Origin: an uncultured Chloroflexia bacterium
Lineage (GTDB): Bacteria > Chloroflexota > Anaerolineae > Anaerolineales > Villigracilaceae
DNA: 64,000 nucleotides
Direction: 5' to 3'
Assembly: GCA_963840265.1 (NCBI GenBank)
Contig: CAWIYA010000002.1
Coordinates: forward strand, 612,289-676,288
Shown in pieces: positions 1 to 64,000 of the stretch (within the stretch, counting starts at the first letter, position 1; each line of letters starts with the position of its first letter). The notes beneath the pieces are model-generated. The model ran no database searches. It was given only the letters and a program-made list of their open reading frames with translations, and was not told where the DNA came from. The translations under genes and the position numbers were made by a program.

Positions 1-1
1 C

Positions 2-547
2 GAGGAGAATATCCGCCAGACAAAAGAAATCGTAGATTACTGCCACAAAATTGGAAATATCTCAGTGGAAGGCGAATTGGGCACTGTCAGCGGTGTGGAG
101 GACCAGATCAAGGTGTCAGAAGATGAGACACAACTTGCCAACCCGAAACAAGCTGTCGAATTCGTGGAAAGAACCGGCCTGGATATCTTTGCTCCAGCAA
201 TAGGCACTGCCCATGGAGTGTACAAAACCAAAAATCCAAAGGTCGATTTCGAACGACTTGGCCAGATCAACCAAATGATGAACGGTAAAAGTATCAAAAC
301 TCCCCTGGTTGTGCATGGGGGGACCGGGTTGCCGGAAGACTATATCAAGAAATTGATCGCAATGGGTGGTGCGAAGGTGAATGTTTCAACTGAATTAAAG
401 CGAACCATGATCGACGCTGAATATGAATACATCGCCACACACCGGGAGGAATACGATCCAGGCAAGGTCGATGAAGCTGTAAGAGCTGCCATACGAACGG
501 CTGTTGGTAATTGGATCGATATCCTCGGCAGCGCGGGCAAAGCATAA
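2..547 (+). CDS. class II fructose/tagatose-bisphosphate aldolase family protein, C-terminal part (5' end outside window)
   Basis: The frame is open from the window edge (EENIRQTKEIVDYCHKIGNISVEGELG...). It has the canonical class II aldolase metal-His motifs PAIGTAHGVYK and PLVVHGGTG. The ORF track lists only 65..547. Confidence 0.85.
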   Translation, partial: EENIRQTKEIVDYCHKIGNISVEGELGTVSGVEDQIKVSEDETQLANPKQAVEFVERTGLDIFAPAIGTAHGVYKTKNPKVDFERLGQINQMMNGKSIKTPLVVHGGTGLPEDYIKKLIAMGGAKVNVSTELKRTMIDAEYEYIATHREEYDPGKVDEAVRAAIRTAVGNWIDILGSAGKA

Positions 548-637
548 GTTTAATTTGATATATTTTGAGGAACGGTGAGGGAGGAATATACCCCCCAACA
601 TTTCCTTGATTCATCATTCACGAAAAAGGAGTAACAC

Positions 638-1741
638 ATGAAGAAGGTAGAAGAGTATTTTGTTCCCTGGGTGAAAGGCATTCCGATGTATATTTCCGGG
701 CATATTGAACTCGCCTGGAAAAAACCCGAATTACACCGCATGATGTCCAATGAAAACCCGAACCAACCCTCCGAGAAGGTCCTGGAAGCGATCATAAAAT
801 ATGCCAAAATGTCCAATCGATACCCGGACCAGGGCCTGGTGGTACGCAGCAAGATTGCCCAGATCAACGGGATTGGCGGCGCAGAGAATGTGATGTTGGG
901 AAACGGTTCAAGCGAGGTGTACGATAATATCTTCCGCTGCTTCCTGACCACCGGAGAAGAAGTGATCCAGCACACTCCATGCTTTGGCATCTACAAGCTG
1001 CGCGGGACTATCCTAGGAGGCAAGATGGTCTCTGTACCCATGATCTACAAGGATAAATACCTTCATTATGATGCTGCGGGAATCCTCAAAGCAATAACCG
1101 ACAAGACCAAGATCATCGTCATTGCCAACCCTAACAATCCGACTGGCAACTTTATGGATGCCAAAGATTTCGTTCGCATCGCTGAAACAGGCATCCCCTT
1201 CATTGTTGATGAGGCATACGTGGAATATGCGGGGCTTGGAATGTCCCAGGTTGCCCTTACCAAGAAATACAAGAATGTGATCGTCACTCGCACGCTTTCC
1301 AAGGCATACGGTCTTGCTGGCTTACGCTTTGGCTATGCCATGGGCGACAAGGATGTGATCGGACAGATCTCGGCTGCCCTGCTCCCCTGGAATGTAGGTA
1401 CAATCCCCATGTGGGCAGCGCTGGCTGCGCTTGAGGATACGGAAGCCCTGGCGTTCAGGGTTAAGTACAACAATAGCGAAATCGATTTCATCACTGAAAC
1501 ATTAAGTGAAGTCCCCAACCTGGTGGTATTTCCTTCCAAAGCCAACTACATTCTTTTTGATTGCGGCGAAACAGGCAAGAAGGGCAAGGATATGGTGGCC
1601 TACGCCGAGCAGAAAGGTTTGATCTTCCGTCCGGAAACAGAAAAATATGGCAGCGATGGCTGGTTCCGAATTACCATTGGTACGAAGGAGGAAAACCGCA
1701 TGGCTGTCGATGTTGTGCGTGAGTATCTAACGAATAAGTGA
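638..1741 (+). CDS. hisC: histidinol-phosphate aminotransferase-like class II PLP aminotransferase
   Basis: 367 aa. It has the SNENPNQPS N-terminal motif and the PLP-lysine motif TLSKAYGLAGLRFGY typical of the HisC family. An AAGGAG RBS lies upstream. Confidence 0.75.
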   Translation: MKKVEEYFVPWVKGIPMYISGHIELAWKKPELHRMMSNENPNQPSEKVLEAIIKYAKMSNRYPDQGLVVRSKIAQINGIGGAENVMLGNGSSEVYDNIFRCFLTTGEEVIQHTPCFGIYKLRGTILGGKMVSVPMIYKDKYLHYDAAGILKAITDKTKIIVIANPNNPTGNFMDAKDFVRIAETGIPFIVDEAYVEYAGLGMSQVALTKKYKNVIVTRTLSKAYGLAGLRFGYAMGDKDVIGQISAALLPWNVGTIPMWAALAALEDTEALAFRVKYNNSEIDFITETLSEVPNLVVFPSKANYILFDCGETGKKGKDMVAYAEQKGLIFRPETEKYGSDGWFRITIGTKEENRMAVDVVREYLTNK

Positions 1742-1798
1742 CCCGTTTATCCTGGAGGTCGAAACGATCTCCAGGGTTATTGTGCGAGGAGGAAAAGC

Positions 1799-2563
1799 AT
1801 GGGAAAAATAAAAGCAGTTTTTTTTGACCAGGATGGTGTGATCATTGATACTGAACGGGATGGTCACCGCGTATCCTTCAACATGACCTTTAAAGAATTC
1901 GGGTTTACAGACGAGTGGAGCGTGGATTATTACCATGAGCTCCTGCAGATTGCCGGTGGTAAAGAGCGGATGAAGCATCACCTGCAGACAAAGGGCTTCA
2001 GCAAACCGATTCCCCCTGAAAAAGTGGATGACCTCATCAAGGAAATGCACAAACGCAAAACTGCTCTTTTCGTAGAATTGATCGAGAGCGGGAAGCTTCC
2101 TTTAAGACCAGGCATCCACAGGTTCATGAAGGAAGCTATCGATGCCGGATTAAAGGTCGGGGTTTGTACCACGTCCAATGAACAGGCTGCAAAGGCAATA
2201 ACGGAAAAAATCCTTAAAGATATCAAATTCGACATTGTGCTTGCTGGGGATGTGGTCAGCAAGAAAAAGCCCGATCCTGAGATTTACAACCTGGCTCTTT
2301 CCAAGACCGGGTTGAAAGCGGATGAAGTCATCGTAGTGGAAGATTCAAAGAATGGTGTTCTGGCCGGGAAGGCTGCCGGAGCAAACGTGATTGTAACCAC
2401 CAATTACTACACTGCGAAGGAGGACGTAAGCAGTGGCGATATTATTGTCACCAGTCTCGGCGATCCGGAAGGTGAGAAAGGCAACCTTACCAAGGGCGCC
2501 ACAAACCTGAAATATGATGGTGTTCTAAGGATAATGCAGGTGGTTGAGTATTTTGGCAGTTGA
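1799..2563 (+). CDS. HAD-IA hydrolase, CbbY-like sugar-phosphate phosphatase
   Basis: 254 aa. Motif I plus a CbbY-type cap is present (AVFFDQDGVIIDTERDGHRVSFN), along with the KKPDP and VEDSKNG motifs. A GAGGAGG RBS lies upstream. Confidence 0.8.
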   Translation: MGKIKAVFFDQDGVIIDTERDGHRVSFNMTFKEFGFTDEWSVDYYHELLQIAGGKERMKHHLQTKGFSKPIPPEKVDDLIKEMHKRKTALFVELIESGKLPLRPGIHRFMKEAIDAGLKVGVCTTSNEQAAKAITEKILKDIKFDIVLAGDVVSKKKPDPEIYNLALSKTGLKADEVIVVEDSKNGVLAGKAAGANVIVTTNYYTAKEDVSSGDIIVTSLGDPEGEKGNLTKGATNLKYDGVLRIMQVVEYFGS

Positions 2564-2590
2564 AGCCAGTGTTAATCAGGCAGAAGAACC

Positions 2591-2629
2591 AAAAAAAGGC
2601 GTAAAGATATTATCTTTTCGCCTTTTTTT
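2591..2629. terminator. bidirectional intrinsic terminator between convergent HAD and PiT genes
   Basis: Near-perfect hairpin AAAAAGGCGTAAAGATA-T-TATCTTTTCGCCTTTTT, flanked by an A-run and a T-run. Confidence 0.8.
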
Positions 2630-2729
2630 ATTGGGGCATTAAAACATCCTTTGCATGCTGAAATACGATTAATCAATGATTATTAGAAGAAAATGCTGGG
2701 AATATACCAATGTCTCTACCCGAAGCGGA

Positions 2730-3716
2730 TCACAGCATAAACCGGTTTAAGACCAGGTAGATAAACGCTGCTAAAAGAGCCGCAGCCGGTATAGTCAACA
2801 ACCAGGCAGTGATGATTTCCTGGACAATGTTCCAGCGGACCTTGTTAGGTCTTTCGGCAGCTCCAACTCCCATGATTGCAGAGCTGTTGATATGAGAGGT
2901 GCTTACAGGTCCACCGGTCAGGGAAGCAGTTAAAACAACAATCGATGAGGACAACTGGGCGCAAAACGCATCAATGGGTTCGATTTTGTAAAATTTGCGT
3001 CCAACGGTACGGATCAGTCTTTGAGCCCCCACAGCTGTTCCAGCAGAGATTGCCAATGCTGCAATAAAAATGACCCAAACTGGAACGACAAATGCATTAA
3101 GATACTTTTCAGTAATAAGTGCCAGCGTTATCATCCCCATGGTTTTAGGCGCGTCATTGCTGCCATGGCTGAGCCCCAAGGCAATAACTGTGAAAACCTG
3201 GAGTCTTTTAAGGGTCAGGTTAATTCCAGGGGACGAATCCTGGCATAATCTCATAACTATCTTAAGGATAATGAAGCCTATTCCGAAGCCAATAATAGGA
3301 GAGACGAAAAGGAATATCAATATTTTACCAAGTCCGGAAACCTGGATAGCCTGCCATCCAACTCCCATGGTTACCCCGCCGATCAGACCGCCTATGAGGG
3401 CATGGGAGGAGCTGCTCGGAAGCCCCAATGACGATGTTAACAAAATCCACAAAACAGCACTCAGCATAGCAGCCAGAATGACGTGAGCGTTAATCGCTAT
3501 TGCACTTACAACCCCCTTGCCGATCGTACTGGCAACCGAAATCCCAAAAATATAAGGTCCAAGAAATTCCGCAACGGCCGTCATAGCCAAAGCCGAACGT
3601 GGAGACATTGCGCGTGAAGAAATCATAGTTGCTACGATGCCGCTTGAATCGTTCAAACCATTCATAAAAGCGTACACAAGCGCAAGAATAATGACACCAA
3701 CGGTGATGGGTGACAC
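2730..3716 (-). CDS. inorganic phosphate transporter, PiT family
   Basis: 328 aa, polytopic. It carries two PHO4-type signature repeats, GLNDSSGIVATMISS and GSNDAPKTMG. Confidence 0.9.
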   Translation of the reverse strand: MSPITVGVIILALVYAFMNGLNDSSGIVATMISSRAMSPRSALAMTAVAEFLGPYIFGISVASTIGKGVVSAIAINAHVILAAMLSAVLWILLTSSLGLPSSSSHALIGGLIGGVTMGVGWQAIQVSGLGKILIFLFVSPIIGFGIGFIILKIVMRLCQDSSPGINLTLKRLQVFTVIALGLSHGSNDAPKTMGMITLALITEKYLNAFVVPVWVIFIAALAISAGTAVGAQRLIRTVGRKFYKIEPIDAFCAQLSSSIVVLTASLTGGPVSTSHINSSAIMGVGAAERPNKVRWNIVQEIITAWLLTIPAAALLAAFIYLVLNRFML

Positions 3717-3729
3717 GAATCTCTCCCGC

Positions 3730-4350
3730 TCAGGTAATCTTCACAATAATATCGGCAATCACATTCGCTGCCTCATCTCCGCGGTCGGCTGCATTGCTCA
3801 AATGCCGATAAACTTCGCGCGATTTCAGCATTTTGATCACATGTTGGATATCTTCTGCTCCACTGAAAAGGTCGGCCAGGGCTTCACGGTAAACCTCTTC
3901 CACCCGGTTTTCAAGTGCCTTGGCTCTCTGTGCGTGGTCGTTGGCTACCCCGGGATGGTTTTCCAGGCGATCGACGGCCATTAATAGTTCATAGGCCGCA
4001 TCCCTGAGTATGGCGGCCATACTCTGCATATAATTTGTAGGCTCAACCTTAAGAATTTCCATCTCGCTGACAGTACTGTAGGCATAATCCAGCACATCGT
4101 CAATCGTCCTGGAAAGTAAGAAAATATCTTCCCGATCAAAAGGAGTAATGAAGGTTTTGTTCAATTCGTCGATAAGGATCCGACGGGCTTCATCCGCTTC
4201 CTTCTCTTTTGTGGAAAGCATGGCCGAGGCAGCTGCATCCTGGGAGTTCATGAAAGCCTTGAGAGCTTCAAGACCTTCAAGCGTAAGAGATGCCTGGTCA
4301 TGGATCAGTTTAAGGAAAACATTCTGCTTTTTCTTAAATATGCGAAACAT
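3730..4350 (-). CDS. DUF47 / PhoU-like accessory protein of PiT transporters
   Basis: 206 aa, all-helical and acidic. It sits 13 nt upstream of the PiT gene, which is the usual DUF47-Pit pairing. Confidence 0.75.
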   Translation of the reverse strand: MFRIFKKKQNVFLKLIHDQASLTLEGLEALKAFMNSQDAAASAMLSTKEKEADEARRILIDELNKTFITPFDREDIFLLSRTIDDVLDYAYSTVSEMEILKVEPTNYMQSMAAILRDAAYELLMAVDRLENHPGVANDHAQRAKALENRVEEVYREALADLFSGAEDIQHVIKMLKSREVYRHLSNAADRGDEAANVIADIIVKIT

Positions 4351-4702
4351 GGTGATAAATCCTCCAATACTCGGTGGAATTTCCTGTGATTTCTTAGGGA
4401 ATGATGGACTGCAATTATTGGCGCTCTTTATCCGTCACACCGCATCGGGGTGGTATGAAAAAAATCTCTTAAAACCTTACCGACGAAATATTAAGGTAAA
4501 TTATTGTGATCAAATGAATATTGCAGGCAAAGAATGGAATGTAAATTATTACGAACAGCAATAATATCATAAAACCATATGGGGAATTTCCCACAGGCAT
4601 CTTAAGATTTGGAATAGAACCCCGATCCAAAAAATATAAGTGATTTCTTTACCGGTGGAAATTTAGTATCACCCTGTCCCACCAAGGAACTGGTGCGAAA
4701 AA

Positions 4703-5392
4703 TTATGTTTTAAGTGTTTCTTTAATTGAAGCGAACACCAAATCAGCTTCTGTGAAATCCGGGTGCCATCGAAACGACTCGATTTCTTTTAGCGCTTGCA
4801 TCCTTGGACCAATACCGATAAACCCGAAACCAAGAGTGCGGGAGGCCTGCATGTCCCATGGACCATCACCCAGATACACAATCCTTCCGAACCCGTGACA
4901 ATTATAAAATTTCTTTGCCAACTCAACTGCATTTTCCATGATCCTCTTGCGGTTCCGTTCGTCGTCGGAGGTCGACATCGGGATTCCTTCGACATCCAAG
5001 CCACTAGCCTTGAGTTTGAAGAGGGCTTCGCTCCTCCAACAACCAGTTGCGATCGCGATCCCCACCCCAATTTGATTCCGGAGCCGCTCCAGGAAGCGTG
5101 AAGCTCCCGGGATCTCGCAAAAGGTTTCTGGAGATTCGCGATACATTTTTTTAAAGTATCGGAGCACCTTGACTTTTACTTTTTCGATCTCATTTGCTCC
5201 TTGAATCCTACCAGTAATACGTTCGATTGCCTCCACTGTTACGCCAAGTGATGTTTTGTCAACATATCCATTCAAATCTGCATTAATAGGCGGACATCCG
5301 AGTACCTCAGCGATGGCAGTACCAAAAATTTCCCGATCATAATCGTAAGATTGTGTCAGCGTCCCGTCGATATCCAGCATAACCAAATTCAT
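4703..5392 (-). CDS. HAD family hydrolase
   Basis: Motif I is MNLVMLDIDGTLT and motif IV is LGDGPWD. I trimmed the ORF-track TTG start at 5428 to the ATG at 5392, which has an AAGGGA RBS 8 nt upstream. Confidence 0.75.
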   Translation of the reverse strand: MNLVMLDIDGTLTQSYDYDREIFGTAIAEVLGCPPINADLNGYVDKTSLGVTVEAIERITGRIQGANEIEKVKVKVLRYFKKMYRESPETFCEIPGASRFLERLRNQIGVGIAIATGCWRSEALFKLKASGLDVEGIPMSTSDDERNRKRIMENAVELAKKFYNCHGFGRIVYLGDGPWDMQASRTLGFGFIGIGPRMQALKEIESFRWHPDFTEADLVFASIKETLKT

Positions 5393-5692
5393 AATTATTG
5401 TCCCTTGGAGGAATTCATCCAGCACCAATAATACTACAGTCCCTTTTTAACACCGCATATCCAAACTGGTGACCTGGTGGGAAATGAATCTTTCCATCCC
5501 AGAAAACCTGAAGATAATATGTTTCAAAAGTTCTTAAGGATTTAGGGGTTATTCAATCACATTTATTGTTATCAATATTGGAAGCAAGGACTTTCATTCG
5601 CGCGCCTAATTTCATTTTGTTGGAATAAATGTCTGATTCCCCGACTATGAATTTCCCTTTCCCCCTAATAATATATTAAGAAGTGGTGCCAA

Positions 5693-5722
5693 GGGTACAG
5701 CCTGCCCGCCCAGGCTGTACCC
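5693..5722 (-). terminator. stem-loop just after the stop of the 5732..6694 gene
   Basis: Perfect 12-bp stem GGGTACAGCCTG/CAGGCTGTACCC with a 6-nt loop, 10 nt after the stop codon. The T-run is only weak. Confidence 0.55.
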
Positions 5723-5731
5723 TGAAATCTC

Positions 5732-6694
5732 TTAATTAGCGCGGGTCTCTTTTCGTGGGCGTATTCCTAAATAGATCAGGGCAACCCCACCGACAATCAA
5801 GGCCGCCACGAGGCCAAATTCGGTCAGCGACCCAACCGCCAATAAGACGAAAGCAACGATACTTGCGATCATGGCTGGTACACGTGCCCAAGCGGTCGGG
5901 TATTTCTCGCGCAGCCGCCAAAGCCATCCAAATGTAGCTGCCCAGCCCAGGAACAGGACTGCAGCGGGGAAAGAACTCTGGGCGAATTTTCCAAGGACCG
6001 GGAGAGTCAAGAGGGCATTGATGCCTATCGAACCCAAAATGCCAGCGGGGAGCAATGCCCACCAATATTGCTGTTGTTTGAAAAATACATAGAAGAAGGC
6101 TGCAGAGATAGCGAGGGTTACGAAAGCTCCTGCCCAAAGACCCGTAAACATGCTTAGAAGAACCATGAATCCAAAGACTGTCATTGTGAAAGCCGGGATG
6201 AGGGCCCACCAATTCTTTCGGTCAATCAGATAAACGACTGCAAATGGAATGGCGATCGCGAACATGAACAAAGAGCCGACCACTTCACCTCGCACCGTAT
6301 CCCCGAAAACGATCACCAAGCAAAGGATTGCCAGGACAAAGGATGGGATGAGAGCCCACCAATTCTTGCGGAAATCCACTGCAAAAGCGACCACGAATGG
6401 GATCACCATAGCTGCAAAGAGGGGGGTGACTGCCCAAGCTTCGCGGAATCCGGAATCAGCCAACCAGGTTATGCCTGCCAGGGCAGTAAATGTGCATGCC
6501 GGGAAAAGCCAGCCCCAGAATCGCACACCGGCAACAAGATAGCGGATCAGGAAAATCAAACCAACCCCGCCAAAGGCGATCATCCAGAACGGTGGTGTAA
6601 ACGTTTTAATCAACCCCTCTTGCTGTGCCAGTGTCAAGCCGGCCGCCAGGATGAGCAGGAAGCCCCAGAAGATATTATCGTATCGGTTTCTCAT
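5732..6694 (-). CDS. polytopic membrane protein with repeated LiaF-TM-like WW motifs
   Basis: 320 aa. It has three repeats: RKNWWALIPSF, RKNWWALIPAF and QQYWWALLPAG. The start is set at ATG 6694, with AAGGAG 6 nt upstream; the ORF-track TTG at 6712 is rejected. Confidence 0.7.
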   Translation of the reverse strand: MRNRYDNIFWGFLLILAAGLTLAQQEGLIKTFTPPFWMIAFGGVGLIFLIRYLVAGVRFWGWLFPACTFTALAGITWLADSGFREAWAVTPLFAAMVIPFVVAFAVDFRKNWWALIPSFVLAILCLVIVFGDTVRGEVVGSLFMFAIAIPFAVVYLIDRKNWWALIPAFTMTVFGFMVLLSMFTGLWAGAFVTLAISAAFFYVFFKQQQYWWALLPAGILGSIGINALLTLPVLGKFAQSSFPAAVLFLGWAATFGWLWRLREKYPTAWARVPAMIASIVAFVLLAVGSLTEFGLVAALIVGGVALIYLGIRPRKETRAN

Positions 6695-6757
6695 CGTCCA
6701 CTCCTTCAGCAATTTGGGATATCAACAATTCGAATTATATAAATTCGATCGGATAAT

Positions 6758-6806
6758 CAACCCTACCGCTAGAGGGGTTTTTACCTGTCCAATCGGCTAG
6801 GATTTC
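6758..6806 (-). repeat. box + GC-hairpin element, copy D
   Basis: Gene-sense sequence: GAAATCCTAGCCGATTGGACAGGTAAAAACCCCTCTAGCGGTAGGGTTG. The box ends about 90 nt upstream of ATG 6694. Confidence 0.65.
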
Positions 6807-6816
6807 CCTTTTGCCG

Positions 6817-6855
6817 TAAATAAAATAGGTCGAGCACAATTTCCACTCGACCTAT
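6817..6855 (-). terminator. intrinsic terminator of the DUF2807 gene
   Basis: Minus-sense sequence ATAGGTCGAG-TGGAAATTGTG-CTCGACCTAT, followed by TTTATTTA. Confidence 0.8.
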
Positions 6856-6876
6856 TCATCTAATGCGTGGTGACGA

Positions 6877-7542
6877 TCAGGGGGTAATACTGCCCGATCC
6901 TGTGACACTATGATTTACAAGGTTGGGGTCGCCGCTGTACCGAATCGTGCCCGAGCCAGGAATTTTCGCGTCCAGGCTATCACTTGCGAAAACCGTGATG
7001 TTGCCTGAACCGCCCAATGTTACGGTCGCATTTTTTGCTTTGACCTCATCGCAGTAGATATTGCCCGATCCGCTTAAATTGACAGCTATGCTGTTGGTTA
7101 TTCCATTTGCTGTAATGTTACTAGAACCAGGGAGGTCTATCTGAATGGTATCGACATCCAGGTTGGTTATCTTGATATTTCCCGACCCGCTCAGCTCGAT
7201 ATTTTGCAGAGAATTCATCGTGACATTGACACGCACAGGAGTGCTGGAGTGAATGGTGATGTTCGATTTCAAGGCAATGATCAAGCGTTGATTTTGTATG
7301 GAAGTGACAATCAGCGGGAGAATATTATCATCCGCTTCAATAGAGACGGATTCGCTATTTCCGAACGTAATGTTTACATCGGCTGATCCTCTTAGCTCGA
7401 CTGAATTAAATGCAGTCATGCTTCGAGGTTCGTTAATGACATTTCCAGACCCTTCAACTGTGCTGGTGGTAAATGACATTATTGAACAAGCTGACATCAT
7501 CAGCGCTATCACAACAAATGCAATTATCAAGTTTTTATGCAT
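6877..7542 (-). CDS. DUF2807 (head GIN domain, beta-helix) lipoprotein
   Basis: 221 aa. The lipobox is ALMMSAC and there are repeated GSGNI/GSGTI turns. The start is at ATG 7542, with a GGGAGA RBS. Confidence 0.75.
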   Translation of the reverse strand: MHKNLIIAFVVIALMMSACSIMSFTTSTVEGSGNVINEPRSMTAFNSVELRGSADVNITFGNSESVSIEADDNILPLIVTSIQNQRLIIALKSNITIHSSTPVRVNVTMNSLQNIELSGSGNIKITNLDVDTIQIDLPGSSNITANGITNSIAVNLSGSGNIYCDEVKAKNATVTLGGSGNITVFASDSLDAKIPGSGTIRYSGDPNLVNHSVTGSGSITP

Positions 7543-7599
7543 GGTCGGTCTCCCTTGCATATTGAATTGAAGTAAGTTTAGTGAAACTTGTTGAGTATT

Positions 7600-7645
7600 G
7601 CCTCAGTCAATTGGGAGGTATTTCTCTGTCCAAATGGGTAGGTTT
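7600..7645 (-). repeat. box + hairpin element, copy E (weaker hairpin)
   Basis: Gene-sense sequence: AAACCTACCCATTTGGACAGAGAAATACCTCCCAATTGACTGAGGC. The box ends about 82 nt upstream of ATG 7542. Confidence 0.5.
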
Positions 7646-7660
7646 GGGGTACGGAGAGTA

Positions 7661-8623
7661 TTACCCCCATCCCATTGCCAACACCAGGTTATAAACATAG
7701 CCAAAGCCGATAGCGCCTATCCACAGCACTCCAACCACTACAGCGATCACGCGCCAGCGGGCAATGGTAAGAGCCCCAGCAATTGCGCCAATAGATGTGC
7801 CAGAACCGGAGATCAGGAAGGCCATGGCTGCACCCTGGCTCATACCGGCATCCAGAAGCGCCCGGATCAGTGGTAAAGAAGCTTCAGTGCTGATATAGAA
7901 CGGCAAACCTAGAGTGGCTGCCAGGGGTACGCTGTAGGTATTGCCGATTCCGAAAACTCCACCAACCCATTCTGAGGGAATCAGCCCATTCAGGAAGTAT
8001 CCAATGAACGCAAAGCCAATGAACATGACGAGCAATTGTTTTCCACTCGTCCCGACTGCTTTGAAATAGTCTTTGGTTTGCATGCTTGGTTTTATTGCTT
8101 CAGGCTGGCCGCATCCGCAGGCATCAGATTGGATCATTGGAATGGTGGCACACGAAGAACAAGGAACGAGCAGGCGGGCCTGGTTCTTCAGCCAGCCGCG
8201 ACCATCCAGGAAAGCGCCCAAGGCTCCCCCTGCCAGGCCAAGTACGATCGAGGCTGTAAAAAAGGTCAGGGAGAATGGCCAGCCAAAAAGTCCGGCACTG
8301 TAGAAAAGTTCTTCAGGAGAAGTGAGCGGTGAGGCGACCATGAAGGCGATGATGGGCGCCCAAGGCATCAAACCCGCCATCATGCCCAGAACCACTGCGG
8401 TTGTCCCGCATGAGCAAAGAGGTGTGGCTACTGCTGCCGTAGTGGCAGCCAGGACGCCAGCACTCCGGTATCTCTTGAGAAAGGTGGAGACATGCTCGGC
8501 ATTCAGAAATAATTTGAGAGCCGATGCAATTAAAATGCTCACCAGGAGAAATGGCCAGTTGTGCCAGAGGGAGAGCAGAACCTGCTCGACAGATTGAAGA
8601 AAGAGTTTCAGGATGAAGTCCAT
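7661..8623 (-). CDS. PF03773/DUF318-type predicted permease (ArsP-like)
   Basis: 320 aa, multi-TM. It has a vicinal Cys motif TPLCSCGT in a TM segment and a Cys-rich loop SSCATIPMIQSDACGCG. An AAGGAGA RBS lies upstream. Confidence 0.7.
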   Translation of the reverse strand: MDFILKLFLQSVEQVLLSLWHNWPFLLVSILIASALKLFLNAEHVSTFLKRYRSAGVLAATTAAVATPLCSCGTTAVVLGMMAGLMPWAPIIAFMVASPLTSPEELFYSAGLFGWPFSLTFFTASIVLGLAGGALGAFLDGRGWLKNQARLLVPCSSCATIPMIQSDACGCGQPEAIKPSMQTKDYFKAVGTSGKQLLVMFIGFAFIGYFLNGLIPSEWVGGVFGIGNTYSVPLAATLGLPFYISTEASLPLIRALLDAGMSQGAAMAFLISGSGTSIGAIAGALTIARWRVIAVVVGVLWIGAIGFGYVYNLVLAMGWG

Positions 8624-8693
8624 TTTTATCTCCTTTATGATAGGCTTTCATCCTGATAGACGAGGTGAGTTGTAAAAAGACGCAGGTTTGGAG

Positions 8694-9293
8694 TTAAGAT
8701 CCCGGATTACAACAACAGCAACGGTCGTAATAATCGATTACCTTGCCGCGCAGATCCAATTCAATGTGACAGCAAGCGAGGATCCTGGCGCGCAGCTTGT
8801 CACGGGCACGCTGGACCCGCGACTTGGCAGCCGAAACCGAAAGGCTAATGCTATCAGCCAATTCCACCTGGCTAAGCCCCTGGTACTCAGTCAACTCGAT
8901 TGCCTCCCGGTATACTCCGGGAAGTTCCTTAACCATATCCCGTAGTGACAATGACAATTGAGTGGACGAGTCTTCTTCATCAAATCCTGCTTCGGCCGCA
9001 AGATCAGGCGGCAATTCCACAGCGGCATGCCGCTTGCGGTAGTGGTCGATAACAAGGTTTCGGGCGATCTGGTAGATCCAGCCATCCACCTTTTCAGGCT
9101 GCGGTAGGCAGCATAGGTTGTGATGGACGCGAATAAATACTTCCTGAAGGAGGTCTTCTGCATCAGCATCATTTGTTACGCGGCTGCGCAGAAATCCAAG
9201 CAGCCGGCAGCAATATGCATTCCACAGGGTTTCAAGATTGACAGATTCCACGGAATTCTCTTGTGTAATGGAAGGAAAATTAATTGGTTTCAA
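8694..9293 (-). CDS. ECF-type sigma-70 family sigma factor with a Cys-rich C-terminal tail (SigZ/CorE-like)
   Basis: Region 2 (DAEDLLQEVFIRVHH, IARNLVIDHYRKR) and region 4 (LTEYQGLSQVELADSISLSVSAAKSRVQRAR) are present. The tail is ACCHIELDLRGKVIDYYDRCCCCNPGS. The TTG start overlaps the upstream gene, so the exact start is uncertain. Confidence 0.8.
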   Translation of the reverse strand: MKPINFPSITQENSVESVNLETLWNAYCCRLLGFLRSRVTNDADAEDLLQEVFIRVHHNLCCLPQPEKVDGWIYQIARNLVIDHYRKRHAAVELPPDLAAEAGFDEEDSSTQLSLSLRDMVKELPGVYREAIELTEYQGLSQVELADSISLSVSAAKSRVQRARDKLRARILACCHIELDLRGKVIDYYDRCCCCNPGS

Positions 9294-9744
9294 TTCGGTA
9301 ATATCGTCTTACAGGTGGGGTAAGCACAAGCAGCAAGATGGCAATTCCGATAAAAGCTGTGACGAATTGCATCGGTGCAGAGAATCCGATTAATATTCCC
9401 TCAAAAACCAACCAAATCGCCAAGCCAATTCCCAAGTACAACGTTCCCGCCCATGACCAGTGCCTGCCGCTCCACTGAACAAACAATTTCGTCCAGGTCA
9501 AGCGCGGGCGGGCAAGCAAACCATAGAGAAGAATTAGCGGAGCAATGCCCATCGCAGTCAGAAGGAACACGCCCGGCAGGGTGTAATCAGGAACAGGTAA
9601 ATGTAAGAGGAATTCAGGCGGGAGGCCCATCAAAGTTCCGGAGGGATCCTTTAAAAAGATAATTCCTCCATAGATGCCGCCAATTCCCAGCAGCAGGAGA
9701 AAAAATATTAACAACCAGAGAGTAAAGGGACGTCGAGATTTCAT
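9280..9744 (-). CDS. small membrane protein, unknown function
   Basis: 154 aa, 4 predicted TM segments. I trimmed the ORF-track start from 9906 to ATG 9744, which has a GGAG RBS; the longer form would overlap the upstream CDS. Confidence 0.6.
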   Translation of the reverse strand: MKSRRPFTLWLLIFFLLLLGIGGIYGGIIFLKDPSGTLMGLPPEFLLHLPVPDYTLPGVFLLTAMGIAPLILLYGLLARPRLTWTKLFVQWSGRHWSWAGTLYLGIGLAIWLVFEGILIGFSAPMQFVTAFIGIAILLLVLTPPVRRYYRIETN

Positions 9745-9761
9745 TGAGATCTCCAATTGGT

Positions 9762-10496
9762 TTAATAAGCCACGCTGAGAAACATCGTAGCAAAGGACAT
9801 ATTCATCAGAACATGGACGATGGCTAAATAAGGCAGCATGCGCGGACGCCAATGGATAATTAATCCCGTCAGGAAAGCGAACGGTAAATACATCAGTCCA
9901 CGCCAAAGAATAAAACGAATATCAAAAAGAAGCGGCATGGTAATATGCTGAATACCAAGCATGAGTGCAGGTAAAGAAACAGCCAGCCATGGGCGGACCT
10001 GATTATTTTTTAGCACAGGCATGATGTAACCAAAATATGTGACAAGCTCAGCAAATCCTTGAGTAATGGGGAATAAAATGATTCCAATATATACCGCCCA
10101 AAACGGCAGGGTGCGAACAAACATATCCAGGGTCGCATTCGAGTCCCCGAATAGCCACCCACCTAACAAGATATTTGGGAGAATGGATACAGGTGCAAAT
10201 ATTATGGTAATTCCTAACAATGCCAGGAGATCACCTTTAACTCTGTGACGGTCGAACCGGAAAATGTCCAAGTATTGTTTTCCTTCGTCCCGGAAAACGC
10301 GGACCAGAATTACGACAGTAACCAGGTTTGCGATGGCTACAATGATCGGCCACCAATTGGCAGAAGTTTCCCATGCATTTTTGGAGCCTGCGAGATAAAA
10401 CCCGAGGGCAAAAATGGCTTGAATGAAGGCGAACAAGGTCAAACGTGAAAAAAGCATGAACCAGGGGGTTGAGGATTTGGAAGCTGGCGCGTCCAT
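9762..10496 (-). CDS. CPBP (Abi/CAAX-protease-like) intramembrane protease homologue with a partly degenerate motif 1
   Basis: 244 aa. It is a paralogue of 15071..15853. The His motifs LGIQHITM and IVHVLMNM are kept, but motif 1 reads FAELVTYFGY...PVL instead of EExxxR. Confidence 0.6.
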   Translation of the reverse strand: MDAPASKSSTPWFMLFSRLTLFAFIQAIFALGFYLAGSKNAWETSANWWPIIVAIANLVTVVILVRVFRDEGKQYLDIFRFDRHRVKGDLLALLGITIIFAPVSILPNILLGGWLFGDSNATLDMFVRTLPFWAVYIGIILFPITQGFAELVTYFGYIMPVLKNNQVRPWLAVSLPALMLGIQHITMPLLFDIRFILWRGLMYLPFAFLTGLIIHWRPRMLPYLAIVHVLMNMSFATMFLSVAY

Positions 10497-10585
10497 TTGA
10501 CATCTCCTTATTTAATACTATCTAAATTCTTTATCCAAACATTCCACCGTGTTTGGGGAATTTGGGAAATTGGGAATTGAATAGA

Positions 10586-10792
10586 TTAGTAAACTGGTGA
10601 ACCCACATTTCTGTTTTGAGAGGTAGACGACCGAAGCATTTGGAATTTTGAGTTGTAAGCATAATAATTAGGTGATTCCCTGGGCAAGAAGAATGAAAGC
10701 CGGGCAAACTGCATCAATTTGAGACCATAGGGGGGATATTCCTCTCCCAGACGGCGAGAACCTTTTCGAGGGAATTGGAGGCATGAGTACAA
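10586..10792 (-). pseudogene. N-terminal remnant of a CPBP paralogue
   Basis: PPYGLKLMQFARLSFFL...RNVGSPVY aligns with PRYGPMLMLFARSSFIL...RNWWPVY of 15071..15853. At DNA level, 10675..10705 matches 15723..15753 at 28 of 31 nt. There is no room for the remainder of the gene. Confidence 0.55.
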
Positions 10793-10830
10793 GCATTTGG
10801 GTATTTCTTGCTGGTGAATGGTCGAGATTT

Positions 10831-11742
10831 TCAGGAGAGAACCATCAGTGTCTCAATGATCGTTCTGATGTACTTGTGAATCAGTGAAATGTGACCTTCG
10901 CCGGGATAGAACATTGCTTCAACATTGGGAAGGTTCTGCGCCAGCATTCTACCGTGCGAAGCAAAGGGAGCGTTCACATCCTCTTCTCCGTGCCAGATGC
11001 AGACCTTGGTGCGGATGTCTTCGAGCCGGAATCCCCAGGGCTTCCAGTAGAGGGCACCAGCCTCGGCAACCCCCAGCCCACCCTGGCGGAGAGCCTCCAC
11101 GCCGCCATCCAAGTTGACCGCATTCACCTGTGGATGCGCCTGGATGAAAGCGAAATCCGCCTCGGCCATCATAGCTTTTTTGGCTGACTTGGGCAGCTGG
11201 TCGCGCGGGGCGTTTGCCAGAGTTTTTTTCATCATATTAAACATGAACCAGGTCAGGCGCGGATGGATGCGGGCAGTTGTCCACAACATGATGGTTGGCA
11301 TACCGTCAGTTGCGCCAGGCACGCCAAACGGCTGGGCAACCCCGCTCACCACGCCCACAGCTGTCAGGCGGTCCTGCAGCGCGTAGGCGCACGCTAAAGC
11401 ATAGGGACTGCCTGCTGAGTAACTCATCAATGCAAATTTATCGATGCGCAGGCCATCGGCGAGGCGGGCGACATCCTGCTGCCAATCGGTAAAGTGGTGT
11501 CGCGGCTGGTAGCTCGATAATCCGAAGCCGGGGCGGTCCACCGCAATGACACGAACGTTCAACTGCTTCGCGATCTCGTTGCCGTTGAAGCCGCCAAACT
11601 CGACCCGAGAACTAGGCCAACCATGAAAGTAGAACAGCGGTTTTCCTTGCGAAGCGCCATATTCGTCATATCCCAGCAAGCGGCCATCAGCCAGATGAAA
11701 GGTTTGTTGTTCGCGGTTGGTGTCTGCGGAAATTGTCCTCAT
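10831..11742 (-). CDS. alpha/beta-fold hydrolase
   Basis: 303 aa. It has an HGWPSS oxyanion-region motif, a nucleophile elbow SYSAGS, and a C-terminal GEGH. Confidence 0.75.
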   Translation of the reverse strand: MRTISADTNREQQTFHLADGRLLGYDEYGASQGKPLFYFHGWPSSRVEFGGFNGNEIAKQLNVRVIAVDRPGFGLSSYQPRHHFTDWQQDVARLADGLRIDKFALMSYSAGSPYALACAYALQDRLTAVGVVSGVAQPFGVPGATDGMPTIMLWTTARIHPRLTWFMFNMMKKTLANAPRDQLPKSAKKAMMAEADFAFIQAHPQVNAVNLDGGVEALRQGGLGVAEAGALYWKPWGFRLEDIRTKVCIWHGEEDVNAPFASHGRMLAQNLPNVEAMFYPGEGHISLIHKYIRTIIETLMVLS

Positions 11743-11750
11743 GGTCTATC

Positions 11751-12602
11751 TCAATTCCTGACAAGAGTGTCCTGTCGTTGGATTGGCAATTCTTCGACCG
11801 GCATCCGGGATAAATAGCGCGGCTTGAAAATGAAGAGTGTAGCCACAACAACCAGGAAAAGCAGTGGCCCGGCGGTCATATAGAAAAGCATTGCAGGCAT
11901 CAGACTCACAGCACCTGCGATAAGAGTCGAGGACAGGTTGTAGGTGAAATGCGCCAAGATGGTGATGACCACGCTGCCGCGCGTGTTGTTGTACAACCAG
12001 GTCAGGTAGAGCGTGATCGTTAGTACCAAGAACAGGTAGATGGGCATGGGGATGCCCATCTGCGTGGCGCCGGTCAGGTAAAAGAACGGCAGGTGCCAAA
12101 AGGTCCAGATCACGCCGAGGATCAGGCTGGATACCAAGGCATTGTATTTAGATTGTAAACGCGGCAGTGCAAAACCACGCCAGCCCAGTTCTTCCCCAAT
12201 CGGGCCGGAAAAAAGCTGGAAAACGATGATCCCCAGCAGGGAGGATGTTGTCACGCCCGGCTTGAGGCCCGCGGCCGGATGTCCCAGCGCAATATAGACC
12301 AGTGCAATTACCAACGGACCGAGCAACAAGAACGCGGCAGCGAAATACCACCTCAACCCCACCTTCCAGCGTGTAATGCCAGCCAGCAAACGCTTTACAT
12401 TGCTCCATCCGCCAGTGATCCCTGAAATGATCAGACCGCTGATGGTTGGGCTGAAGATGCCAAGCGCCCACACCAGCGACCAGGGTTGCAGGGGTTTTCC
12501 CGGTTGAAGGAAGATATACCCGAACATGACGCCAAACATGATCCCGTACGCGAGAACAAAAAACGAGACGAGTTGATGTTTATTAATCCAGTTTTTCATC
12601 AT
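11751..12602 (-). CDS. CPBP family intramembrane metalloprotease
   Basis: 283 aa. Canonical motifs are present: GEELGWRGFALPRL, WTFWHLPF and LAHFTYNL. Confidence 0.85.
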   Translation of the reverse strand: MMKNWINKHQLVSFFVLAYGIMFGVMFGYIFLQPGKPLQPWSLVWALGIFSPTISGLIISGITGGWSNVKRLLAGITRWKVGLRWYFAAAFLLLGPLVIALVYIALGHPAAGLKPGVTTSSLLGIIVFQLFSGPIGEELGWRGFALPRLQSKYNALVSSLILGVIWTFWHLPFFYLTGATQMGIPMPIYLFLVLTITLYLTWLYNNTRGSVVITILAHFTYNLSSTLIAGAVSLMPAMLFYMTAGPLLFLVVVATLFIFKPRYLSRMPVEELPIQRQDTLVRN

Positions 12603-12647
12603 TTTTGACTCCTTTTTCGACTACCCACAGGATACCGCCCATCAATC

Positions 12648-12700
12648 AAAACTCCCCCTGCTAAATGGGGAGTTTTTTACTGTCCGAATGGACAGGTTTG
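12648..12700 (-). repeat. box + GC-hairpin element, copy A
   Basis: Gene-sense sequence: CAAACCTGTCCATTCGGACAGTAAAAAACTCCCCATTTAGCAGGGGGAGTTTT. The box ends about 77 nt upstream of start 12602. Confidence 0.7.
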
Positions 12701-12753
12701 TCACTCTTCGAAATTTTCTCAATATCTCCGCTTTTTGATTATGCAATACCTTA

Positions 12754-14259
12754 TTATGGTACTTGTGTGGTGAACTTAATCCCATCGCGGTTGCACACCC
12801 TGCGGATCACATCCCGAGAGGAACGAGCTGAAGGAAAGATACCGCCTCCAGGATACAGCCACATGCCCACCTGGTAACAGCCATCCAGACCCGGCAACAA
12901 GGGAGAAAATCCTTTTGCAGCATAGGTTGCCGTCTGCGGGGTGGCTGCGAACGATTGCTTAGCCCCTTGGTGGGCGGCTGTATAGCGCTCGAAGGTCAGC
13001 GGTGTGGCAACATCACTCATTTCCACATCAGTGCGAATGCCAGGGAAGCGCTTTTCAAGATGTTCGATCAAGGCATCCACCGCGGCTTGTTTTTCCGCTT
13101 TGTATCGGGAGGAATCACCGGAGACCTGTTTCCAGAAATCGTAGCCTGTAGGGATGCGCGCTACGATCACTGTATGACCAGGGGGAGCAGTTGTCGCATC
13201 ATAGTTGAAGATGTGATACCACAATGCTTCCTGTTCCCGTCCGCCGATTGTGGTCGGTGAAGACAGAAGGTCAACTTGCGAGTGGGCAACGCCTCCCAGG
13301 TCACGGTTTACCCCCAGCGAAACCTGGATAATGGCTGTGTTCAGTGGGAGTTTGGCATATCGTTCCCGTAGCTCGTCATCCAGGAAGTGCCCATCCAGCA
13401 GGTGATAGAGGGTATTGTAACCATCGCAGGCCGCGATGACCCAATCGCCCTGTATTTCGCGACCATCAGTCAACCGCAGCCCAACAGCCCGCGCTACCTG
13501 GCGATCCGAGAGCTTATCGGTAAGAATTTTTTCAACGCATGTCTTATAGTGAATCTGCCCACCCAGCGCAAGGAAGCGCTGCTCCACGGCTTCGGCAAAA
13601 GCTTGGGAACCACCGATCGGATAGCCTTGTGATTTGGTAACCGTCCAGGCGAGCATTCCGATCACACTGCCCATCGGTAGTTCCCCCGGCTGGATGTGGG
13701 CAAAGGTATCCCGCAGGAAGTTCGAACGGAAGCGCCGGGCAAATTCGACCACACTCTCACGGCTGTATTTGTTGTAAGTATTCAACCATCTGAGGAAACG
13801 TGGCAGTTCCAGTATCATTTCCAATGGATTGACATCCAGTGGCGGGTCAAAAGCCATCATTGCGCGTACCGCCTCGACGAACTCATGGATCAGGGGCGTG
13901 TCGATCGGTGAAATGGTCAACAGGTGCTTTTCCAGTTTTTTTAAATCGCCGTAGAGTACCAGTTCCTGTCCATCCGGGCTTTTCACTCGCACCATTTCAT
14001 CATGATCTATAAATGCTCTCCCTTGGACTGCGCCTACTTCCTGCCACATTCGATTGAATCGCGATGAAGAGCGGCTTCCATTAAGGAATTCGATGCAGCC
14101 ATCTATCCGGTAACCGTCCCTGGTCCAAGCAGTGACTAAACCACCAGGGCGATCTTGCATTTCGAAGATATGTGCCTGGTAGCCGTTCATTTGTGCATAG
14201 CATCCAGCAGCAAGCCCGGAGATGCCACCGCCAACGATTAGGATGGATTTTTGGGTCAT
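12754..14259 (-). CDS. FAD-dependent oxidoreductase (phytoene desaturase/amine oxidase-like fold)
   Basis: 501 aa. The dinucleotide-binding motif is ILIVGGGISGLAAG. The start is set at ATG 14259, with an AGGAG RBS. Confidence 0.75.
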   Translation of the reverse strand: MTQKSILIVGGGISGLAAGCYAQMNGYQAHIFEMQDRPGGLVTAWTRDGYRIDGCIEFLNGSRSSSRFNRMWQEVGAVQGRAFIDHDEMVRVKSPDGQELVLYGDLKKLEKHLLTISPIDTPLIHEFVEAVRAMMAFDPPLDVNPLEMILELPRFLRWLNTYNKYSRESVVEFARRFRSNFLRDTFAHIQPGELPMGSVIGMLAWTVTKSQGYPIGGSQAFAEAVEQRFLALGGQIHYKTCVEKILTDKLSDRQVARAVGLRLTDGREIQGDWVIAACDGYNTLYHLLDGHFLDDELRERYAKLPLNTAIIQVSLGVNRDLGGVAHSQVDLLSSPTTIGGREQEALWYHIFNYDATTAPPGHTVIVARIPTGYDFWKQVSGDSSRYKAEKQAAVDALIEHLEKRFPGIRTDVEMSDVATPLTFERYTAAHQGAKQSFAATPQTATYAAKGFSPLLPGLDGCYQVGMWLYPGGGIFPSARSSRDVIRRVCNRDGIKFTTQVP

Positions 14260-14302
14260 GGTTTGCTCCTGCGGTTCTTTCTGTGGAATAGATGATAACA
14301 AC

Positions 14303-15061
14303 TTATGAATTTGCCTTAAGGTTCTGCCTGGCCTTATTTGCCATCTTGGACATCATTTTTCCCATCTGGACGCGCATGTGATAGCTCATCCACAATTGGA
14401 ACCCGTTGACCAACCCTGAAACAATCACCGGACCTTTCTTCCCAACAAGTTTTGCCAATCCGCGCCCGACAGTATTAGGGTCGGCCATCATTTGAGGTGG
14501 GACTCCAAACCCTGCGGCTGATTGTGTTCGTGTTAGTGGCGGATGCATCACATTAAATGTAATGCCATCAGGCGCATATTCAAGTGCCAGGGTACGAGTG
14601 AGTGACTCGATCGCCCCTTTGCTTGAGGTATATCCGCTCATACCGGGCATGCCTGTAAAGCCAACACCCGAACTAAGATTGTGGACCATCCCATATCCCT
14701 GCTTCTGCATGATCGGGAGAACAGCATGTATCATGTTAAGATACCCAAAATAGTTAACCTCCATCTCCCGCCGAATATCATCTATTGTGCGTTCATCAAA
14801 TCGTTTGAACAAGGCAAAACAAGCGTTGTTGACCAGGACATCCACACTGCCCCACTGATGAATGACCCCATTCACAAGGGACTGGACGATGGCGGAATCA
14901 GTGACATCACAGACGAATGAAAGGAGATTGTGATTTGTTGAATCGAGGTTTCCAATGGAAAGGTCGAGTGCAGCGACACGGTCTCCCCTTTCCAATAAGC
15001 TGTTCGCCATCGACAATCCAATGCTATTGTTGGCACCTGTGATAATAATGGTTCGATTCAT
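14303..15061 (-). CDS. SDR family oxidoreductase
   Basis: 252 aa. It has the ITGANNSIG cofactor motif and the YTSSK catalytic motif. Confidence 0.85.
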   Translation of the reverse strand: MNRTIIITGANNSIGLSMANSLLERGDRVAALDLSIGNLDSTNHNLLSFVCDVTDSAIVQSLVNGVIHQWGSVDVLVNNACFALFKRFDERTIDDIRREMEVNYFGYLNMIHAVLPIMQKQGYGMVHNLSSGVGFTGMPGMSGYTSSKGAIESLTRTLALEYAPDGITFNVMHPPLTRTQSAAGFGVPPQMMADPNTVGRGLAKLVGKKGPVIVSGLVNGFQLWMSYHMRVQMGKMMSKMANKARQNLKANS

Positions 15062-15070
15062 GTCTTTCCT

Positions 15071-15853
15071 CTATCCGACCTGGTACAAAAATAAAACATT
15101 CGAAAGATCCATCAGCCAATGTGCAACGATAAGCGGTGGCAGACGACGGATGCGCAGATAGACCAGTACCATCGCAATGGAAAGCGGGACGAAGGCGAGA
15201 AACATATAGAACCCGAACTGGAAACCGGCTAGCATCAGGAAACTGTGCTGGATGGCAAAGAAGAAAGAAACCACCGCTACCGATTTCCAACGGGATTTGG
15301 TCAAGGCAAGCAGCCGCGGCAGGGCATAGCCGTTATAGGTCATTTCTTCGGTGGCAGACCAAAGCGGCCACCAGAGAATCCGGGCGTAAAGCAACGCAAA
15401 CAATGGTAGGATGCGCGTGAACGTGTATTCCGGAAATTCTGGATTGAGTGTGCCGTATGCGATCAACTTTGCCAGCATCCCGCCACCAAAGATAGTTATG
15501 GGAGCAATCACCAAAAATAATCCCAGCCCAAGCGGGATTTCGGTTTTTAGTTTGGTTTTTACTAATTCGAGCAAGTCGAACAGGCGAATCCCTTCCCGCC
15601 TGGTCAACAACATTAATAGTCCCAGGCAGCCGAAATCTACCAAGGTGCCGTACACTGGCCACCAGTTACGGATGACAACCGATGCATTTGAAACCTTGAG
15701 TTGCATAAACAGTAGATAAGTTATTCCCTGGGCAAGTAGAATGAAAGACGAGCGCGCAAACAACATCAGCATGGGGCCGTAGCGCGGGATTCGGCCCGCT
15801 GCGAGACGGGATTGAACCGCTTGTTGCGAGTTTAAGGAAGGATCAGTTTGCAT
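15071..15853 (-). CDS. CPBP family intramembrane metalloprotease
   Basis: 260 aa. Motifs: ATEEMTYNGYALPRL, FAIQHSF and VAHWLMDL. An AAGGAGA RBS lies upstream. Confidence 0.8.
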   Translation of the reverse strand: MQTDPSLNSQQAVQSRLAAGRIPRYGPMLMLFARSSFILLAQGITYLLFMQLKVSNASVVIRNWWPVYGTLVDFGCLGLLMLLTRREGIRLFDLLELVKTKLKTEIPLGLGLFLVIAPITIFGGGMLAKLIAYGTLNPEFPEYTFTRILPLFALLYARILWWPLWSATEEMTYNGYALPRLLALTKSRWKSVAVVSFFFAIQHSFLMLAGFQFGFYMFLAFVPLSIAMVLVYLRIRRLPPLIVAHWLMDLSNVLFLYQVG

Positions 15854-15889
15854 GGCAATCTCCTTTCATCAAAGAATAGCATTCTAGTT

Positions 15890-15942
15890 AAAAAATAACC
15901 CCCTACCAGAGGGGGGGTTTGTACTAGTCAGGTGGACAGGTG
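15890..15942 (-). repeat. box + GC-hairpin element, copy C (overlaps the stop of the upstream gene; the hairpin also works as a terminator)
   Basis: Gene-sense sequence: CACCTGTCCACCTGACTAGTACAAACCCCCCCTCTGGTAGGGGGTTATTTTTT. The box ends about 68 nt upstream of start 15853. Confidence 0.65.
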
Positions 15943-16572
15943 ACGATTGAAAGAAATGATCAGCAGGATACATAAAAAGATAAATCCAGGGCCCCACGCA
16001 AGTGCACCCACATAAGTAAGCCAGGTGATCCCCAGTGGCAAAGCCAGGACAGAAACCAGGCACAGGATTCCATTCCCTGCTAGAGTCCATGAAAGAAGTC
16101 TTTCAAACCGACCGCCATTGAAAACAGGGGTGAGGAATATAAATGCCAGTCCTAAGAAAAAGCCCCAGGCGAGATTCTCCATTCCGGTCATGATTGAGTA
16201 TGCACCATAGGGAGTAAACCAATCGATTCCACTGCTTTTACCCATATACAATCCTGGGCGAACAATTGCCAGATGGGTAAATCGGTTTATGCTGGTTACG
16301 CCAGCAAAGAGAGTGGCAAAGGCGAGTGCAATCAAACTCAGAAGTTTCCGGTCATCGGGGGTACAGGCGTGGATTACTGCAAATAGGATCAAGATCACAA
16401 TTCCAGAAAGCAGACTGATGATACTGATGAGCATCCCATAAGGCTCAACAGGTGGAAACCCAGATGAAGAAGAAGCAGTTGCCACCATGGCACCGAGATA
16501 AGCCAGAGCCAGAACGACACCGCTTATTGAAATCCAAATTCCAAAGCGAAGATTATATTTAGTAGCGTTCAT
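15928..16572 (-). CDS. polytopic membrane protein, unknown function
   Basis: 214 aa, about 6 hydrophobic segments. I recognise no family motif. Confidence 0.55.
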   Translation of the reverse strand: MNATKYNLRFGIWISISGVVLALAYLGAMVATASSSSGFPPVEPYGMLISIISLLSGIVILILFAVIHACTPDDRKLLSLIALAFATLFAGVTSINRFTHLAIVRPGLYMGKSSGIDWFTPYGAYSIMTGMENLAWGFFLGLAFIFLTPVFNGGRFERLLSWTLAGNGILCLVSVLALPLGITWLTYVGALAWGPGFIFLCILLIISFNRHLST

Positions 16573-16587
16573 AGGGAGTATCTCTCT

Positions 16588-17796
16588 TCAGGATAATGTC
16601 TTGCCAAGTTGTTCAACTTCATTTTTCCAGGCATAGACATGGCGCAAGCTTTCCTCCAATTTGGAGGGATCTTTTTCATACCCTTTAGCCAACTCTGCGA
16701 GGTGATTGTAATAATCGGCAAGCTTTTCCAATGGCGGCTGCACAATCGGGCCGTTTCCACGCAATCTTTCTTCCAACCGAGCCAGCACCTCCAGCCATTC
16801 TTCGATCGGCATGCCGGCGATTTTTTTGAAATCACGGATGGCCCACTGCCGTTCAAATATGGAGCGATGCTTCCAATCATCTGACTGCGTTTTTAGGTTA
16901 AGGAGCACTCGCCCACATTGTTCCAGAGCTTGTCCCCTTTTTTCTGTGCTGATCGTAGTTGCTGTCCCTCCCGATTCCACAGTCCCAAATTGAATATCTG
17001 CTGCCTTGAGAGCCTGGGTTGAGGAAATCTCCTGCCCACGGAATTTTCCGGCAAAGACAATTGAGGCGGCAAATCCTGCTCCAGCTTCCTCAATTGTCAG
17101 CAAGGCATTCTTGTTCAGCTTGTAGAATTCATCCAAGCTCATTCCCATAAGGGGTGCCAGTTGAGAGACGGCATTTGAAGCTGTCTCGGTCGGTACTAGA
17201 CCTGGTCCAATCGTAAATGCATTCACATCAGTGCCTTCCAATTCAGCGTCAATTGTGTTGGCAAGGTGTACCTGGGCGGCTTTAAAGGTCTCATACCCTC
17301 CCAGGAAAGCGGTGCCTGTTGAAGAAACACAAATGAATGCACCGTGGTTGCGTTTTATCATGCCTGGCAGAAATGTGCGGGCCATCAACACGGGACCGCG
17401 CAGGTTAACACGATAACTTGCATCCCATTTTTCGATTGATAAATCCTTAACCGCACCCAATACTGCAATAGTGGCATTGTTGAGTACCACGTCGACTTTG
17501 CCAAAACAACGCAACGATTCAACGTACAGGTTTTGCACATTGACCTCATCCCCCACATCAGTATGGACAAAAAGAACTCGTCCTCTATCGAATTCGTTTC
17601 CTAGATTCTGGGCTGCATTTTCGCCGTTAACCTGGTTGATCTCGGCAATGATCACGTTGGCGCCCAGCCAAAGCAATGCGCGGGCAGTCTCGAACCCGAT
17701 CCCTCCTCCAGCTCCGGTTACTACGACCGTTTCGCCATGCAATTGGTCGACCTCAAGACCTACTTTGGAAATGACCATCATATTGTTTTGCATCAC
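16588..17796 (-). CDS. SDR family oxidoreductase with a ~130-aa C-terminal helical extension
   Basis: 402 aa. The N-terminal part has VVVTGAGGGIG and an SDR core, followed by a charged helical tail of unknown family. Confidence 0.75.
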   Translation of the reverse strand: MMQNNMMVISKVGLEVDQLHGETVVVTGAGGGIGFETARALLWLGANVIIAEINQVNGENAAQNLGNEFDRGRVLFVHTDVGDEVNVQNLYVESLRCFGKVDVVLNNATIAVLGAVKDLSIEKWDASYRVNLRGPVLMARTFLPGMIKRNHGAFICVSSTGTAFLGGYETFKAAQVHLANTIDAELEGTDVNAFTIGPGLVPTETASNAVSQLAPLMGMSLDEFYKLNKNALLTIEEAGAGFAASIVFAGKFRGQEISSTQALKAADIQFGTVESGGTATTISTEKRGQALEQCGRVLLNLKTQSDDWKHRSIFERQWAIRDFKKIAGMPIEEWLEVLARLEERLRGNGPIVQPPLEKLADYYNHLAELAKGYEKDPSKLEESLRHVYAWKNEVEQLGKTLS

Positions 17797-17836
17797 TTAG
17801 TCTCCAATAATTTCGATTTGATAAAAGCGCTCAGGA

Positions 17837-18544
17837 TTAAAACAAGATAACCACCAGATTCATTGCAGCATGCAACAATATCGATGGATAAACGCTCTCA
17901 GTCTTATAGCGAGCATACCCATATACAACACCCCAAATGGTCGCATTGAGGACCTGGATTGCAACAAAATTAATTGGGACGCCTGCTGCCAAATTATTAG
18001 CATGCAAAAGGCCAAATGTAATTCCACCCAGCCAGACCGACAATTGATTGCTGGTATTCTCAGAGTAAAGGACTCGAAAAGCCCAGAGAAGTGCACTGAA
18101 AACAAGGCCGCGCCAGAATATCTCTTCCACGAGGGGCACTGTGATCACTTCGGTCACCAGCCATTGGTTTCCGCTATAAGGTGTCGTGCTACCTGTCAAC
18201 CACAAGTAAGCAGCAATAACTCCGCAGTTGGCGAATACCATGATCAGCAGCATGAGCCAATGCTCACGTAACTTTCCGACCTTGAAACCAAGTTGCCGCG
18301 GCCGCCAAAGAATTAACGGAATTATGAGGATTATCAGGTGTAAACGCGAAACTACTCCCCACAGATTGGCCAACCAGGCAGATGTTCCCACATTGGGGAA
18401 GTGTGCATCGGCGAACTTGAAATATGCATTATCAACCACCAGGAAGACGACGGTGAAGGTAGCAATTGCTAGTAGAATTAAAACCGTAAATTTGAGTTTT
18501 CTCGATCCAGGCATTGGATTGATTGCTGTCACAATATTGTTCAT
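17837..18544 (-). CDS. CPBP family intramembrane metalloprotease
   Basis: 235 aa. Motifs: LVEEIFWRGLVF, FGLLHANN and LLHAAMNL. Confidence 0.85.
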   Translation of the reverse strand: MNNIVTAINPMPGSRKLKFTVLILLAIATFTVVFLVVDNAYFKFADAHFPNVGTSAWLANLWGVVSRLHLIILIIPLILWRPRQLGFKVGKLREHWLMLLIMVFANCGVIAAYLWLTGSTTPYSGNQWLVTEVITVPLVEEIFWRGLVFSALLWAFRVLYSENTSNQLSVWLGGITFGLLHANNLAAGVPINFVAIQVLNATIWGVVYGYARYKTESVYPSILLHAAMNLVVILF

Positions 18545-18625
18545 TAAAATTCCTTTCGTAAAAAATAATAAATGTCTGCTTTGTTTCGGTGGGGAAAATT
18601 TGCTTCTCGCACTTTCTGGAAAATC

Positions 18626-18982
18626 TTACTCCATATGAATTAAAATGTGGACACTGACTACGTCAAGCGCAAGGAGAACCACAAACATTCCCACCATCGG
18701 CAACTGACCAAGTTGGGCAAAGTATCCGGGGCTGACGATAGTTGTATATGCTAACAACCCACCAGCAAAAACTGCCAGGTTCTTTGCCCAACTTGCACCC
18801 CGCAGTAAGGCAATCCCACCACCCAGAAGACAAATCGCAGTAATAAATTCCGCTGCCAGGTGAAAAGAAAGAGCTATCGGCTCTGTCTGCACCTCTGGCA
18901 CCGCTCCCGCAGCAAGAAAAAAGCCCCATTGTCCAAACATAATGACGCCGACGAGAATAAAATACCAGGCTGAAAATTTCAT
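18626..18982 (-). CDS. small 4-TM membrane protein, unknown function
   Basis: 118 aa from ATG 18982, with a GGAG RBS 8 nt upstream. The ORF-track start at 19015 lacks an RBS. Confidence 0.55.
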   Translation of the reverse strand: MKFSAWYFILVGVIMFGQWGFFLAAGAVPEVQTEPIALSFHLAAEFITAICLLGGGIALLRGASWAKNLAVFAGGLLAYTTIVSPGYFAQLGQLPMVGMFVVLLALDVVSVHILIHME

Positions 18983-19126
18983 GTTTGTTACTCCATAACT
19001 TTGATAACCAGCCATAGACCATAAATCTATTGTTTAGCAGAAAAAAGTGTAATAATTCCAAATGATCGGAGCGAACTTTTCCGAAGGTATATCATCTTGC
19101 TGAATTTATCTTATTGCATACATATC

Positions 19127-19179
19127 AAAACTCCCCCTGCCAAAGGAGGAGTTTGATACTGGTCAAGTGGATAGGATTT
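19127..19179 (-). repeat. box + GC-hairpin element, copy B
   Basis: Gene-sense sequence: AAATCCTATCCACTTGACCAGTATCAAACTCCTCCTTTGGCAGGGGGAGTTTT. It starts 9 nt after the stop of the DUF2807 gene. Confidence 0.7.
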
Positions 19180-19187
19180 AGAAAAGA

Positions 19188-19940
19188 CTATTTGGATCCG
19201 AGGGCCTTGTAAGTTCCCAGTCCGGTTGTGCTGGTACTGGTCTGAGGATTGCCATAATAAGCAATATTGCCACCCCCGCTGATACTGCCGGTCAATTGAT
19301 CCGTGACCCATACGGTGGCGCTGCCCAACCCCGGAATGGTGATGTTGGCAGTCTGAACCTTAAGATCGGGAGCGTTCACGCTTCCCGCGCCCGAGATATT
19401 GATGGTTGCCTGCGGAACTACACCGGTGAGGTCGACATTCCCCAACCCGCTGACGTTGATATTGGTGGTGTCAGCTGTCAGCTGATCGATCTTTACCTGA
19501 CCGGCACCGCTCATGGTAATTGCCAGAGCAGAGGTCGAGAGGGAACCCATCCCAACTTCGCTCAACCCGCTGACCGTCAGGGAGGTTAGGTCCTTGACTG
19601 AAATCGTGAAAGTTAACACGTTTTCGTTGTTCAGGGTCGTGACGTTGACATCCTCTTTCAATTCCAACGTCAGAATCCCGTTTTGAATAGAGGATGTGAC
19701 CAGGGGGACGACATTGTCACTACCTTGAACTGTCAGCGCTTCGTTGGAACCCTGGCTGAGAATGATCTTGCCGAATGTACGCATATCGATGCCCTTGAAA
19801 TTGCTCACAGAACGGGTCTCGCTGATTATGGCATTCGAAGGCGTAATGACCTTGCCATTTCCGGTGATTTGGAAAATTCCACAACCGGTCACCAGGATGG
19901 CTGCCAGCAAAACCGGCAGAATTACGGAAGTTTTTTTCAT
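19188..19940 (-). CDS. DUF2807 (head GIN domain) lipoprotein, second paralogue
   Basis: 250 aa. The lipobox is LVTGC, and there are repeated SGLG/SGAG beta-helix turns. An AGGAGA RBS lies upstream. Confidence 0.75.
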   Translation of the reverse strand: MKKTSVILPVLLAAILVTGCGIFQITGNGKVITPSNAIISETRSVSNFKGIDMRTFGKIILSQGSNEALTVQGSDNVVPLVTSSIQNGILTLELKEDVNVTTLNNENVLTFTISVKDLTSLTVSGLSEVGMGSLSTSALAITMSGAGQVKIDQLTADTTNINVSGLGNVDLTGVVPQATINISGAGSVNAPDLKVQTANITIPGLGSATVWVTDQLTGSISGGGNIAYYGNPQTSTSTTGLGTYKALGSK

Positions 19941-19963
19941 ATGATCTCCTTATTGGATGATAA

Positions 19964-20311
19964 TTAATCAGGCAGCAGCACATTGACAATCAAGCCAATG
20001 CCTGCCAGGGCAATTAGGATGGGGCCAAGGAAGGTCCAGTTCATGCTAAATAGAAACATGGCGGTCACAAGTACCAGGACCAGCCCCACGATCAGGACTC
20101 CCCGTGCACGCACATTAAACCTTCCACCGGCAGCCTGGACGACCCGCCCGGCAGTTGCAAACGAACCCAATGCCGGGATCAGGATAAATAATGCCCACCA
20201 ATTGCTGAGGGTGTAGATCTTGAGATTCTGCAGAAGCAAGATGCCTGCCAGCAGGATGAGGATGATCCCCAAGATCCACCCACCACGTCCGCGGGAACCA
20301 CGCCTTTCCAT
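19964..20311 (-). CDS. small LiaF-TM-like membrane protein
   Basis: 115 aa. It has an Arg/Gly-rich N-terminus followed by 4 TM segments containing the SNWWALFILIP motif. It lies 23 nt upstream of the DUF2807 gene. Confidence 0.6.
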   Translation of the reverse strand: MERRGSRGRGGWILGIILILLAGILLLQNLKIYTLSNWWALFILIPALGSFATAGRVVQAAGGRFNVRARGVLIVGLVLVLVTAMFLFSMNWTFLGPILIALAGIGLIVNVLLPD

Positions 20312-20587
20312 CCGACGTTCCAGCCTCTCTTCTCGGCGACCCGAGAAATTGGAAGTGGCATATTTTCTGTCATTTTTCCCTTCCTTTCAAATACGGATTT
20401 TGGGTGACACTTGATATACGTCGATTCCAGCAACTTGTTTTTACAAAATTCCAGATAAAGGCTAACCCAATAACCCCGACAGAATGGTATCCTTACCTTC
20501 GTTGACCTTTCGGCGATTCCATATGCTGAAATATTAGAAATTGAACAACCCAATTAAGTGAACACGCTTAGTGTAGCCAATTGCCCT

Positions 20588-20639
20588 AAAATTTACCCCT
20601 GCCAGAAGGCAAGTATTTCCCTGTCCAGGTGGATAGTTG
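20588..20639 (-). repeat. box + hairpin element, copy F, in the divergent region next to the kinase operon
   Basis: Minus-sense sequence: CAACTATCCACCTGGACAGGGAAATACTTGCCTTCTGGCAGGGGTAAATTTT. It is about 310 nt upstream of start 20311 and about 150 nt from the kinase start 20790. Confidence 0.5.
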
Positions 20640-20789
20640 CCGGCAAATTCGTGAATTTGGAGCCAATTTTAGTCAAGGGAAAGCTTTTTCCAGGTTTTTG
20701 GGTTATTACTCCTGAATAATTGGGTGAGCTTCCAGAGATGATGTTCATAGAAACAGGGTAAAATCCATTGTAGTACGCAGGTGACATAA

Positions 20790-23168
20790 ATGCCCAGAAT
20801 AAAGACCACCACCAAATCCCCGGCCCAAACCATTGAAGATCTCAAACGCTCAGAAGCCACCTTCCGAGCCATGTTCGAAACCTCTGCAGTCGGTATCGGA
20901 ATTCTCGGCCTAGATCACAAGATAATTGACGCCAACCCGGCTATTTGCCGAATGTTTGGACGGACAAAAGAGCAGTTCATCGGTCAAGAACCAGCTGTTG
21001 CTACCCTCCCCGAGGATTACCCAAAATCAACGGAAGAATTCCAGGAATTAATGGATGGCAAGCGGGATTATTATTGGGATGAACGCCGATATGTGCGTAC
21101 GAATGGGGATGTATTTTGGGCACATGTGACCATGAGTGTGGTCCGGGATGAAAACAGGATACCGCTGTACCTGGTAGGCATGGTCATCGATATTGATGAG
21201 CAAAAACGAGTTGTGGCTGAATTGCAGACATCCGAATCTCGCTCCCGCGCCATTTTTGAGAACTCCACGGTCGGATTGTTGATCCTCGATGTCAGCAATT
21301 TGACCTTTCAAACCAATGCCGCTGCTCGTGCAATCCTGGATGATCCTGATTTGAATCGGAAACTCAAAGATGTATATGAATTCATCCATGTTCGCTACCA
21401 GGAGTTGGAACGTGATCTTTTCAACCAGTTGCTGAACGGGAAACGCGATCACTATGAAACAGAGCGAATTTATCAGCGCCCTGGGGAAGAGCCAAAATTA
21501 GCAAATCTGACTTTTTCAGCCATCCGCGATGCAAACAAACAGCTCCGTTATATTCTGGGAATGATCGACGATATCACGGAAAAGAAAAAAGTCCAGGACA
21601 GCCTGCGCGAATCCGAAGCGCGCTTCCGGGCAATGTTCGAGAGTTCAGCGATGGGGGTTTTTATCCTGGACGTCAATACCCTGACCTTGCGCTCCAATGA
21701 CGCTGCCAAAGCCATCGTGGAAGATCCTTACCAAGATCGAAAGCTAGAGGATGTATATGAATTCCTCAACCCTCGCTACCGGGAAGCAGAGCGCGATCTT
21801 TACGACCAATTGCTGAGAGGGGACCGGGATACCTACGTAGTGGAGCGCTGTTATTTTCAACAACCGGGAGAAGGGGAGAAATGGGCAAAAGTGACGTTTT
21901 CCACAATAAGGGGAAAAGATGGGAAACTTAATTACGTGGTAGCGATGCTCGATGAGATCACCGAACAGAAAAATGCCCAGGATAACCTGCGTGAAACAGA
22001 GGCACGGTTCCGGGCAATGTTTGATAATGTGTCTGTCGGTATGTCTTTGATGGGCCTGGACCGGCGAGCGATGGCAGTTAATCAAGCGACCGAGCGGATT
22101 ATCGGTTACTCGGCGGAAGAAATCCCCAATGTTGACATCTCCCTTTTGACCTTCCCTGATGATCGAGAGATCGGAGTGAAAGAGTTCGGGGAATTGACCG
22201 TCGGCAAACGGGACAGTCTCCAGATGGAAAAGCGCTACATACGCAAGAATGGTGATGTCTTTTGGGCACGTGTGACGTATTCCCTGGTTCGTAACGCAGA
22301 GGGAAAGCCTCAATACCTCGTGGGATCAATCGAAGATATCAATGAGGTGAAACTGGCTTCCCAAAAATTGGCGGCACAGGAGGCGGAAAATCTCCGGAAT
22401 CTCGAGCAGCGGGTGAAGGAACGTACCCGCGAATTGAGTGAAGCAAACCTGCGCCTGGTGAATGAGATCGAACACCGCCAGAAAGCGGAGGAAGCCCTGG
22501 CAGCCAAGGCTGTAGAGGAGGCGATTACTTCCGAAAGAACCCGCCTGGCTCGCGACCTGCACGATGCAGTCACCCAGACCCTCTTCTCCGCCAGTTTGAT
22601 CGCAGAAGTCCTGCCCGAGATGTGGAAAATGGACGAAGTCGAAGCGAGGAATTCTACTGAAGAGCTGAGACAGCTTACCCGAGGCGCCCTGGCGGAAATG
22701 CGCACACTGCTGCTTGAGCTTCGCCCGGCTGCCCTAACCCAGGCACGCTTTCCTGATCTGCTCAAGCAGCTCAGTGAGGCCTTGATCGGACGTGCCCGAC
22801 TGCCCATCAACCTGCAAGTAAGTGGTGATTATGAAATGCCGCCCGATGTCAAAGTGGCTTTTTACCGGATCGCCCAGGAGAGTCTGAATAACATTGTAAA
22901 GTATGCACGTGCCGACCAGGTGGAAATTCAACTTCGATTACAGTGCTGCAATGTTCATCTTAAAATCAAAGATAATGGAACCGGTTTCGATACTTCAGCG
23001 ATTAAACCCACCAGCCTGGGCATGCGCATCATGAGGGAACGCGCAGATGCAATCCATGCCCATCTGAACATTGACAGTAGTCCAGGGCAGGGAACTTCAG
23101 TCAGCCTGGATTGGAACGAAGATGAGTTAATACCGATCTCTAAAATCATTACGAGAGGTGAAACATGA
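20790..23168 (+). CDS. soluble multi-PAS sensor histidine kinase (HisKA_3/NarX-LiaS class)
   Basis: 792 aa with no TM segment. There are four PAS units, each opening with an xxRFRAMFE-like helix, then a coiled coil, the H-box RLARDLHDAVTQTLF, and HATPase motifs (NNIVKYA, DNGTGF, GLGMRIM). Confidence 0.9.
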   Translation: MPRIKTTTKSPAQTIEDLKRSEATFRAMFETSAVGIGILGLDHKIIDANPAICRMFGRTKEQFIGQEPAVATLPEDYPKSTEEFQELMDGKRDYYWDERRYVRTNGDVFWAHVTMSVVRDENRIPLYLVGMVIDIDEQKRVVAELQTSESRSRAIFENSTVGLLILDVSNLTFQTNAAARAILDDPDLNRKLKDVYEFIHVRYQELERDLFNQLLNGKRDHYETERIYQRPGEEPKLANLTFSAIRDANKQLRYILGMIDDITEKKKVQDSLRESEARFRAMFESSAMGVFILDVNTLTLRSNDAAKAIVEDPYQDRKLEDVYEFLNPRYREAERDLYDQLLRGDRDTYVVERCYFQQPGEGEKWAKVTFSTIRGKDGKLNYVVAMLDEITEQKNAQDNLRETEARFRAMFDNVSVGMSLMGLDRRAMAVNQATERIIGYSAEEIPNVDISLLTFPDDREIGVKEFGELTVGKRDSLQMEKRYIRKNGDVFWARVTYSLVRNAEGKPQYLVGSIEDINEVKLASQKLAAQEAENLRNLEQRVKERTRELSEANLRLVNEIEHRQKAEEALAAKAVEEAITSERTRLARDLHDAVTQTLFSASLIAEVLPEMWKMDEVEARNSTEELRQLTRGALAEMRTLLLELRPAALTQARFPDLLKQLSEALIGRARLPINLQVSGDYEMPPDVKVAFYRIAQESLNNIVKYARADQVEIQLRLQCCNVHLKIKDNGTGFDTSAIKPTSLGMRIMRERADAIHAHLNIDSSPGQGTSVSLDWNEDELIPISKIITRGET

Positions 23169-23794
23169 CAGCCATACGAATACTCCTGGTGGATGACCAC
23201 GCCGTCGTTCGCAGTGGGTTGAGCAAATTCCTGATGGTCAACAAAGACCTTGAATTGGTCGCCGAGGCCTCGGATGGAGCCGAAGCAATCCAAATGACTG
23301 GCTTGCACAAGCCCGATGTGATACTAATGGATCTGATGATGCCAGGGATGGACGGCATTTCGGCTACGCGAGAGATCCATAAAAAATACCCCATGGTTAA
23401 GGTGATCGCCCTGACAAGTTTCTCAGAGCAAAACATGGTCCAGGGCGCTCTGCAGGCTGGAGCTATCGGGTTCCTGCAGAAAAATGTCACTGCCGTGGAA
23501 TTGGGAAGTGCCATTCGTTCCGCCCATGCTGGACGCATGACCCTTTCCCCCGAGGCGGCGCAGGCTCTTGCTCAGACAGTAACCCTGTCTCACCTGCCAG
23601 GTAACGGGTTGACCGATCGGGAGAGGGATGTCCTGCGCTGCATGGTGGAGGGACTGAACAATAACGAAATTGCGGAGAAATTGGTCATCAGCCTAGGTAC
23701 GGTAAAGTTTCACATTTCGAATATTTTCCAGAAACTTGGCGTCGACAGCAGAGTCGAAGCAGTCAAGCTGGGCATCGAACAAAAAATAATCTAA
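23165..23794 (+). CDS. NarL/LuxR-family response regulator
   Basis: 209 aa. The REC domain has LVDDH and the phospho-acceptor DVILMDLMMPGMDG. The C-terminal LuxR HTH reads LTDRERDVL...NNEIAEKL. A 4-nt overlap couples it to the kinase gene. Confidence 0.9.
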   Translation: MTAIRILLVDDHAVVRSGLSKFLMVNKDLELVAEASDGAEAIQMTGLHKPDVILMDLMMPGMDGISATREIHKKYPMVKVIALTSFSEQNMVQGALQAGAIGFLQKNVTAVELGSAIRSAHAGRMTLSPEAAQALAQTVTLSHLPGNGLTDRERDVLRCMVEGLNNNEIAEKLVISLGTVKFHISNIFQKLGVDSRVEAVKLGIEQKII

Positions 23795-23841
23795 TCTCCC
23801 ATTGTTTAAGTTTAGCTGCGACTCGAGTCGCCGATAATATA

Positions 23842-23883
23842 CCTATCCGTTCGGCTAGGTAAAACCTCGACCTACGGCAGGCG
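23842..23883 (+). repeat. box element, copy J (the only plus-strand copy, upstream of a plus-strand gene)
   Basis: CCTATCCGTTCGGCTAGGTAAAACCTCGACCTACGGCAGGCG. The box ends about 63 nt upstream of ATG 23925. Confidence 0.6.
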
Positions 23884-23924
23884 CTATTCCATTTCGTAAA
23901 GCGTAAACTTCAGGCGAGGTAAAA

Positions 23925-24287
23925 ATGAAACGCATCTTAATCGCAGATCCAGATCCGGCTTTCAGAAAGGCTCTGGCCCTTTTGATCGCACAGAAACTGG
24001 ATATTAACCAGATATCGGAAGCCGCTGATACAGGGACCCTGATCCAAATATTATCGGACACCTGCCCTGACCTTTTATTACTTAACTGGTCCATTCATGG
24101 TGTTCCGGGACCCGAGACCTGCGTCCTATTAAAAAATACCTATCCCGACCTGAAGATAATCCTGCTCAGCCTGAACCCGGAGGATGCTGATGCCGCTCAC
24201 GCGGCAGGTGCCGGATTTATTTGCAAGAGTGGTTCACCTGAAGATACCCTTTTGGCTCTTAAGTCGATCCTATCAAAAGGAAATTAA
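23925..24287 (+). CDS. stand-alone receiver-like protein lacking the phospho-acceptor Asp (pseudo-receiver)
   Basis: 120 aa with a REC fold (ILIADPDP...LLLLNWSIHG...LLSLN...ICKSG). Asn sits where the neighbouring regulator has Asp (ILMDLMMPG). Confidence 0.7.
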   Translation: MKRILIADPDPAFRKALALLIAQKLDINQISEAADTGTLIQILSDTCPDLLLLNWSIHGVPGPETCVLLKNTYPDLKIILLSLNPEDADAAHAAGAGFICKSGSPEDTLLALKSILSKGN

Positions 24288-24290
24288 GTT

Positions 24291-24731
24291 TTGAAAATTC
24301 TCCCTATATTCCTGGTAATGCTGATTTCATTGGGGTTCTCATCTTGTACCATGATCGGCCCGCCACTGCCCTGGAAAGAATCAACTTTTACTCCAGAACA
24401 ACCCGTGCTCCAACCATCCGCTACTCCTGAACAACCTTTGGCTGAGTCAACCACAACACCTGAGATATTTATGCCAATCCCAGCAGAACAACGCGCTTTC
24501 GAAAAAGTCCGCGTAACCCTGGCTGGAAAACTGGGCGTGGATCCAATAATCATCTCCCTGGTGGATGTCACCATGGTCGATTGGCCGGACAGCTGCCTGG
24601 GACTGCCCGAGATAGGGGAAATGTGTGCACAGGTTGTGACCCCCGGCTTTCGAGTGCGCATCCAGGAGGGAGGAGCTATCTACGAATTCCACACCGACCT
24701 GGAGGCGAAAGGCGTTCGACAGGTTAAATAG
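24291..24731 (+). CDS. small lipoprotein, unknown function
   Basis: 146 aa from a TTG start. The lipobox is LGFSSC, followed by a Pro/Thr-rich linker and then a Cys-containing domain DWPDSCLGLPEIGEMCAQVVTPGF. Confidence 0.55.
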   Translation: MKILPIFLVMLISLGFSSCTMIGPPLPWKESTFTPEQPVLQPSATPEQPLAESTTTPEIFMPIPAEQRAFEKVRVTLAGKLGVDPIIISLVDVTMVDWPDSCLGLPEIGEMCAQVVTPGFRVRIQEGGAIYEFHTDLEAKGVRQVK

Positions 24732-24790
24732 TGATGCATTTTAATTAATGGTCTTAAAAAATAACTAATATCGAACTGCTTACCAACAGA

Positions 24791-24814
24791 AAAATGGCAC
24801 CAAGATGCCATTTT
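24791..24814. terminator. intrinsic terminator after the lipoprotein gene
   Basis: AAAATGGCA-CCAAGA-TGCCATTTT. Confidence 0.75.
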
Positions 24815-25106
24815 GACCCAAACATCTCCATAACCTTAAAAGAAATAAGGAAATCTGAATCATCCCTTGCCGGTTTTTTTGTGTATTCGTAATTGACTTA
24901 TAATTGACTGACTATTAAGCTTTAGAGTTCGATTTGATTTCTCTGTAGTGTAGCGCAGCCTAGACCTTGATAATATTTCCAATCTTCATCCCCATGATAT
25001 TTGAAATCTTACCGGAGAGAAAATCATTTTATGATTCACCTGGAAGAACGTGAAATTACCTGTAAGCCCACCCTGAAGAAGAATGCCTGCTTGATGGCAG
25101 TTTGAA

Positions 25107-27947
25107 ATGGATCTGAAAACCACTCTCTCCAGCATCCTTCCTGAAGAGCGCATCCTGACGAGTCCGCTCGAGCGCTATGCATATGCAAACGACGCATCCT
25201 ATTTCAGATTGATCCCGCAAGCAATTGTACAGCCCATCTCGATCGATGAGATCCGCAGCCTGTTCCAATTTTCACAGCGGAACCGTATTCCCATTACTTT
25301 CCGCGCCGCTGGTACCAGCCTTTCAGGACAGTCCATCAGCAACGGCATTTTGGTTGTTCTTTCACGGTACTGGGGAAACGTCCGGGTGGAAGACGGTGGC
25401 GCCCTTGTGCGTGCCCAGCCTGGTGTGGTGGGAAGCTTCATCAACAATGTTCTCAAGCCCTACGGACGCCGCATTGGTCCCGACCCGGCCTCCCTAGACG
25501 CAGCCATGTTGGGAGGAATTCTAGCCAACAATTCCAGCGGGATGTGCTGCGGGGTGGCGGAGAATGCTTATCACACCGTCCACTCGTTGACGTTGATTCT
25601 GCCAAACGGACTGGTACTGGATACAGGCGCACCAGATGCTAATGCGCGGTTCCGGGAGGGAGCCCCCGAGATCGCCAACGGCCTGCTCGAATTGCGCGGG
25701 CGTTTACTTGCGGATGCCGCACTATCAGAACGCGTGCTCCTCCGGTACCAGACGAAGAATACCGATGGCTATTCGCTGAATGCACTGCTCGATTTCGATA
25801 ATCCCAAAGACATCCTGACCCACCTCATGATCGGCTCGGAAGGCACTTTGGGCTTCATTGCCGAGGCAGTGCTACATACTCTGCCTGATTACACGCGCAA
25901 ATATACGGGTCAACTATATTTCCGGAACATCCAGGATGCGGCCAAAGCAATAGAATCTCTGCGCGATTCGGGGGCGCGTGCAGCCGAAATCATGGAGCGT
26001 GCTGCCCTGCGCTCAGTGGAGAACCTGGCTGGGGCACCAATCATCCTGCGCCAATTACCAGATTCGGCTGCCGCCATCCTGGTGGAATATCAGGGCAGCA
26101 CCACGGAGGATATCATCACTTTTCAAAAGATCTCAGCCCGCATAGTTCGGGGTATGCACTTGCTGTACGACCCAGAGTTTACGGAAGATCCGCTCGTCCA
26201 GGCAAACCTATGGAAATTAAGAAAAGGCCTGTTCCCCACCATGGGTGCCATGAGACCCAGGGGTTATTCTGTTATGACGGAAGATCTGGTGTTCCCGGTA
26301 CCGTGCCTGGCTGAAGCCATCACCGACTTGAAATCCAAATTCCAAGGTCATGGCTACGAGGATGCAATTATTTTTGGACACGCCAAAGATGGCAACCTGC
26401 ACGTCAACTTCAGCTGCCTGCTCAACAGCCAGGAGGAAATCCTGCGCCTGGAGCGCTTCCTGGACGATATGCTTGGATTGGTAAGGAAAAAGTATGATGG
26501 TGCGCTGAAGGGGGAACATGGGACTGGGCGCGCCGTGAGCCCATATCTGGAAGCTGAGTGGGGACGCAACGGCCTTGCAATCATGCAAGATATCAAGTCA
26601 CTTTTTGACCCCTCCGGCATGCTCAACCCGGATGTAATCATCAACCTCAACACCCGCTCCCACATCTCGGACATCAAGGATATGCCCCCGGTAGAAGAGG
26701 AAGTGGACAAATGCATCGAGTGCGGGTTTTGTGAAGCACGCTGTCCCAGCCGGCGCCTAACCCTGACCCCACGCCAGCGCATTGTGATTCGGCGTGAAAT
26801 CGCCCGGCTCCACAATTCAGAAACGGATGCCCCCCTGCTATATACTCTTTTGACCGATTTCAAATATGCCGGCCTGGATACCTGCGCTGTGGACGGGTTA
26901 TGTGCTTCAGCCTGCCCGGTAAACATTAACACCGGCGATTTGACCAAGCACTTGCGGGCCGATCTGGTGACCCCGCTCGCTGCAAAAAATGCACATTGGC
27001 TTGTGAAGCATTTTAGGGGGGTGGAGAAATCCCTGGCCGCTGGTGTTAAACTCGGGCATGCGGCCGAATCGGTCATTGGGGCGAAGGCCATCACAGGGCT
27101 GACTCGTATTGGCGAAAAAATCTCAGGGATGACCCTTCCCAAGTGGAACACAGCCGTGCCATATGTCCCAGCGAGGCGTCCCGTAACCCAACGAGCAGGT
27201 GCGGATTATATATACTTCCCCTCCTGCATCTCGCGGCGTTTGGGAGTCCCTAAACAAGGCATGTTTTCGCTGGCCGAAACTATGGTCACAGTTGCAAAAA
27301 GAGCGGGAGTTTCGCTGTGGATTCCGGAGGATGTGGATGGCAACTGCTGCGGTATGCCATTCGGCTCCAAGGGCTACACAGCCGCGTACAAAGTCATCCG
27401 TCGGCGAACCCTGGAGCGGTTCTGGGAATGGTCTGAAAAGGGGCGCCTGCCAATCATAATCGACACCACATCCTGCACATATACCCTGCGCCAGTATGCT
27501 GGTAACCTCTCCGACCTGACACCCGAAGAGCGCGTCATTTTTGAGAAACTCACCCTTCTTGATGGACTTGAACTGATGCATGATGTACTACTGCCTGGGC
27601 TGGACGTACAGCAGGTGACTGATGCGGTGGTATTGCATCCCAACTGCTCGAGCCGCAAATTAAACCTGCAAGATAAAATGGTTGCCATTGCAAGCCGGTG
27701 TGCAAAAACAGTTACAGTGCCTCTCAACCTGGATTGCTGCGCTTTTGCTGGTGATCGCGGTTTGCTCTTCCCCGAATTGACCGACTCAGCCACCTCCCTG
27801 GAAAGCGCTGAAGTTAACGCCCGTCCCTACGACGGATACTATTCATCCAATATCACGTGTGAGATGGGCATGACGCTTGCCACCCAGCACAATTACCACT
27901 CCATTATCTACCTGCTGGAGAAAGCATCACGTGATTCCTCCCAATGA
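25107..27947 (+). CDS. fused FAD-binding / Fe-S-binding oxidoreductase (Dld-II / YdiJ-like D-2-hydroxyacid dehydrogenase)
   Basis: 946 aa. It has an N-terminal FAD-linked oxidase domain (FRAAGTSLSGQS), ferredoxin-type motifs CIECGFCEARCP and CAVDGLCASACP, and C-terminal CCG-type repeats (NCCGMPFG, DCCAFAGDRG). Confidence 0.8.
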   Translation: MDLKTTLSSILPEERILTSPLERYAYANDASYFRLIPQAIVQPISIDEIRSLFQFSQRNRIPITFRAAGTSLSGQSISNGILVVLSRYWGNVRVEDGGALVRAQPGVVGSFINNVLKPYGRRIGPDPASLDAAMLGGILANNSSGMCCGVAENAYHTVHSLTLILPNGLVLDTGAPDANARFREGAPEIANGLLELRGRLLADAALSERVLLRYQTKNTDGYSLNALLDFDNPKDILTHLMIGSEGTLGFIAEAVLHTLPDYTRKYTGQLYFRNIQDAAKAIESLRDSGARAAEIMERAALRSVENLAGAPIILRQLPDSAAAILVEYQGSTTEDIITFQKISARIVRGMHLLYDPEFTEDPLVQANLWKLRKGLFPTMGAMRPRGYSVMTEDLVFPVPCLAEAITDLKSKFQGHGYEDAIIFGHAKDGNLHVNFSCLLNSQEEILRLERFLDDMLGLVRKKYDGALKGEHGTGRAVSPYLEAEWGRNGLAIMQDIKSLFDPSGMLNPDVIINLNTRSHISDIKDMPPVEEEVDKCIECGFCEARCPSRRLTLTPRQRIVIRREIARLHNSETDAPLLYTLLTDFKYAGLDTCAVDGLCASACPVNINTGDLTKHLRADLVTPLAAKNAHWLVKHFRGVEKSLAAGVKLGHAAESVIGAKAITGLTRIGEKISGMTLPKWNTAVPYVPARRPVTQRAGADYIYFPSCISRRLGVPKQGMFSLAETMVTVAKRAGVSLWIPEDVDGNCCGMPFGSKGYTAAYKVIRRRTLERFWEWSEKGRLPIIIDTTSCTYTLRQYAGNLSDLTPEERVIFEKLTLLDGLELMHDVLLPGLDVQQVTDAVVLHPNCSSRKLNLQDKMVAIASRCAKTVTVPLNLDCCAFAGDRGLLFPELTDSATSLESAEVNARPYDGYYSSNITCEMGMTLATQHNYHSIIYLLEKASRDSSQ

Positions 27948-27994
27948 ATTCGGAGGGTGGAGTAACTCAGGCACCGTTGTTGTTATTAATAATA

Positions 27995-28023
27995 ACCGGG
28001 CAGGGATTGGAAACCTGCCCGGT
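27995..28023. terminator. hairpin between convergent genes
   Basis: 10-bp stem ACCGGGCAGG/CCTGCCCGGT with a 9-nt loop, followed by CATGTTTT. Confidence 0.65.
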
Positions 28024-28056
28024 CATGTTTTCAAAATGAAAGCTAGATTTTCGTAT

Positions 28057-28890
28057 TTAGGGTGCCAAATCAAGGTCTTTAAAAGCTTCGACCTGAAACC
28101 GGATGGCGCGTTCGGTCGGGAGACGTTCAATGGATGATGCACCGAAGAAACCAACAATGCCGGGCATCTGCTTCAATGCCTTGCCAACATTCTCAGGCTC
28201 ATCAAATGGTCCTCCATGGCATATCACCATCAAATCCTTGCGAACAGACCACCCCGCTTCAGCGATAATCATCACCTTTTCGATGGCTTCTTCAAGAGTG
28301 AAGGCGACAGCCGCTCCTATACTACCGGCGGTGGTCAGGCCAACATGACCCACCAGCAGGTCGGCTCCGGCTTTGGTCATGGCTTTTGCTTCGTCTGCGG
28401 TGAAAGCGTAAGGTGTGGTGAATAGATCCATCTCGTGTGCAAGGCGGATCATTTCGACCTCTTTATCATAGCCCATGCCACTGGCCTCCAAATTGGCACG
28501 GAACTTGCCGTCGAACAAACCAACAGTCGGGAAATTTTGCACGCCTGAAAAGCCTATCTCTTTCAATTGTTTCAAAAAAACGGACATCAATCGAAATGGA
28601 TCGGTTCCACAAACTCCAGCTTGAACCGGGGTGTCCTTTACAACCGGCAATACCTCTGCTGCCATTTCGACAACAATGCCATTGGCATCGCCATATGGCA
28701 GTAATCCCGCGAGAGAGCCGCGGCCAGCCATCCGATAGCGTCCCGAGTTGTAAATGATGATGACGTCAGCACCACCAGCTTCGGCGAACTTTGCGGAAAT
28801 CCCAGTCCCTGCCCCACACCCAACGATCGGTTTTCCAGCTTTCACCTGGGTCTGCAGGCGCTTGATGATCTCTTTGCGTGAAATTGTCAT
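28057..28890 (-). CDS. phosphoenolpyruvate hydrolase-like TIM-barrel protein (PF09370 type; partner of Tm-1-like proteins)
   Basis: 277 aa. GCGAGTGISAKFAEAGGADVIIIYNSGRYRMAGRGSLAG resembles the PEP-mutase/isocitrate-lyase-like fold. It is a paralogue of 61301..62158. Confidence 0.7.
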   Translation of the reverse strand: MTISRKEIIKRLQTQVKAGKPIVGCGAGTGISAKFAEAGGADVIIIYNSGRYRMAGRGSLAGLLPYGDANGIVVEMAAEVLPVVKDTPVQAGVCGTDPFRLMSVFLKQLKEIGFSGVQNFPTVGLFDGKFRANLEASGMGYDKEVEMIRLAHEMDLFTTPYAFTADEAKAMTKAGADLLVGHVGLTTAGSIGAAVAFTLEEAIEKVMIIAEAGWSVRKDLMVICHGGPFDEPENVGKALKQMPGIVGFFGASSIERLPTERAIRFQVEAFKDLDLAP

Positions 28891-28902
28891 TGCGAATATC
28901 TC

Positions 28903-30114
28903 CTATTTTTCCAGCATGTTCAACAAGATTTGAGCTGCCCTGTCGGCGAATTCAGGATCATTTACATTATTGTCCATTTCTATGACCGGGATGCCCGGCC
29001 TGAGATTCTTTTTTATGGCCTCAAAACAGGCGCGATCTGCCTCTGGGTCCCAAAACGCACATCCGAGACTATCCAGTTGCGAAACTCCCTTGAGCGGGAT
29101 CAAGATGACAATCCAGGATGTGGCGGCGTTGGCAGCGGCAGCAATCATCCCCCCGATGCGCTTATTTTCTTCAGCGTTGGTACGCAGCAAAGTGATATTG
29201 GGATTCCATTGATACAAATTGCGGGACTTGAATTTATCGGGGACGGTTTCGATCCCCCAAAAGTTCGCCATATCCACGCAGCCCGGAACGAGAACTGCCG
29301 GGATGCCGGCGCGCGAGGCAGCCAGGCAGCGGTCGGGACCCGCGCTCAACACTCCTCCGCACACCTCATCGGCAAGCTCGGTGGTGGTGATGTCCAATAC
29401 TGCCGTAATATAGCCGTCGGAGATCAGACCTTCCATTGTCCTGCCTCCCGTGCCTGTGGCATGAAAGACCAAGACTTCATAACTGCGATTCTCCAGAACG
29501 CCACGCGCCCGATCCACGGCAAGGGTAGTATTTCCAAACATCGAGGCTGCGATCAATGGTTTCTCCTCGTCTCCTTTGACGGTTTTCATTTTTACCATTC
29601 CGGTAATTGCCCCCACGGCATTGCTATAGATGGTGCGGCTGATTCGATTGAAGCCAGCCACATCCACAATAGACGGAATGAAAATAATATCCCGGGTTCC
29701 GATGTAGGCACTGACATCCCCTCCACCCAGGGTGGACACCATTACTTTAGGAATGCCCACCGGCAGGCCGCGCATCGCCGCGGTCGTGAGGGATGTCCCA
29801 CCGCCACCACCCATCCCGATGATCCCATCCAACCTGCCCTCGTCGAAAAGGCGGCGAACAACCACAGTTAAGCCAGCCGCCATGACCCGCATGGCTTCAT
29901 CCTTATGGCCGCCGGAAGCCAGGAAGGATAAATCTCCACCGCCTGCTTTTGCCACTTCCTGGCGTGTAATATCTGGTGCAAAGGTGGGTTCCCCCAACAC
30001 ACCAAAGTCAATCACCAAGGTTCCGATATCTTCTTTCCGAATCAAGTCCTTTAGATAAGCAAATTCCTGACCTTTTGTGTCCAGGGCTCCGGTGATGACA
30101 ATCGTTTTGGTCAT
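28903..30114 (-). CDS. Tm-1-like ATP-binding protein (UPF0261 family), copy 1
   Basis: 403 aa. It has the N-terminal IVITGALDTKGQEFAYLKD and the MGGGGGTS motif. It is a paralogue of 37051..38289 and 60071..61291. Confidence 0.75.
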   Translation of the reverse strand: MTKTIVITGALDTKGQEFAYLKDLIRKEDIGTLVIDFGVLGEPTFAPDITRQEVAKAGGGDLSFLASGGHKDEAMRVMAAGLTVVVRRLFDEGRLDGIIGMGGGGGTSLTTAAMRGLPVGIPKVMVSTLGGGDVSAYIGTRDIIFIPSIVDVAGFNRISRTIYSNAVGAITGMVKMKTVKGDEEKPLIAASMFGNTTLAVDRARGVLENRSYEVLVFHATGTGGRTMEGLISDGYITAVLDITTTELADEVCGGVLSAGPDRCLAASRAGIPAVLVPGCVDMANFWGIETVPDKFKSRNLYQWNPNITLLRTNAEENKRIGGMIAAAANAATSWIVILIPLKGVSQLDSLGCAFWDPEADRACFEAIKKNLRPGIPVIEMDNNVNDPEFADRAAQILLNMLEK

Positions 30115-30125
30115 ATTACCTTCAT

Positions 30126-30884
30126 CTAGAAAAAAATTAGCAACAAAGCTGTAATTACCAGCAGAACAAGAATGATGTTATCGAAAATATTCTTCGATAC
30201 CTTGGTCACCAACCAGCGTCCAATCCAAACGCCAAATGGGACAATCGGGAACACCCATGCAACCTGCCAGAGCAGGTGGAAGTCGAACATTCCGGTAAAG
30301 AAGTAATATGGAACTTTGACCCAGTTGAGAATGGCATAGAACAAAACGGAGGTTGCAACGAATACTGCCGGAGTTACATCATGAAGCATGAGATAAATAC
30401 TAATAGGAGGCACGCCACTATGGGCCATTGCAGATGTAAAGCCTGACGTGGTTCCAGCCAACCAGCCATGCCAGTTTTTCTCCTGATATTTCACCGAACC
30501 GATGATACGCTTTTCGAGAAGCTTGTAAATAACAAATAACAATGCAATGATAGCCAGCCCGATCTTGAGCACTTGAGTGGAGACATTGGTTATGAAATAA
30601 GTACCGATTGTCACTCCTACTACTGCGCCTGGGATCAACAACCTGACCAACCGCCCGTTCCAGCGTTTCCAATGGAAAGCAATTGAGAACACATCCGCAA
30701 GCAACATAATAGGTAGCAACAAGCCAAGAACCTCATTTACAGGCATTACCAGCGCCATCAACGGCGTTGACAAGGTTCCCGCCATTCCACCCAATCCGCC
30801 TTTCGACAAGCTGACTAATAACGTGACGGCTGCAAGCATGATTAAAAATACAGTCGGATTATTTGTCATTATTTTTGGCTCCAA
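30126..30884 (-). CDS. TauE/SafE-family anion exporter-like membrane protein
   Basis: 252 aa, about 8 TM segments, Gly-rich helices (LSKGGLGGMAG). The start (30884 or 30869) overlaps the 3' end of the AOR gene. Confidence 0.65.
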   Translation of the reverse strand: MEPKIMTNNPTVFLIMLAAVTLLVSLSKGGLGGMAGTLSTPLMALVMPVNEVLGLLLPIMLLADVFSIAFHWKRWNGRLVRLLIPGAVVGVTIGTYFITNVSTQVLKIGLAIIALLFVIYKLLEKRIIGSVKYQEKNWHGWLAGTTSGFTSAMAHSGVPPISIYLMLHDVTPAVFVATSVLFYAILNWVKVPYYFFTGMFDFHLLWQVAWVFPIVPFGVWIGRWLVTKVSKNIFDNIILVLLVITALLLIFF

Positions 30885-32691
30885 GCGAATCCGAAATTCC
30901 TAGCTCATTCAACCGCAACAGGGTTGGAACGCCATTCATGTCCCATCCCATGATGCGATAGTATTCATCAAGCATTGGTTCAAGATCAACCACCTGCCCG
31001 CCGGCAGAACCAACAACCATTGGCTGAGTCAGGTTGCGAGCCGGCAGAGTATCTGCGGCACGGGAAAACCCTTCGCGGACATTGAACAGACGAGACAGGG
31101 TTGAGATGCGCTCCCCAAGTCGCTCCAAATCCGACACTTTGGGATAGTCAAAACCCGTCGCAGCCTTAACCAACTGCCACAATTCCTTGAGGGTCATCCC
31201 ATATCCGGGGAAAGCGCATAAACATGCACTATCCCAAACGGCTTTATCGGCCTGGTGATCGCGGAACAGCTGCGGTTTTCCTTCTATCGTCAGCGGATTG
31301 GCAGCCCCGCTAAATATCTCGCCCAGCGGGGCACCGCGCAGGTGACAGGCTCCGCGTTCAGAAACTGCATAAGCCAGCGCCGTACCCTTGGCCGCGTTGG
31401 GGTGATAGGCGGGCATTTCCAGCCCTTTGACATGCATTGCGAACGCCTCAATTTCAGGGAAGCGTTTTGCAATTGCAGCCACTCCCTGTACCAACCAAGT
31501 GCCACAGCCCTCACCTTTGGCCATTTTCTCTACCAGTGCAATTGCAGCATCTGCATTCCCCCAGGTTGGGGAAATTCCATCCAGTACATTTGAAGACACA
31601 ATGCTACGCTCGAACATCTCCATTATGAGACCGACCACACCGCCCACGCTGATCGTATCCAAACCATATTCATCGCACAGCCAATTAAGCCGGATAATTG
31701 CGTCACGGCTGCCGATGGCGCAGTTCGACCCAAGTGCATAGATGGTCTCATATTCCGGCCCCTCAATAACTTTGCCATCTTCCAGGGGTGAGGTCCATTT
31801 GCCACAACCGATCGGGCAACCAAAACAGGCATACTCATTTTTCCAGCTATTCTGCCGGAAGGCGTCGCCGGAAATCTCGTCCGACATATCAAACTGTCCC
31901 TGTTGGAAGTTGCGGGTGGGCAGCGCTCCCATGACATTGATCACCTCGAGGATGTTTGCCGTTCCCTCTTTGCGAAGCATGCTGACGGGACCAGACATGC
32001 GCACCGCCCGGAAGGCCAGCTGCAAGGCACGCTCGTATTGTTTTTTATCGTGGACGTGGACACTCCCGCTGCCACGAACGACGATGGCCTTGAGTTTTTT
32101 CGAGCCCATAACTGCACCAACCCCACCACGAGCCAATGCCCTGCTTTCGTTAAAGATCCCGGCAAGGTTACGCTGCGCCTCCCCGGGAGGACCGATCACC
32201 AGGGATTGCCATTCCTGTCCTAATTCAGTCTTAATTTTTTCTGTTGCCGCGGAGATGGTGGTACCCCACAGATTTTCGGCCGGACGGATTTCCACGCGGT
32301 CGCCATCGATGACCAGCATGACAGGGGTTTGAGCAGCGCCTGTTAGAACCAAGGCATCATAACCCGCATATTTAAACACGTTGCCCCAATAGCCTCCGCA
32401 GTAGGAATCGAAATAGGTGCCGGTGGCCGGGCTCTTGGTAGTCAGGCCGAAACGCCCTGCGGTAGGCGCTGTAGTACCAGTCAGTGGCCCGGTGTGGAAG
32501 ATCATGTGGTTTTCCGGAGAGAGTGGATCCACCCCAGCAGGTTGCTCAGTGAACAACAGCCAGGCTCCCAGCCCTTTACCGCCGAGAATCAGCGGCATTG
32601 CCTCTGCCGGCAAGGATGTAGTTTCAATGGATCCTGTGGATAAATTCACCCGCAAGATGCGGTCGCAGTATGCTCGTTGAGTTAGATCCAT
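30859..32691 (-). CDS. aldehyde:ferredoxin oxidoreductase family (tungsto/molybdopterin) enzyme
   Basis: 610 aa. The N-terminus ILRVNLSTGSIETTSLP...LGGKGLGAWLL is typical of AOR. The [4Fe-4S] motif CFGCPIGC plus a distal Cys (DSACLCAF) is present. Confidence 0.85.
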   Translation of the reverse strand: MDLTQRAYCDRILRVNLSTGSIETTSLPAEAMPLILGGKGLGAWLLFTEQPAGVDPLSPENHMIFHTGPLTGTTAPTAGRFGLTTKSPATGTYFDSYCGGYWGNVFKYAGYDALVLTGAAQTPVMLVIDGDRVEIRPAENLWGTTISAATEKIKTELGQEWQSLVIGPPGEAQRNLAGIFNESRALARGGVGAVMGSKKLKAIVVRGSGSVHVHDKKQYERALQLAFRAVRMSGPVSMLRKEGTANILEVINVMGALPTRNFQQGQFDMSDEISGDAFRQNSWKNEYACFGCPIGCGKWTSPLEDGKVIEGPEYETIYALGSNCAIGSRDAIIRLNWLCDEYGLDTISVGGVVGLIMEMFERSIVSSNVLDGISPTWGNADAAIALVEKMAKGEGCGTWLVQGVAAIAKRFPEIEAFAMHVKGLEMPAYHPNAAKGTALAYAVSERGACHLRGAPLGEIFSGAANPLTIEGKPQLFRDHQADKAVWDSACLCAFPGYGMTLKELWQLVKAATGFDYPKVSDLERLGERISTLSRLFNVREGFSRAADTLPARNLTQPMVVGSAGGQVVDLEPMLDEYYRIMGWDMNGVPTLLRLNELGISDSLGAKNNDK

Positions 32692-32700
32692 GTTAATTTC

Positions 32701-34026
32701 CTACTCCCGCACCGGGTTAAAATTCGGCCTATCGGCGATGAATATCGCCCCAGTGGGACAGATGCCTGCGCACTCAGGTTTGCCCCTGCACAGATCACAG
32801 ACCACCGGGAACCAGTCTAGCTGTCGTCCATCATCGAAGATAAGACTCCCTTCCGAATGAATAATCACATGTGTTGGGCAGATGTCCACACATTTGGAGC
32901 AATTGTCACAGCGTTCGGGGATCAATTCCACTGCGCCACTCTCAAGGTGCCACCGCAAGGCGTTGGTTGGGCAAATATCGATGCACTTTTTACAAATGGT
33001 GCAGAACATGACCTTATGGTGCCCGGGCTGGCTGCCCAACTGAATCCGCAGGCGCGCTTGATTGAGTCCATAGTCACCGTTGCCGTGGCTGGCTACGCAG
33101 GCTCCCACACATAAATCGCAGCCTGTACACAAGGCAGGCCTGGCTTTCAAGCGCACGAAATCCCAGGTTTTCCCGCGTAAGGCTTCATCCACCGTCCAGC
33201 CGCGATGGCCAATATTGCTGAGTTGTTCGATCATCGCTTTAGGATCCGGAGATTTGGTCACATTACGCCCCATCAAGCAACCGGATGCTCCAGCTTCATG
33301 GGCCTCAGCGTATAGTTCAAGTGCGTCGCGCTCGTTATCTGAACGAGCGCCACCCAGCACCAGGGTGGGTACACCACTGATATCAATCAGGTTTCGGAAT
33401 GAATCCACGTCCCCCGTGTATGGGATCTTGAGAGCGTCAGCTCCGATCTCCACCGCCATGCGGGCTCCCAGGGTAAGAATCTCAACAATATTTGCACCGG
33501 TTACCTGTCCCCCGTACGCCAACGGCTCAATGATACAAGGCAACCCGATCCGGCGGCACTCATTGACGAATTTGGCACACTTATCGATGCCGATGGTCTC
33601 CACTTTATCGCTGTATCCCAAAAACAAATACACCGTGATGGCAGTGGCACCTAATGACAAAGCCTGTTCTGCGGTGATAATTTTCTCATTGATCAGCAAG
33701 CGCTGAGGGACGGCATTACTCACGTTCGAAGTGCCCAAGCGGGGCATATTCATCCAGTCGGCGCGGACTATCAAAGCGGGACCAGCGCGCCCTTTGAATA
33801 GGGGAGCCAAACGAAGAGCTTGTCCGGGAGACAGCAGAATCCCATCCACACCGCCAGCTATCACCGCCTCAACGGTCGCGCGCAGGTTGACCACATTTGG
33901 CGTTACATCACTCATATAGCCATGATCCGCTGCCACGCAAATGGCGCGGCCATCCCCCTGGTGGTTGAACAGCCGGTCCATCCGGTTTTGCAGCCCTGTT
34001 TTCATTTCACGAAACCTCATGGGCAT
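32701..34026 (-). CDS. class I aldolase (DhnA/ADH-synthase type, DeoC/LacD superfamily) fused to a C-terminal polyferredoxin
   Basis: 441 aa. The aldolase motifs are DGRAICVAADHG, LGATAITVY, GADALKIPYTGD (Schiff-base Lys), LGGAR and MGRNV. These are followed by four cluster motifs: CTGCDLCVGAC, CTICKKCIDICP, CDNCSKCVDICP and CDLCRGKPECAGICP. Confidence 0.8.
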   Translation of the reverse strand: MPMRFREMKTGLQNRMDRLFNHQGDGRAICVAADHGYMSDVTPNVVNLRATVEAVIAGGVDGILLSPGQALRLAPLFKGRAGPALIVRADWMNMPRLGTSNVSNAVPQRLLINEKIITAEQALSLGATAITVYLFLGYSDKVETIGIDKCAKFVNECRRIGLPCIIEPLAYGGQVTGANIVEILTLGARMAVEIGADALKIPYTGDVDSFRNLIDISGVPTLVLGGARSDNERDALELYAEAHEAGASGCLMGRNVTKSPDPKAMIEQLSNIGHRGWTVDEALRGKTWDFVRLKARPALCTGCDLCVGACVASHGNGDYGLNQARLRIQLGSQPGHHKVMFCTICKKCIDICPTNALRWHLESGAVELIPERCDNCSKCVDICPTHVIIHSEGSLIFDDGRQLDWFPVVCDLCRGKPECAGICPTGAIFIADRPNFNPVRE

Positions 34027-34780
34027 GCACCAAGTGCTTCATAATTAGCAGCACTGTGCTAGGATCTTCAACTGCGAATATGCCTTCATCAAGCCAGAAA
34101 CCGACTGCTCCAAGCTGCAGGGCTTCTGCGAGAATGGGTTGATTAGATTCCAGGCTGACAGTTCTGACCCATACCGGCAGGCCGCTGCACATGGCTTGGA
34201 TGGTCTTAAAGGATTGCGCTTCAGGCCAGGGAATGATGATGCCATCGGCACCGCCCTCAAGAGCATAAGAGACGCCCAGTTCGATGGCTTTTTTCATCAG
34301 GACTATACGCGGACCAACAGGCTGGACGTCCACCAGCAACGGCATGCCAATCTTGAGCCCGTCCAACGCCAAATTGACCACCTCCTGAATACAACGGGCT
34401 TCTATCTCCTCCTCATGACCAAGGATAAAATGCATCACCAGGGCGTTAGCGCCAAGGTCCAAGGCATCCGCGGGGTTGAGAAGTGGAATATATTGGATCA
34501 TTTCAGGCGGCAGGACGAAGTCAGTCCCACGCAGGGCATTGGTCCAATCTGCACGAATAAGGAGAGCGGCTTCCTGTCGAGTCCGAGTTCCCAGTTTACG
34601 CGCCTGCCCGGGACTGGTGACGATCCCATCCAAAAACGGCAATAACGGGCGGACAGATTCTTCGAAATGTTCCAATCCTGGAAGTACACCCAGAACCAAA
34701 CCATTGCTGGTATCCAAAACCAGGCTGTGCCCATCTGAAGAATTAAGCAACTCATTCAAGCGGTATTGTTTACTATTCAT
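34007..34780 (-). CDS. DhnA-type aldolase-like protein lacking the Schiff-base lysine (probably non-catalytic paralogue)
   Basis: 257 aa, colinear with the aldolase domain of 32701..34026. It reads GADGIIIPWP where the neighbour has GADALKIPYTG, and LDTSNG where the neighbour has AADHG. It overlaps the neighbour by 20 nt. Confidence 0.6.
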   Translation of the reverse strand: MNSKQYRLNELLNSSDGHSLVLDTSNGLVLGVLPGLEHFEESVRPLLPFLDGIVTSPGQARKLGTRTRQEAALLIRADWTNALRGTDFVLPPEMIQYIPLLNPADALDLGANALVMHFILGHEEEIEARCIQEVVNLALDGLKIGMPLLVDVQPVGPRIVLMKKAIELGVSYALEGGADGIIIPWPEAQSFKTIQAMCSGLPVWVRTVSLESNQPILAEALQLGAVGFWLDEGIFAVEDPSTVLLIMKHLVHAHEVS

Positions 34781-36060
34781 ACTTCTCCTCGCAAATAGGG
34801 AATCGTTTGCGGTCCTTCAGGAATGACACATATACGAGCCTGCGAACCGTACTTCGCTTGCAATTGTAAGACAGTTTGCTCAATGTTTCGAGTGGGTATG
34901 AACAACGCCTGCTCGATCTGCCGGTCTGTCAGACCATCACTGTAAACGTACACATCTGCCCGGTGTTGAATTTGAGCCTGGATTTGCACTTGCCACTGGT
35001 CCTGTTCACAGAACCCGGGAATGGAGATCATGTCAATCACACCTTGCGGGGAGCCAGCCTTAACCAGCAAGGCTGCATACCGCCCGTGATTGGGTAAACC
35101 GTCCTCGCAGGCTGCCGCCATTAGAATACTTCCCGCGTCTCGAACGATCTGGTTTGCAGCACTCATGCCTTTCACGGATTGATAAAGATTTTGATCCAAT
35201 GGATAGCCACTATTGGTGGTTATCACAATATCGTAAGGTTTGTCCACCGCGCGCATGGCGTTCTCTCTCACAAATGCGCAACCCTCTGCATGAGCGGAAA
35301 GCATGTCGCCTGCAAAGATGCCAGTAATCTCGCGTTTAACATTGAGGGACACATTCAGCAGGAAGGATGGATTTGTGCGCAATGCCACGGCGCGCATTTC
35401 CTCCCAGATGGGATTCCCTACAAGAACTCCCCAGGTCGCCTTGGGGTGAGCGATCATTTCAAGCCCGTGATTGGTAAAGACACTCTCTGCTCCCGAAAGC
35501 GAGGGAATTACAGCCTTGGGTCCGCCGCTAAACCCGGCAAAAAAATGTGGTTCAATAAAGCCAGTCAGGATGCGAACATCAGCTTCAAGATATGAGCGAT
35601 TGATACGCACCGGATGTCCCAATGAAGTGTCCCCCAGATTAACAAGGTTAGTTTTATCGTTGCAGTCATGCTGGAGACAGCGGTACCCATCCACGATGCG
35701 ATCGCCGAGCATGGCGCGCAACTCGTCTTTGGTTTGCGGACGGTGCGTTCCCAGTCCATTCAACAGTGTGATGTTCTCCCGCGCAATTCCTGCCGACTCC
35801 AATTCAACGAGCAGGACGGGGAGGATGCGATCATTGGGGGTGGCGCGGGTGATGTCGGTATGAACCACCACAACCTGGTCGCCAGGTTTGACAAGTTCTG
35901 CCAAAGGAGGAGATCCAATCGGATTGCGCAAAGCTTCCTGCAGAGCCTCAATCTCATTGGGTAAACCTGGCAAGAAGCGCGGCGCCAAAACGTCCGTTGT
36001 GTCGGGGAGCGTTACGTTCAGACCATAGCGGCCATAAGCCAATTTAATATGCATTGCCAT
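34777..36060 (-). CDS. LarA-family (nickel-pincer cofactor dependent) 2-hydroxyacid racemase/epimerase homologue
   Basis: About 427 aa. It has a DUF2088-type N-terminus with NGLGTHRP and the FAGFSGGPKAV motif, which includes the Lys at the cofactor-tether position. The start is uncertain (36060, 36054 or 36099). Confidence 0.75.
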   Translation of the reverse strand: MAMHIKLAYGRYGLNVTLPDTTDVLAPRFLPGLPNEIEALQEALRNPIGSPPLAELVKPGDQVVVVHTDITRATPNDRILPVLLVELESAGIARENITLLNGLGTHRPQTKDELRAMLGDRIVDGYRCLQHDCNDKTNLVNLGDTSLGHPVRINRSYLEADVRILTGFIEPHFFAGFSGGPKAVIPSLSGAESVFTNHGLEMIAHPKATWGVLVGNPIWEEMRAVALRTNPSFLLNVSLNVKREITGIFAGDMLSAHAEGCAFVRENAMRAVDKPYDIVITTNSGYPLDQNLYQSVKGMSAANQIVRDAGSILMAAACEDGLPNHGRYAALLVKAGSPQGVIDMISIPGFCEQDQWQVQIQAQIQHRADVYVYSDGLTDRQIEQALFIPTRNIEQTVLQLQAKYGSQARICVIPEGPQTIPYLRGEV

Positions 36061-36120
36061 TAAATGGGACACGGATTGGCATGGACCATCATCGCACAAT
36101 CCGTGTCCAGGGTTCCAAAC

Positions 36121-37047
36121 TTAAAATGCCCGGTCAACAAACTCACGGGTATGAACGTTTACGGGGACCTTCATCAACTCAAGAACTCCGCGGGCTGTAT
36201 GTTCCGAAAGCCGGCGAAAAGCTTCTTCGCCTTTCTCCTTGGTGGCGCGCAACGGGTTGCCAATCACGCCGCTCTCGATGAATTCGTGGTGATCCATTGG
36301 GAAAGCAAAGTACTTATAGCCATCAAATTCCACGTCGGGCATGCCGTCTTTTTTCTCGAATGACCTGGGCAGGAATTCCGGGACATGCGCCTTGGTAAAA
36401 TTGGCGCGATCCATACGGACAAATCTCTCATTCCAAGCAAGGTCCTGGGAAGTTTCAAGTTCGCTCGAGTGCCAACCGGGGGTCTCCTCAGGGGGGTTTT
36501 CCATTAATCCTGCAAGAATACCTACATAATTCTCCATATATGGTTTAACAAAGCCAATCAGCGCACCGGTCTCATAGCGCAGTTTGCGCAGGATCGGATC
36601 GACCACTTTAACGTTGGAACCATGACCATTGACAAAGATGATGCGGTTGAAGCCATGATGGATCAGGCTTCGCCCAACATCGTACAGCAGGTTCAACAAG
36701 GTACTGCTGCGCAAGGTGATGGTGCCGCGTCCCATCCCGGGTCTATGCATGTGCTGCGGCGAATAGCCTGTCCAGATGGGCGGGGAATGCAACACTCCAA
36801 TCATCTCCGACACACGGCAGGAAATTTCAATGGCGGTAATTGTATCGGTGTAGATCGGGAGGTGTTGTCCGTGCTGCTCAAAGCTGGCCATCGGCACCAG
36901 GATCGTATCTTTTGTTTTAAGATATTCCTGGATATCAACGTAGGTCAGGTCGCCCAATTCCCACGAAAGGAATTTCTTGCGAAATTCTTCATCTCCTTCG
37001 GTTAGGTGGGGAATATCTCTGTAGTCGCGTCCATTTCCAGTTAACAT
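36121..37047 (-). CDS. creatininase-family metal-dependent amidohydrolase
   Basis: 308 aa. Motifs: EQHGQHLPIYTD, FVNGHGSN and HSSELETS. Confidence 0.75.
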   Translation of the reverse strand: MLTGNGRDYRDIPHLTEGDEEFRKKFLSWELGDLTYVDIQEYLKTKDTILVPMASFEQHGQHLPIYTDTITAIEISCRVSEMIGVLHSPPIWTGYSPQHMHRPGMGRGTITLRSSTLLNLLYDVGRSLIHHGFNRIIFVNGHGSNVKVVDPILRKLRYETGALIGFVKPYMENYVGILAGLMENPPEETPGWHSSELETSQDLAWNERFVRMDRANFTKAHVPEFLPRSFEKKDGMPDVEFDGYKYFAFPMDHHEFIESGVIGNPLRATKEKGEEAFRRLSEHTARGVLELMKVPVNVHTREFVDRAF

Positions 37048-37050
37048 TTT

Positions 37051-38289
37051 TTACTCCTTGCTCATAAGATCCATGAACAGGTCAGCGACCTCGATTCCGA
37101 ATTTGGGATCGTTGACATGGCGTTCGTAGGTAAGAATTGGGATGTCTTTCCGGATCCCACTGCGCAGCGTTTCCAGGAAGGCCGCGTCAGCTTCCGGATT
37201 CCAGAAAACGCCACCTGGAACATTGGGGATGGAGAGTCCCTTGGTGGGAACGGCGATACGAAGCGGTCCTTTAGCCAGGTTCAACCGTTCGGTAAAAAGG
37301 CGGCCGAGGGCGATCATTTCTGCATGGGTGGCACGCACGAGCGTGTACTCAGGATTGTGGTCATACACCGGGCGCCCTTGTAATGCGGGGGGAATTGCAC
37401 CCGCGTGGAATACGCAGAAGTCAATACAGCCTGGAACAACGACCTGCGGCAATCCCAGAAGACCAATCCGCTTGAGGCGGTCAGGACCGCCATCATGAAT
37501 TCCACCATTCATGGGATCGAATGTTTCATTGGTGGTGAAGTCTATCACGCCGACAAAATGACCGGTTTCTGCCAGTTCTTCCATGGCCCGGCCACCCACA
37601 CCGTTAGAGTGGAAGATGACAGCTTCGTATCCGTGTTCGGCCAAACGATCTTTGAGCGCCATCACAGACCTGGTGGTATTGCCCAGCATGGTTACGGCTA
37701 CATACTTTTCACCCGGGACAGGCTCCGGCAACCTGTGACCGTGTTGGACCATGCCCTTGAGGGCGGCAGCGACATTATCAAAGATCGTAGTAGCGATCGG
37801 ATTCAACCCTAGAATATCCACAATAGAGTGAACGACCATGATATCGCTTGTGCCAACCATGGGGTCGAAGTAATGCTTTCCAGAAGCGATCGGGGAAACC
37901 AACACCTTGGGTACGCCGACTGGGAGCTGCATCATGGCGGCTGAACCCATTACAGCTCCTTCCGCACCACCCATGCTTACAATGGCGTCCAGTTTGCCCT
38001 GAGAGAAAAACTCCAGGGTCAATTTTTTGAGGGCAGTGCGCATCCCTTCAACGGCCTTCCCGCGACTTCCGGCATTGCGGAGTGCCTCGATCGTCGTACC
38101 TGCATAACGAGCAGCTTCGGCATGGCTGATATCGCGACCCTTTTCCAGGACGATACCAATAGGTTCGCCTAGAATGCCCGAATCAACCACAATCGTTTCC
38201 AGGTCGAGGGCTTGCAAGCGGTCGCGCAGATAGGCAATCTCTGGTCCTTTAGTGTCCAGAGTGCCAATGATCATAACTTTTTTGCCCAT
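37051..38289 (-). CDS. Tm-1-like ATP-binding protein (UPF0261 family), copy 2, with no PEP-hydrolase-like partner
   Basis: 412 aa. It has VMIIGTLDTKGPEIAYLRD and MGGAEGAV. Its stop lies 3 nt before the creatininase-like gene. Confidence 0.75.
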   Translation of the reverse strand: MGKKVMIIGTLDTKGPEIAYLRDRLQALDLETIVVDSGILGEPIGIVLEKGRDISHAEAARYAGTTIEALRNAGSRGKAVEGMRTALKKLTLEFFSQGKLDAIVSMGGAEGAVMGSAAMMQLPVGVPKVLVSPIASGKHYFDPMVGTSDIMVVHSIVDILGLNPIATTIFDNVAAALKGMVQHGHRLPEPVPGEKYVAVTMLGNTTRSVMALKDRLAEHGYEAVIFHSNGVGGRAMEELAETGHFVGVIDFTTNETFDPMNGGIHDGGPDRLKRIGLLGLPQVVVPGCIDFCVFHAGAIPPALQGRPVYDHNPEYTLVRATHAEMIALGRLFTERLNLAKGPLRIAVPTKGLSIPNVPGGVFWNPEADAAFLETLRSGIRKDIPILTYERHVNDPKFGIEVADLFMDLMSKE

Positions 38290-38348
38290 TTAATACCTCA
38301 AAGAGGCAGGAATGGCAAACATCCACCCCTGCCCCGGGGTTGCAGCAA

Positions 38349-39236
38349 CTATTTAATTATTGGGAGAAGAGTTTCCGATGTCTTGGCGACCAACCAATCA
38401 TAGTATTCTTCGGACAACAGGTTGGATCCGTGTTCCTGAATGAACTTAAACTGTTCAGGACTAATGTCGACTGGATTCTTCTCAATGGCATTCGGGTATT
38501 GATTCGCGGGGGTGCGATCGATCGGAGCGACAAACTCTACGGTCAATGCGCCGTCATAGCCGATCGTCTTGAGCGTGCCGACCAACTTCAACCAGTCCCA
38601 ATGGCCCATGCCGGGTGCCATGCGATTGCTATCAGCAACGTGAAAATCCACCAACCTGCCCTTGGCAGACCGGATCGCCTCAAAAGGATCCGCTTCCTCG
38701 ATATTGAGGTGGAAGGCATCCAGGCATACACCGCACTCAGGACCAACCGCTTTCGCCAAGGCAAGGGCCTGGGCGGCGCGCGAGCAGAAATATGTCTCGA
38801 AGCGGTTGAGCGGTTCAAGTGCCAGTTTCACACCGGCCTTGGAGGCATGATCCTGGACTTCCTTCAAACTTTCCACTGCCCACTTCCATTCTTCCTCGGG
38901 GGTGGCCTCAGGATTGATCTTGCCGACCGTGCAGGGGACGATGGTGAGTTCATAACCTTCCATGTCCTTTACCAGGGTCACGCAGTCCTTGGTATATTTC
39001 ACAGAGTTCGCCCGCTGGGCTGGGTCCTTGGCAAGCAGGTTGCGGTCTTTGAGCATCAATGTCACCGCGCCCCAGCAGCGAATGTTGTTGTCTTTGAGGG
39101 TCTTTCGCAGTTCCTTGGCATTATAGATCTCCGGCTCGCCGCTGATCTCGATGCTCTCATAGCCGTACTTCTTGAGCCTGCGAATGGTGACCTCGGGCGA
39201 TTCAGCCCTCATCCAGTTGTGCATTGAGAGATGCAT
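38349..39236 (-). CDS. xylose isomerase-like TIM-barrel protein (sugar phosphate isomerase/epimerase family)
   Basis: 295 aa with an AP_endonuc_2-type pattern (LALEPLNRFE, DAFHLNIEE, HVADSNR). The equally long plus-strand ORF 38340..39227 is its antisense shadow. Confidence 0.8.
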   Translation of the reverse strand: MHLSMHNWMRAESPEVTIRRLKKYGYESIEISGEPEIYNAKELRKTLKDNNIRCWGAVTLMLKDRNLLAKDPAQRANSVKYTKDCVTLVKDMEGYELTIVPCTVGKINPEATPEEEWKWAVESLKEVQDHASKAGVKLALEPLNRFETYFCSRAAQALALAKAVGPECGVCLDAFHLNIEEADPFEAIRSAKGRLVDFHVADSNRMAPGMGHWDWLKLVGTLKTIGYDGALTVEFVAPIDRTPANQYPNAIEKNPVDISPEQFKFIQEHGSNLLSEEYYDWLVAKTSETLLPIIK

Positions 39237-39351
39237 TTCGTACCTCCTTTAAACAGAATGAATTTGGATAGGATGTAATCAAACTTAGTGTTACTCCACA
39301 ATTATGATAAAAACGCGGCATCCATAGATTTTGGAATGCCTCGCCTATATC

Positions 39352-40467
39352 CTAAGGCAGGTGGTCTTCCAACAACTCATATAGACCCTGGACGTGCAGT
39401 CCAAAGCGATCCGCATGGCGGTTAAGGTGCCTCAAGCAGCCTGGATCCTCGGTGATCAGGACCTGGGCGCCTGCTTGTTGAGCATCAGCCAGGCGCGCAT
39501 ATGTCAGGTGGTCGGAAATATGCGGGTTCAGGAACTGCAAACCACCATTTCCGCACGGATGGGCGCGCTCCTTGCGCCAGAACAGTTCATGACCAGCAGT
39601 GGACATCGCACTTGACAGCAAACGCCGCGGGGTGTCATAACGTGCTGGAATACGCAACGAATGAGTTGGATCAATATATGCGTATGGCATTTTTACATCA
39701 GAAGGTTTGAACTTAAGCGCACCAGCTTGATGTTTTTCATCCAGGAGTGAGATGACTTCCTGAAGTTCAACGCTAAGAGGCCATTCTACTTCCAACCGTT
39801 CGGTCAACAGTGTGGTGAAAGCGTAATAGTCACCGGGTGTAAGCACCAACATGCGGCGTGCGCCGCTGGTTTTAAGTTCATCCAATGTTGCCTGTACCAG
39901 CTTTTTAGCTGTTTCAGGGAAACCGAGAGAGGAAGGCAGGTAACCACTGCTGCGACCCACCCCAATCAACACGGGTTTGATTCCCACAGTATCGAGCAAC
40001 TTGAGTGCACTTTTCAAAGCGGAAGGCCAAAGATATTGGGCGTCATCGCCGACAAATAAAGCGATTTCTGCCTGACCGATAACTATATCGGGAGCACGCT
40101 TTTCGTATGGGTTGCCCCATTCCTGAATTGCCTTGTGAACATCATAGGCAGCGTCTGGGGCCAGGTTTTGAGAGGCAACATGGGCTCGGGTGAACGCGAT
40201 TGCATCAGGTAAAGGTTGATCAGTGACACAATGGGCGCGGCAGGTGCCGCAATCAGCGCAGGAATATAGCACATCCAGCGTATCCTGGTTCCAGGTTAAT
40301 CGGCCGCGTTGCACGGATGCTATGGTCAAGCCCCAACCATGCGGCGTGAGCGTTTCCCTGCGGGTGGCATGTCCCACAGGGCAGACATGGCGACACATCA
40401 AGCAGTAACGACAATTTTCAATAGTAGCGGTTGCTTTTTGTGATTGCATAATATTTTCTTTATTCAT
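39352..40467 (-). CDS. (Fe-S)-binding protein, GlcF/heterodisulfide-reductase-like
   Basis: 371 aa. It has CRYCLMCRHVCPV and CADCGTCRAHC, followed by a Cys-containing C-terminal domain. It abuts the FAD oxidase gene. Confidence 0.7.
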   Translation of the reverse strand: MNKENIMQSQKATATIENCRYCLMCRHVCPVGHATRRETLTPHGWGLTIASVQRGRLTWNQDTLDVLYSCADCGTCRAHCVTDQPLPDAIAFTRAHVASQNLAPDAAYDVHKAIQEWGNPYEKRAPDIVIGQAEIALFVGDDAQYLWPSALKSALKLLDTVGIKPVLIGVGRSSGYLPSSLGFPETAKKLVQATLDELKTSGARRMLVLTPGDYYAFTTLLTERLEVEWPLSVELQEVISLLDEKHQAGALKFKPSDVKMPYAYIDPTHSLRIPARYDTPRRLLSSAMSTAGHELFWRKERAHPCGNGGLQFLNPHISDHLTYARLADAQQAGAQVLITEDPGCLRHLNRHADRFGLHVQGLYELLEDHLP

Positions 40468-40468
40468 C

Positions 40469-41914
40469 CTAGAAACCGAAGCCGGTCTTCCCAGGGTTCA
40501 TGATACCGTTAGGATCGATCGTTTTCTTGATTTTCAGCAGCAGCGGCCAGGCTTCACCGTATTGCTTGCGCATGTACCGGGAAAGTTTTAGCCCAACACC
40601 ATGATGTTCGTTAATCATCCCACCATTCGCCATGACTGCCTGCATCGCCGCATTCCAGACCCGGTTGTGCAGTCGCAGGGCTTCCTGGGCGTCCTTCGGC
40701 GGTTCTTCGATGATGAACCTTGAGTAGACCATCACACCCCAGTGAAACCAGTGGGAGAAGTGGGCGATAAACTTCACATTCCAGTCAGCGAAACCTTCCT
40801 CCACCGCTTTCTTTTCAGCCCAATAGAGATTCTCTATCTTGTCAAAGGTAGTCACTGTCTCTGTCGTACCGTACATCCAGGGAAGCTTGAGGCTTTTGGG
40901 GGGATAATAAAAATCGTAACGGTGATCCCACCAGGCATCACCGGGATCGCGACCCAGGTCACGCCCTCCGAGTTGCTGACAATACTCCAGTGCTTTCTTT
41001 TCTTGAAGAGTGGCTATCTCCGGGTCACCATCGAAGCCCATCACCATGTATGCGCCGTCATATTCGTAACCCAGCACTTTTTTGACCTGGGAGATGGTTG
41101 ATTCGCGATCGTACAAGCGGATGACCAGCGGGTTTAGGCGGTGGGTCATGATAAGACGCCCGACTTCAAGCGCCTTATTTAGGTCATCAAACAGGACTGC
41201 CCGCATCAGGCGTGCTTCAGGCAAATAATCGAGCTGCATGGTGGCTTCAGTAATGATGCCGAAATTACCTTCCGCACCCAGAAAGAGACGGAACCAGTCC
41301 GGACCTGCAGCATGTTTCGGGACTGGCGGAGTACGGATGATTTCTCCGGTGGGCAGCACAACCTGCATGCTGAGCACCATATCCTCTGCCTTACCGTACT
41401 TGGTGCTGAGCGTGCCGGTGCCTCTGGGTGCCAACGCACCTCCCAAGGTTGCGCAATTGCTCGAGGCTGCGTAGTGGGGCAGCATGAAGCCTTTTTCGTT
41501 TAATGCCCATTCGAGTTGGGCGATAATGATGCCTGCCTGTGCAGTTACTGTAAGCGATTTCTCATCGATGGCAATGATCTTGTCCATGCGTTTTGTATCG
41601 ATGAGGATCCCACCGAAAATGGGTAAAGCGCCACCCTGGGTGCCTGAACCTCCCCCCCAAGGTATGACAGGGATACGATACTTGTTGGCGACCTCCAGTA
41701 TCTCGGCAATCTCTTCAGCTGAACTCGGATGAACAATGTAATCCGGCGGCCTAAGCTGTTGACCTCGATCCAACCACATCTGAGGCATCCAAGCCCAGTC
41801 GGTTGAATATATGAACTTATCGCTTTCTGCATCCGAAACAAAATCAGGACCGACGATCTCGCTTAATTCACTACGGATCATCTCAGATAGGAACAGATTA
41901 TTTTCCATGATCAA
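40469..41914 (-). CDS. FAD-linked oxidase (GlcD / D-lactate dehydrogenase / alkyl-DHAP-synthase-like)
   Basis: 481 aa. It has an FAD_binding_4-type motif VIPWGGGSGTQGG and a C-terminal HHGVG motif. Confidence 0.8.
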   Translation of the reverse strand: MIMENNLFLSEMIRSELSEIVGPDFVSDAESDKFIYSTDWAWMPQMWLDRGQQLRPPDYIVHPSSAEEIAEILEVANKYRIPVIPWGGGSGTQGGALPIFGGILIDTKRMDKIIAIDEKSLTVTAQAGIIIAQLEWALNEKGFMLPHYAASSNCATLGGALAPRGTGTLSTKYGKAEDMVLSMQVVLPTGEIIRTPPVPKHAAGPDWFRLFLGAEGNFGIITEATMQLDYLPEARLMRAVLFDDLNKALEVGRLIMTHRLNPLVIRLYDRESTISQVKKVLGYEYDGAYMVMGFDGDPEIATLQEKKALEYCQQLGGRDLGRDPGDAWWDHRYDFYYPPKSLKLPWMYGTTETVTTFDKIENLYWAEKKAVEEGFADWNVKFIAHFSHWFHWGVMVYSRFIIEEPPKDAQEALRLHNRVWNAAMQAVMANGGMINEHHGVGLKLSRYMRKQYGEAWPLLLKIKKTIDPNGIMNPGKTGFGF

Positions 41915-42948
41915 TGGGTGCCCATCAAGGTGTTAATAATGAACCAGTCAAGTTCTTCATAATCGCGGGATGAGATCAATTCTTTATACTTCGTGTGATC
42001 CAGGGAGCGTACCACTTCCACAAGGCGCAGGAAGATTTGCAGGCTATTACGCAAGTGCTTGGTGGCAACTTCGACCGGCTGCGTGCGAATCGCCTTCACA
42101 TCCATACCAACCATGCCTTTTTCGAAAAACCGGTTGCCATCCAGGACACGGACTTCGTTGAATGCCCGCCGAAGGTCCACCGAACCAAAGGAACGATCCT
42201 GATCGTATTTAAGACCGTTTTGATCATTCAGGTGAACACTCCATAATTTGTCAAAAGCCAGACCAAAGGCCATTTCATCGGACGGATCCAAACCAGCAAG
42301 GATCGCATGGGCCAATTCGACCAGGCAGCCGACGCGCTCCGGATGATCTGATTGAGAACCCAGTGCCAAAGCATGCCCGATGGTGGGGAGATAGGCCATA
42401 TCCATGGGCTCATTCGGTTTGGTCTCAATGGCAATACGCAAATCCTTATCGTAATCCAGCAAGGTGTTAACAGCTGCTAGCAGGTGGTGGGCAGCCTGTG
42501 AGGCGTCTTTTGCCTCGCGCATGTAGGTGCCTTCGCGCGCCAACCAGAGTACCATCAGGTTACAGCCCACTTCCCGGGCGATATCGGCTGCCTTTTTGGA
42601 ACGATCAATGGCATACTTGCGCATTTTTGGATCGTTGGCAGTATAAGCGCCGTCAACAGTATTCGGGGATTCCCATAGGCGTGGCGCTACGAATTCTGCC
42701 ACCAGGCCATTATCCGTCAGCTTGGCACGGATTGCCCGAGCCTGCTTGGTGATCTCTGCCGGAGAGAATTTATCCAGATTGGGAACCACATCATCGTCGT
42801 GAAATTGCATGGCGTCGTAGCCAATTCCCTTGAGAATCTCCACTTTTTTATCAAATTGAACAGCAGGCCGGACAGTTGGCCCAAAGGGGTCAGCACCCTC
42901 ATGAATATTCCACGGCCCAAAAGAGAAGCGGTAACCAAATTTTTCCAT
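41911..42948 (-). CDS. divergent xylose isomerase-family paralogue
   Basis: 345 aa, colinear with the xylA in this window (FSFGPWNIHEGADPFG, FHDDDVVP, IETKPNEP, ELAHAILAG, HLNDQ, YDQDRSFG). It is shorter, and some metal and active-site positions are changed. Confidence 0.7.
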   Translation of the reverse strand: MEKFGYRFSFGPWNIHEGADPFGPTVRPAVQFDKKVEILKGIGYDAMQFHDDDVVPNLDKFSPAEITKQARAIRAKLTDNGLVAEFVAPRLWESPNTVDGAYTANDPKMRKYAIDRSKKAADIAREVGCNLMVLWLAREGTYMREAKDASQAAHHLLAAVNTLLDYDKDLRIAIETKPNEPMDMAYLPTIGHALALGSQSDHPERVGCLVELAHAILAGLDPSDEMAFGLAFDKLWSVHLNDQNGLKYDQDRSFGSVDLRRAFNEVRVLDGNRFFEKGMVGMDVKAIRTQPVEVATKHLRNSLQIFLRLVEVVRSLDHTKYKELISSRDYEELDWFIINTLMGTH

Positions 42949-43019
42949 CTTAGCTCCTACTCCGGAATTTCCGGAACAAAACGAAGAATTTAATTTCCAG
43001 GGAAAATCACATCACGTTT

Positions 43020-43977
43020 TTAAGTTGCCATCAGTGGTGCATTCTTCATGAAAGATAATGTTTCAGACAGCGAGCGCACCCCACCTGAAGCCCCTATTCC
43101 GGTCACACACAGGGCACCAACAGCGTTAGCAAATCGGGAGGTCTCCTCCAATGACCATCCATGCCATACGCCAGTAATGAAGCCAGCAGCAAAGGCATCC
43201 CCAGCGCCGGTTGCATCCACCACATCAACCTGGAAGGTTGGGAGTTGAAATCGGCTGATCGTTACCAGAAACCACCAGGCAACCTTCAACCCCCATTTTG
43301 AGGCCCACCGTAGTTACACCACAATCCAACAGGGCATGCGCAACTCCAAAAGGGTCTTCTAAGCCGGTAAGGGCTTGACCTTCGGGCAGACTTGGAACGA
43401 AATAATCAATATATGGGAGGCAAGGTGCCAAAATATCCATCCAACGCCCGGTGTCATCCCAAACGGTGTCCAGAAAGGTGGCAACCCCCGCGGCGCGGGC
43501 ATGGCGCAACAATTCAGCTGTCGGTTGACCATCAATACCGGGCATAACCAACGATCCGGCAATATGCAGGATGGAACCAGCCTCCACCATCGATAGGTCA
43601 ATATCATCCAGTGTCAGGCGGGCATTGGCTCCGATATAGTGAACAAAGCGGCGTTCGCCATCTGGTGCAACCATAACCATGGTGGCTGAGGTACCCACCT
43701 CTTTATCACGCCTGATGCCTTTGATCCCAATTTTACGCTCAGTGAGGGCATTTAAAACAAAGTCACCGAAAGAGTCTGAACCGATCTTCCCAATCACTTC
43801 CACTGGAAGGCCAAGCCGCGCCAGCGCAGTTGCAGTATTGCTGGCACACCCGCCCGTGTGAAGGCTCATTTCGTCAACCAGGACTAGTCTGCCCGGATCC
43901 GGAACGGTTCGGAGAGGACGTCCGACGATATCGGCTACCAATATTCCAAGACATAGAATGGGCTTATTTTTAGTCAT
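43020..43977 (-). pseudogene. PfkB-family sugar kinase interrupted by a frameshift
   Basis: The N-terminal ORF 43225..43977 ends ...GCLVVSGNDQPISTPNLPG*. The C-terminal signature VDVVDATGAGDAFAAGF continues in another frame (43020..43289). The total span is 958 nt, not a multiple of 3. Confidence 0.75.
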
Positions 43978-44084
43978 TTATTAAGGTGGACTCGGAAAAT
44001 AGATGAATCGTTGATGTAAAAGCTATCCAGCTGATAATTAATTATTTCGCCTCAAATCGTTGAAGAAAAAAAAGAGGCAGATTA

Positions 44085-45581
44085 TCAGTTTACATCGGCC
44101 ATCGCTTGATATTCTGGTGACAGGGCAGGATATAACGCACGGTAATGAGGATAAAGGTCCTGATATATGCGGCTGTCCGGGGAGGGACTGGTGCGGCCGG
44201 TAATCTGGATGGTGGCTTCACAGGCAGACAGTACATCCGGATAAACTCCGGCGCCAACGCCGGCCAGAAGTGCAGCGCCGAAAGCTGCGCCTTCGGTGGT
44301 ATTGACCGTCACCAACTCTACGCCCAGCACATCCGCCATGATCTGCCGCCACAGACCACTTTTAGCACCACCCCCCGAAATACGCACTTGGTCTATCGAT
44401 CCCAACCCAGCCTGTAATATCAGCCTGAAGCTGTCTTTAATCCCAAAGGCTACGCCTTCCAAGACCGCACGCGTCATATGAGCCCTTGTATGGCGAACAG
44501 TGAGTCCGACCCACGCAGCCCGCACTAAAGGGTCGGGGTATGGAGTTCTTTCACCGGTCAAATAGGGCAGAAAAAACAATCCTTCGCTGCCAGCTTTTAT
44601 GTCACCTGTTTCATTGACCAGGATATCGAAGTCAGCATCCGGGGCAAGGGTGTCCCGATACCATTGCAGGCTGCCTGCAGCACTGAGCATGACGCCCATC
44701 AAATGCCAGCGGTCGGGGACAGCATGACAAAAGGCATGCAGGCGACCCTCAGGTTCAATCAACGGTGACTCGGTGGTTGCGAAAACAACTCCAGAGGTCC
44801 CCAATGTAAGGGAAATAATGCCCGTTTGTACTGCCCCCACACCGACTGCTTGGGCCGCGCAGTCACCACTACCTCCGACAACAGGAGTTCCTTGCGCCAA
44901 ACCGGTCTCTGCCGCTGCCATCGCACTCACGCTGCCAGTCACTGCAGGACCTTCAAAGGTTGGTGGCAGCCAATTGGCTGGGATTTCAAGAGTGGATAAT
45001 ACTTCAGATGACCAATTACGGGTCTTTAGGTCAAATAGGATGGTTCCGGAGCCGTCGGCTTTGTCCATGGCAAAGTCGCCGGTCAGCCGGTAACGGATAT
45101 AATCCTTGGGCAGCAGGATGTGATGTGCCTGGGCAAATACATCCGGTTCGTTCTGCTGAACCCACAGGATTTTAGGCGCAGTGAAGCCAGTCAGAGCATC
45201 ATTGCCAGTGACCTGTATCAGATGTCCCTTGCCAAGGCGTGAGCGCATTTCGTCGCATTGGGCCCCGGTTCGCTGGTCGTTCCATAAGATGGCAGGACGC
45301 AACACTTCACCCTGTGCATCCAACAAAACCAATCCATGCATCTGGCCTGTTAAGCCGACGGCAGTGACGGCAGAACCTGCCACCCCTGCCTGTTCGAGTG
45401 CTTGACTAATGCTTTTTGCCATGCCCGCCCACCAATCGCGCGGGTCTTGTTCCGACCAAAGTGGATGCGGTGTGGAAAGTGTCAAGGGTGAGGTCGCACT
45501 GCTGACCACGCCTCCCTTTTCGTCGATCAGCAGCGCTTTTGCTCCGGTTGTTGAAACGTCAAGGCCTAAAAAAAGATTCAT
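44085..45581 (-). CDS. xylB: xylulokinase (FGGY family)
   Basis: 498 aa. It has LGLDVSTTGAKALLIDE and HPLWSEQDPRDWW, and it is adjacent to xylA. Confidence 0.8.
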   Translation of the reverse strand: MNLFLGLDVSTTGAKALLIDEKGGVVSSATSPLTLSTPHPLWSEQDPRDWWAGMAKSISQALEQAGVAGSAVTAVGLTGQMHGLVLLDAQGEVLRPAILWNDQRTGAQCDEMRSRLGKGHLIQVTGNDALTGFTAPKILWVQQNEPDVFAQAHHILLPKDYIRYRLTGDFAMDKADGSGTILFDLKTRNWSSEVLSTLEIPANWLPPTFEGPAVTGSVSAMAAAETGLAQGTPVVGGSGDCAAQAVGVGAVQTGIISLTLGTSGVVFATTESPLIEPEGRLHAFCHAVPDRWHLMGVMLSAAGSLQWYRDTLAPDADFDILVNETGDIKAGSEGLFFLPYLTGERTPYPDPLVRAAWVGLTVRHTRAHMTRAVLEGVAFGIKDSFRLILQAGLGSIDQVRISGGGAKSGLWRQIMADVLGVELVTVNTTEGAAFGAALLAGVGAGVYPDVLSACEATIQITGRTSPSPDSRIYQDLYPHYRALYPALSPEYQAMADVN

Positions 45582-45642
45582 TTAACAAATCCACACACCT
45601 GTAATGATTGAAACATGAGGCAATTTTAAACAAACGAAGCGA

Positions 45643-46812
45643 TTAACGTACTCCCAGCAACAATTCCACGGTTAATTGGTCAAGGCGCTCATAAGAGAGA
45701 CCCCGGGTACCCATTGCCTTCCGGTTAAAGATCTTGTTCTTAAGGCTTGTAGCTCTCTCCGGACTGTATTCTCCCAGCAGCGGAGATATTTTCTCCCGGT
45801 CAGAGTTGATTTCCTTTAGCAGGGCTTGAATTTCCTTGTCCTGTTTCCATTGTTCAGCCTTTGCCTTGAGGATGAGGTAGGTGCGCATACAACCGCGGGC
45901 GAAATCTTTTACCCCTTCGTAATCCTCTGTGCGATATGCATGAGCATCGAAATGTCGGCTTCCTTTGTAACCGTGTTCTTCCAGCAACTTGACCAAGAAG
46001 AAGGCGCTTTTTAGATTGACTGCTCCAAAGCGGAAGTCTTGGTCATAACGCCCGAAAGCTTGATCATTGAGGTCAATGTGGAAAAGCTTACCGGCATCCA
46101 GTGCCTGGGCAACTGCATGAGTAAAATTCAACCCTGCCATCTGCTCGTGAGCAACTTCAGGGTTAACCCCCACCATTTCAGGGTGATCCAAGGTTCCAAT
46201 GAATGCCAGCATGTGCCCGGTGGTGGCATTGTACATATCTCCGCGCGGTTCATTGGCCTTGGCTTCCAGGGCAAATTTCAATTTATAACCCTGGTGGATG
46301 GAATATTCACACAGGAAATTTATCGCCTCGCGGGTGCGTTTGATTGCAGTGAGCGGGTCTTTGGATGCGTCTGTTTCCGTGCCTTCGCGTCCGCCCCAGA
46401 AGACATATATCTTGGCGCCCAACTCCACCCCCAAATCCATCGCATTCATGGTCTTTTGCAAGGCATAGGCTCGCACGCGCGGATCGTTGGAGGTGAAAGC
46501 ACCATCCTTGAAAGCCGCATCGTAGAACAGGTTTGTGGTGGCCATTGGGACGACAAGGCCGGTTTCCTTCAGGGCTTTTTTAAAATCCTTTACAATCCGA
46601 TCCCGTTCAGCTGGAGTGGCATCGATCGGGACCAGGTCATTATCATGGAAGTTGAGGCCATATGCTCCGACTTCTGCAAGCAAGTGGACGAGTTCGACAG
46701 GCGTTTTCGCCTCTCGTACCGGACCACCGAAGGGGTCGCGACCAATCGAGCCAACGGTCCACAGGCCGAATGTAAATTTATGCTCAGGCTTTGGTTGATA
46801 GAGGTTAGTCAT
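45643..46812 (-). CDS. xylA: xylose isomerase, class I
   Basis: 389 aa from ATG 46812. Motifs: [40 protein letters not shown] and HIDLNDQ. Confidence 0.9.
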
Positions 46813-46904
46813 TGAAAACCCTTTCAAATAATGTATTCTTGTAGGCAAACTCAAAATGGAGCCAGATACTTCTTAATTGAAATATCGGTGCTTAACGGTC
46901 CACT

Positions 46905-47351
46905 CTAGTTCATTTCCTGATTGGCAGTGTTACCAGCTTCTTTCTGGCGGCGTTCTCCTTTTGGTTTTATATGGCTCCACCATATGAAACCAAGTGTGGA
47001 AAAAAGGAGAACAAGGAATCCAACTTTATAGAATATTATCAACCATGGTTGGAACATCCCAAATATGCCCAGGACAATCCCCGCAATGAGTACTCTTTCA
47101 ATGAAGATGAATAGACGCTGCGAGATGTTACCGTTGAGCAAACTGGCGGACATTCTAATCAGAGAGATGAAAGCCAGCAGGACGGCAACAAAAATAAGGA
47201 TGAAGGGAATTGCTGAAAGAAGTACATTCGTAGCCCTTTGTTTTTCGGTTGTCAATGCCTTGATAGCTGGGCTAGCGATCAAACCAAGAACCAAGGTCAC
47301 AACGATCGCAATGAAGAGACCAACCGGTAAACGAAGACGACTTTTCGCCAT
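46905..47351 (-). CDS. small membrane protein, unknown function
   Basis: 148 aa from ATG 47351 (AGGAG RBS), 4 TM segments. Confidence 0.55.
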   Translation of the reverse strand: MAKSRLRLPVGLFIAIVVTLVLGLIASPAIKALTTEKQRATNVLLSAIPFILIFVAVLLAFISLIRMSASLLNGNISQRLFIFIERVLIAGIVLGIFGMFQPWLIIFYKVGFLVLLFSTLGFIWWSHIKPKGERRQKEAGNTANQEMN

Positions 47352-47383
47352 AATTGCTCCTAAAACCATCTAATAGGGATGTT

Positions 47384-47410
47384 GGAGCGAGACAGAACAT
47401 GTCTCGCTCC
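47384..47410 (-). other. intercistronic stem-loop
   Basis: Perfect 10-bp stem GGAGCGAGAC/GTCTCGCTCC with a 7-nt loop and no T-run. It lies between the Gfo-family gene and the small membrane protein gene. Confidence 0.55.
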
Positions 47411-47421
47411 CGGACAGGTGA

Positions 47422-48630
47422 CTAATATTTAATATCGACTTGCTTTTTAATTTCTGCTGATCTCAGAATTGCGTCGCATATGACCGCGGCACGGTATCCA
47501 TCTTCGAAAGTTGCGCCGTGTGGACCAACATCTTTCTTATTGACGATGCAATCCAGCAAGTGCGTGATCTCGTGCACAAAAGTGTGTTCCCAACCAATGA
47601 TATGCCCATGCGGCCACCAGTTCCCCCACCAGGGATGGTAACCCTCGGTGACTAGAACGGTCGTCCAACCGCCTGTCTCCTTTGGCTCATGATCGCGGTA
47701 GAAAATATCGAATTCGTTGAATCGCTCTAAGTTGAAACGGACACTCGCCTTTTCACCGTTGATCTCGAAACAGTTGTAATTCTTGCGCCCAAGGGCAAAA
47801 CGAGTGGATTCGAACGTGCCCAATGCTCCATTCTCAAACTCGCAAATGGAAACAAAAGCATCATCCACATCAACTGTACCCATCTTGGCCGGATTATCTG
47901 GCAGTGGTCGTTCAGTGATGAAGGTCTTCGCCATTGCAGAGACTGTTTTGACCCCCCCCACCAAATAGTGTGCAAGGTCAATAATATGTGCTCCCAAGTC
48001 TCCCAATGCTCCGCTGCCAGCTATTGATTTATCCAATCGCCAAATCTTGGGAGTGTTGTAGTGCGGGAGGATCCATTCCTGGAGGTATACCGCCCGCCAG
48101 TGGTAGATTTTTCCCAATGCACCACTATCAATCAAATTGCGGATCTGCCGGACTGCCGGTACGAAACGGTAATTGAACCCCACCATATTCTTGACACCGG
48201 TTGTCCTCGCAACTTCGACCATTTGTTTGGCTTCTTCAGATGTACGAGCGATCGGTTTTTCGCATAGGACATGCTTGCCAAGTTTCATGGCATAAATGGT
48301 CGGAGCCATGTGAACGTTATTTGGGCCGCAATTGTCGAACAGGTCAATCATTTTTGCGGAGTCGTCCAACATGCCTTTCCAGTCGTCCGGACAGCCTTCG
48401 CGGAAGCCATATCGTTTGACGGCTTCTTCGACAGCTTCCTTTCCCAAGCCGCATATCACCTCAAGCCGGGGAATCGCCGGCGGAGGATACATCATGTAAG
48501 GGATCTTCTTGTAGGCGTTTGTGTGCGCCTTGCCCATGAAGGAATAACCGAGCATGCCAACCCCGATCTCCGGGATCTCGCCCTTGGCTTTGGCTGCAGC
48601 CATCGTGGTGAATCCAGTTTCCTCACTCAT
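47422..48630 (-). CDS. Gfo/Idh/MocA family oxidoreductase
   Basis: 402 aa from ATG 48630 (GGGAGGG RBS). The N-terminal Rossmann motif is IGVGMLGYSFMGKAH. The ORF-track start at 48678 would overlap the upstream gene. Confidence 0.8.
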   Translation of the reverse strand: MSEETGFTTMAAAKAKGEIPEIGVGMLGYSFMGKAHTNAYKKIPYMMYPPPAIPRLEVICGLGKEAVEEAVKRYGFREGCPDDWKGMLDDSAKMIDLFDNCGPNNVHMAPTIYAMKLGKHVLCEKPIARTSEEAKQMVEVARTTGVKNMVGFNYRFVPAVRQIRNLIDSGALGKIYHWRAVYLQEWILPHYNTPKIWRLDKSIAGSGALGDLGAHIIDLAHYLVGGVKTVSAMAKTFITERPLPDNPAKMGTVDVDDAFVSICEFENGALGTFESTRFALGRKNYNCFEINGEKASVRFNLERFNEFDIFYRDHEPKETGGWTTVLVTEGYHPWWGNWWPHGHIIGWEHTFVHEITHLLDCIVNKKDVGPHGATFEDGYRAAVICDAILRSAEIKKQVDIKY

Positions 48631-48640
48631 GATACCCTCC

Positions 48641-49645
48641 CTATTTCTTGGCTGCAAAAGCAGCATCGAAGGCGACATTTGAGGGGGTGAAATCCTGCTT
48701 GCGGATCATCTTTAAAGCTTCAGGAGCACCCCATTCACGATCCATGCCACTATCTTCCCACTCGATGGAGAGGGGGCCTTTGTAACCAACTCGATTGAGA
48801 GCACGCACAATTTGGTCCCATTTGACGTCGCCCCGACCTGGCGAGACAAAATCCCATCCCCGACGGCTGTCCCCGAAATCCAAGTGTGATGACAGGATGC
48901 TGTTGCGACCAGTGAGTTGCAAACGCGAATCCTTCACGTGGACATGCCAGATGCGGTCACCAAAATCGTTGACGAACTCGACAGGGTTAATGAACTGGTG
49001 GATGAAGTGACTTGGGTCGAAATTGAAGCCAAAGGCAGGATGGTTGCCAATGGCCTCCAGCGTGCGCCTGGCAGTAACAAGGTCATAGGCGATTTCAGTC
49101 GGGTGAACTTCCAGGGCAAACTTGACACCATTCTTGGCGAACACTTCCATGATCGGTTTCCAGCGGGCCGCGAAATCTGCATAACCTTTATTGATATCAT
49201 CCTGGTTCGTCGGAGGGAAGAAATACAGATTCTTCCAAACCGGGCTGCCAGTGAACCCATTGACAATACTTACACCGAATTTCTTGGCGGCAATAGCTGT
49301 ATTTTTTACTTCTTCAGCACAGCGCTGGCGAACACCTTCAGGGTCGCCGTCGCCCCAAAGTCGAGGCGAGAGGACTCGTTTGTGACGTTCGTCTATGGGG
49401 TCATCAGCCACACATTGACCGACCAGGTGCGTGCTGATGGCTAAGCACTTGAGATTGTATTTATTGAGGATGTCCCAGCGACCTTTAACATAGCCATCAT
49501 TTTCCAGGGCTTTTTCCACTTCAAAGTGGTCTCCCCAGCAAGCTAATTCCAAACCATCAAAGCCCCAGGCGCTGGCTTTTTTGGCCACATCGTCCAATGT
49601 CAGATCTGCCCATTGGCCGGTGAAGAGGGTGATCGGTTTACTCAT
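48641..49645 (-). CDS. xylose isomerase-like TIM-barrel protein
   Basis: 334 aa with an AP_endonuc_2 pattern (FALEVHPTE, FNFDPSH, HVKDS). Confidence 0.8.
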   Translation of the reverse strand: MSKPITLFTGQWADLTLDDVAKKASAWGFDGLELACWGDHFEVEKALENDGYVKGRWDILNKYNLKCLAISTHLVGQCVADDPIDERHKRVLSPRLWGDGDPEGVRQRCAEEVKNTAIAAKKFGVSIVNGFTGSPVWKNLYFFPPTNQDDINKGYADFAARWKPIMEVFAKNGVKFALEVHPTEIAYDLVTARRTLEAIGNHPAFGFNFDPSHFIHQFINPVEFVNDFGDRIWHVHVKDSRLQLTGRNSILSSHLDFGDSRRGWDFVSPGRGDVKWDQIVRALNRVGYKGPLSIEWEDSGMDREWGAPEALKMIRKQDFTPSNVAFDAAFAAKK

Positions 49646-49669
49646 TTGATTTTCTCCTTTTGTAATTGG

Positions 49670-50776
49670 CTATTTATAGTCAGGCAAGTGAATCAATTTC
49701 CCACCTAGCATGGCAGATTCATGTGCCAGGATGCCCACAGAAGTCCAATTTGCGGATTCAAATACATTTGGGAATGGCTCGCGGTTGTCCACTATGGCTT
49801 GAAGGAACTCATTCGCGAGATGCGGATGTGAACCGCCATGTCCGGAGCCTTGAATGAAGGAAAGGTGTTTGTTTTCGGCCATGTCGTAAACGCACTTGGT
49901 CGTGAATTCACGGATTCCTTCTGGGAGAAGATGGGCATAGTCCTTGATACCTGCGTGCTTGGCCTCTTCGCCGCCAAGGTGGACCACTGGTTCTTCATTG
50001 GAAACCAGCTGCCACTCAAAACTCATTTCGCTTCCATAAACATCGAAACTCTCAATATATTGACGAGCGACATCAAATAATGACCTGGTGACTTCAGCGG
50101 AAAGATCAGACCCCTTCAACTTGATGTGCGCAGTTTCAACAGCGAACGGAGAACCGTATTTTGGAATAAGAGAGTCGGCTATCTTACCTGATCCAAAACA
50201 TGAAACATACTCCGCCATCGCGGCACCCATTGCCAAACAAGGACTTACCACGTGGGTCGCATAATGCATGGGCGGAAGACCTTCCCAATACCCCGGCCAA
50301 CCGTACATGTTCTGCTGGTGAGCTGCACGCAAGAATTGTAGTTTGCCCAGCTTTCCGGTATCCCGCAACTCTTTCACAAATAAATATTCGCGTGAATAGA
50401 TGACCGTTTCCATCATCATGTACTTCTTGCCGGAAGCTTTTTGTGCTTCAATGATCTGCCAGCACTCATCCACCGAAGTTGCCATGGGAACCGTACAAGC
50501 AACATGTTTCCCGGCTTTAAGTGCAGCGACGCTCATGCGAGCATGCTCATGGATGGGAGAGTTGATATGCACCACATCCACGTTTGGATCCTCGATGAGT
50601 TCGTCAAAGCTTGAGAAACGCGCTTTGATACCAAATGCCTCCCCAATCTGGTTCAATTTTTGCTCGTTGCGCTGGCAGATCGCATACATGTTTGCGTTCG
50701 GATGGCGCTGGTATATGGGAATGAATTCTGCACCAAACCCCAGCCCTACAATCGCAATATTCAGCTTATTTGTCAT
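49670..50776 (-). CDS. Gfo/Idh/MocA family oxidoreductase
   Basis: 368 aa. The N-terminus is LNIAIVGLGFGAEF. Confidence 0.8.
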   Translation of the reverse strand: MTNKLNIAIVGLGFGAEFIPIYQRHPNANMYAICQRNEQKLNQIGEAFGIKARFSSFDELIEDPNVDVVHINSPIHEHARMSVAALKAGKHVACTVPMATSVDECWQIIEAQKASGKKYMMMETVIYSREYLFVKELRDTGKLGKLQFLRAAHQQNMYGWPGYWEGLPPMHYATHVVSPCLAMGAAMAEYVSCFGSGKIADSLIPKYGSPFAVETAHIKLKGSDLSAEVTRSLFDVARQYIESFDVYGSEMSFEWQLVSNEEPVVHLGGEEAKHAGIKDYAHLLPEGIREFTTKCVYDMAENKHLSFIQGSGHGGSHPHLANEFLQAIVDNREPFPNVFESANWTSVGILAHESAMLGGKLIHLPDYK

Positions 50777-50806
50777 ATTGCCTCCGTAGATTCAAATCCC
50801 ATTCGA

Positions 50807-51658
50807 TTATTTCATCAACTCATGCAGGAAAACCACACCATCTGAAGCCAAAGCGTCCTGTGAGGAAGCCAAAGGCCGCCAAATTGCTGCTGCGCGCGCA
50901 ATACTTTTCACTTTGCTAGTAAAAGATTCTATGACCAGCACGCCATCAAATTTGATATCTTTCAACGCTTGGGCAACTTCTTTCCAGGGCACATGTCCAG
51001 CGCCAGGAGTACCGCGATTGTTCTCGTTGCTATGGACCTGGAGCAGACGTGACCCAACCTTTCGGATGGCATCCCCCATGGAATTCTCTTCAATATTCAT
51101 GTGGAAGGTATCCAGCATGATTTTGCACGCAGGGTGATTCACGCGATCTACCAGCTCGATGGCTTGATCCGCTGTGGTAATAAAGCTGGTCTCAAAGCGG
51201 TTTAAAGGTTCCAGTCCGAGGATAACCCCTTTCTTACTGGCATAATCCGCAAGATCCTTTAATATTCCCACCAGGATCTGCAAATCGTGTTCCCGTTCTT
51301 CTGCCGTTTGCTGCCAAGTGCGCCCCACTGCTGAGTAGAAAGGTCCAACGAGGTTCTTCCCCCCGATCAAGGCCAATCCATCAATACTAGCCTTGACGTA
51401 ATCCGCCCCGTTTTGGCGGACTTTAGGATCGGGGTCGATCAGATCGCGGTCGGGACCCATCGCAACGCAGCAACTGATGCTGGTAATCCCCGCCCTGTTG
51501 ATGATCTCAAGACATTTCTTGAAATCAAGGGTTTTTGGATCATCGATAGGAATCTCAATGTGGTTAAAGCCCATTTTTGCGATCTTGGGCGCCAAGACTT
51601 CCAATTCCTCCGTGGTCAGCGGGGCGGTCCAGACCCAGGTGTTTACTCCGAATTTCAT
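50807..51658 (-). CDS. xylose isomerase-like TIM-barrel protein (ketose 3-epimerase-like)
   Basis: 283 aa. Motifs: MKFGVNTWVW, LGLEPLNRFE, DTFHMNIEE and HSNENNRG. Confidence 0.8.
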   Translation of the reverse strand: MKFGVNTWVWTAPLTTEELEVLAPKIAKMGFNHIEIPIDDPKTLDFKKCLEIINRAGITSISCCVAMGPDRDLIDPDPKVRQNGADYVKASIDGLALIGGKNLVGPFYSAVGRTWQQTAEEREHDLQILVGILKDLADYASKKGVILGLEPLNRFETSFITTADQAIELVDRVNHPACKIMLDTFHMNIEENSMGDAIRKVGSRLLQVHSNENNRGTPGAGHVPWKEVAQALKDIKFDGVLVIESFTSKVKSIARAAAIWRPLASSQDALASDGVVFLHELMK

Positions 51659-51679
51659 AGTGAACTCTCCTTTCCGGGA

Positions 51680-52741
51680 TTACGGCTGAAGGCGGTCCCC
51701 GTTCAGCCCAAAATAGTGGATATGTTCATATGCAATATCAAACTTCATCACATCACCGATATGGTAAGTGGTTATTCCTGGAACCAGGCTAAGCAAGGTG
51801 CGCTGCCCTGACTGGATATGGAGGATGGTTTCAACCCCAAGTGGTTCGGCAAGAACAAGTTCCCCAGTAAATCTGCCGTTCAAATCAGGTTTGACATTCT
51901 CAGGACGGATCCCCAACATGAATTCCGAAGGCAGCTTACTCCCACCTGGAGAAGGTAGGAGTACATCACTCTCATTGATGGATGTGACCTCATTCTCGTT
52001 CCGGGCGTTGTATAGATTAATACGGGGGGAGCCAACCAATTGAGCAATAAAGGTCGATGCTGGCCGGTCGTAGATGTCTTCCGGCGTACCTACCTGGATT
52101 AAACGCCCCTCGTTCAAAACACCGATGCGGTCAGCCATGGTAAGCGCTTCGATCTGATCGTGGGTCACAAACAGCGTGGTGCTGCCCTGGGTTTTCTGTA
52201 AATGCTGCAATTCAATCCGCAAGGCTTCCCGCAACTTCGCATCCAGGTTGGATAAGGGTTCGTCCATCAGGAAAACACGCGGTGAGCGGACGATTGCCCG
52301 TCCAATGGAGACACGCTGCATTTCGCCACCCGATAGATGGGCAGTCTTGCGCTTCAGAAGGTGGGAGATTCTTAACTTGTCGGCAGTCTCTTCCACTTTT
52401 TTTCGGATCTCCTCTGCAGACTTGCGCCTCAAAGGGGAGCGGAGCGGAAAAGCCAGGTTGTCATAGACGGACATGGTTGGATAGAGCGAGTATTGTTGGA
52501 ACACAAGGGCAACATCACGATCCGAAGGTGCTAGGTTATCTACTGCTTCACCATCGTAGAGTATGGAGCCCGAATCCTGGTGTTCCAAACCCGCGATCAC
52601 ACGTAATGTGGTCGTTTTTCCCGCTCCTGTGGGGCCCAACAGGACAAAGAATTCTCCATCTTTGACATCAAAAGAAACATCTTCCAGCGCGGTAACGCCT
52701 GGAAAGGTTTTACCTATTTGCTTAAGTTCTATGTGACTCAT
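51680..52741 (-). CDS. ABC transporter ATP-binding protein (MalK/UgpC-like), copy B
   Basis: 353 aa. It has Walker A GPTGAGKTT, the signature LSGGEMQR, Walker B FLMDEP, and a C-terminal regulatory/TOBE-like domain. Confidence 0.9.
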   Translation of the reverse strand: MSHIELKQIGKTFPGVTALEDVSFDVKDGEFFVLLGPTGAGKTTTLRVIAGLEHQDSGSILYDGEAVDNLAPSDRDVALVFQQYSLYPTMSVYDNLAFPLRSPLRRKSAEEIRKKVEETADKLRISHLLKRKTAHLSGGEMQRVSIGRAIVRSPRVFLMDEPLSNLDAKLREALRIELQHLQKTQGSTTLFVTHDQIEALTMADRIGVLNEGRLIQVGTPEDIYDRPASTFIAQLVGSPRINLYNARNENEVTSINESDVLLPSPGGSKLPSEFMLGIRPENVKPDLNGRFTGELVLAEPLGVETILHIQSGQRTLLSLVPGITTYHIGDVMKFDIAYEHIHYFGLNGDRLQP

Positions 52742-53835
52742 TGGGTCACCTCTGGTTTGCAGGCAACTTCCGTCTTTGGATTAAAGAAGCGTACCATTTG
52801 GGGGTTAATGTCAAAATGTACCAAGGTATCAATGGGATAGGAGATCACACGATCCGTGCGGATATGGATAATATCGTTCTCATTGATCGTCAGGTGAAGG
52901 ACAGCAGAGGAACCCTGCATCTCGCTGGCATACACTTTACCTACCAATTTACCCCGATCATTGATCTGGGCAGCTTCGGGCCGAAAACCGACAATGATCT
53001 CGCTCCCACCATCCAGGCCTTTGATTAATGAACTTTGCCATCTTTGCGGAACATCATAGCGATTATCCAAGCCAGCCATTTGAATGACTCTATCGGAATA
53101 TTTGCCAGAGATAAGATTCATGCCCGGACTGCCAATGAAACGCGCCACAAACAAGTTGGCAGGATTATTGTAAACCTCAGACGGGGTGCCGATTTGCTGG
53201 ATTGCAGCTTCGGACATAACCACAATGCGATCACCCATTGCCATGGCCTCAACTTGGTCATGCGTAACGTATACCGTGGTGGCACGTTGAAGAACATGCA
53301 GGCGTTTAATTTCAGAGCGCATCGACTCGCGAAAGTCAGCGTCGAGAGCTCCCAACGGTTCATCCATTAAGAATGCTGCTGGTCTGCGCACCAACGCGCG
53401 CGCAAGCGCAACACGCTGCTGATCTCCGCCGCTTAACTGACCAGGGTGCGCCTTGAGCACATGCTCGATCTGCAGCAATTTCACCACCTCATCGACACGC
53501 TTTTCCACTGTCTCGTGTGATTCTCCCTGCGCCTGGAGGGGGAAAGCGATATTTTGACGGGCGGTAAGGTGGGGGTAAAGTGCATAGAATTGGAAAACAA
53601 AAGCGATATCCCGTTCAGCGGGATGCAGCCAGGTTACATTTCGCCCATTCAGCCATATCGTCCCCCCCGAGACTGTCTCCAGCCCGGAGATCATGCGCAA
53701 GGTGGTGGTCTTGCCGCAACCGGATGGACCCAGCAGGACGATAAACTCCCCATCCTGGATGGTCAGATCCAGCGGCTTTACAGCGTGAAGGTCGCCAAAT
53801 TTTTTTTCGACTTGCCGGAGTTCAATCGTGGACAT
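52738..53835 (-). CDS. ABC transporter ATP-binding protein (MalK/UgpC-like), copy A
   Basis: 365 aa. It has GPSGCGKTT, LSGGDQQR, FLMDEP and a C-terminal TOBE-like domain. It overlaps the next ATPase gene by 4 nt. Confidence 0.9.
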   Translation of the reverse strand: MSTIELRQVEKKFGDLHAVKPLDLTIQDGEFIVLLGPSGCGKTTTLRMISGLETVSGGTIWLNGRNVTWLHPAERDIAFVFQFYALYPHLTARQNIAFPLQAQGESHETVEKRVDEVVKLLQIEHVLKAHPGQLSGGDQQRVALARALVRRPAAFLMDEPLGALDADFRESMRSEIKRLHVLQRATTVYVTHDQVEAMAMGDRIVVMSEAAIQQIGTPSEVYNNPANLFVARFIGSPGMNLISGKYSDRVIQMAGLDNRYDVPQRWQSSLIKGLDGGSEIIVGFRPEAAQINDRGKLVGKVYASEMQGSSAVLHLTINENDIIHIRTDRVISYPIDTLVHFDINPQMVRFFNPKTEVACKPEVTQ

Positions 53836-53862
53836 AATCAGTTTCCATTTATATTGAATAAT

Positions 53863-54861
53863 TTACTTGCGGACAGCGCCAAAGGTAACGCCGCGCAATA
53901 AGTAATTCCGCAGTGCGAACGTGACGATCACTACGGGGATCAGGAAGCCCAGGCTTCCAGCAGCTATCGCTGACCATTCCAGGCCGCCGCTTCCAAGCAT
54001 CGTGGCAATACTGGGTGGTGCCGTGCGTGCCTTGTCGCTGGTGAGCATGAGCGCAAAGGCATACTCATTCCACGCAAAGATCAGACAAAAGACAGTCGTT
54101 GCGGCGATCCCGTTCACAGCCTGGGGCAGGACAATCCTAAAGAATGCCTGCAGGCGGGTATAGCCATCCACCAGGGCAGCCTCTTCATACTCGACCGGGA
54201 TCTCGTCAATGAACCCTTTAAGCAACCAGACTGAAAAGGAGAGGTTAAAAACGGTATATAGAATGATCATCCCAATATGCGTATCGTTCCATCCCAACTG
54301 TTTGTACAACAGAAAAAGCGGAATGGTTACCACAACTCCTGGCAACATGCGAGTACTCAGAATAAAGAATAACAAGTCATCTTTTCCTGCAATTTTGAAA
54401 CGACTGAAAGCATAAGCGGCAAACAATCCCAGAATCACTGAAAGGATCGTCGAAGTGCCGGCAATGATCACAGAGTTTTTCAACCGATTCACATAGTCAC
54501 TGGTACCTGTGATCTGCTGCCCATTCGCAAGTGCAAGCCGTTCCCAATAGCCCAAATTTCCTGGATTGGCTTGCGCAGCTGTCAGGTTGGCTGGAGAAAG
54601 CAAGGCGCGGTCAGTAAACAGGTAAAGGAAACCCTCCAGGGTGGGGTGAAAGAATACTTTGGGGGGTGGGGTGGTGATCGTGGCGCGGGATTTGAAGGCA
54701 GTCATGACCATCACGATGACGGGAATCAACATGATGAAGGTCACGATCACGACGATGACCACCCTTATGGATCTTCCCAACTTGGCACGCGGGTGAACCT
54801 TGTCAACTCGGGTTGGTTCGACAACAGGCATTCGGGGACCAGTTTCTTCAAAGTGAGCCAT
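53863..54861 (-). CDS. carbohydrate ABC transporter permease (MalG-like)
   Basis: 332 aa. The EAA loop is EEAALVDGYTRLQAFFRIVLP. Confidence 0.85.
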   Translation of the reverse strand: MAHFEETGPRMPVVEPTRVDKVHPRAKLGRSIRVVIVVIVTFIMLIPVIVMVMTAFKSRATITTPPPKVFFHPTLEGFLYLFTDRALLSPANLTAAQANPGNLGYWERLALANGQQITGTSDYVNRLKNSVIIAGTSTILSVILGLFAAYAFSRFKIAGKDDLLFFILSTRMLPGVVVTIPLFLLYKQLGWNDTHIGMIILYTVFNLSFSVWLLKGFIDEIPVEYEEAALVDGYTRLQAFFRIVLPQAVNGIAATTVFCLIFAWNEYAFALMLTSDKARTAPPSIATMLGSGGLEWSAIAAGSLGFLIPVVIVTFALRNYLLRGVTFGAVRK

Positions 54862-54864
54862 GGC

Positions 54865-55818
54865 TTAACCCTCCCCTTTGCTTTGATTGAGGTACTTGAT
54901 ATACAAGTTGCTGACTGCAATAATGATGATCAGGATGATATATGCCAGCGCGCTGGCAGGGCCGGTGCGGAATTGCCCCAGGAAGGCGATGCGGTAAATG
55001 TCGACGGAAATCAATTCCGTCTGGACACCCGGTCCCCCACCGGTCATGCCCATCACCAGGTCAAATGATTTAAATGCCTCGATGGTACGAAAAAGGATGG
55101 CGATCAATAATAAGGGTGCAACCTGCGGCAAGGTAATGCGCCAGAATTGGAACCACGAACTGGCGCGGTCAACAGCAGCAGCTTCGTACAGGTAGTCAGG
55201 AATTGCTTTTAAACCTGAGAGAACCAATAACATTACGAACGGTGCCCACATCCATACATCCACAATCACCACGGCAATTAAAGCCAAGCCAGGAACCGGG
55301 TGACCGCCAATCCGGCTGGCCAGCCAATCTGGGGATTTGGATGGGTCACTCAAGCCAAGCAGGGCATTAAAAAAACCGAAGGTGGGGTTGTACATCAATT
55401 TCCAAAATAAACCCACGACCACCGGTGAGATCATCATGGGTATCAGGATCAGCGTTGTTAAAATACCGCCGCCCTTGAATTTTTCGCGCACCAGCATTGC
55501 CAGGCTAAAACCCACGAGAACCTGGAGGGTGACCGACATCAAGGCATAACGTCCAGTGGTAGCGAAATATTGCCATAAATTCTTATCATTCAGGATATTA
55601 TTGAAGTTCTGGAAGGCTACCCATACCGGGGCCTTTTGTGCAATTGCGGAGTAATTGGTGAAGCCAAGATACAGGCTGTAAAACAATGGGAAGACGTTCA
55701 TCGCGATCAGGAGCAATAGCGTCGGCCAGATGAACAGGTTGACAATCGCCCGATTGCTGAGATGGCGCTGGCGAACTTTGGGACTTGGACCTCTCAATTG
55801 AGATTCACTCACAGACAT
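54865..55818 (-). CDS. carbohydrate ABC transporter permease (MalF-like)
   Basis: 317 aa. The EAA loop is YEAAAVDRASSWFQFWRITLP. Confidence 0.85.
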   Translation of the reverse strand: MSVSESQLRGPSPKVRQRHLSNRAIVNLFIWPTLLLLIAMNVFPLFYSLYLGFTNYSAIAQKAPVWVAFQNFNNILNDKNLWQYFATTGRYALMSVTLQVLVGFSLAMLVREKFKGGGILTTLILIPMMISPVVVGLFWKLMYNPTFGFFNALLGLSDPSKSPDWLASRIGGHPVPGLALIAVVIVDVWMWAPFVMLLVLSGLKAIPDYLYEAAAVDRASSWFQFWRITLPQVAPLLLIAILFRTIEAFKSFDLVMGMTGGGPGVQTELISVDIYRIAFLGQFRTGPASALAYIILIIIIAVSNLYIKYLNQSKGEG

Positions 55819-55848
55819 AATCCTGCCTCTTTCTTGGCGGCTTTTGTT

Positions 55849-55874
55849 GGGGAGGCGGCTTCCGCCGCCTCCCC
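55849..55874 (-). other. intercistronic GC-rich stem-loop between the binding-protein and permease genes
   Basis: Perfect 11-bp stem GGGGAGGCGGC/GCCGCCTCCCC with a TTCC/GGAA tetraloop and no T-run. Confidence 0.65.
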
Positions 55875-55913
55875 ATTTAGTTATTAAAAGGTTACTTAAG
55901 TAGCAATGTCGGC

Positions 55914-57314
55914 TTAGGGGATGACACCATCTGCTTTCAACGCAGCGGTCTGTTCGCGGGCGATGTTATCCAAGGCCTCTTTTGCTGTGCCTTGTCCACC
56001 AACAACAAAGGCGCTCAAATAATTTTGCGAGGGAGTAAGCAGCGCAGCGTAGGTTGGGATGTTCCAGAAGTCCATGACGAAGGTCATGGTCTCGGAGAAG
56101 GCCGGGTTGTAAGGCGTTGCATTCATGAACGTGTCGCTCTTGAGCACGTTCGAGTTGCAGGTATAGCCTCCAAGCTTGGCCCATTCCAACTGGATACTTT
56201 CCTGTGCAAACCACTTGATGAAGTCAAGGGATGCCTGCTGGCGTTCAGGACTGACAAAGGAGATGACACTTAGGCCCTGACCACCGAGAGCTGCAGCGCG
56301 TTTTCCGCCTGGGCCAGCAGGATTGGCGAAGAAACCGGTACCAGCTGCAAAGGGGTTGGTGCCTGCATTGGCAAGCGCCGGAAGGAAGGCGAAGTAGTTC
56401 ATGGTCATCGCCACCTGGCCACCAATGAAGGCGTCATTGGTTTCAGTGTAGAAGGCGTTGTTCAAGCCGGGCGCCTGGCAGCAATCGTACAGGTCTTTGT
56501 AGTACTGCAGAGCACTAACCATATCAGGAGAGTTAACCACACCCTCGACGGTATTATCTGCAGCCTGCCACGCACCGCCCCAGGAGAACATCACGTTCTC
56601 AAAACCCATCGTGATGGCATCATAATCTTTCTGGGTATAGATTGCCACACCGTTCATGCTTCTGTCCGGTTTGGTAAAGAATTTGGCGATGTCCATCAAT
56701 TGAGCCCAGGTAGTCGGAACGGCGAGATCATAGCCGTATTGGGTCTTGAAGGCAGCCATATTGGCAGGATCCTCAAAGAGATCCTTGCGATAAGCCCAGC
56801 CATCGGCGTCACCTTCGGTCGGGTAGCCATAATACTTGCCAGAGCCAGCCGGATATTCGCCGTAGTACTTCAGGGTGGCAGGTGTGACGGTCTTGTCGAT
56901 CCCATTGCTCTTCATGAAGTCGGTCAGGTCAACATAGTACCCTGCGGTCGCGCCCTGGCCAATCCACTGGCTGTCACCAACGACCATATCCCATGCGTCA
57001 CCGCCGGCAGCCATTTCGACGTTGAACCGGTCACCGAACGAACCCCAAGGTTCTTGAATGATGTTAACCTTGATGCCGGTTGCTGCCTCGTACATGTTGC
57101 CGATCTGCTGCAAGTAGTCTGCCGGGGACCACTGTGCCCACAAGATATTCAATTCTTTGACGGAAGAGGCAGCAGGCGGTGTTGTTGGTTGAGCAGCCGG
57201 CGGTTGAGTTGCGCCTCCAACGGGCGGCACAGTCGTAGCTGTAGCAGCAGGACCGCAGGCTGATAAAACCATTACCAGGATAAGCGTCAGTGCAAATGCA
57301 TATTTCTTAAACAT
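55914..57314 (-). CDS. extracellular solute-binding lipoprotein (CUT1 sugar ABC family)
   Basis: 466 aa. The lipobox is VLSAC, followed by a Pro/Thr/Ala linker and a family-1 SBP body. Confidence 0.85.
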   Translation of the reverse strand: MFKKYAFALTLILVMVLSACGPAATATTVPPVGGATQPPAAQPTTPPAASSVKELNILWAQWSPADYLQQIGNMYEAATGIKVNIIQEPWGSFGDRFNVEMAAGGDAWDMVVGDSQWIGQGATAGYYVDLTDFMKSNGIDKTVTPATLKYYGEYPAGSGKYYGYPTEGDADGWAYRKDLFEDPANMAAFKTQYGYDLAVPTTWAQLMDIAKFFTKPDRSMNGVAIYTQKDYDAITMGFENVMFSWGGAWQAADNTVEGVVNSPDMVSALQYYKDLYDCCQAPGLNNAFYTETNDAFIGGQVAMTMNYFAFLPALANAGTNPFAAGTGFFANPAGPGGKRAAALGGQGLSVISFVSPERQQASLDFIKWFAQESIQLEWAKLGGYTCNSNVLKSDTFMNATPYNPAFSETMTFVMDFWNIPTYAALLTPSQNYLSAFVVGGQGTAKEALDNIAREQTAALKADGVIP

Positions 57315-57472
57315 GTTTTATTTTCTCCTCTTGAATTGTGAAAGGGGTTATAGAACAAGAATTTGTGGGCTATTGGTTTAATTTATTTTCGTTCACCTCC
57401 TTATAGGAGAACACTTCATAACTTGATTGGTATTTGCGGCCAACTAAATTGGCACAAAAAGAAGAATATTGC

Positions 57473-58717
57473 TTACGAAACAAGCGCGCCCACAATATCA
57501 GGTTGCGCCAGGATCGCTTGGTAGACCGCCGCGACGCCTCCCATCACACAGGCGTCAGAGGCATGGCGAGCCAACACCAATTGCATGGCTTCACGATTCC
57601 ATTTCAAGGCACGCTGCTCCACTTCCTTTTTTATAACGGGCATCAAAAAATCACCCGCCAGGCTGAGGATCCCGCCGAACACGACAAGTTCAGGGTTCAG
57701 GGCATTCACCAGGGAGGCAATGCCAATCCCCAGGTGACGTCCGATGATCTCCAATGCATCCAGGGCAACAGCATCTCCAGCACGAGCCGCCTCCACGATA
57801 AATGGAACAGTCAAGGAATCCCGACTCCCGCCAGTCATTTCATACAACTTGCTGACCTCGCCTTGAGCGATACGTCTCCAAACGTGGCGAAAAAGCACAT
57901 CCTGGCTCACTTGGGTTTCCCAACAACCCTGATTACCGCACTTACAGATCTCCCCATCCGGGTCTAATGTCATGTGCCCAAACTCTGCGCTGACGCCGGA
58001 TGCTCCGCTGAACATTCGGCCTGCATGTACAATCCCTCCACCCAAGCCAACACCTGCGCTTATATAAAGCACTTCTTCAAATCCCTGTGCTGCACCAAAG
58101 TAATGCTCTCCCAGGGCAGCAATATTTGCCTCGTTGTCAACAAACAGGGGCACATTGAATGATTTCTGAATGATGGAGCGTATGGGAAGATCCTTCCACC
58201 CTAGGTTGGGGGCAAACAACAATGCTCCTGTCGCCTGGTCGACCAGTCCAGGGACTCCAACTGAGATACCCAGCAATGGTCCACATGAAGAACAGCCCGC
58301 CTCAATTGCCCGATTCAAAATAACCAGCATCCGATCAAGAATCGCATGCTGGCTTAGAGTTCGATCAAATTGCTCCTGATAGCGCCAAATGGTCTTTGGG
58401 GAGAAATCTGTACAAATTACCAGAATAAAATATGTCCCGATTTCGCAACTGACAATAAATCCCGCAGTGGGGTTTAATTTTAATAAAATCGCGGGGCGCC
58501 CCGAACTGGGGGAAGCAAGGCCAATTTCTTCCACAAATTGTCTCTCAATCAATTCATTCACCAGGCTTGAAACCGTTGTCTTGTTCAACCCCGTGGTTTC
58601 CGCAAGAGCAGCCCGCGAGATTGGCGCGTATGTTCGCAAGTGATTCATAATCACCGAAAGGTTGATTTCGCGAACTAGGGCTTGATCACCGGTGCGATAT
58701 TGGTTTTGAGTAACCAT
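57473..58717 (-). CDS. ROK-family transcriptional regulator
   Basis: 414 aa. It has an N-terminal winged HTH (ISRAALAETTGLNKTTVSSLVNEL), a ROK sugar-kinase-like body, and the Zn motif CKCGNQGCWE. Confidence 0.85.
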   Translation of the reverse strand: MVTQNQYRTGDQALVREINLSVIMNHLRTYAPISRAALAETTGLNKTTVSSLVNELIERQFVEEIGLASPSSGRPAILLKLNPTAGFIVSCEIGTYFILVICTDFSPKTIWRYQEQFDRTLSQHAILDRMLVILNRAIEAGCSSCGPLLGISVGVPGLVDQATGALLFAPNLGWKDLPIRSIIQKSFNVPLFVDNEANIAALGEHYFGAAQGFEEVLYISAGVGLGGGIVHAGRMFSGASGVSAEFGHMTLDPDGEICKCGNQGCWETQVSQDVLFRHVWRRIAQGEVSKLYEMTGGSRDSLTVPFIVEAARAGDAVALDALEIIGRHLGIGIASLVNALNPELVVFGGILSLAGDFLMPVIKKEVEQRALKWNREAMQLVLARHASDACVMGGVAAVYQAILAQPDIVGALVS

Positions 58718-59085
58718 GTAGGATGCAGGAATTTATCAGTTTTGTTCAACAACAGGGGGGATAGTTGGTTGTACCAACAAACTAATTGTACAAGAGAATT
58801 TGGAAAAGTCAAGTGGTAATTAGTCATTTCCAAAACATTCTGCACAACGGTTTGTGACAAATTGCGGGGTTTGATTCCATCCTTATCATATAGAGATGTT
58901 TCTGATCCGTCACTTATTAAATCAAATGCGAATACTACTTTATGCATCGGCTAATTTCTTTCTTTTTTTGTTTTTTTTAATGTCGTCAAATATGTCAAGG
59001 TTGACCTTGGAAAACGCACACAACCTCGCAGTAATGGTTGACTTCCTTACATAATCATGATTAATTTATTAATACATCTTGAAGA

Positions 59086-59114
59086 TTGACACTTGCCACA
59101 TTGGATGGTATCGT
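59086..59114 (+). promoter_or_regulatory. candidate sigma-70-type promoter of the plus-strand operon
   Basis: TTGACA, a 17-nt spacer, then TATCGT. It lies about 110 nt upstream of ATG 59227. This is a sequence match only. Confidence 0.4.
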
Positions 59115-59226
59115 AGCAAATGTCGAGTAAATCCCATTGGAGGACTGCATCTTAACGAGGATTCTTTCAAGTTTTATGAAAGCAGTCCACCCCAGATCCT
59201 CTTCCCCCTGAAAGGAGATTAATACC

Positions 59227-60057
59227 ATGATCAAGATCGGCATTAATACTGACAACTGGCGGCATGCGGACAAACCGGTTGAATATTGCTTTGAGAAGAT
59301 TGTCCAGCAAGGTGTGGAGTATTGCGAATTAGAGGCTGTAGGCGGCGCGGAGTTCTTCACTGGCCTCGGATTTGCACCCTTCATTCCTTTGGATAGCGAC
59401 CCACTCGAACTACGCAAGAAACTTGAAAAGCATGGCTTGAAGGTCTCGGAATTCGACGTTTCCTTTCCCATCAACCGCTGGGAGTGCATCGACTTTATCC
59501 GCCGGGGCATAATCTTTGCCGGTCTGCTCGGCTGCCGTAAAGTGGATACCACTGATGGAGCGCAAAAACTTCCCGGCTTGTCAGACAAAGAACAACTGGA
59601 CCGCATCCGCTATCACTTGTCCCAATGCGTTTCGGTTGCAGAGAATCACAAGGTGATTATCAACGTTGAACCGCATGGACCCTACACTAATAATGTCGAG
59701 ACCCTTTTGGGAATCGTCGAGCCATTCCAATCCGAATATGTGCAGATCAATTTCGATACCGGGAATACTTTCATCGCCGGCAACGACCCGCTCACCTTTC
59801 TGAAGGGTGTGCGCAAGTATGTAAATCATGTGCATTGTAAGGATGTTAGCAAGGGTTTGGCAGACGCGGTGCGAGGCAAAGATACCGGTATCTCGGCCTC
59901 GGTGGTGCCCATCGGCCAGGGAGTAAATGCATCCAACATTGCCTCCTGCATCCAGTATCTGAAGGAAACAAACTGGGACGGAGTCTTCTCCATCGAAAGC
60001 GACGGCGAAGAGAACATTAAACCCTCAGTCGAGTGGCTGAGGAAACAGATCGGATAA
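59227..60057 (+). CDS. xylose isomerase-like TIM-barrel protein
   Basis: 276 aa with an AP_endonuc_2 pattern (INVEPHG, NFDTGN, HCKD). A GGAG RBS lies upstream. Confidence 0.8.
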   Translation: MIKIGINTDNWRHADKPVEYCFEKIVQQGVEYCELEAVGGAEFFTGLGFAPFIPLDSDPLELRKKLEKHGLKVSEFDVSFPINRWECIDFIRRGIIFAGLLGCRKVDTTDGAQKLPGLSDKEQLDRIRYHLSQCVSVAENHKVIINVEPHGPYTNNVETLLGIVEPFQSEYVQINFDTGNTFIAGNDPLTFLKGVRKYVNHVHCKDVSKGLADAVRGKDTGISASVVPIGQGVNASNIASCIQYLKETNWDGVFSIESDGEENIKPSVEWLRKQIG

Positions 60058-60070
60058 GGAGAACCAGGCA

Positions 60071-61291
60071 ATGAGTGGAAAAACCATCATCGTTCTCGCG
60101 ACTCTTGATACAAAAGGGCGCGAGGCACAGTATCTGCGCGAGCAGATTAAGAAACTTGGCGATAAGGCACTGGTGATGGACACGGGCGTGACCGGTTCTC
60201 CCGGTACTCGGCCTGACGTTACCCGCGAAGAAGTGGCTGAGGCTGGCGGGATGTCGCTGGCAAAAATCCTGGAACACCCATCTCGAGATGTTGCTGCGCC
60301 AGTGATGGCGGAGGGGGCAACCAAGATCGTCACCAGGCTTGCCGTAGAAGGTAAGGTCCACGGCATCGTGGCAATGGGCGGAACGCAGGGAACCACGCTC
60401 AGCACACGGGTGATGCGCGCACTCCCATACGGATTCCCGAAAGTGATGGTGTCCACCATGGCTTCCGGTAACGTCGCCCCGTGGGTGGACATCCGGGACA
60501 TCACCATGATGTTTTCAGTCACCGATATCATGGGATTAAACCCGGTAATGCGCAAGATTCTTGCGAACGCTGCCGGGGCGGTATGCGGCATGGCTGCGGT
60601 GGAAGTTAAGCTCGAAAAGAAAGAGAAACCACTTGTTGCTATTACCACGGTAGGCATTACCACACAGGGAGCTATGAAAGCTGCCGAAGTGCTGGAGGCT
60701 GCCGGTTTTGAGACCATCACATTCCATGCCATAGGTCCAGGCGGCCGAGCCATGGAACAAATGATGAAGGAAGGTCTCATAAGCGCAGTGCTGGACTATT
60801 CCATCATCGAAGTGTCCAATGAGATGCACCATGCCCTGCTTGCGGGCGGTCCTGACCGGCTGACAACCGCAGGTAAATTAGGCCTTCCGCAAGTGTTGTG
60901 CCCAGGTGCAATTGAGGTACTGGTATACAACGAACCAGAAACGGTGCCTCCGCCGTTTAACTCGCGCACTCTTATCCGGCACAGCCCGCAGATCACCGAT
61001 GTGCGCCTGAACAAAGAGGAGATGGCAGAGGTGGGCAAGGAAGTTGCCCGCCGGTTAAAACATACAAAAGGCGATGCTGTCTTCCTCATCCCAACCGCCG
61101 GCTACGACAGTTACGCTGTCAAAGGCATGGGCTTTTTCGACCCCCAGGCTGACCAAGCGTTCGTGGATGCCTTGAAGAAGGACCTGCCGAAGAACATCCG
61201 TATAATTGAGCGGGACACTCACATCGAAGACCCGGCGTTTGCAGTGGAAGCTGCCGAGATGCTGATTGAGTTAATCCGTGCCAAGGGATAG
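60071..61291 (+). CDS. Tm-1-like ATP-binding protein (UPF0261 family), copy 3
   Basis: 406 aa. It has IIVLATLDTKGREAQYLRE and MGGTQGTT. Confidence 0.75.
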   Translation: MSGKTIIVLATLDTKGREAQYLREQIKKLGDKALVMDTGVTGSPGTRPDVTREEVAEAGGMSLAKILEHPSRDVAAPVMAEGATKIVTRLAVEGKVHGIVAMGGTQGTTLSTRVMRALPYGFPKVMVSTMASGNVAPWVDIRDITMMFSVTDIMGLNPVMRKILANAAGAVCGMAAVEVKLEKKEKPLVAITTVGITTQGAMKAAEVLEAAGFETITFHAIGPGGRAMEQMMKEGLISAVLDYSIIEVSNEMHHALLAGGPDRLTTAGKLGLPQVLCPGAIEVLVYNEPETVPPPFNSRTLIRHSPQITDVRLNKEEMAEVGKEVARRLKHTKGDAVFLIPTAGYDSYAVKGMGFFDPQADQAFVDALKKDLPKNIRIIERDTHIEDPAFAVEAAEMLIELIRAKG

Positions 61292-61300
61292 GAGGACTTA

Positions 61301-62158
61301 ATGGCCAAACAGTACACTCGCCAACAATTTCTCGACCGCCTTTGGAACGAGATCAAGCGCGGTAAACCACTGGTAATGACCGGCGCAGGCAACGGCATCG
61401 GAGCCAAGTTCATCGAACGTGGAGGCGTGGACATACTGGGCGTGTATAACACAGGTTACTTCCGCATGCAGGGATATGGCTCCCTGGCTGGCATGCTGCC
61501 CATGGCTGACGCCAATGAAATGGTCTACCAGATTGGCAAACGGGAGGTTCTGCCGCAGGTCAAGGAAACCCCGGTCATCGCAGGGCTTAATGGCGTGGAC
61601 GTCCTGCGCGACATGCGATTATTTCTCGAAGATATCCGACATATCGGCTATTCGGGCGTGCATAACTTTCCTACCGTGGCCTGGTTTGACGGTGACTTCC
61701 GCAAAACGTTGGAAGGAACAGGATTGGGCTATCAGCACGAGATTAACATGCTCAACTATGCCCATGAGTTGGACCTGTTAACCATCGGCTACGCCTTCAA
61801 CGAAGTTGACGCTGAACGTTTGATGCGCGAGGCTGCACCAGACATCTTCATCTATCACGCCGGCATCACCCGCGGCGGCTCCACCGGCTACAGCGCCAGC
61901 CAGGGACTTGAGGACATGGCGAAGCGCAGCCAGTCACATTATGCACTAGCCAGGATGTTGAAACCCGATGTGATCCTCCTTGCCCACGGTGCGGCGCTGG
62001 TAAACCCTGAAGACGCTCAATATATGCTTGACAATACCGATTGCCATGGAATCCAATTGGGGTCGAGCATCGAGCGCATGGCAGTTGAAGTTCCGCTGCA
62101 GGAGCGCGCGGCTTCGTTCAAGGGTGTGCATTATCCTGAAGGTGTGAAACGCTGGTGA
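61301..62158 (+). CDS. phosphoenolpyruvate hydrolase-like TIM-barrel protein (PF09370 type), copy 2
   Basis: 285 aa. TGAGNGIGAKFIERGGVDILGVYNTGYFRMQGYGSLAG is paralogous to 28057..28890. Confidence 0.7.
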   Translation: MAKQYTRQQFLDRLWNEIKRGKPLVMTGAGNGIGAKFIERGGVDILGVYNTGYFRMQGYGSLAGMLPMADANEMVYQIGKREVLPQVKETPVIAGLNGVDVLRDMRLFLEDIRHIGYSGVHNFPTVAWFDGDFRKTLEGTGLGYQHEINMLNYAHELDLLTIGYAFNEVDAERLMREAAPDIFIYHAGITRGGSTGYSASQGLEDMAKRSQSHYALARMLKPDVILLAHGAALVNPEDAQYMLDNTDCHGIQLGSSIERMAVEVPLQERAASFKGVHYPEGVKRW

Positions 62159-63102
62159 GTTCGAACCTGCGCGTTGTCTTCTTTGGTAACTCGCAGAGTA
62201 TTTTTAGTAACAGGATCTTCTCCCCTTTGCTTGACGCACCCTGCGACTTAGTGGGAGTGGTGGATGTGCCGCCCGCAAAGCGACAGTCCACCAACCCTTG
62301 GACCGCGACTCACTTTTCCAGTTTCGTTGAAACTGCACACGTGCACGGAACGCCGGCTTTCGAGCCGCCCGACCCCAATGACTTTGTATTTAATGGAACT
62401 CTGGCAGCCTTATCCCCCGACCTGTTCATCGCAGCCGGTTACATGTTCTTGTTTAAACCGGCGCTGCTATCCGTCCCGCGGATTGTCGCGGTCAACTTCC
62501 ATGCTTCGCTCCTGCCTGCCTATCGCGGCAAGCACCCGGTGTTCTGGGCATTACGAAACGGGGAACGCGAAGCTGGTCTTACCGCGCATGTGATGGATCC
62601 TCGTTTTGATACCGGCGATATTCTATATCAAGTGCGGGTGCGCACCCGTAAACGGGATACGGTAACCTCGCTTTATGACCGCATTATCGAGAAAAGCGTG
62701 TCGCTAATTCCCCGTCTTCTCGGAGACGTGTCTCAAGGGACTCTGAAGCACACGCCACAACCGGAAACATACGCCTCTTATTTCTCCTCAGTAAACGACG
62801 AAAACTTTCACCTCGACTGGACCCGACCAGCAGAGAGTTTGCGACGCTGGATACAGACATCTCCGGGAGAATGTTGGAGGATGATGGGTGGCCGGCGAAT
62901 TTATTTTATGGATGCGAAGGTCATCTGGTTTGAAGGCACTGCGACCCCCGGCCAGGTAATCGGCCTAGGAAGATATACCGCCACGCTGGCAACGGGCGAA
63001 AACGCGTTGGTTGTGCACTGGGTCCGGCTTGAGGGCGAGGTCAAACGTTCGCTCTCACAACTGTGTAAGGAACTGGGACTGAAGGTGGGAGATCTGGTGT
63101 AA
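62155..63102 (+). CDS. formyltransferase family protein (Fmt-like, N- and C-terminal domains)
   Basis: 315 aa. The catalytic motifs NFHASLLPAYRG and FDTGDIL are present. The GTG start overlaps the upstream stop (GGTGA). Confidence 0.75.
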   Translation: MSSNLRVVFFGNSQSIFSNRIFSPLLDAPCDLVGVVDVPPAKRQSTNPWTATHFSSFVETAHVHGTPAFEPPDPNDFVFNGTLAALSPDLFIAAGYMFLFKPALLSVPRIVAVNFHASLLPAYRGKHPVFWALRNGEREAGLTAHVMDPRFDTGDILYQVRVRTRKRDTVTSLYDRIIEKSVSLIPRLLGDVSQGTLKHTPQPETYASYFSSVNDENFHLDWTRPAESLRRWIQTSPGECWRMMGGRRIYFMDAKVIWFEGTATPGQVIGLGRYTATLATGENALVVHWVRLEGEVKRSLSQLCKELGLKVGDLV

Positions 63103-63115
63103 TTGATGGAGGATA

Positions 63116-64000
63116 ATGCCGTTAGCGACGTTTGCTGAGTTGATGACCGATGCAGAACAGGGCGGCTACGCGGTCGGTTACTTTGAAAGCTGGAATCTGG
63201 AGTCACTGCTGGCGGTTTGCGACGCCGCGGAAGCGACGCGTTCGCCAGTCCTGCTGGGGTTCAGCGGCATATATCTGCCCCATCCAGGACGGGTGAGGCA
63301 CGACCCGCTAATCCTTTACGCCAAACTTGGTTTGGAAGCCATCCGAGGGCTATCAGTTCCAGCTTGTCTCGTCTTTAACGAGTCTCCGGATATCAAATGG
63401 GTGCTGGAGGCGGTTACCCACAAATTCGGCCTGGTGATGTTTAGCGATGAAACACTCAATTACGAGAGTCAAGTGGAGCAAGTGAGGCAAGTAGTGGAGA
63501 TCGCCCACGAAAGTGGTTTGGCAGTGGAAGGAGAAGCCGAGTCACTGCCTGGCGTTGGAGGGGAACTATCGATCATCCCCGATGACCTGCACCTCACCGA
63601 ACCAGACCAGGCTCGCGACTTCGTAAAGCGAACCGGAGTGGATGCGTTTGCTGTAAACGTTGGACAGGCTCATCTGCATGGGCGGAGGCGGGTGAGGTTA
63701 AATTTTGCGCGCCTCGCGGAACTCAAACTGGCACTTAATGTTCCGCTGGTTCTCCATGGAGCCAGCTCGGTAGACCCTGCCGATATACAGGAAGCCATCC
63801 ATCTTGGCATCCGGAAGATTAATGTGGGAAGTGCGCTCAAGCGTGCTTACTTTGATGCTGTGCGACAAGCTGCTGCGCAAGCCGTGGACGATTATAATCC
63901 GTACGATGTGGTTGGCTCCGGACTGGCAAGTGATGTGCTGACCGCTGGGAGGATAGCGGTGCAGAAAACTGTGGAGGATCTGATGAGGGTGTTCGGAAGT
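63116..64000 (+). CDS. class II aldolase-like protein with altered active-site motif (3' end outside window)
   Basis: This ORF is not in the ORF track because it runs off the window. I translated 295 codons by hand with no stop: MPLATFAELMTDAEQGGYAVGYFESWNLE...VPLVLHGASS...KINVGSA. The HLDHG motif is replaced by LVFNES. Confidence 0.7.
   Translation, partial: MPLATFAELMTDAEQGGYAVGYFESWNLESLLAVCDAAEATRSPVLLGFSGIYLPHPGRVRHDPLILYAKLGLEAIRGLSVPACLVFNESPDIKWVLEAVTHKFGLVMFSDETLNYESQVEQVRQVVEIAHESGLAVEGEAESLPGVGGELSIIPDDLHLTEPDQARDFVKRTGVDAFAVNVGQAHLHGRRRVRLNFARLAELKLALNVPLVLHGASSVDPADIQEAIHLGIRKINVGSALKRAYFDAVRQAAAQAVDDYNPYDVVGSGLASDVLTAGRIAVQKTVEDLMRVFGS

Follow-up and report, generated by a model that had tools for sequence, protein, structure and literature searches.

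A class I aldolase fused to a predicted small-subunit homologue of aldehyde:ferredoxin oxidoreductase in a gene module conserved from Chloroflexi to Asgard archaea

Introduction

The coupling of aldolases to aldehyde oxidation is known from several pathways. In the EMP-type pathways for 6-deoxyhexoses and sulfoquinovose (FucI/FucK/FucA/AldA, and YihS/YihV/YihT with sulfolactaldehyde dehydrogenase), an isomerase, a kinase and a ketose-1-phosphate aldolase act in turn to yield DHAP and lactaldehyde or sulfolactaldehyde, which is converted to the acid and exported. In the archaeal branched Entner-Doudoroff pathway, a KD(P)G aldolase is followed by glyceraldehyde:ferredoxin oxidoreductase; the enzymes of this pathway are not known to share a subunit or to be fused. 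On the oxidoreductase side, the Class II tungsten oxidoreductases (WORs) are an established class composed of WorL and WorS, with ferredoxin as carrier (PMC13328260).

The locus described here lies in a 64,000-nt stretch of an Anaerolineales genome (the window), in which a class I aldolase and a four-[4Fe-4S] domain share one reading frame, next to the gene of an aldehyde:ferredoxin oxidoreductase (AOR). The literature searched holds no description of an aldolase–Fe-S subunit fusion of this kind, in line with the initial annotation of the locus, which knew of no characterised aldolase–ferredoxin fusion.

Architecture and distribution of the fusion

The fusion gene, AldFd, occupies 34026/34005..32701 of the minus strand; the ORF 32701..34026 encodes 441 aa, or 434 aa if started at Met8 (34005), which is the start in most database orthologues. 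The two-domain composition proposed in the initial annotation was recovered by a Pfam scan, which placed DeoC/LacD on residues 30–257 (1.4e-23) and also matched several 4Fe-4S dicluster families. The aldolase domain, of the DhnA/ADH-synthase type (residues 8–284; 33175..34005, minus strand), retrieves the ADH synthase MJ0400 from the PDB with its Lys aligned (4.1e-29), and its AF2 model superposes on 2qjg with a target-normalised TM of 0.87. Residues 25–36 read DGRAICVAADHG; the predicted Schiff-base Lys200 (codon 33427..33429, minus strand) lies within GADALKIPYTGD and aligns with the stretch around the catalytic Lys in MJ0400 and T. tenax FBPA; LGGAR and MGRNV occupy residues 224–228 and 252–256. 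Lys200 is invariant in both family alignments, and D34, H35, K200, Y203, G225, G226, G253 and R254 are invariant across aligned Bacteria and Archaea. Nevertheless, the domain stays under all NCBIfam equivalog cut-offs (FBA 134 vs 430, ADH synthase 132 vs 299, LsrF 102 vs 297), and Leu169 aligns with the catalytic Tyr146 of T. tenax FBPA, so that chemistry and substrate may differ from those of textbook FBP aldolases. In a structure search, SFP aldolases appear as distant fold matches of the domain model.

A linker of about seven residues (residues ~285–291; 33154..33174, minus strand) leads from the last aldolase helix to the first Fe-S strand. In the AF2 model it is flanked by a helix at 279–284 and a strand at 292–295, with pLDDT <50 at 289–291; the alignment with MJ0400 runs up to ~284 of the 441-aa ORF, and those with WOR5-S and AorA begin at about 290–297. 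The following WorS/AorA-like four-[4Fe-4S] domain (residues 292–441; 32704..33153, minus strand), for which AF2 confidence is only moderate (pLDDT about 60–80), contains exactly 16 Cys in four motifs at 33097..33129, 32971..33003, 32878..32910 and 32758..32799 (minus strand). The first (residues 300–310) is CxxCxxCxxxC, and the second and third (342–352 and 373–383) are CxxCxxCxxxCP; of the four CxxCxxCxxxC(P) motifs claimed earlier, the number thus stands, but the fourth (410–423) is CxxCx5CxxxCP. Among 14 diverse fusions aligned, 14 of the 16 Cys are invariant.

The same two-domain protein is found at 71–100% identity in >120 clusters and at 32–54% identity in ~58 further clusters, the latter including P. 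caminithermalis, KSB1 and the archaeal carriers named below. Overall, >180 distinct protein clusters carry it; the assemblies behind them come from NCBI, ENA, JGI and Logan, and the isolate genome GCA_900142245.1 has it as well. Full-length representatives in a 50%-clustered library reach down to 36% identity, and the architecture recurs in 43 genome loci. Sought beyond the source genome, the fusion is present in both Bacteria and Archaea, its carriers being Anaerolineae, the cultured Clostridium-relative Paramaledivibacter caminithermalis, KSB1, Bathyarchaeia, Lokiarchaeota and Sigynarchaeota. Because it recurs in clusters and genome loci alike, the fusion lies far beyond chance, and the module is confirmed as real, its conservation reaching from Chloroflexi and Clostridia as far as Asgard archaea.

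The adjoining oxidoreductase and the identity of the Fe-S domain

The stop codon of the fusion (TAG, 32703..32701) is separated from the AOR start codon (ATG, 32691) by a 9-nt spacer, GAAATTAAC (32692..32700, minus strand), exactly the gap previously claimed, as read directly from the sequence. The AOR gene (30859..32691, minus strand) encodes a complete 610-aa large subunit of the pterin-cofactor AOR/WorL type, and both the family assignment and the CFGCPIGC motif of the initial annotation hold, with matches to AFOR_N (244 bits, 1.3e-72) and AFOR_C (404 bits, 1.1e-120) and the motif at AOR residues 289–296. Its PDB matches include PfAOR (1aor, 5.9e-129), WorL (9mqx_D, 1.1e-125) and AorB (8c0z_A, 3.9e-109). 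In the alignment, the PfAOR residues T243, E313, Y427 and H448 (list from PMC13328260) are all conserved, as are the cluster Cys 288/291/295/494 of PfAOR; from this homology and these residues, the enzyme is predicted to be competent for aldehyde oxidation. Its metal would be W rather than Mo.

The fused Fe-S domain had been regarded as a tethered electron acceptor, a view that gives way to a different assignment. Its family profile matches the WOR5 Fe-S subunit from end to end (6x6u_B, 6.3e-30), followed by AorA (8c0z_C, 4.4e-27), WorS (9mqx_E, 8.1e-21) and BamC (3.4e-14). Among single four-cluster subunits, WOR5-S, AorA and WorS rank highest; scores equal to or above theirs are reached only by MvhB, 9sfi_O and FwdF, repetitive polyferredoxins that align through multiple stretches. 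The gene order is likewise S-then-L, with the Fe-S domain before the AOR. Judged by this homology, the domain is a counterpart of the AOR small subunit (WorS/AorA/WOR5-beta), that is, of the electron-transfer subunit of the AOR itself, which would make the module a Class II tungsten oxidoreductase with an aldolase attached to its S subunit. Onward from the fused domain, electron transfer still requires soluble ferredoxin or a different partner.

On the other side of the fusion gene lies Ald2, a DhnA-type paralogue of 257 aa (34007..34780, minus strand), a conserved member of the module missing from the initial annotation. It shares 27% identity with the aldolase domain of the fusion, carries Lys->Ile and ADHG->TSNG replacements, has lost the LGG and GRN loops, and has LsrF as its best PDB match (3.5e-11). 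The catalytic Lys is absent from all 12 aligned Ald2 orthologues (25–78% identity), as it is from the Clostridial and archaeal partners, and Ald2 is predicted to be a non-catalytic partner subunit. Adjoining the fusion gene in about 40 loci, it is the third conserved component, and its assembly together with the aldolase domain is probable.

Of the 38 fused Anaerolineae loci for which downstream sequence is available, 37 carry the Ald2-AldFd-AOR triad, which also occurs outside this set, in loci L049, L051, L052, L055 (P. caminithermalis) and L057 (Sigynarchaeota); wherever a distant locus has sufficient flanking sequence, an AOR follows the fusion. Near the unfused relatives L035 and L039 there is no AOR, and the downstream sequence of a third (L036) is too short to judge. 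The tight coupling of the aldolase–ferredoxin gene to the AOR extends well past the locus from which it was first proposed, to other Anaerolineae, Clostridia and Asgard archaea, and the accompanying logic of an aldehyde producer beside an aldehyde oxidiser gains support from the co-occurrence of fusion and AOR adjacency.

Neighbouring genes

Directly downstream of the AOR lies a TauE/SafE-family membrane protein gene (30126..30884, minus strand; Pfam TauE 3.1e-32), a candidate exporter of the acid product, which is so placed in 14 Anaerolineae loci; in Clostridial loci, a LUD-domain (LutC-like) protein and then an MFS transporter take this position. Upstream, Ald2 shares a start/stop overlap (ATGA) with a LarA-family nickel-pincer 2-hydroxyacid racemase (34777..36099, minus strand; NCBIfam Ni_dep_LarA 503 bits, cut-off 460). 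LarA is syntenic in 13 loci (L001-L003, L005, L009, L015, L020, L021, L024, L032, L040, L041 and L047), and in L026 and L029 a homologue lies about 4–6 kb past the AOR on its downstream side. The gene belongs to the context of the acid product and stands outside the universal core. Together with a 946-aa FAD/Fe-S/CCG dehydrogenase and the LUD/LutC-like gene of Clostridia, LarA makes three independent lactate-related neighbours.

The window further encodes a ROK regulator, an ABC sugar transporter, XylA, XylB, PfkB, isomerases/epimerases and GlcD/GlcF-like proteins; other loci combine Fucose_iso_C with an FGGY kinase, Lyx_isomer with PfkB, or a PMI-like protein with PfkB. These neighbourhoods vary by lineage and the archaeal loci are devoid of sugar kinases, which counts against assuming one common substrate. 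The module has no conserved neighbour that would encode a terminal electron acceptor.

Proposed function and alternatives

It appears fairly likely that the three genes encode a two-subunit tungsten-type AOR (WorL plus WorS, a 'Class II WOR') with its small subunit fused to the C-terminus of an aldolase and a Lys-less paralogue as third component, converting a ketose phosphate to DHAP and an aldehyde, and the aldehyde to an acid. This reading draws on the observed architecture, catalytic and ligand residues, Fe-S homology, triad conservation and sugar-catabolic neighbourhoods. In the most likely mechanism, sugar from the neighbouring transporter would be converted to a ketose by isomerisation and then phosphorylated by the PfkB or FGGY kinase encoded alongside, and the aldolase domain would cleave the ketose phosphate through a Schiff base on Lys200, giving DHAP and a small non-phosphorylated aldehyde. 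A C2/C3 aldehyde is plausible; the leading candidate would be of the lactaldehyde type, from a 6-deoxy-ketohexose 1-phosphate, and others are glycolaldehyde, glyceraldehyde, acetaldehyde and sulfolactaldehyde. The aldehyde would be channelled to the pterin site of an AOR held adjacent in a physical complex and oxidised there, and two electrons would pass from the AOR [4Fe-4S] cluster through the four fused-domain clusters to an external acceptor, for which soluble ferredoxin is a candidate. The acid might then be racemised and oxidised by LarA, FAD/Fe-S 2-hydroxyacid dehydrogenases and the LutC-like protein, or exported by TauE or the MFS transporter. An aldehyde-releasing enzyme is, in short, probably bolted onto an aldehyde-oxidising one; if so, the two are tied together via a shared electron subunit.

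A glycolytic bypass is an unlikely alternative, in which the aldolase would split a ketohexose 1,6-bisphosphate made by PfkB (FBP or tagatose-1,6-bisphosphate), and the AOR, as a bacterial GOR-type GAP:ferredoxin oxidoreductase, would turn the channelled glyceraldehyde 3-phosphate into 3-phosphoglycerate. Class I FBP aldolases of archaea and E. coli do count among the DhnA-type enzymes, the structures closest to the aldolase domain bind F1,6P, PfkB kinase genes border the module in many loci, and the bacterial GOR characterised from Caldicellulosiruptor bescii is a Class II WorLS heterodimer (PMC13328260). However, the AOR looks like a broad-range AOR (PfAOR, 435 bits) and scores no more than 46 bits, across 85 residues, with the GAPOR model, which describes the archaeal enzyme and not bacterial GOR (cut-off 1300); several loci have FGGY kinases or fucose/lyxose-type isomerases instead, and the acid exporters, LarA and LutC-like genes would make no sense for 3-phosphoglycerate.

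Slightly less probable still is a reductive, biosynthetic mode, in which reduced ferredoxin and the AOR would convert an acid to the aldehyde and the tethered aldolase/transaldolase would condense it with DHAP or a DKFP-like donor, favourable C–C bond formation pulling the unfavourable acid reduction. Such a mode finds precedent in AORs, which are reported to reduce non-activated acids with low-potential donors (PMC9295118), and in ADH synthase, a biosynthetic transaldolase-type enzyme that is the aldolase domain's nearest homologue of solved structure; the archaeal loci L049 and L057 hold only AldFd-AOR-DeoC with no catabolic genes nearby, and tethering would be most valuable where free aldehyde must stay extremely low. 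Against this, the window and most bacterial loci are sugar uptake/isomerase/kinase operons with acid-handling genes downstream, and the domain falls far below the ADH-synthase cut-off.

It is improbable that no complex forms and that the Fe-S domain serves the aldolase or another partner, as a redox sensor or a relay to a different enzyme, with the AOR a mere pathway neighbour using soluble ferredoxin in the manner of monomeric Class I AORs. The nearest solved AOR, that of P. furiosus, does function with no small subunit, and four-cluster HycB/DmsB-like modules are promiscuous building blocks; yet the profile ranking given above favours AOR small subunits, fusion and AOR adjacency are co-inherited from Asgard archaea to Clostridia and missing together in unfused relatives, and class I aldolases have no known or needed redox chemistry. 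Finally, mis-assembly or a lost stop codon, suggested by the metagenome-type source and by frameshifts in some related long-read MAG loci (L009, L021), is excluded as the origin of the fusion by the identical architecture in >180 independent clusters, 43 loci and an isolate genome, and by the linker region, which is conserved in alignments of fusion homologues. The junction itself falls within the range flagged for an assembly check (33050..33200).

Comparison with known systems

The favoured catabolic reading shares its logic with the branched Entner-Doudoroff pathway, in which an aldolase also frees a non-phosphorylated aldehyde that an AOR-family enzyme and ferredoxin turn into the acid; there, however, the proteins are separate, and the aldolase, a DHDPS/NAL family member, yields pyruvate in place of DHAP. 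The order of isomerase, PfkB/FGGY kinase, aldolase, AOR and TauE genes is comparable to the EMP-type pathways, whose oxidation step relies on NAD-dependent dehydrogenases and whose aldolases are class II (FucA) or LacD-type (YihT), whereas here a ferredoxin-linked pterin enzyme would be hard-wired to a DhnA-type aldolase. With DhnA-type class I aldolases (MJ0400, T. tenax/archaeal FBPA, E. coli FbaB, LsrF), the domain shares the (beta/alpha)8 fold, the Schiff-base Lys in an xADxxKxxYxGD motif and the GG and GR(N/Q) phosphate loops; it differs in its sub-cut-off equivalog scores, the Leu at the Tyr146 position, the attached Fe-S domain and a partner paralogue predicted to be catalytically dead.

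In the AOR 'nanowires' AorABC (Aromatoleum aromaticum, 8C0Z) and WorABCSL (Acetomicrobium mobile, 9MQX), the polyferredoxin AorA or WorS binds to the large subunit of the AOR and passes electrons on via FS1–FS4. Both subunits have homologues here (see above), but the module has neither AorC (FAD/NAD) nor BfuABC genes beside it. A C-terminal helix makes AorA polymerise (PMC10413684); the fused domain ends ~18 residues past its last cluster-ligating Cys with no helix predicted there, and thus appears to lack this element, so that any oligomerisation would come from the aldolase part.

Further close counterparts are the Class II WORs themselves (P. furiosus WOR5/ASOR, PDB 6X6U/6X1O; C. bescii GOR), which share with the module a large pterin subunit, a four-[4Fe-4S] small subunit of ~150 residues whose gene directly precedes that of the large one, and, by the class definition (PMC13328260), ferredoxin as the presumed carrier. 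The large subunit here is nearer to PfAOR/WorL/AorB (369–435 bits) than to WOR5 (208 bits), the small subunit, instead of being a free protein, makes up the C-terminal part of a class I aldolase, and a Lys-less aldolase paralogue is the third conserved gene.

Gene organization and domain architecture

The minus strand of the window carries an unbroken series of closely spaced genes running from 38289 down to 28057, the assignments of which are backed by both Pfam and NCBIfam models. These genes encode, in this order, a UPF0261 protein (38289..37051), a creatininase-family protein (37047..36121), a LarA-family protein (36099..34777), a short DhnA-type protein of 257 aa (Ald2; 34780..34007), a two-domain protein of 441 aa (AldFd; 34026..32701), an aldehyde:ferredoxin oxidoreductase of 610 aa (AOR; 32691..30859), a TauE/SafE protein (30884..30126), a further UPF0261 protein (30114..28903), and a PEP-hydrolase-like protein (28890..28057). 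A promoter and terminator scan of 27800..39500 returned counts that match the shuffled expectation and thus says nothing about the limits of the operon.

In AldFd, a DhnA-type aldolase is joined to a C-terminal iron-sulfur domain through a linker of about 7 residues. Met8 (34005), which lies one base past the Ald2 stop, is the start in most AldFd orthologues, so that the true product is probably 434 aa; the residue numbers used here are those of the 441-aa frame. As the initial annotation stated, exactly 9 nt separate the AldFd stop from the AOR ATG, and the motifs that it quoted are all found at their positions, except that the fourth cysteine motif reads CxxCx5CxxxCP and not CxxCxxCxxxCP. 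The architecture as described is held with very high confidence. In databases, AldFd is labelled ‘4Fe-4S dicluster domain-containing protein’, ‘Cgl0159 family protein’, or ‘DhnA family aldolase / Fe-S hydrogenase component’.

The aldolase domain

The N-terminal half of AldFd (residues about 8–284) is a DhnA-type class I aldolase that scores 84 bits against Pfam DeoC (cut-off 23.8); its best solved homologue by phmmer is the ADH synthase MJ0400 of M. jannaschii (4.1e-29), followed by the T. tenax FBP aldolase and LsrF. The AlphaFold model of AldFd has a mean pLDDT of 75.6, with the aldolase part mostly above 85, and its comparison with the 2qjg chains by Foldseek gives target-normalised TM scores of 0.85–0.89, with 0.87 for the superposition on 2qjg; the (beta/alpha)8 fold is of the type that DhnA, ADH synthase, or archaeal FBPA have. 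Lys200, located on strand beta6 in the motif ADxxK-x-x-Y-x-GD, aligns with the catalytic lysine region in MJ0400 as well as in T. tenax FBPA and does not vary among 14 fusions of bacterial and archaeal origin, while the equally invariant G225, G226, G253, and R254 match the GG and GRN phosphate loops of MJ0400 (LGG and G-R-N/Q). Given that neither this Schiff-base lysine nor the two phosphate loops vary, the domain is predicted, almost certainly, to bind DHAP or a DHAP-like ketose-phosphate moiety.

Assignment to a named enzyme was rejected in each case, since the scores stay under the equivalog cut-offs for the archaeal class I FBP aldolase (NF040816; 134 vs 430 bits), ADH synthase (TIGR01949; 132 vs 299 bits), LsrF (NF006081; 102 vs 297 bits), and BagB. 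Furthermore, the position of the catalytic Tyr146 of T. tenax (1w8s) is taken by Leu169 in AldFd. Judged by these scores and by the leucine, the aldolase forms a distinct, uncharacterised subfamily that is neither FBA, ADH synthase, nor LsrF.

The iron-sulfur domain

The C-terminal half (residues about 292–441) is a WorS/AorA-type, double-ferredoxin domain of about 150 residues, in which 16 cysteines in four motifs provide for four [4Fe-4S] clusters; 14 of the 16 are invariant in alignments covering Anaerolineae to the distant fusions. WorS is defined as a four-[4Fe-4S] subunit (PMC13328260) and AorA as a four-[4Fe-4S] small subunit (PMC10413684). A profile of this domain (A3), made from ten diverse family members and run against the PDB, gave its best single-stretch, end-to-end match to the Fe-S subunit of P. 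furiosus WOR5 (6x6u_B, 6.3e-30; profile 2–138 on chain 4–141), followed by Aromatoleum AorA (8c0z_C, 4.4e-27) and the WorS of A. mobile WorABCSL (9mqx_E, 8.1e-21), with BamC (3.4e-14) and HycB-type proteins (about 1e-14) matching at lower levels. Each of the top matches is a small subunit that docks on the large subunit of an AOR-family enzyme and transfers electrons (PMC10413684, PMC12318220, PMC13328260). The domain, initially called a polyferredoxin in a generic sense, is therefore better described as a homologue of AOR small subunits; a free polyferredoxin (MvhB/FwdF-like) was rejected because the high scores of such proteins sum many repeats, whereas the full-length single-stretch matches are AOR small subunits.

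AldFd differs from AorA in lacking the C-terminal helix that is needed for filament (nanowire) formation and that is defining for the AorA subclade only (PMC10413684). AldFd ends about 18 residues past its last cluster-ligating cysteine (Cys423), whereas AorA runs about 23 residues beyond the aligned part, and residues 432–441 form no helix in the AF2 model (pLDDT below 50). Among the orthologues, P0117 and P0121 have histidine in place of the second cysteine of the third motif (CxxHxxCxxxCP), and in the archaeal-type P0316 and P0318 an insertion breaks the second cysteine motif with the loss of one cysteine, which suggests that cluster variants (His-ligated or 3Fe) may occur in parts of the family.

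The large subunit

AOR is full-length, with Pfam scores of 244 bits for AFOR_N and 404 bits for AFOR_C, and is closest to P. furiosus AOR (5.9e-129), then to A. mobile WorL and A. aromaticum AorB. Alignment to 1aor finds Thr243, Glu313, Tyr427, and His448 (P. furiosus AOR numbering) retained together with Cys288/291/295/494, and these four residues and the cluster cysteines are conserved in aldehyde-oxidising members (PMC13328260). Class II WOR consists of WorL and WorS with a carrier ferredoxin (PMC13328260); the same gene content, WorL plus a WorS-type subunit, is found here, except that the S subunit is fused to an aldolase. Neither AorC-like nor Bfu-like genes accompany the module in the window and the compared loci.

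The accessible portion of the PMC13328260 supplement lists another WorL of Paramaledivibacter caminithermalis on contig FRAG01000026, distinct from the one encoded beside AldFd on FRAG01000066, and holds neither the latter nor DeoC/PF01791 entries. In this organism, a ThiS/MoaD-like gene (locus L055, 10452..10646) is located downstream of AOR, about 2 kb away, and none is seen beside AOR in the window. Genes of the ThiS-like type are thought to serve pterin cofactor synthesis. They flank other WorL genes too in the same portion of that supplement (PMC13328260).

The lysine-less paralogue

Ald2 shares 27% identity with the aldolase domain of AldFd, has isoleucine in place of the Schiff-base lysine, and has lost the ADHG, LGG, and GRN motifs, a loss that is shared by all orthologues examined, those of distant loci included. 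Across the orthologues examined (25–78% identity), the lysine position holds Ile, Val, Ala, Ser, Cys, or Phe but never Lys, for example Cys in P. caminithermalis and Ala in Sigynarchaeota; an active class I aldolase was thus rejected for Ald2. Its gene adjoins AldFd directly upstream in bacteria and AOR directly downstream in archaeal-type loci, so that the conserved unit is a triad of lysine-less paralogue, aldolase-WorS fusion, and WorL. Solved DhnA-type homologues comprise 10 or 20 chains per PDB entry, and by analogy a mixed ring oligomer of Ald2 and the aldolase domain would be reasonable.

Distribution and co-occurrence

Among proteins clustered at 90%, the fusion recurs in more than 120 clusters at 71–100% identity, all of 420–444 aa and each with DeoC and Fer4, the named members of which come from Anaerolineae/Chloroflexi MAGs; a scan of one genome per species yielded 43 loci in Chloroflexota only. 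The library clustered at 50% contains full-length fusions to as low as 36% identity together with unfused relatives, and a search from the distant fusion P0125 added about 58 fusion clusters, which include the isolate P. caminithermalis (Clostridia), KSB1, Bathyarchaeota/Bathyarchaeia, Lokiarchaeota, and Sigynarchaeota. The aldolase-ferredoxin fusion described in the initial annotation therefore recurs in other genomes on a wide scale. An artefact of assembly or gene calling is rejected, with negligible probability remaining, because the same fusion is found in both sets of clusters, in the 43 loci, and in an isolate genome, with Lys200 and 14 of the 16 cysteines invariant in the alignments that span them.

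AOR directly follows the fusion in 37 of the 38 fused genome-scan loci that have downstream sequence, and the adjacency also holds at distant loci in Clostridia and archaea. At L008, the exception, an unrelated ORF of 161 aa (11350..11835) stands where AOR is expected, on a contig that ends 65 nt further on; by its sequence, this ORF may be similar to the four-helix-bundle proteins that some intervening sequences of 23S rRNA encode. Close unfused relatives are present at three loci (L035, L036, and L039), each with Ald2 and a 270-aa aldolase and none with an AOR match, the absence at L036 not being established with only about 340 nt downstream; at L035, the genes are instead GH38, PfkB, Ald2, the aldolase, DUF4432, and URO-D. 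The closest unfused relative, P0129, is on a contig of 1.2 kb. Since fused loci have AOR and unfused loci show no match to it, the presence of the Fe-S domain and that of AOR go together. At four loci from MFD long-read MAGs (L009, L021, L037, and L041), many genes, including the fusion and AOR, are split by frameshifts into several tblastn pieces, which points to errors of long-read assembly and not to pseudogenisation, and makes these loci unfit for arguments on gene boundaries.

Genomic neighbourhoods and putative substrates

The window is a large carbohydrate island with a ROK regulator, an ABC sugar transporter, several xylose-isomerase-like TIM-barrel isomerases/epimerases, GFO/IDH/MocA dehydrogenases, and XylA and XylB, each of the last two exceeding its equivalog cut-off. 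A PfkB kinase of 250 aa (43225..43977, minus strand) has IolC as its best model (92 bits, far under the cut-off); it is short compared with the typical 300–320 aa, but is not a truncation artefact because the length is kept in orthologues (matches to residues 1–246 of 250 at L003, L020, and L032). Two parallel systems are assigned by homology to 2-hydroxyacid dehydrogenases, namely a 946-aa fusion of GlcD-like FAD oxidase, 4Fe-4S dicluster, and CCG parts (25107..27947, plus strand), which has a Dld-II/YdiJ-like architecture and lies on the opposite strand, convergent with the operon, and a pair of GlcD-like (40469..41914) and GlcF-like (39352..40467) genes inside the island. The LarA homologue (34777..36099, minus strand) scores 503 bits vs the NCBIfam lactate-racemase equivalog cut-off of 460 bits, with no larB, larC, or larE seen within the window; the matches of the adjoining creatininase-family protein (36121..37047, minus strand) include the ring-opening hydrolase IolN (87 bits, under the cut-off). 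UPF0261 (Tm-1-like) genes occur three times in the window (37051..38289 and 28903..30114, minus strand; 60071..61291, plus strand), two of them paired with PEP-hydrolase-like TIM-barrel genes (28057..28890, minus strand; 61301..62158, plus strand), and MarK, a kinase, is the sole UPF0261 protein for which the literature yielded a characterisation (PMC12624787).

At other loci, the triad is preceded by a Fucose_iso_C isomerase, a class II aldolase-family protein, an FGGY kinase, and DUF4432 (L044 and L046; GH43 also occurs in the Fucose_iso_C, FGGY, and class II aldolase-family context), by Lyx_isomer and PfkB (L045), by a ribose-type ABC transporter together with PfkB (L052, where a PMI-like gene and DUF4432 come after AOR), or by PfkB and a split transketolase (L051 and L055, where AOR is followed by a LUD/LutC-like gene and an MFS transporter). 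A minimal version (L023) consists of PfkB, a xylA-like isomerase, Ald2, AldFd, AOR, and TauE. The combination of PfkB with a transketolase split into separate N and C genes is found near the triad in Anaerolineae and Clostridia (L047, 14745..20829, minus strand; L051, 4502..7196; L055, 1844..4504), and we take it to resemble apulose-4-phosphate or sulfosugar transketolase systems. URO-D-like methyltransferases and a B12-binding protein lie beside the module (L045, 2060..6061; L035, 12101..13213), and B12-binding radical SAM enzymes lie upstream at L051 and L055; the recurrence of such genes hints that the substrates could be modified sugars, e.g., O-methylated or deoxy.

The common denominator of these neighbourhoods is a scheme of isomerase, kinase, aldolase, AOR, and finally acid handling or export. 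No single sugar is assignable from the window and the Anaerolineae, Clostridia, and archaeal loci compared, because the contexts disagree (xylose-isomerase-like/PfkB/TauE; Fucose_iso_C/FGGY; Lyx_isomer/PfkB; transketolase/LUD/MFS) and the archaeal loci give no pathway clue; any specific substrate is tentative at best. The leading guess is a lactaldehyde-type aldehyde from a 6-deoxy-ketohexose 1-phosphate, put forward because of three unrelated lactate-type neighbours (LarA, the D-lactate/glycolate-type flavoproteins, and the LutC-like gene), and it would still be doubtful. Sulfolactaldehyde would be the alternative, given TauE, and glycolaldehyde, glyceraldehyde, and acetaldehyde are possible.

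Proposed mechanism and alternatives

As far as sequence can tell, the basis for a coupled reaction is present, that is, an aldolase and an AOR that are catalytically equipped, a WorS-type fold with all the ligands that four [4Fe-4S] clusters need, and conserved co-inheritance. The WorS domain would dock on AOR, as in WOR5 and AorAB, and would thereby hold the aldolase active site near the AOR substrate channel; C-C cleavage would then free an aldehyde to be oxidised at once by AOR, with electrons passing from the pterin through the AOR cluster and the four clusters of the fusion (FS1–FS4) to soluble ferredoxin. The gains would be that the cell is shielded from the reactive aldehyde, that aldol cleavage is pulled thermodynamically, and that low-potential electrons are conserved. 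Physical coupling of AldFd with AOR is probable, and catabolic channelling as the mechanism is favoured with moderate confidence.

Of the alternatives, a glycolytic bypass in which AOR would oxidise GAP appears improbable. Operation in reverse, through acid reduction and condensation by the same aldolase and AOR, is quite improbable for a module whose surroundings in most bacterial loci share a scheme ending in acid handling or export. That AldFd and AOR form no complex at all is very unlikely for a domain whose best end-to-end matches by profile dock on AOR-family proteins.

Significance and comparison with known systems

The superfamily of each part and WorS-type subunits are already known, and the logic of an aldolase followed by an AOR is known from archaeal sugar catabolism; new are the covalent joining of a C-C lyase to an AOR small subunit, the obligatory lysine-less paralogue, and the breadth of distribution. 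No aldolase is mentioned in the tungsten-enzyme surveys PMC12096430 (2025) and PMC13328260 (2026), the latter of which is based on gene neighbourhoods and distinguishes five classes. Full-text literature searches found nothing relevant on an aldolase-AOR fusion, on lactaldehyde with AOR, or on Cgl0159, and no characterised aldolase-ferredoxin fusion, as had been supposed at the outset. For most AORs, the role described is that of a broad-range ‘aldehyde detoxifier’. With the electron-transfer subunit covalently linked to a specific aldolase, the origin of the aldehyde is given, and what this AOR is for becomes directly testable. The complex would be the first tungsten enzyme with a C-C lyase built into it and a case of natural aldehyde channelling, in which the low redox potential of the aldehyde is kept in reduced ferredoxin, giving fermenters H2 or ion-gradient energy, and not in NADH. 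Anaerolineae dominate anaerobic digesters and sediments, and because the module is abundant in them and extends to Asgard archaea, it is relevant to how carbon and hydrogen move through anoxic ecosystems. The module also offers a ready design for synthetic pathways via toxic glycolaldehyde or lactaldehyde, and a cultured carrier, P. caminithermalis DSM 15212, makes experiments feasible.

A bolder and rather speculative reading, drawn by analogy with the DhnA-type rings, is that the aldolase and its lysine-less paralogue form a ring scaffold displaying several WorS domains, each with an AOR, so that the toxic aldehyde would be channelled from site to site, the unfavourable cleavage would be pulled by strongly exergonic, ferredoxin-reducing oxidation, and the dead paralogue would fix both the spacing and the stoichiometry of AOR, a bulky unit. 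If true, such a metabolon would be of a new kind and would assign a physiological function to a further WOR lineage, and the module, being common to Asgard archaea, Bathyarchaeia, Chloroflexota, KSB1, and Clostridia, would represent an old, widespread, and unrecognised ferredoxin-yielding branch of anaerobic sugar catabolism. In place of the AorA nanowire or the Bfu ‘plug’, a C-C lyase core would then organise the tungsten enzyme.
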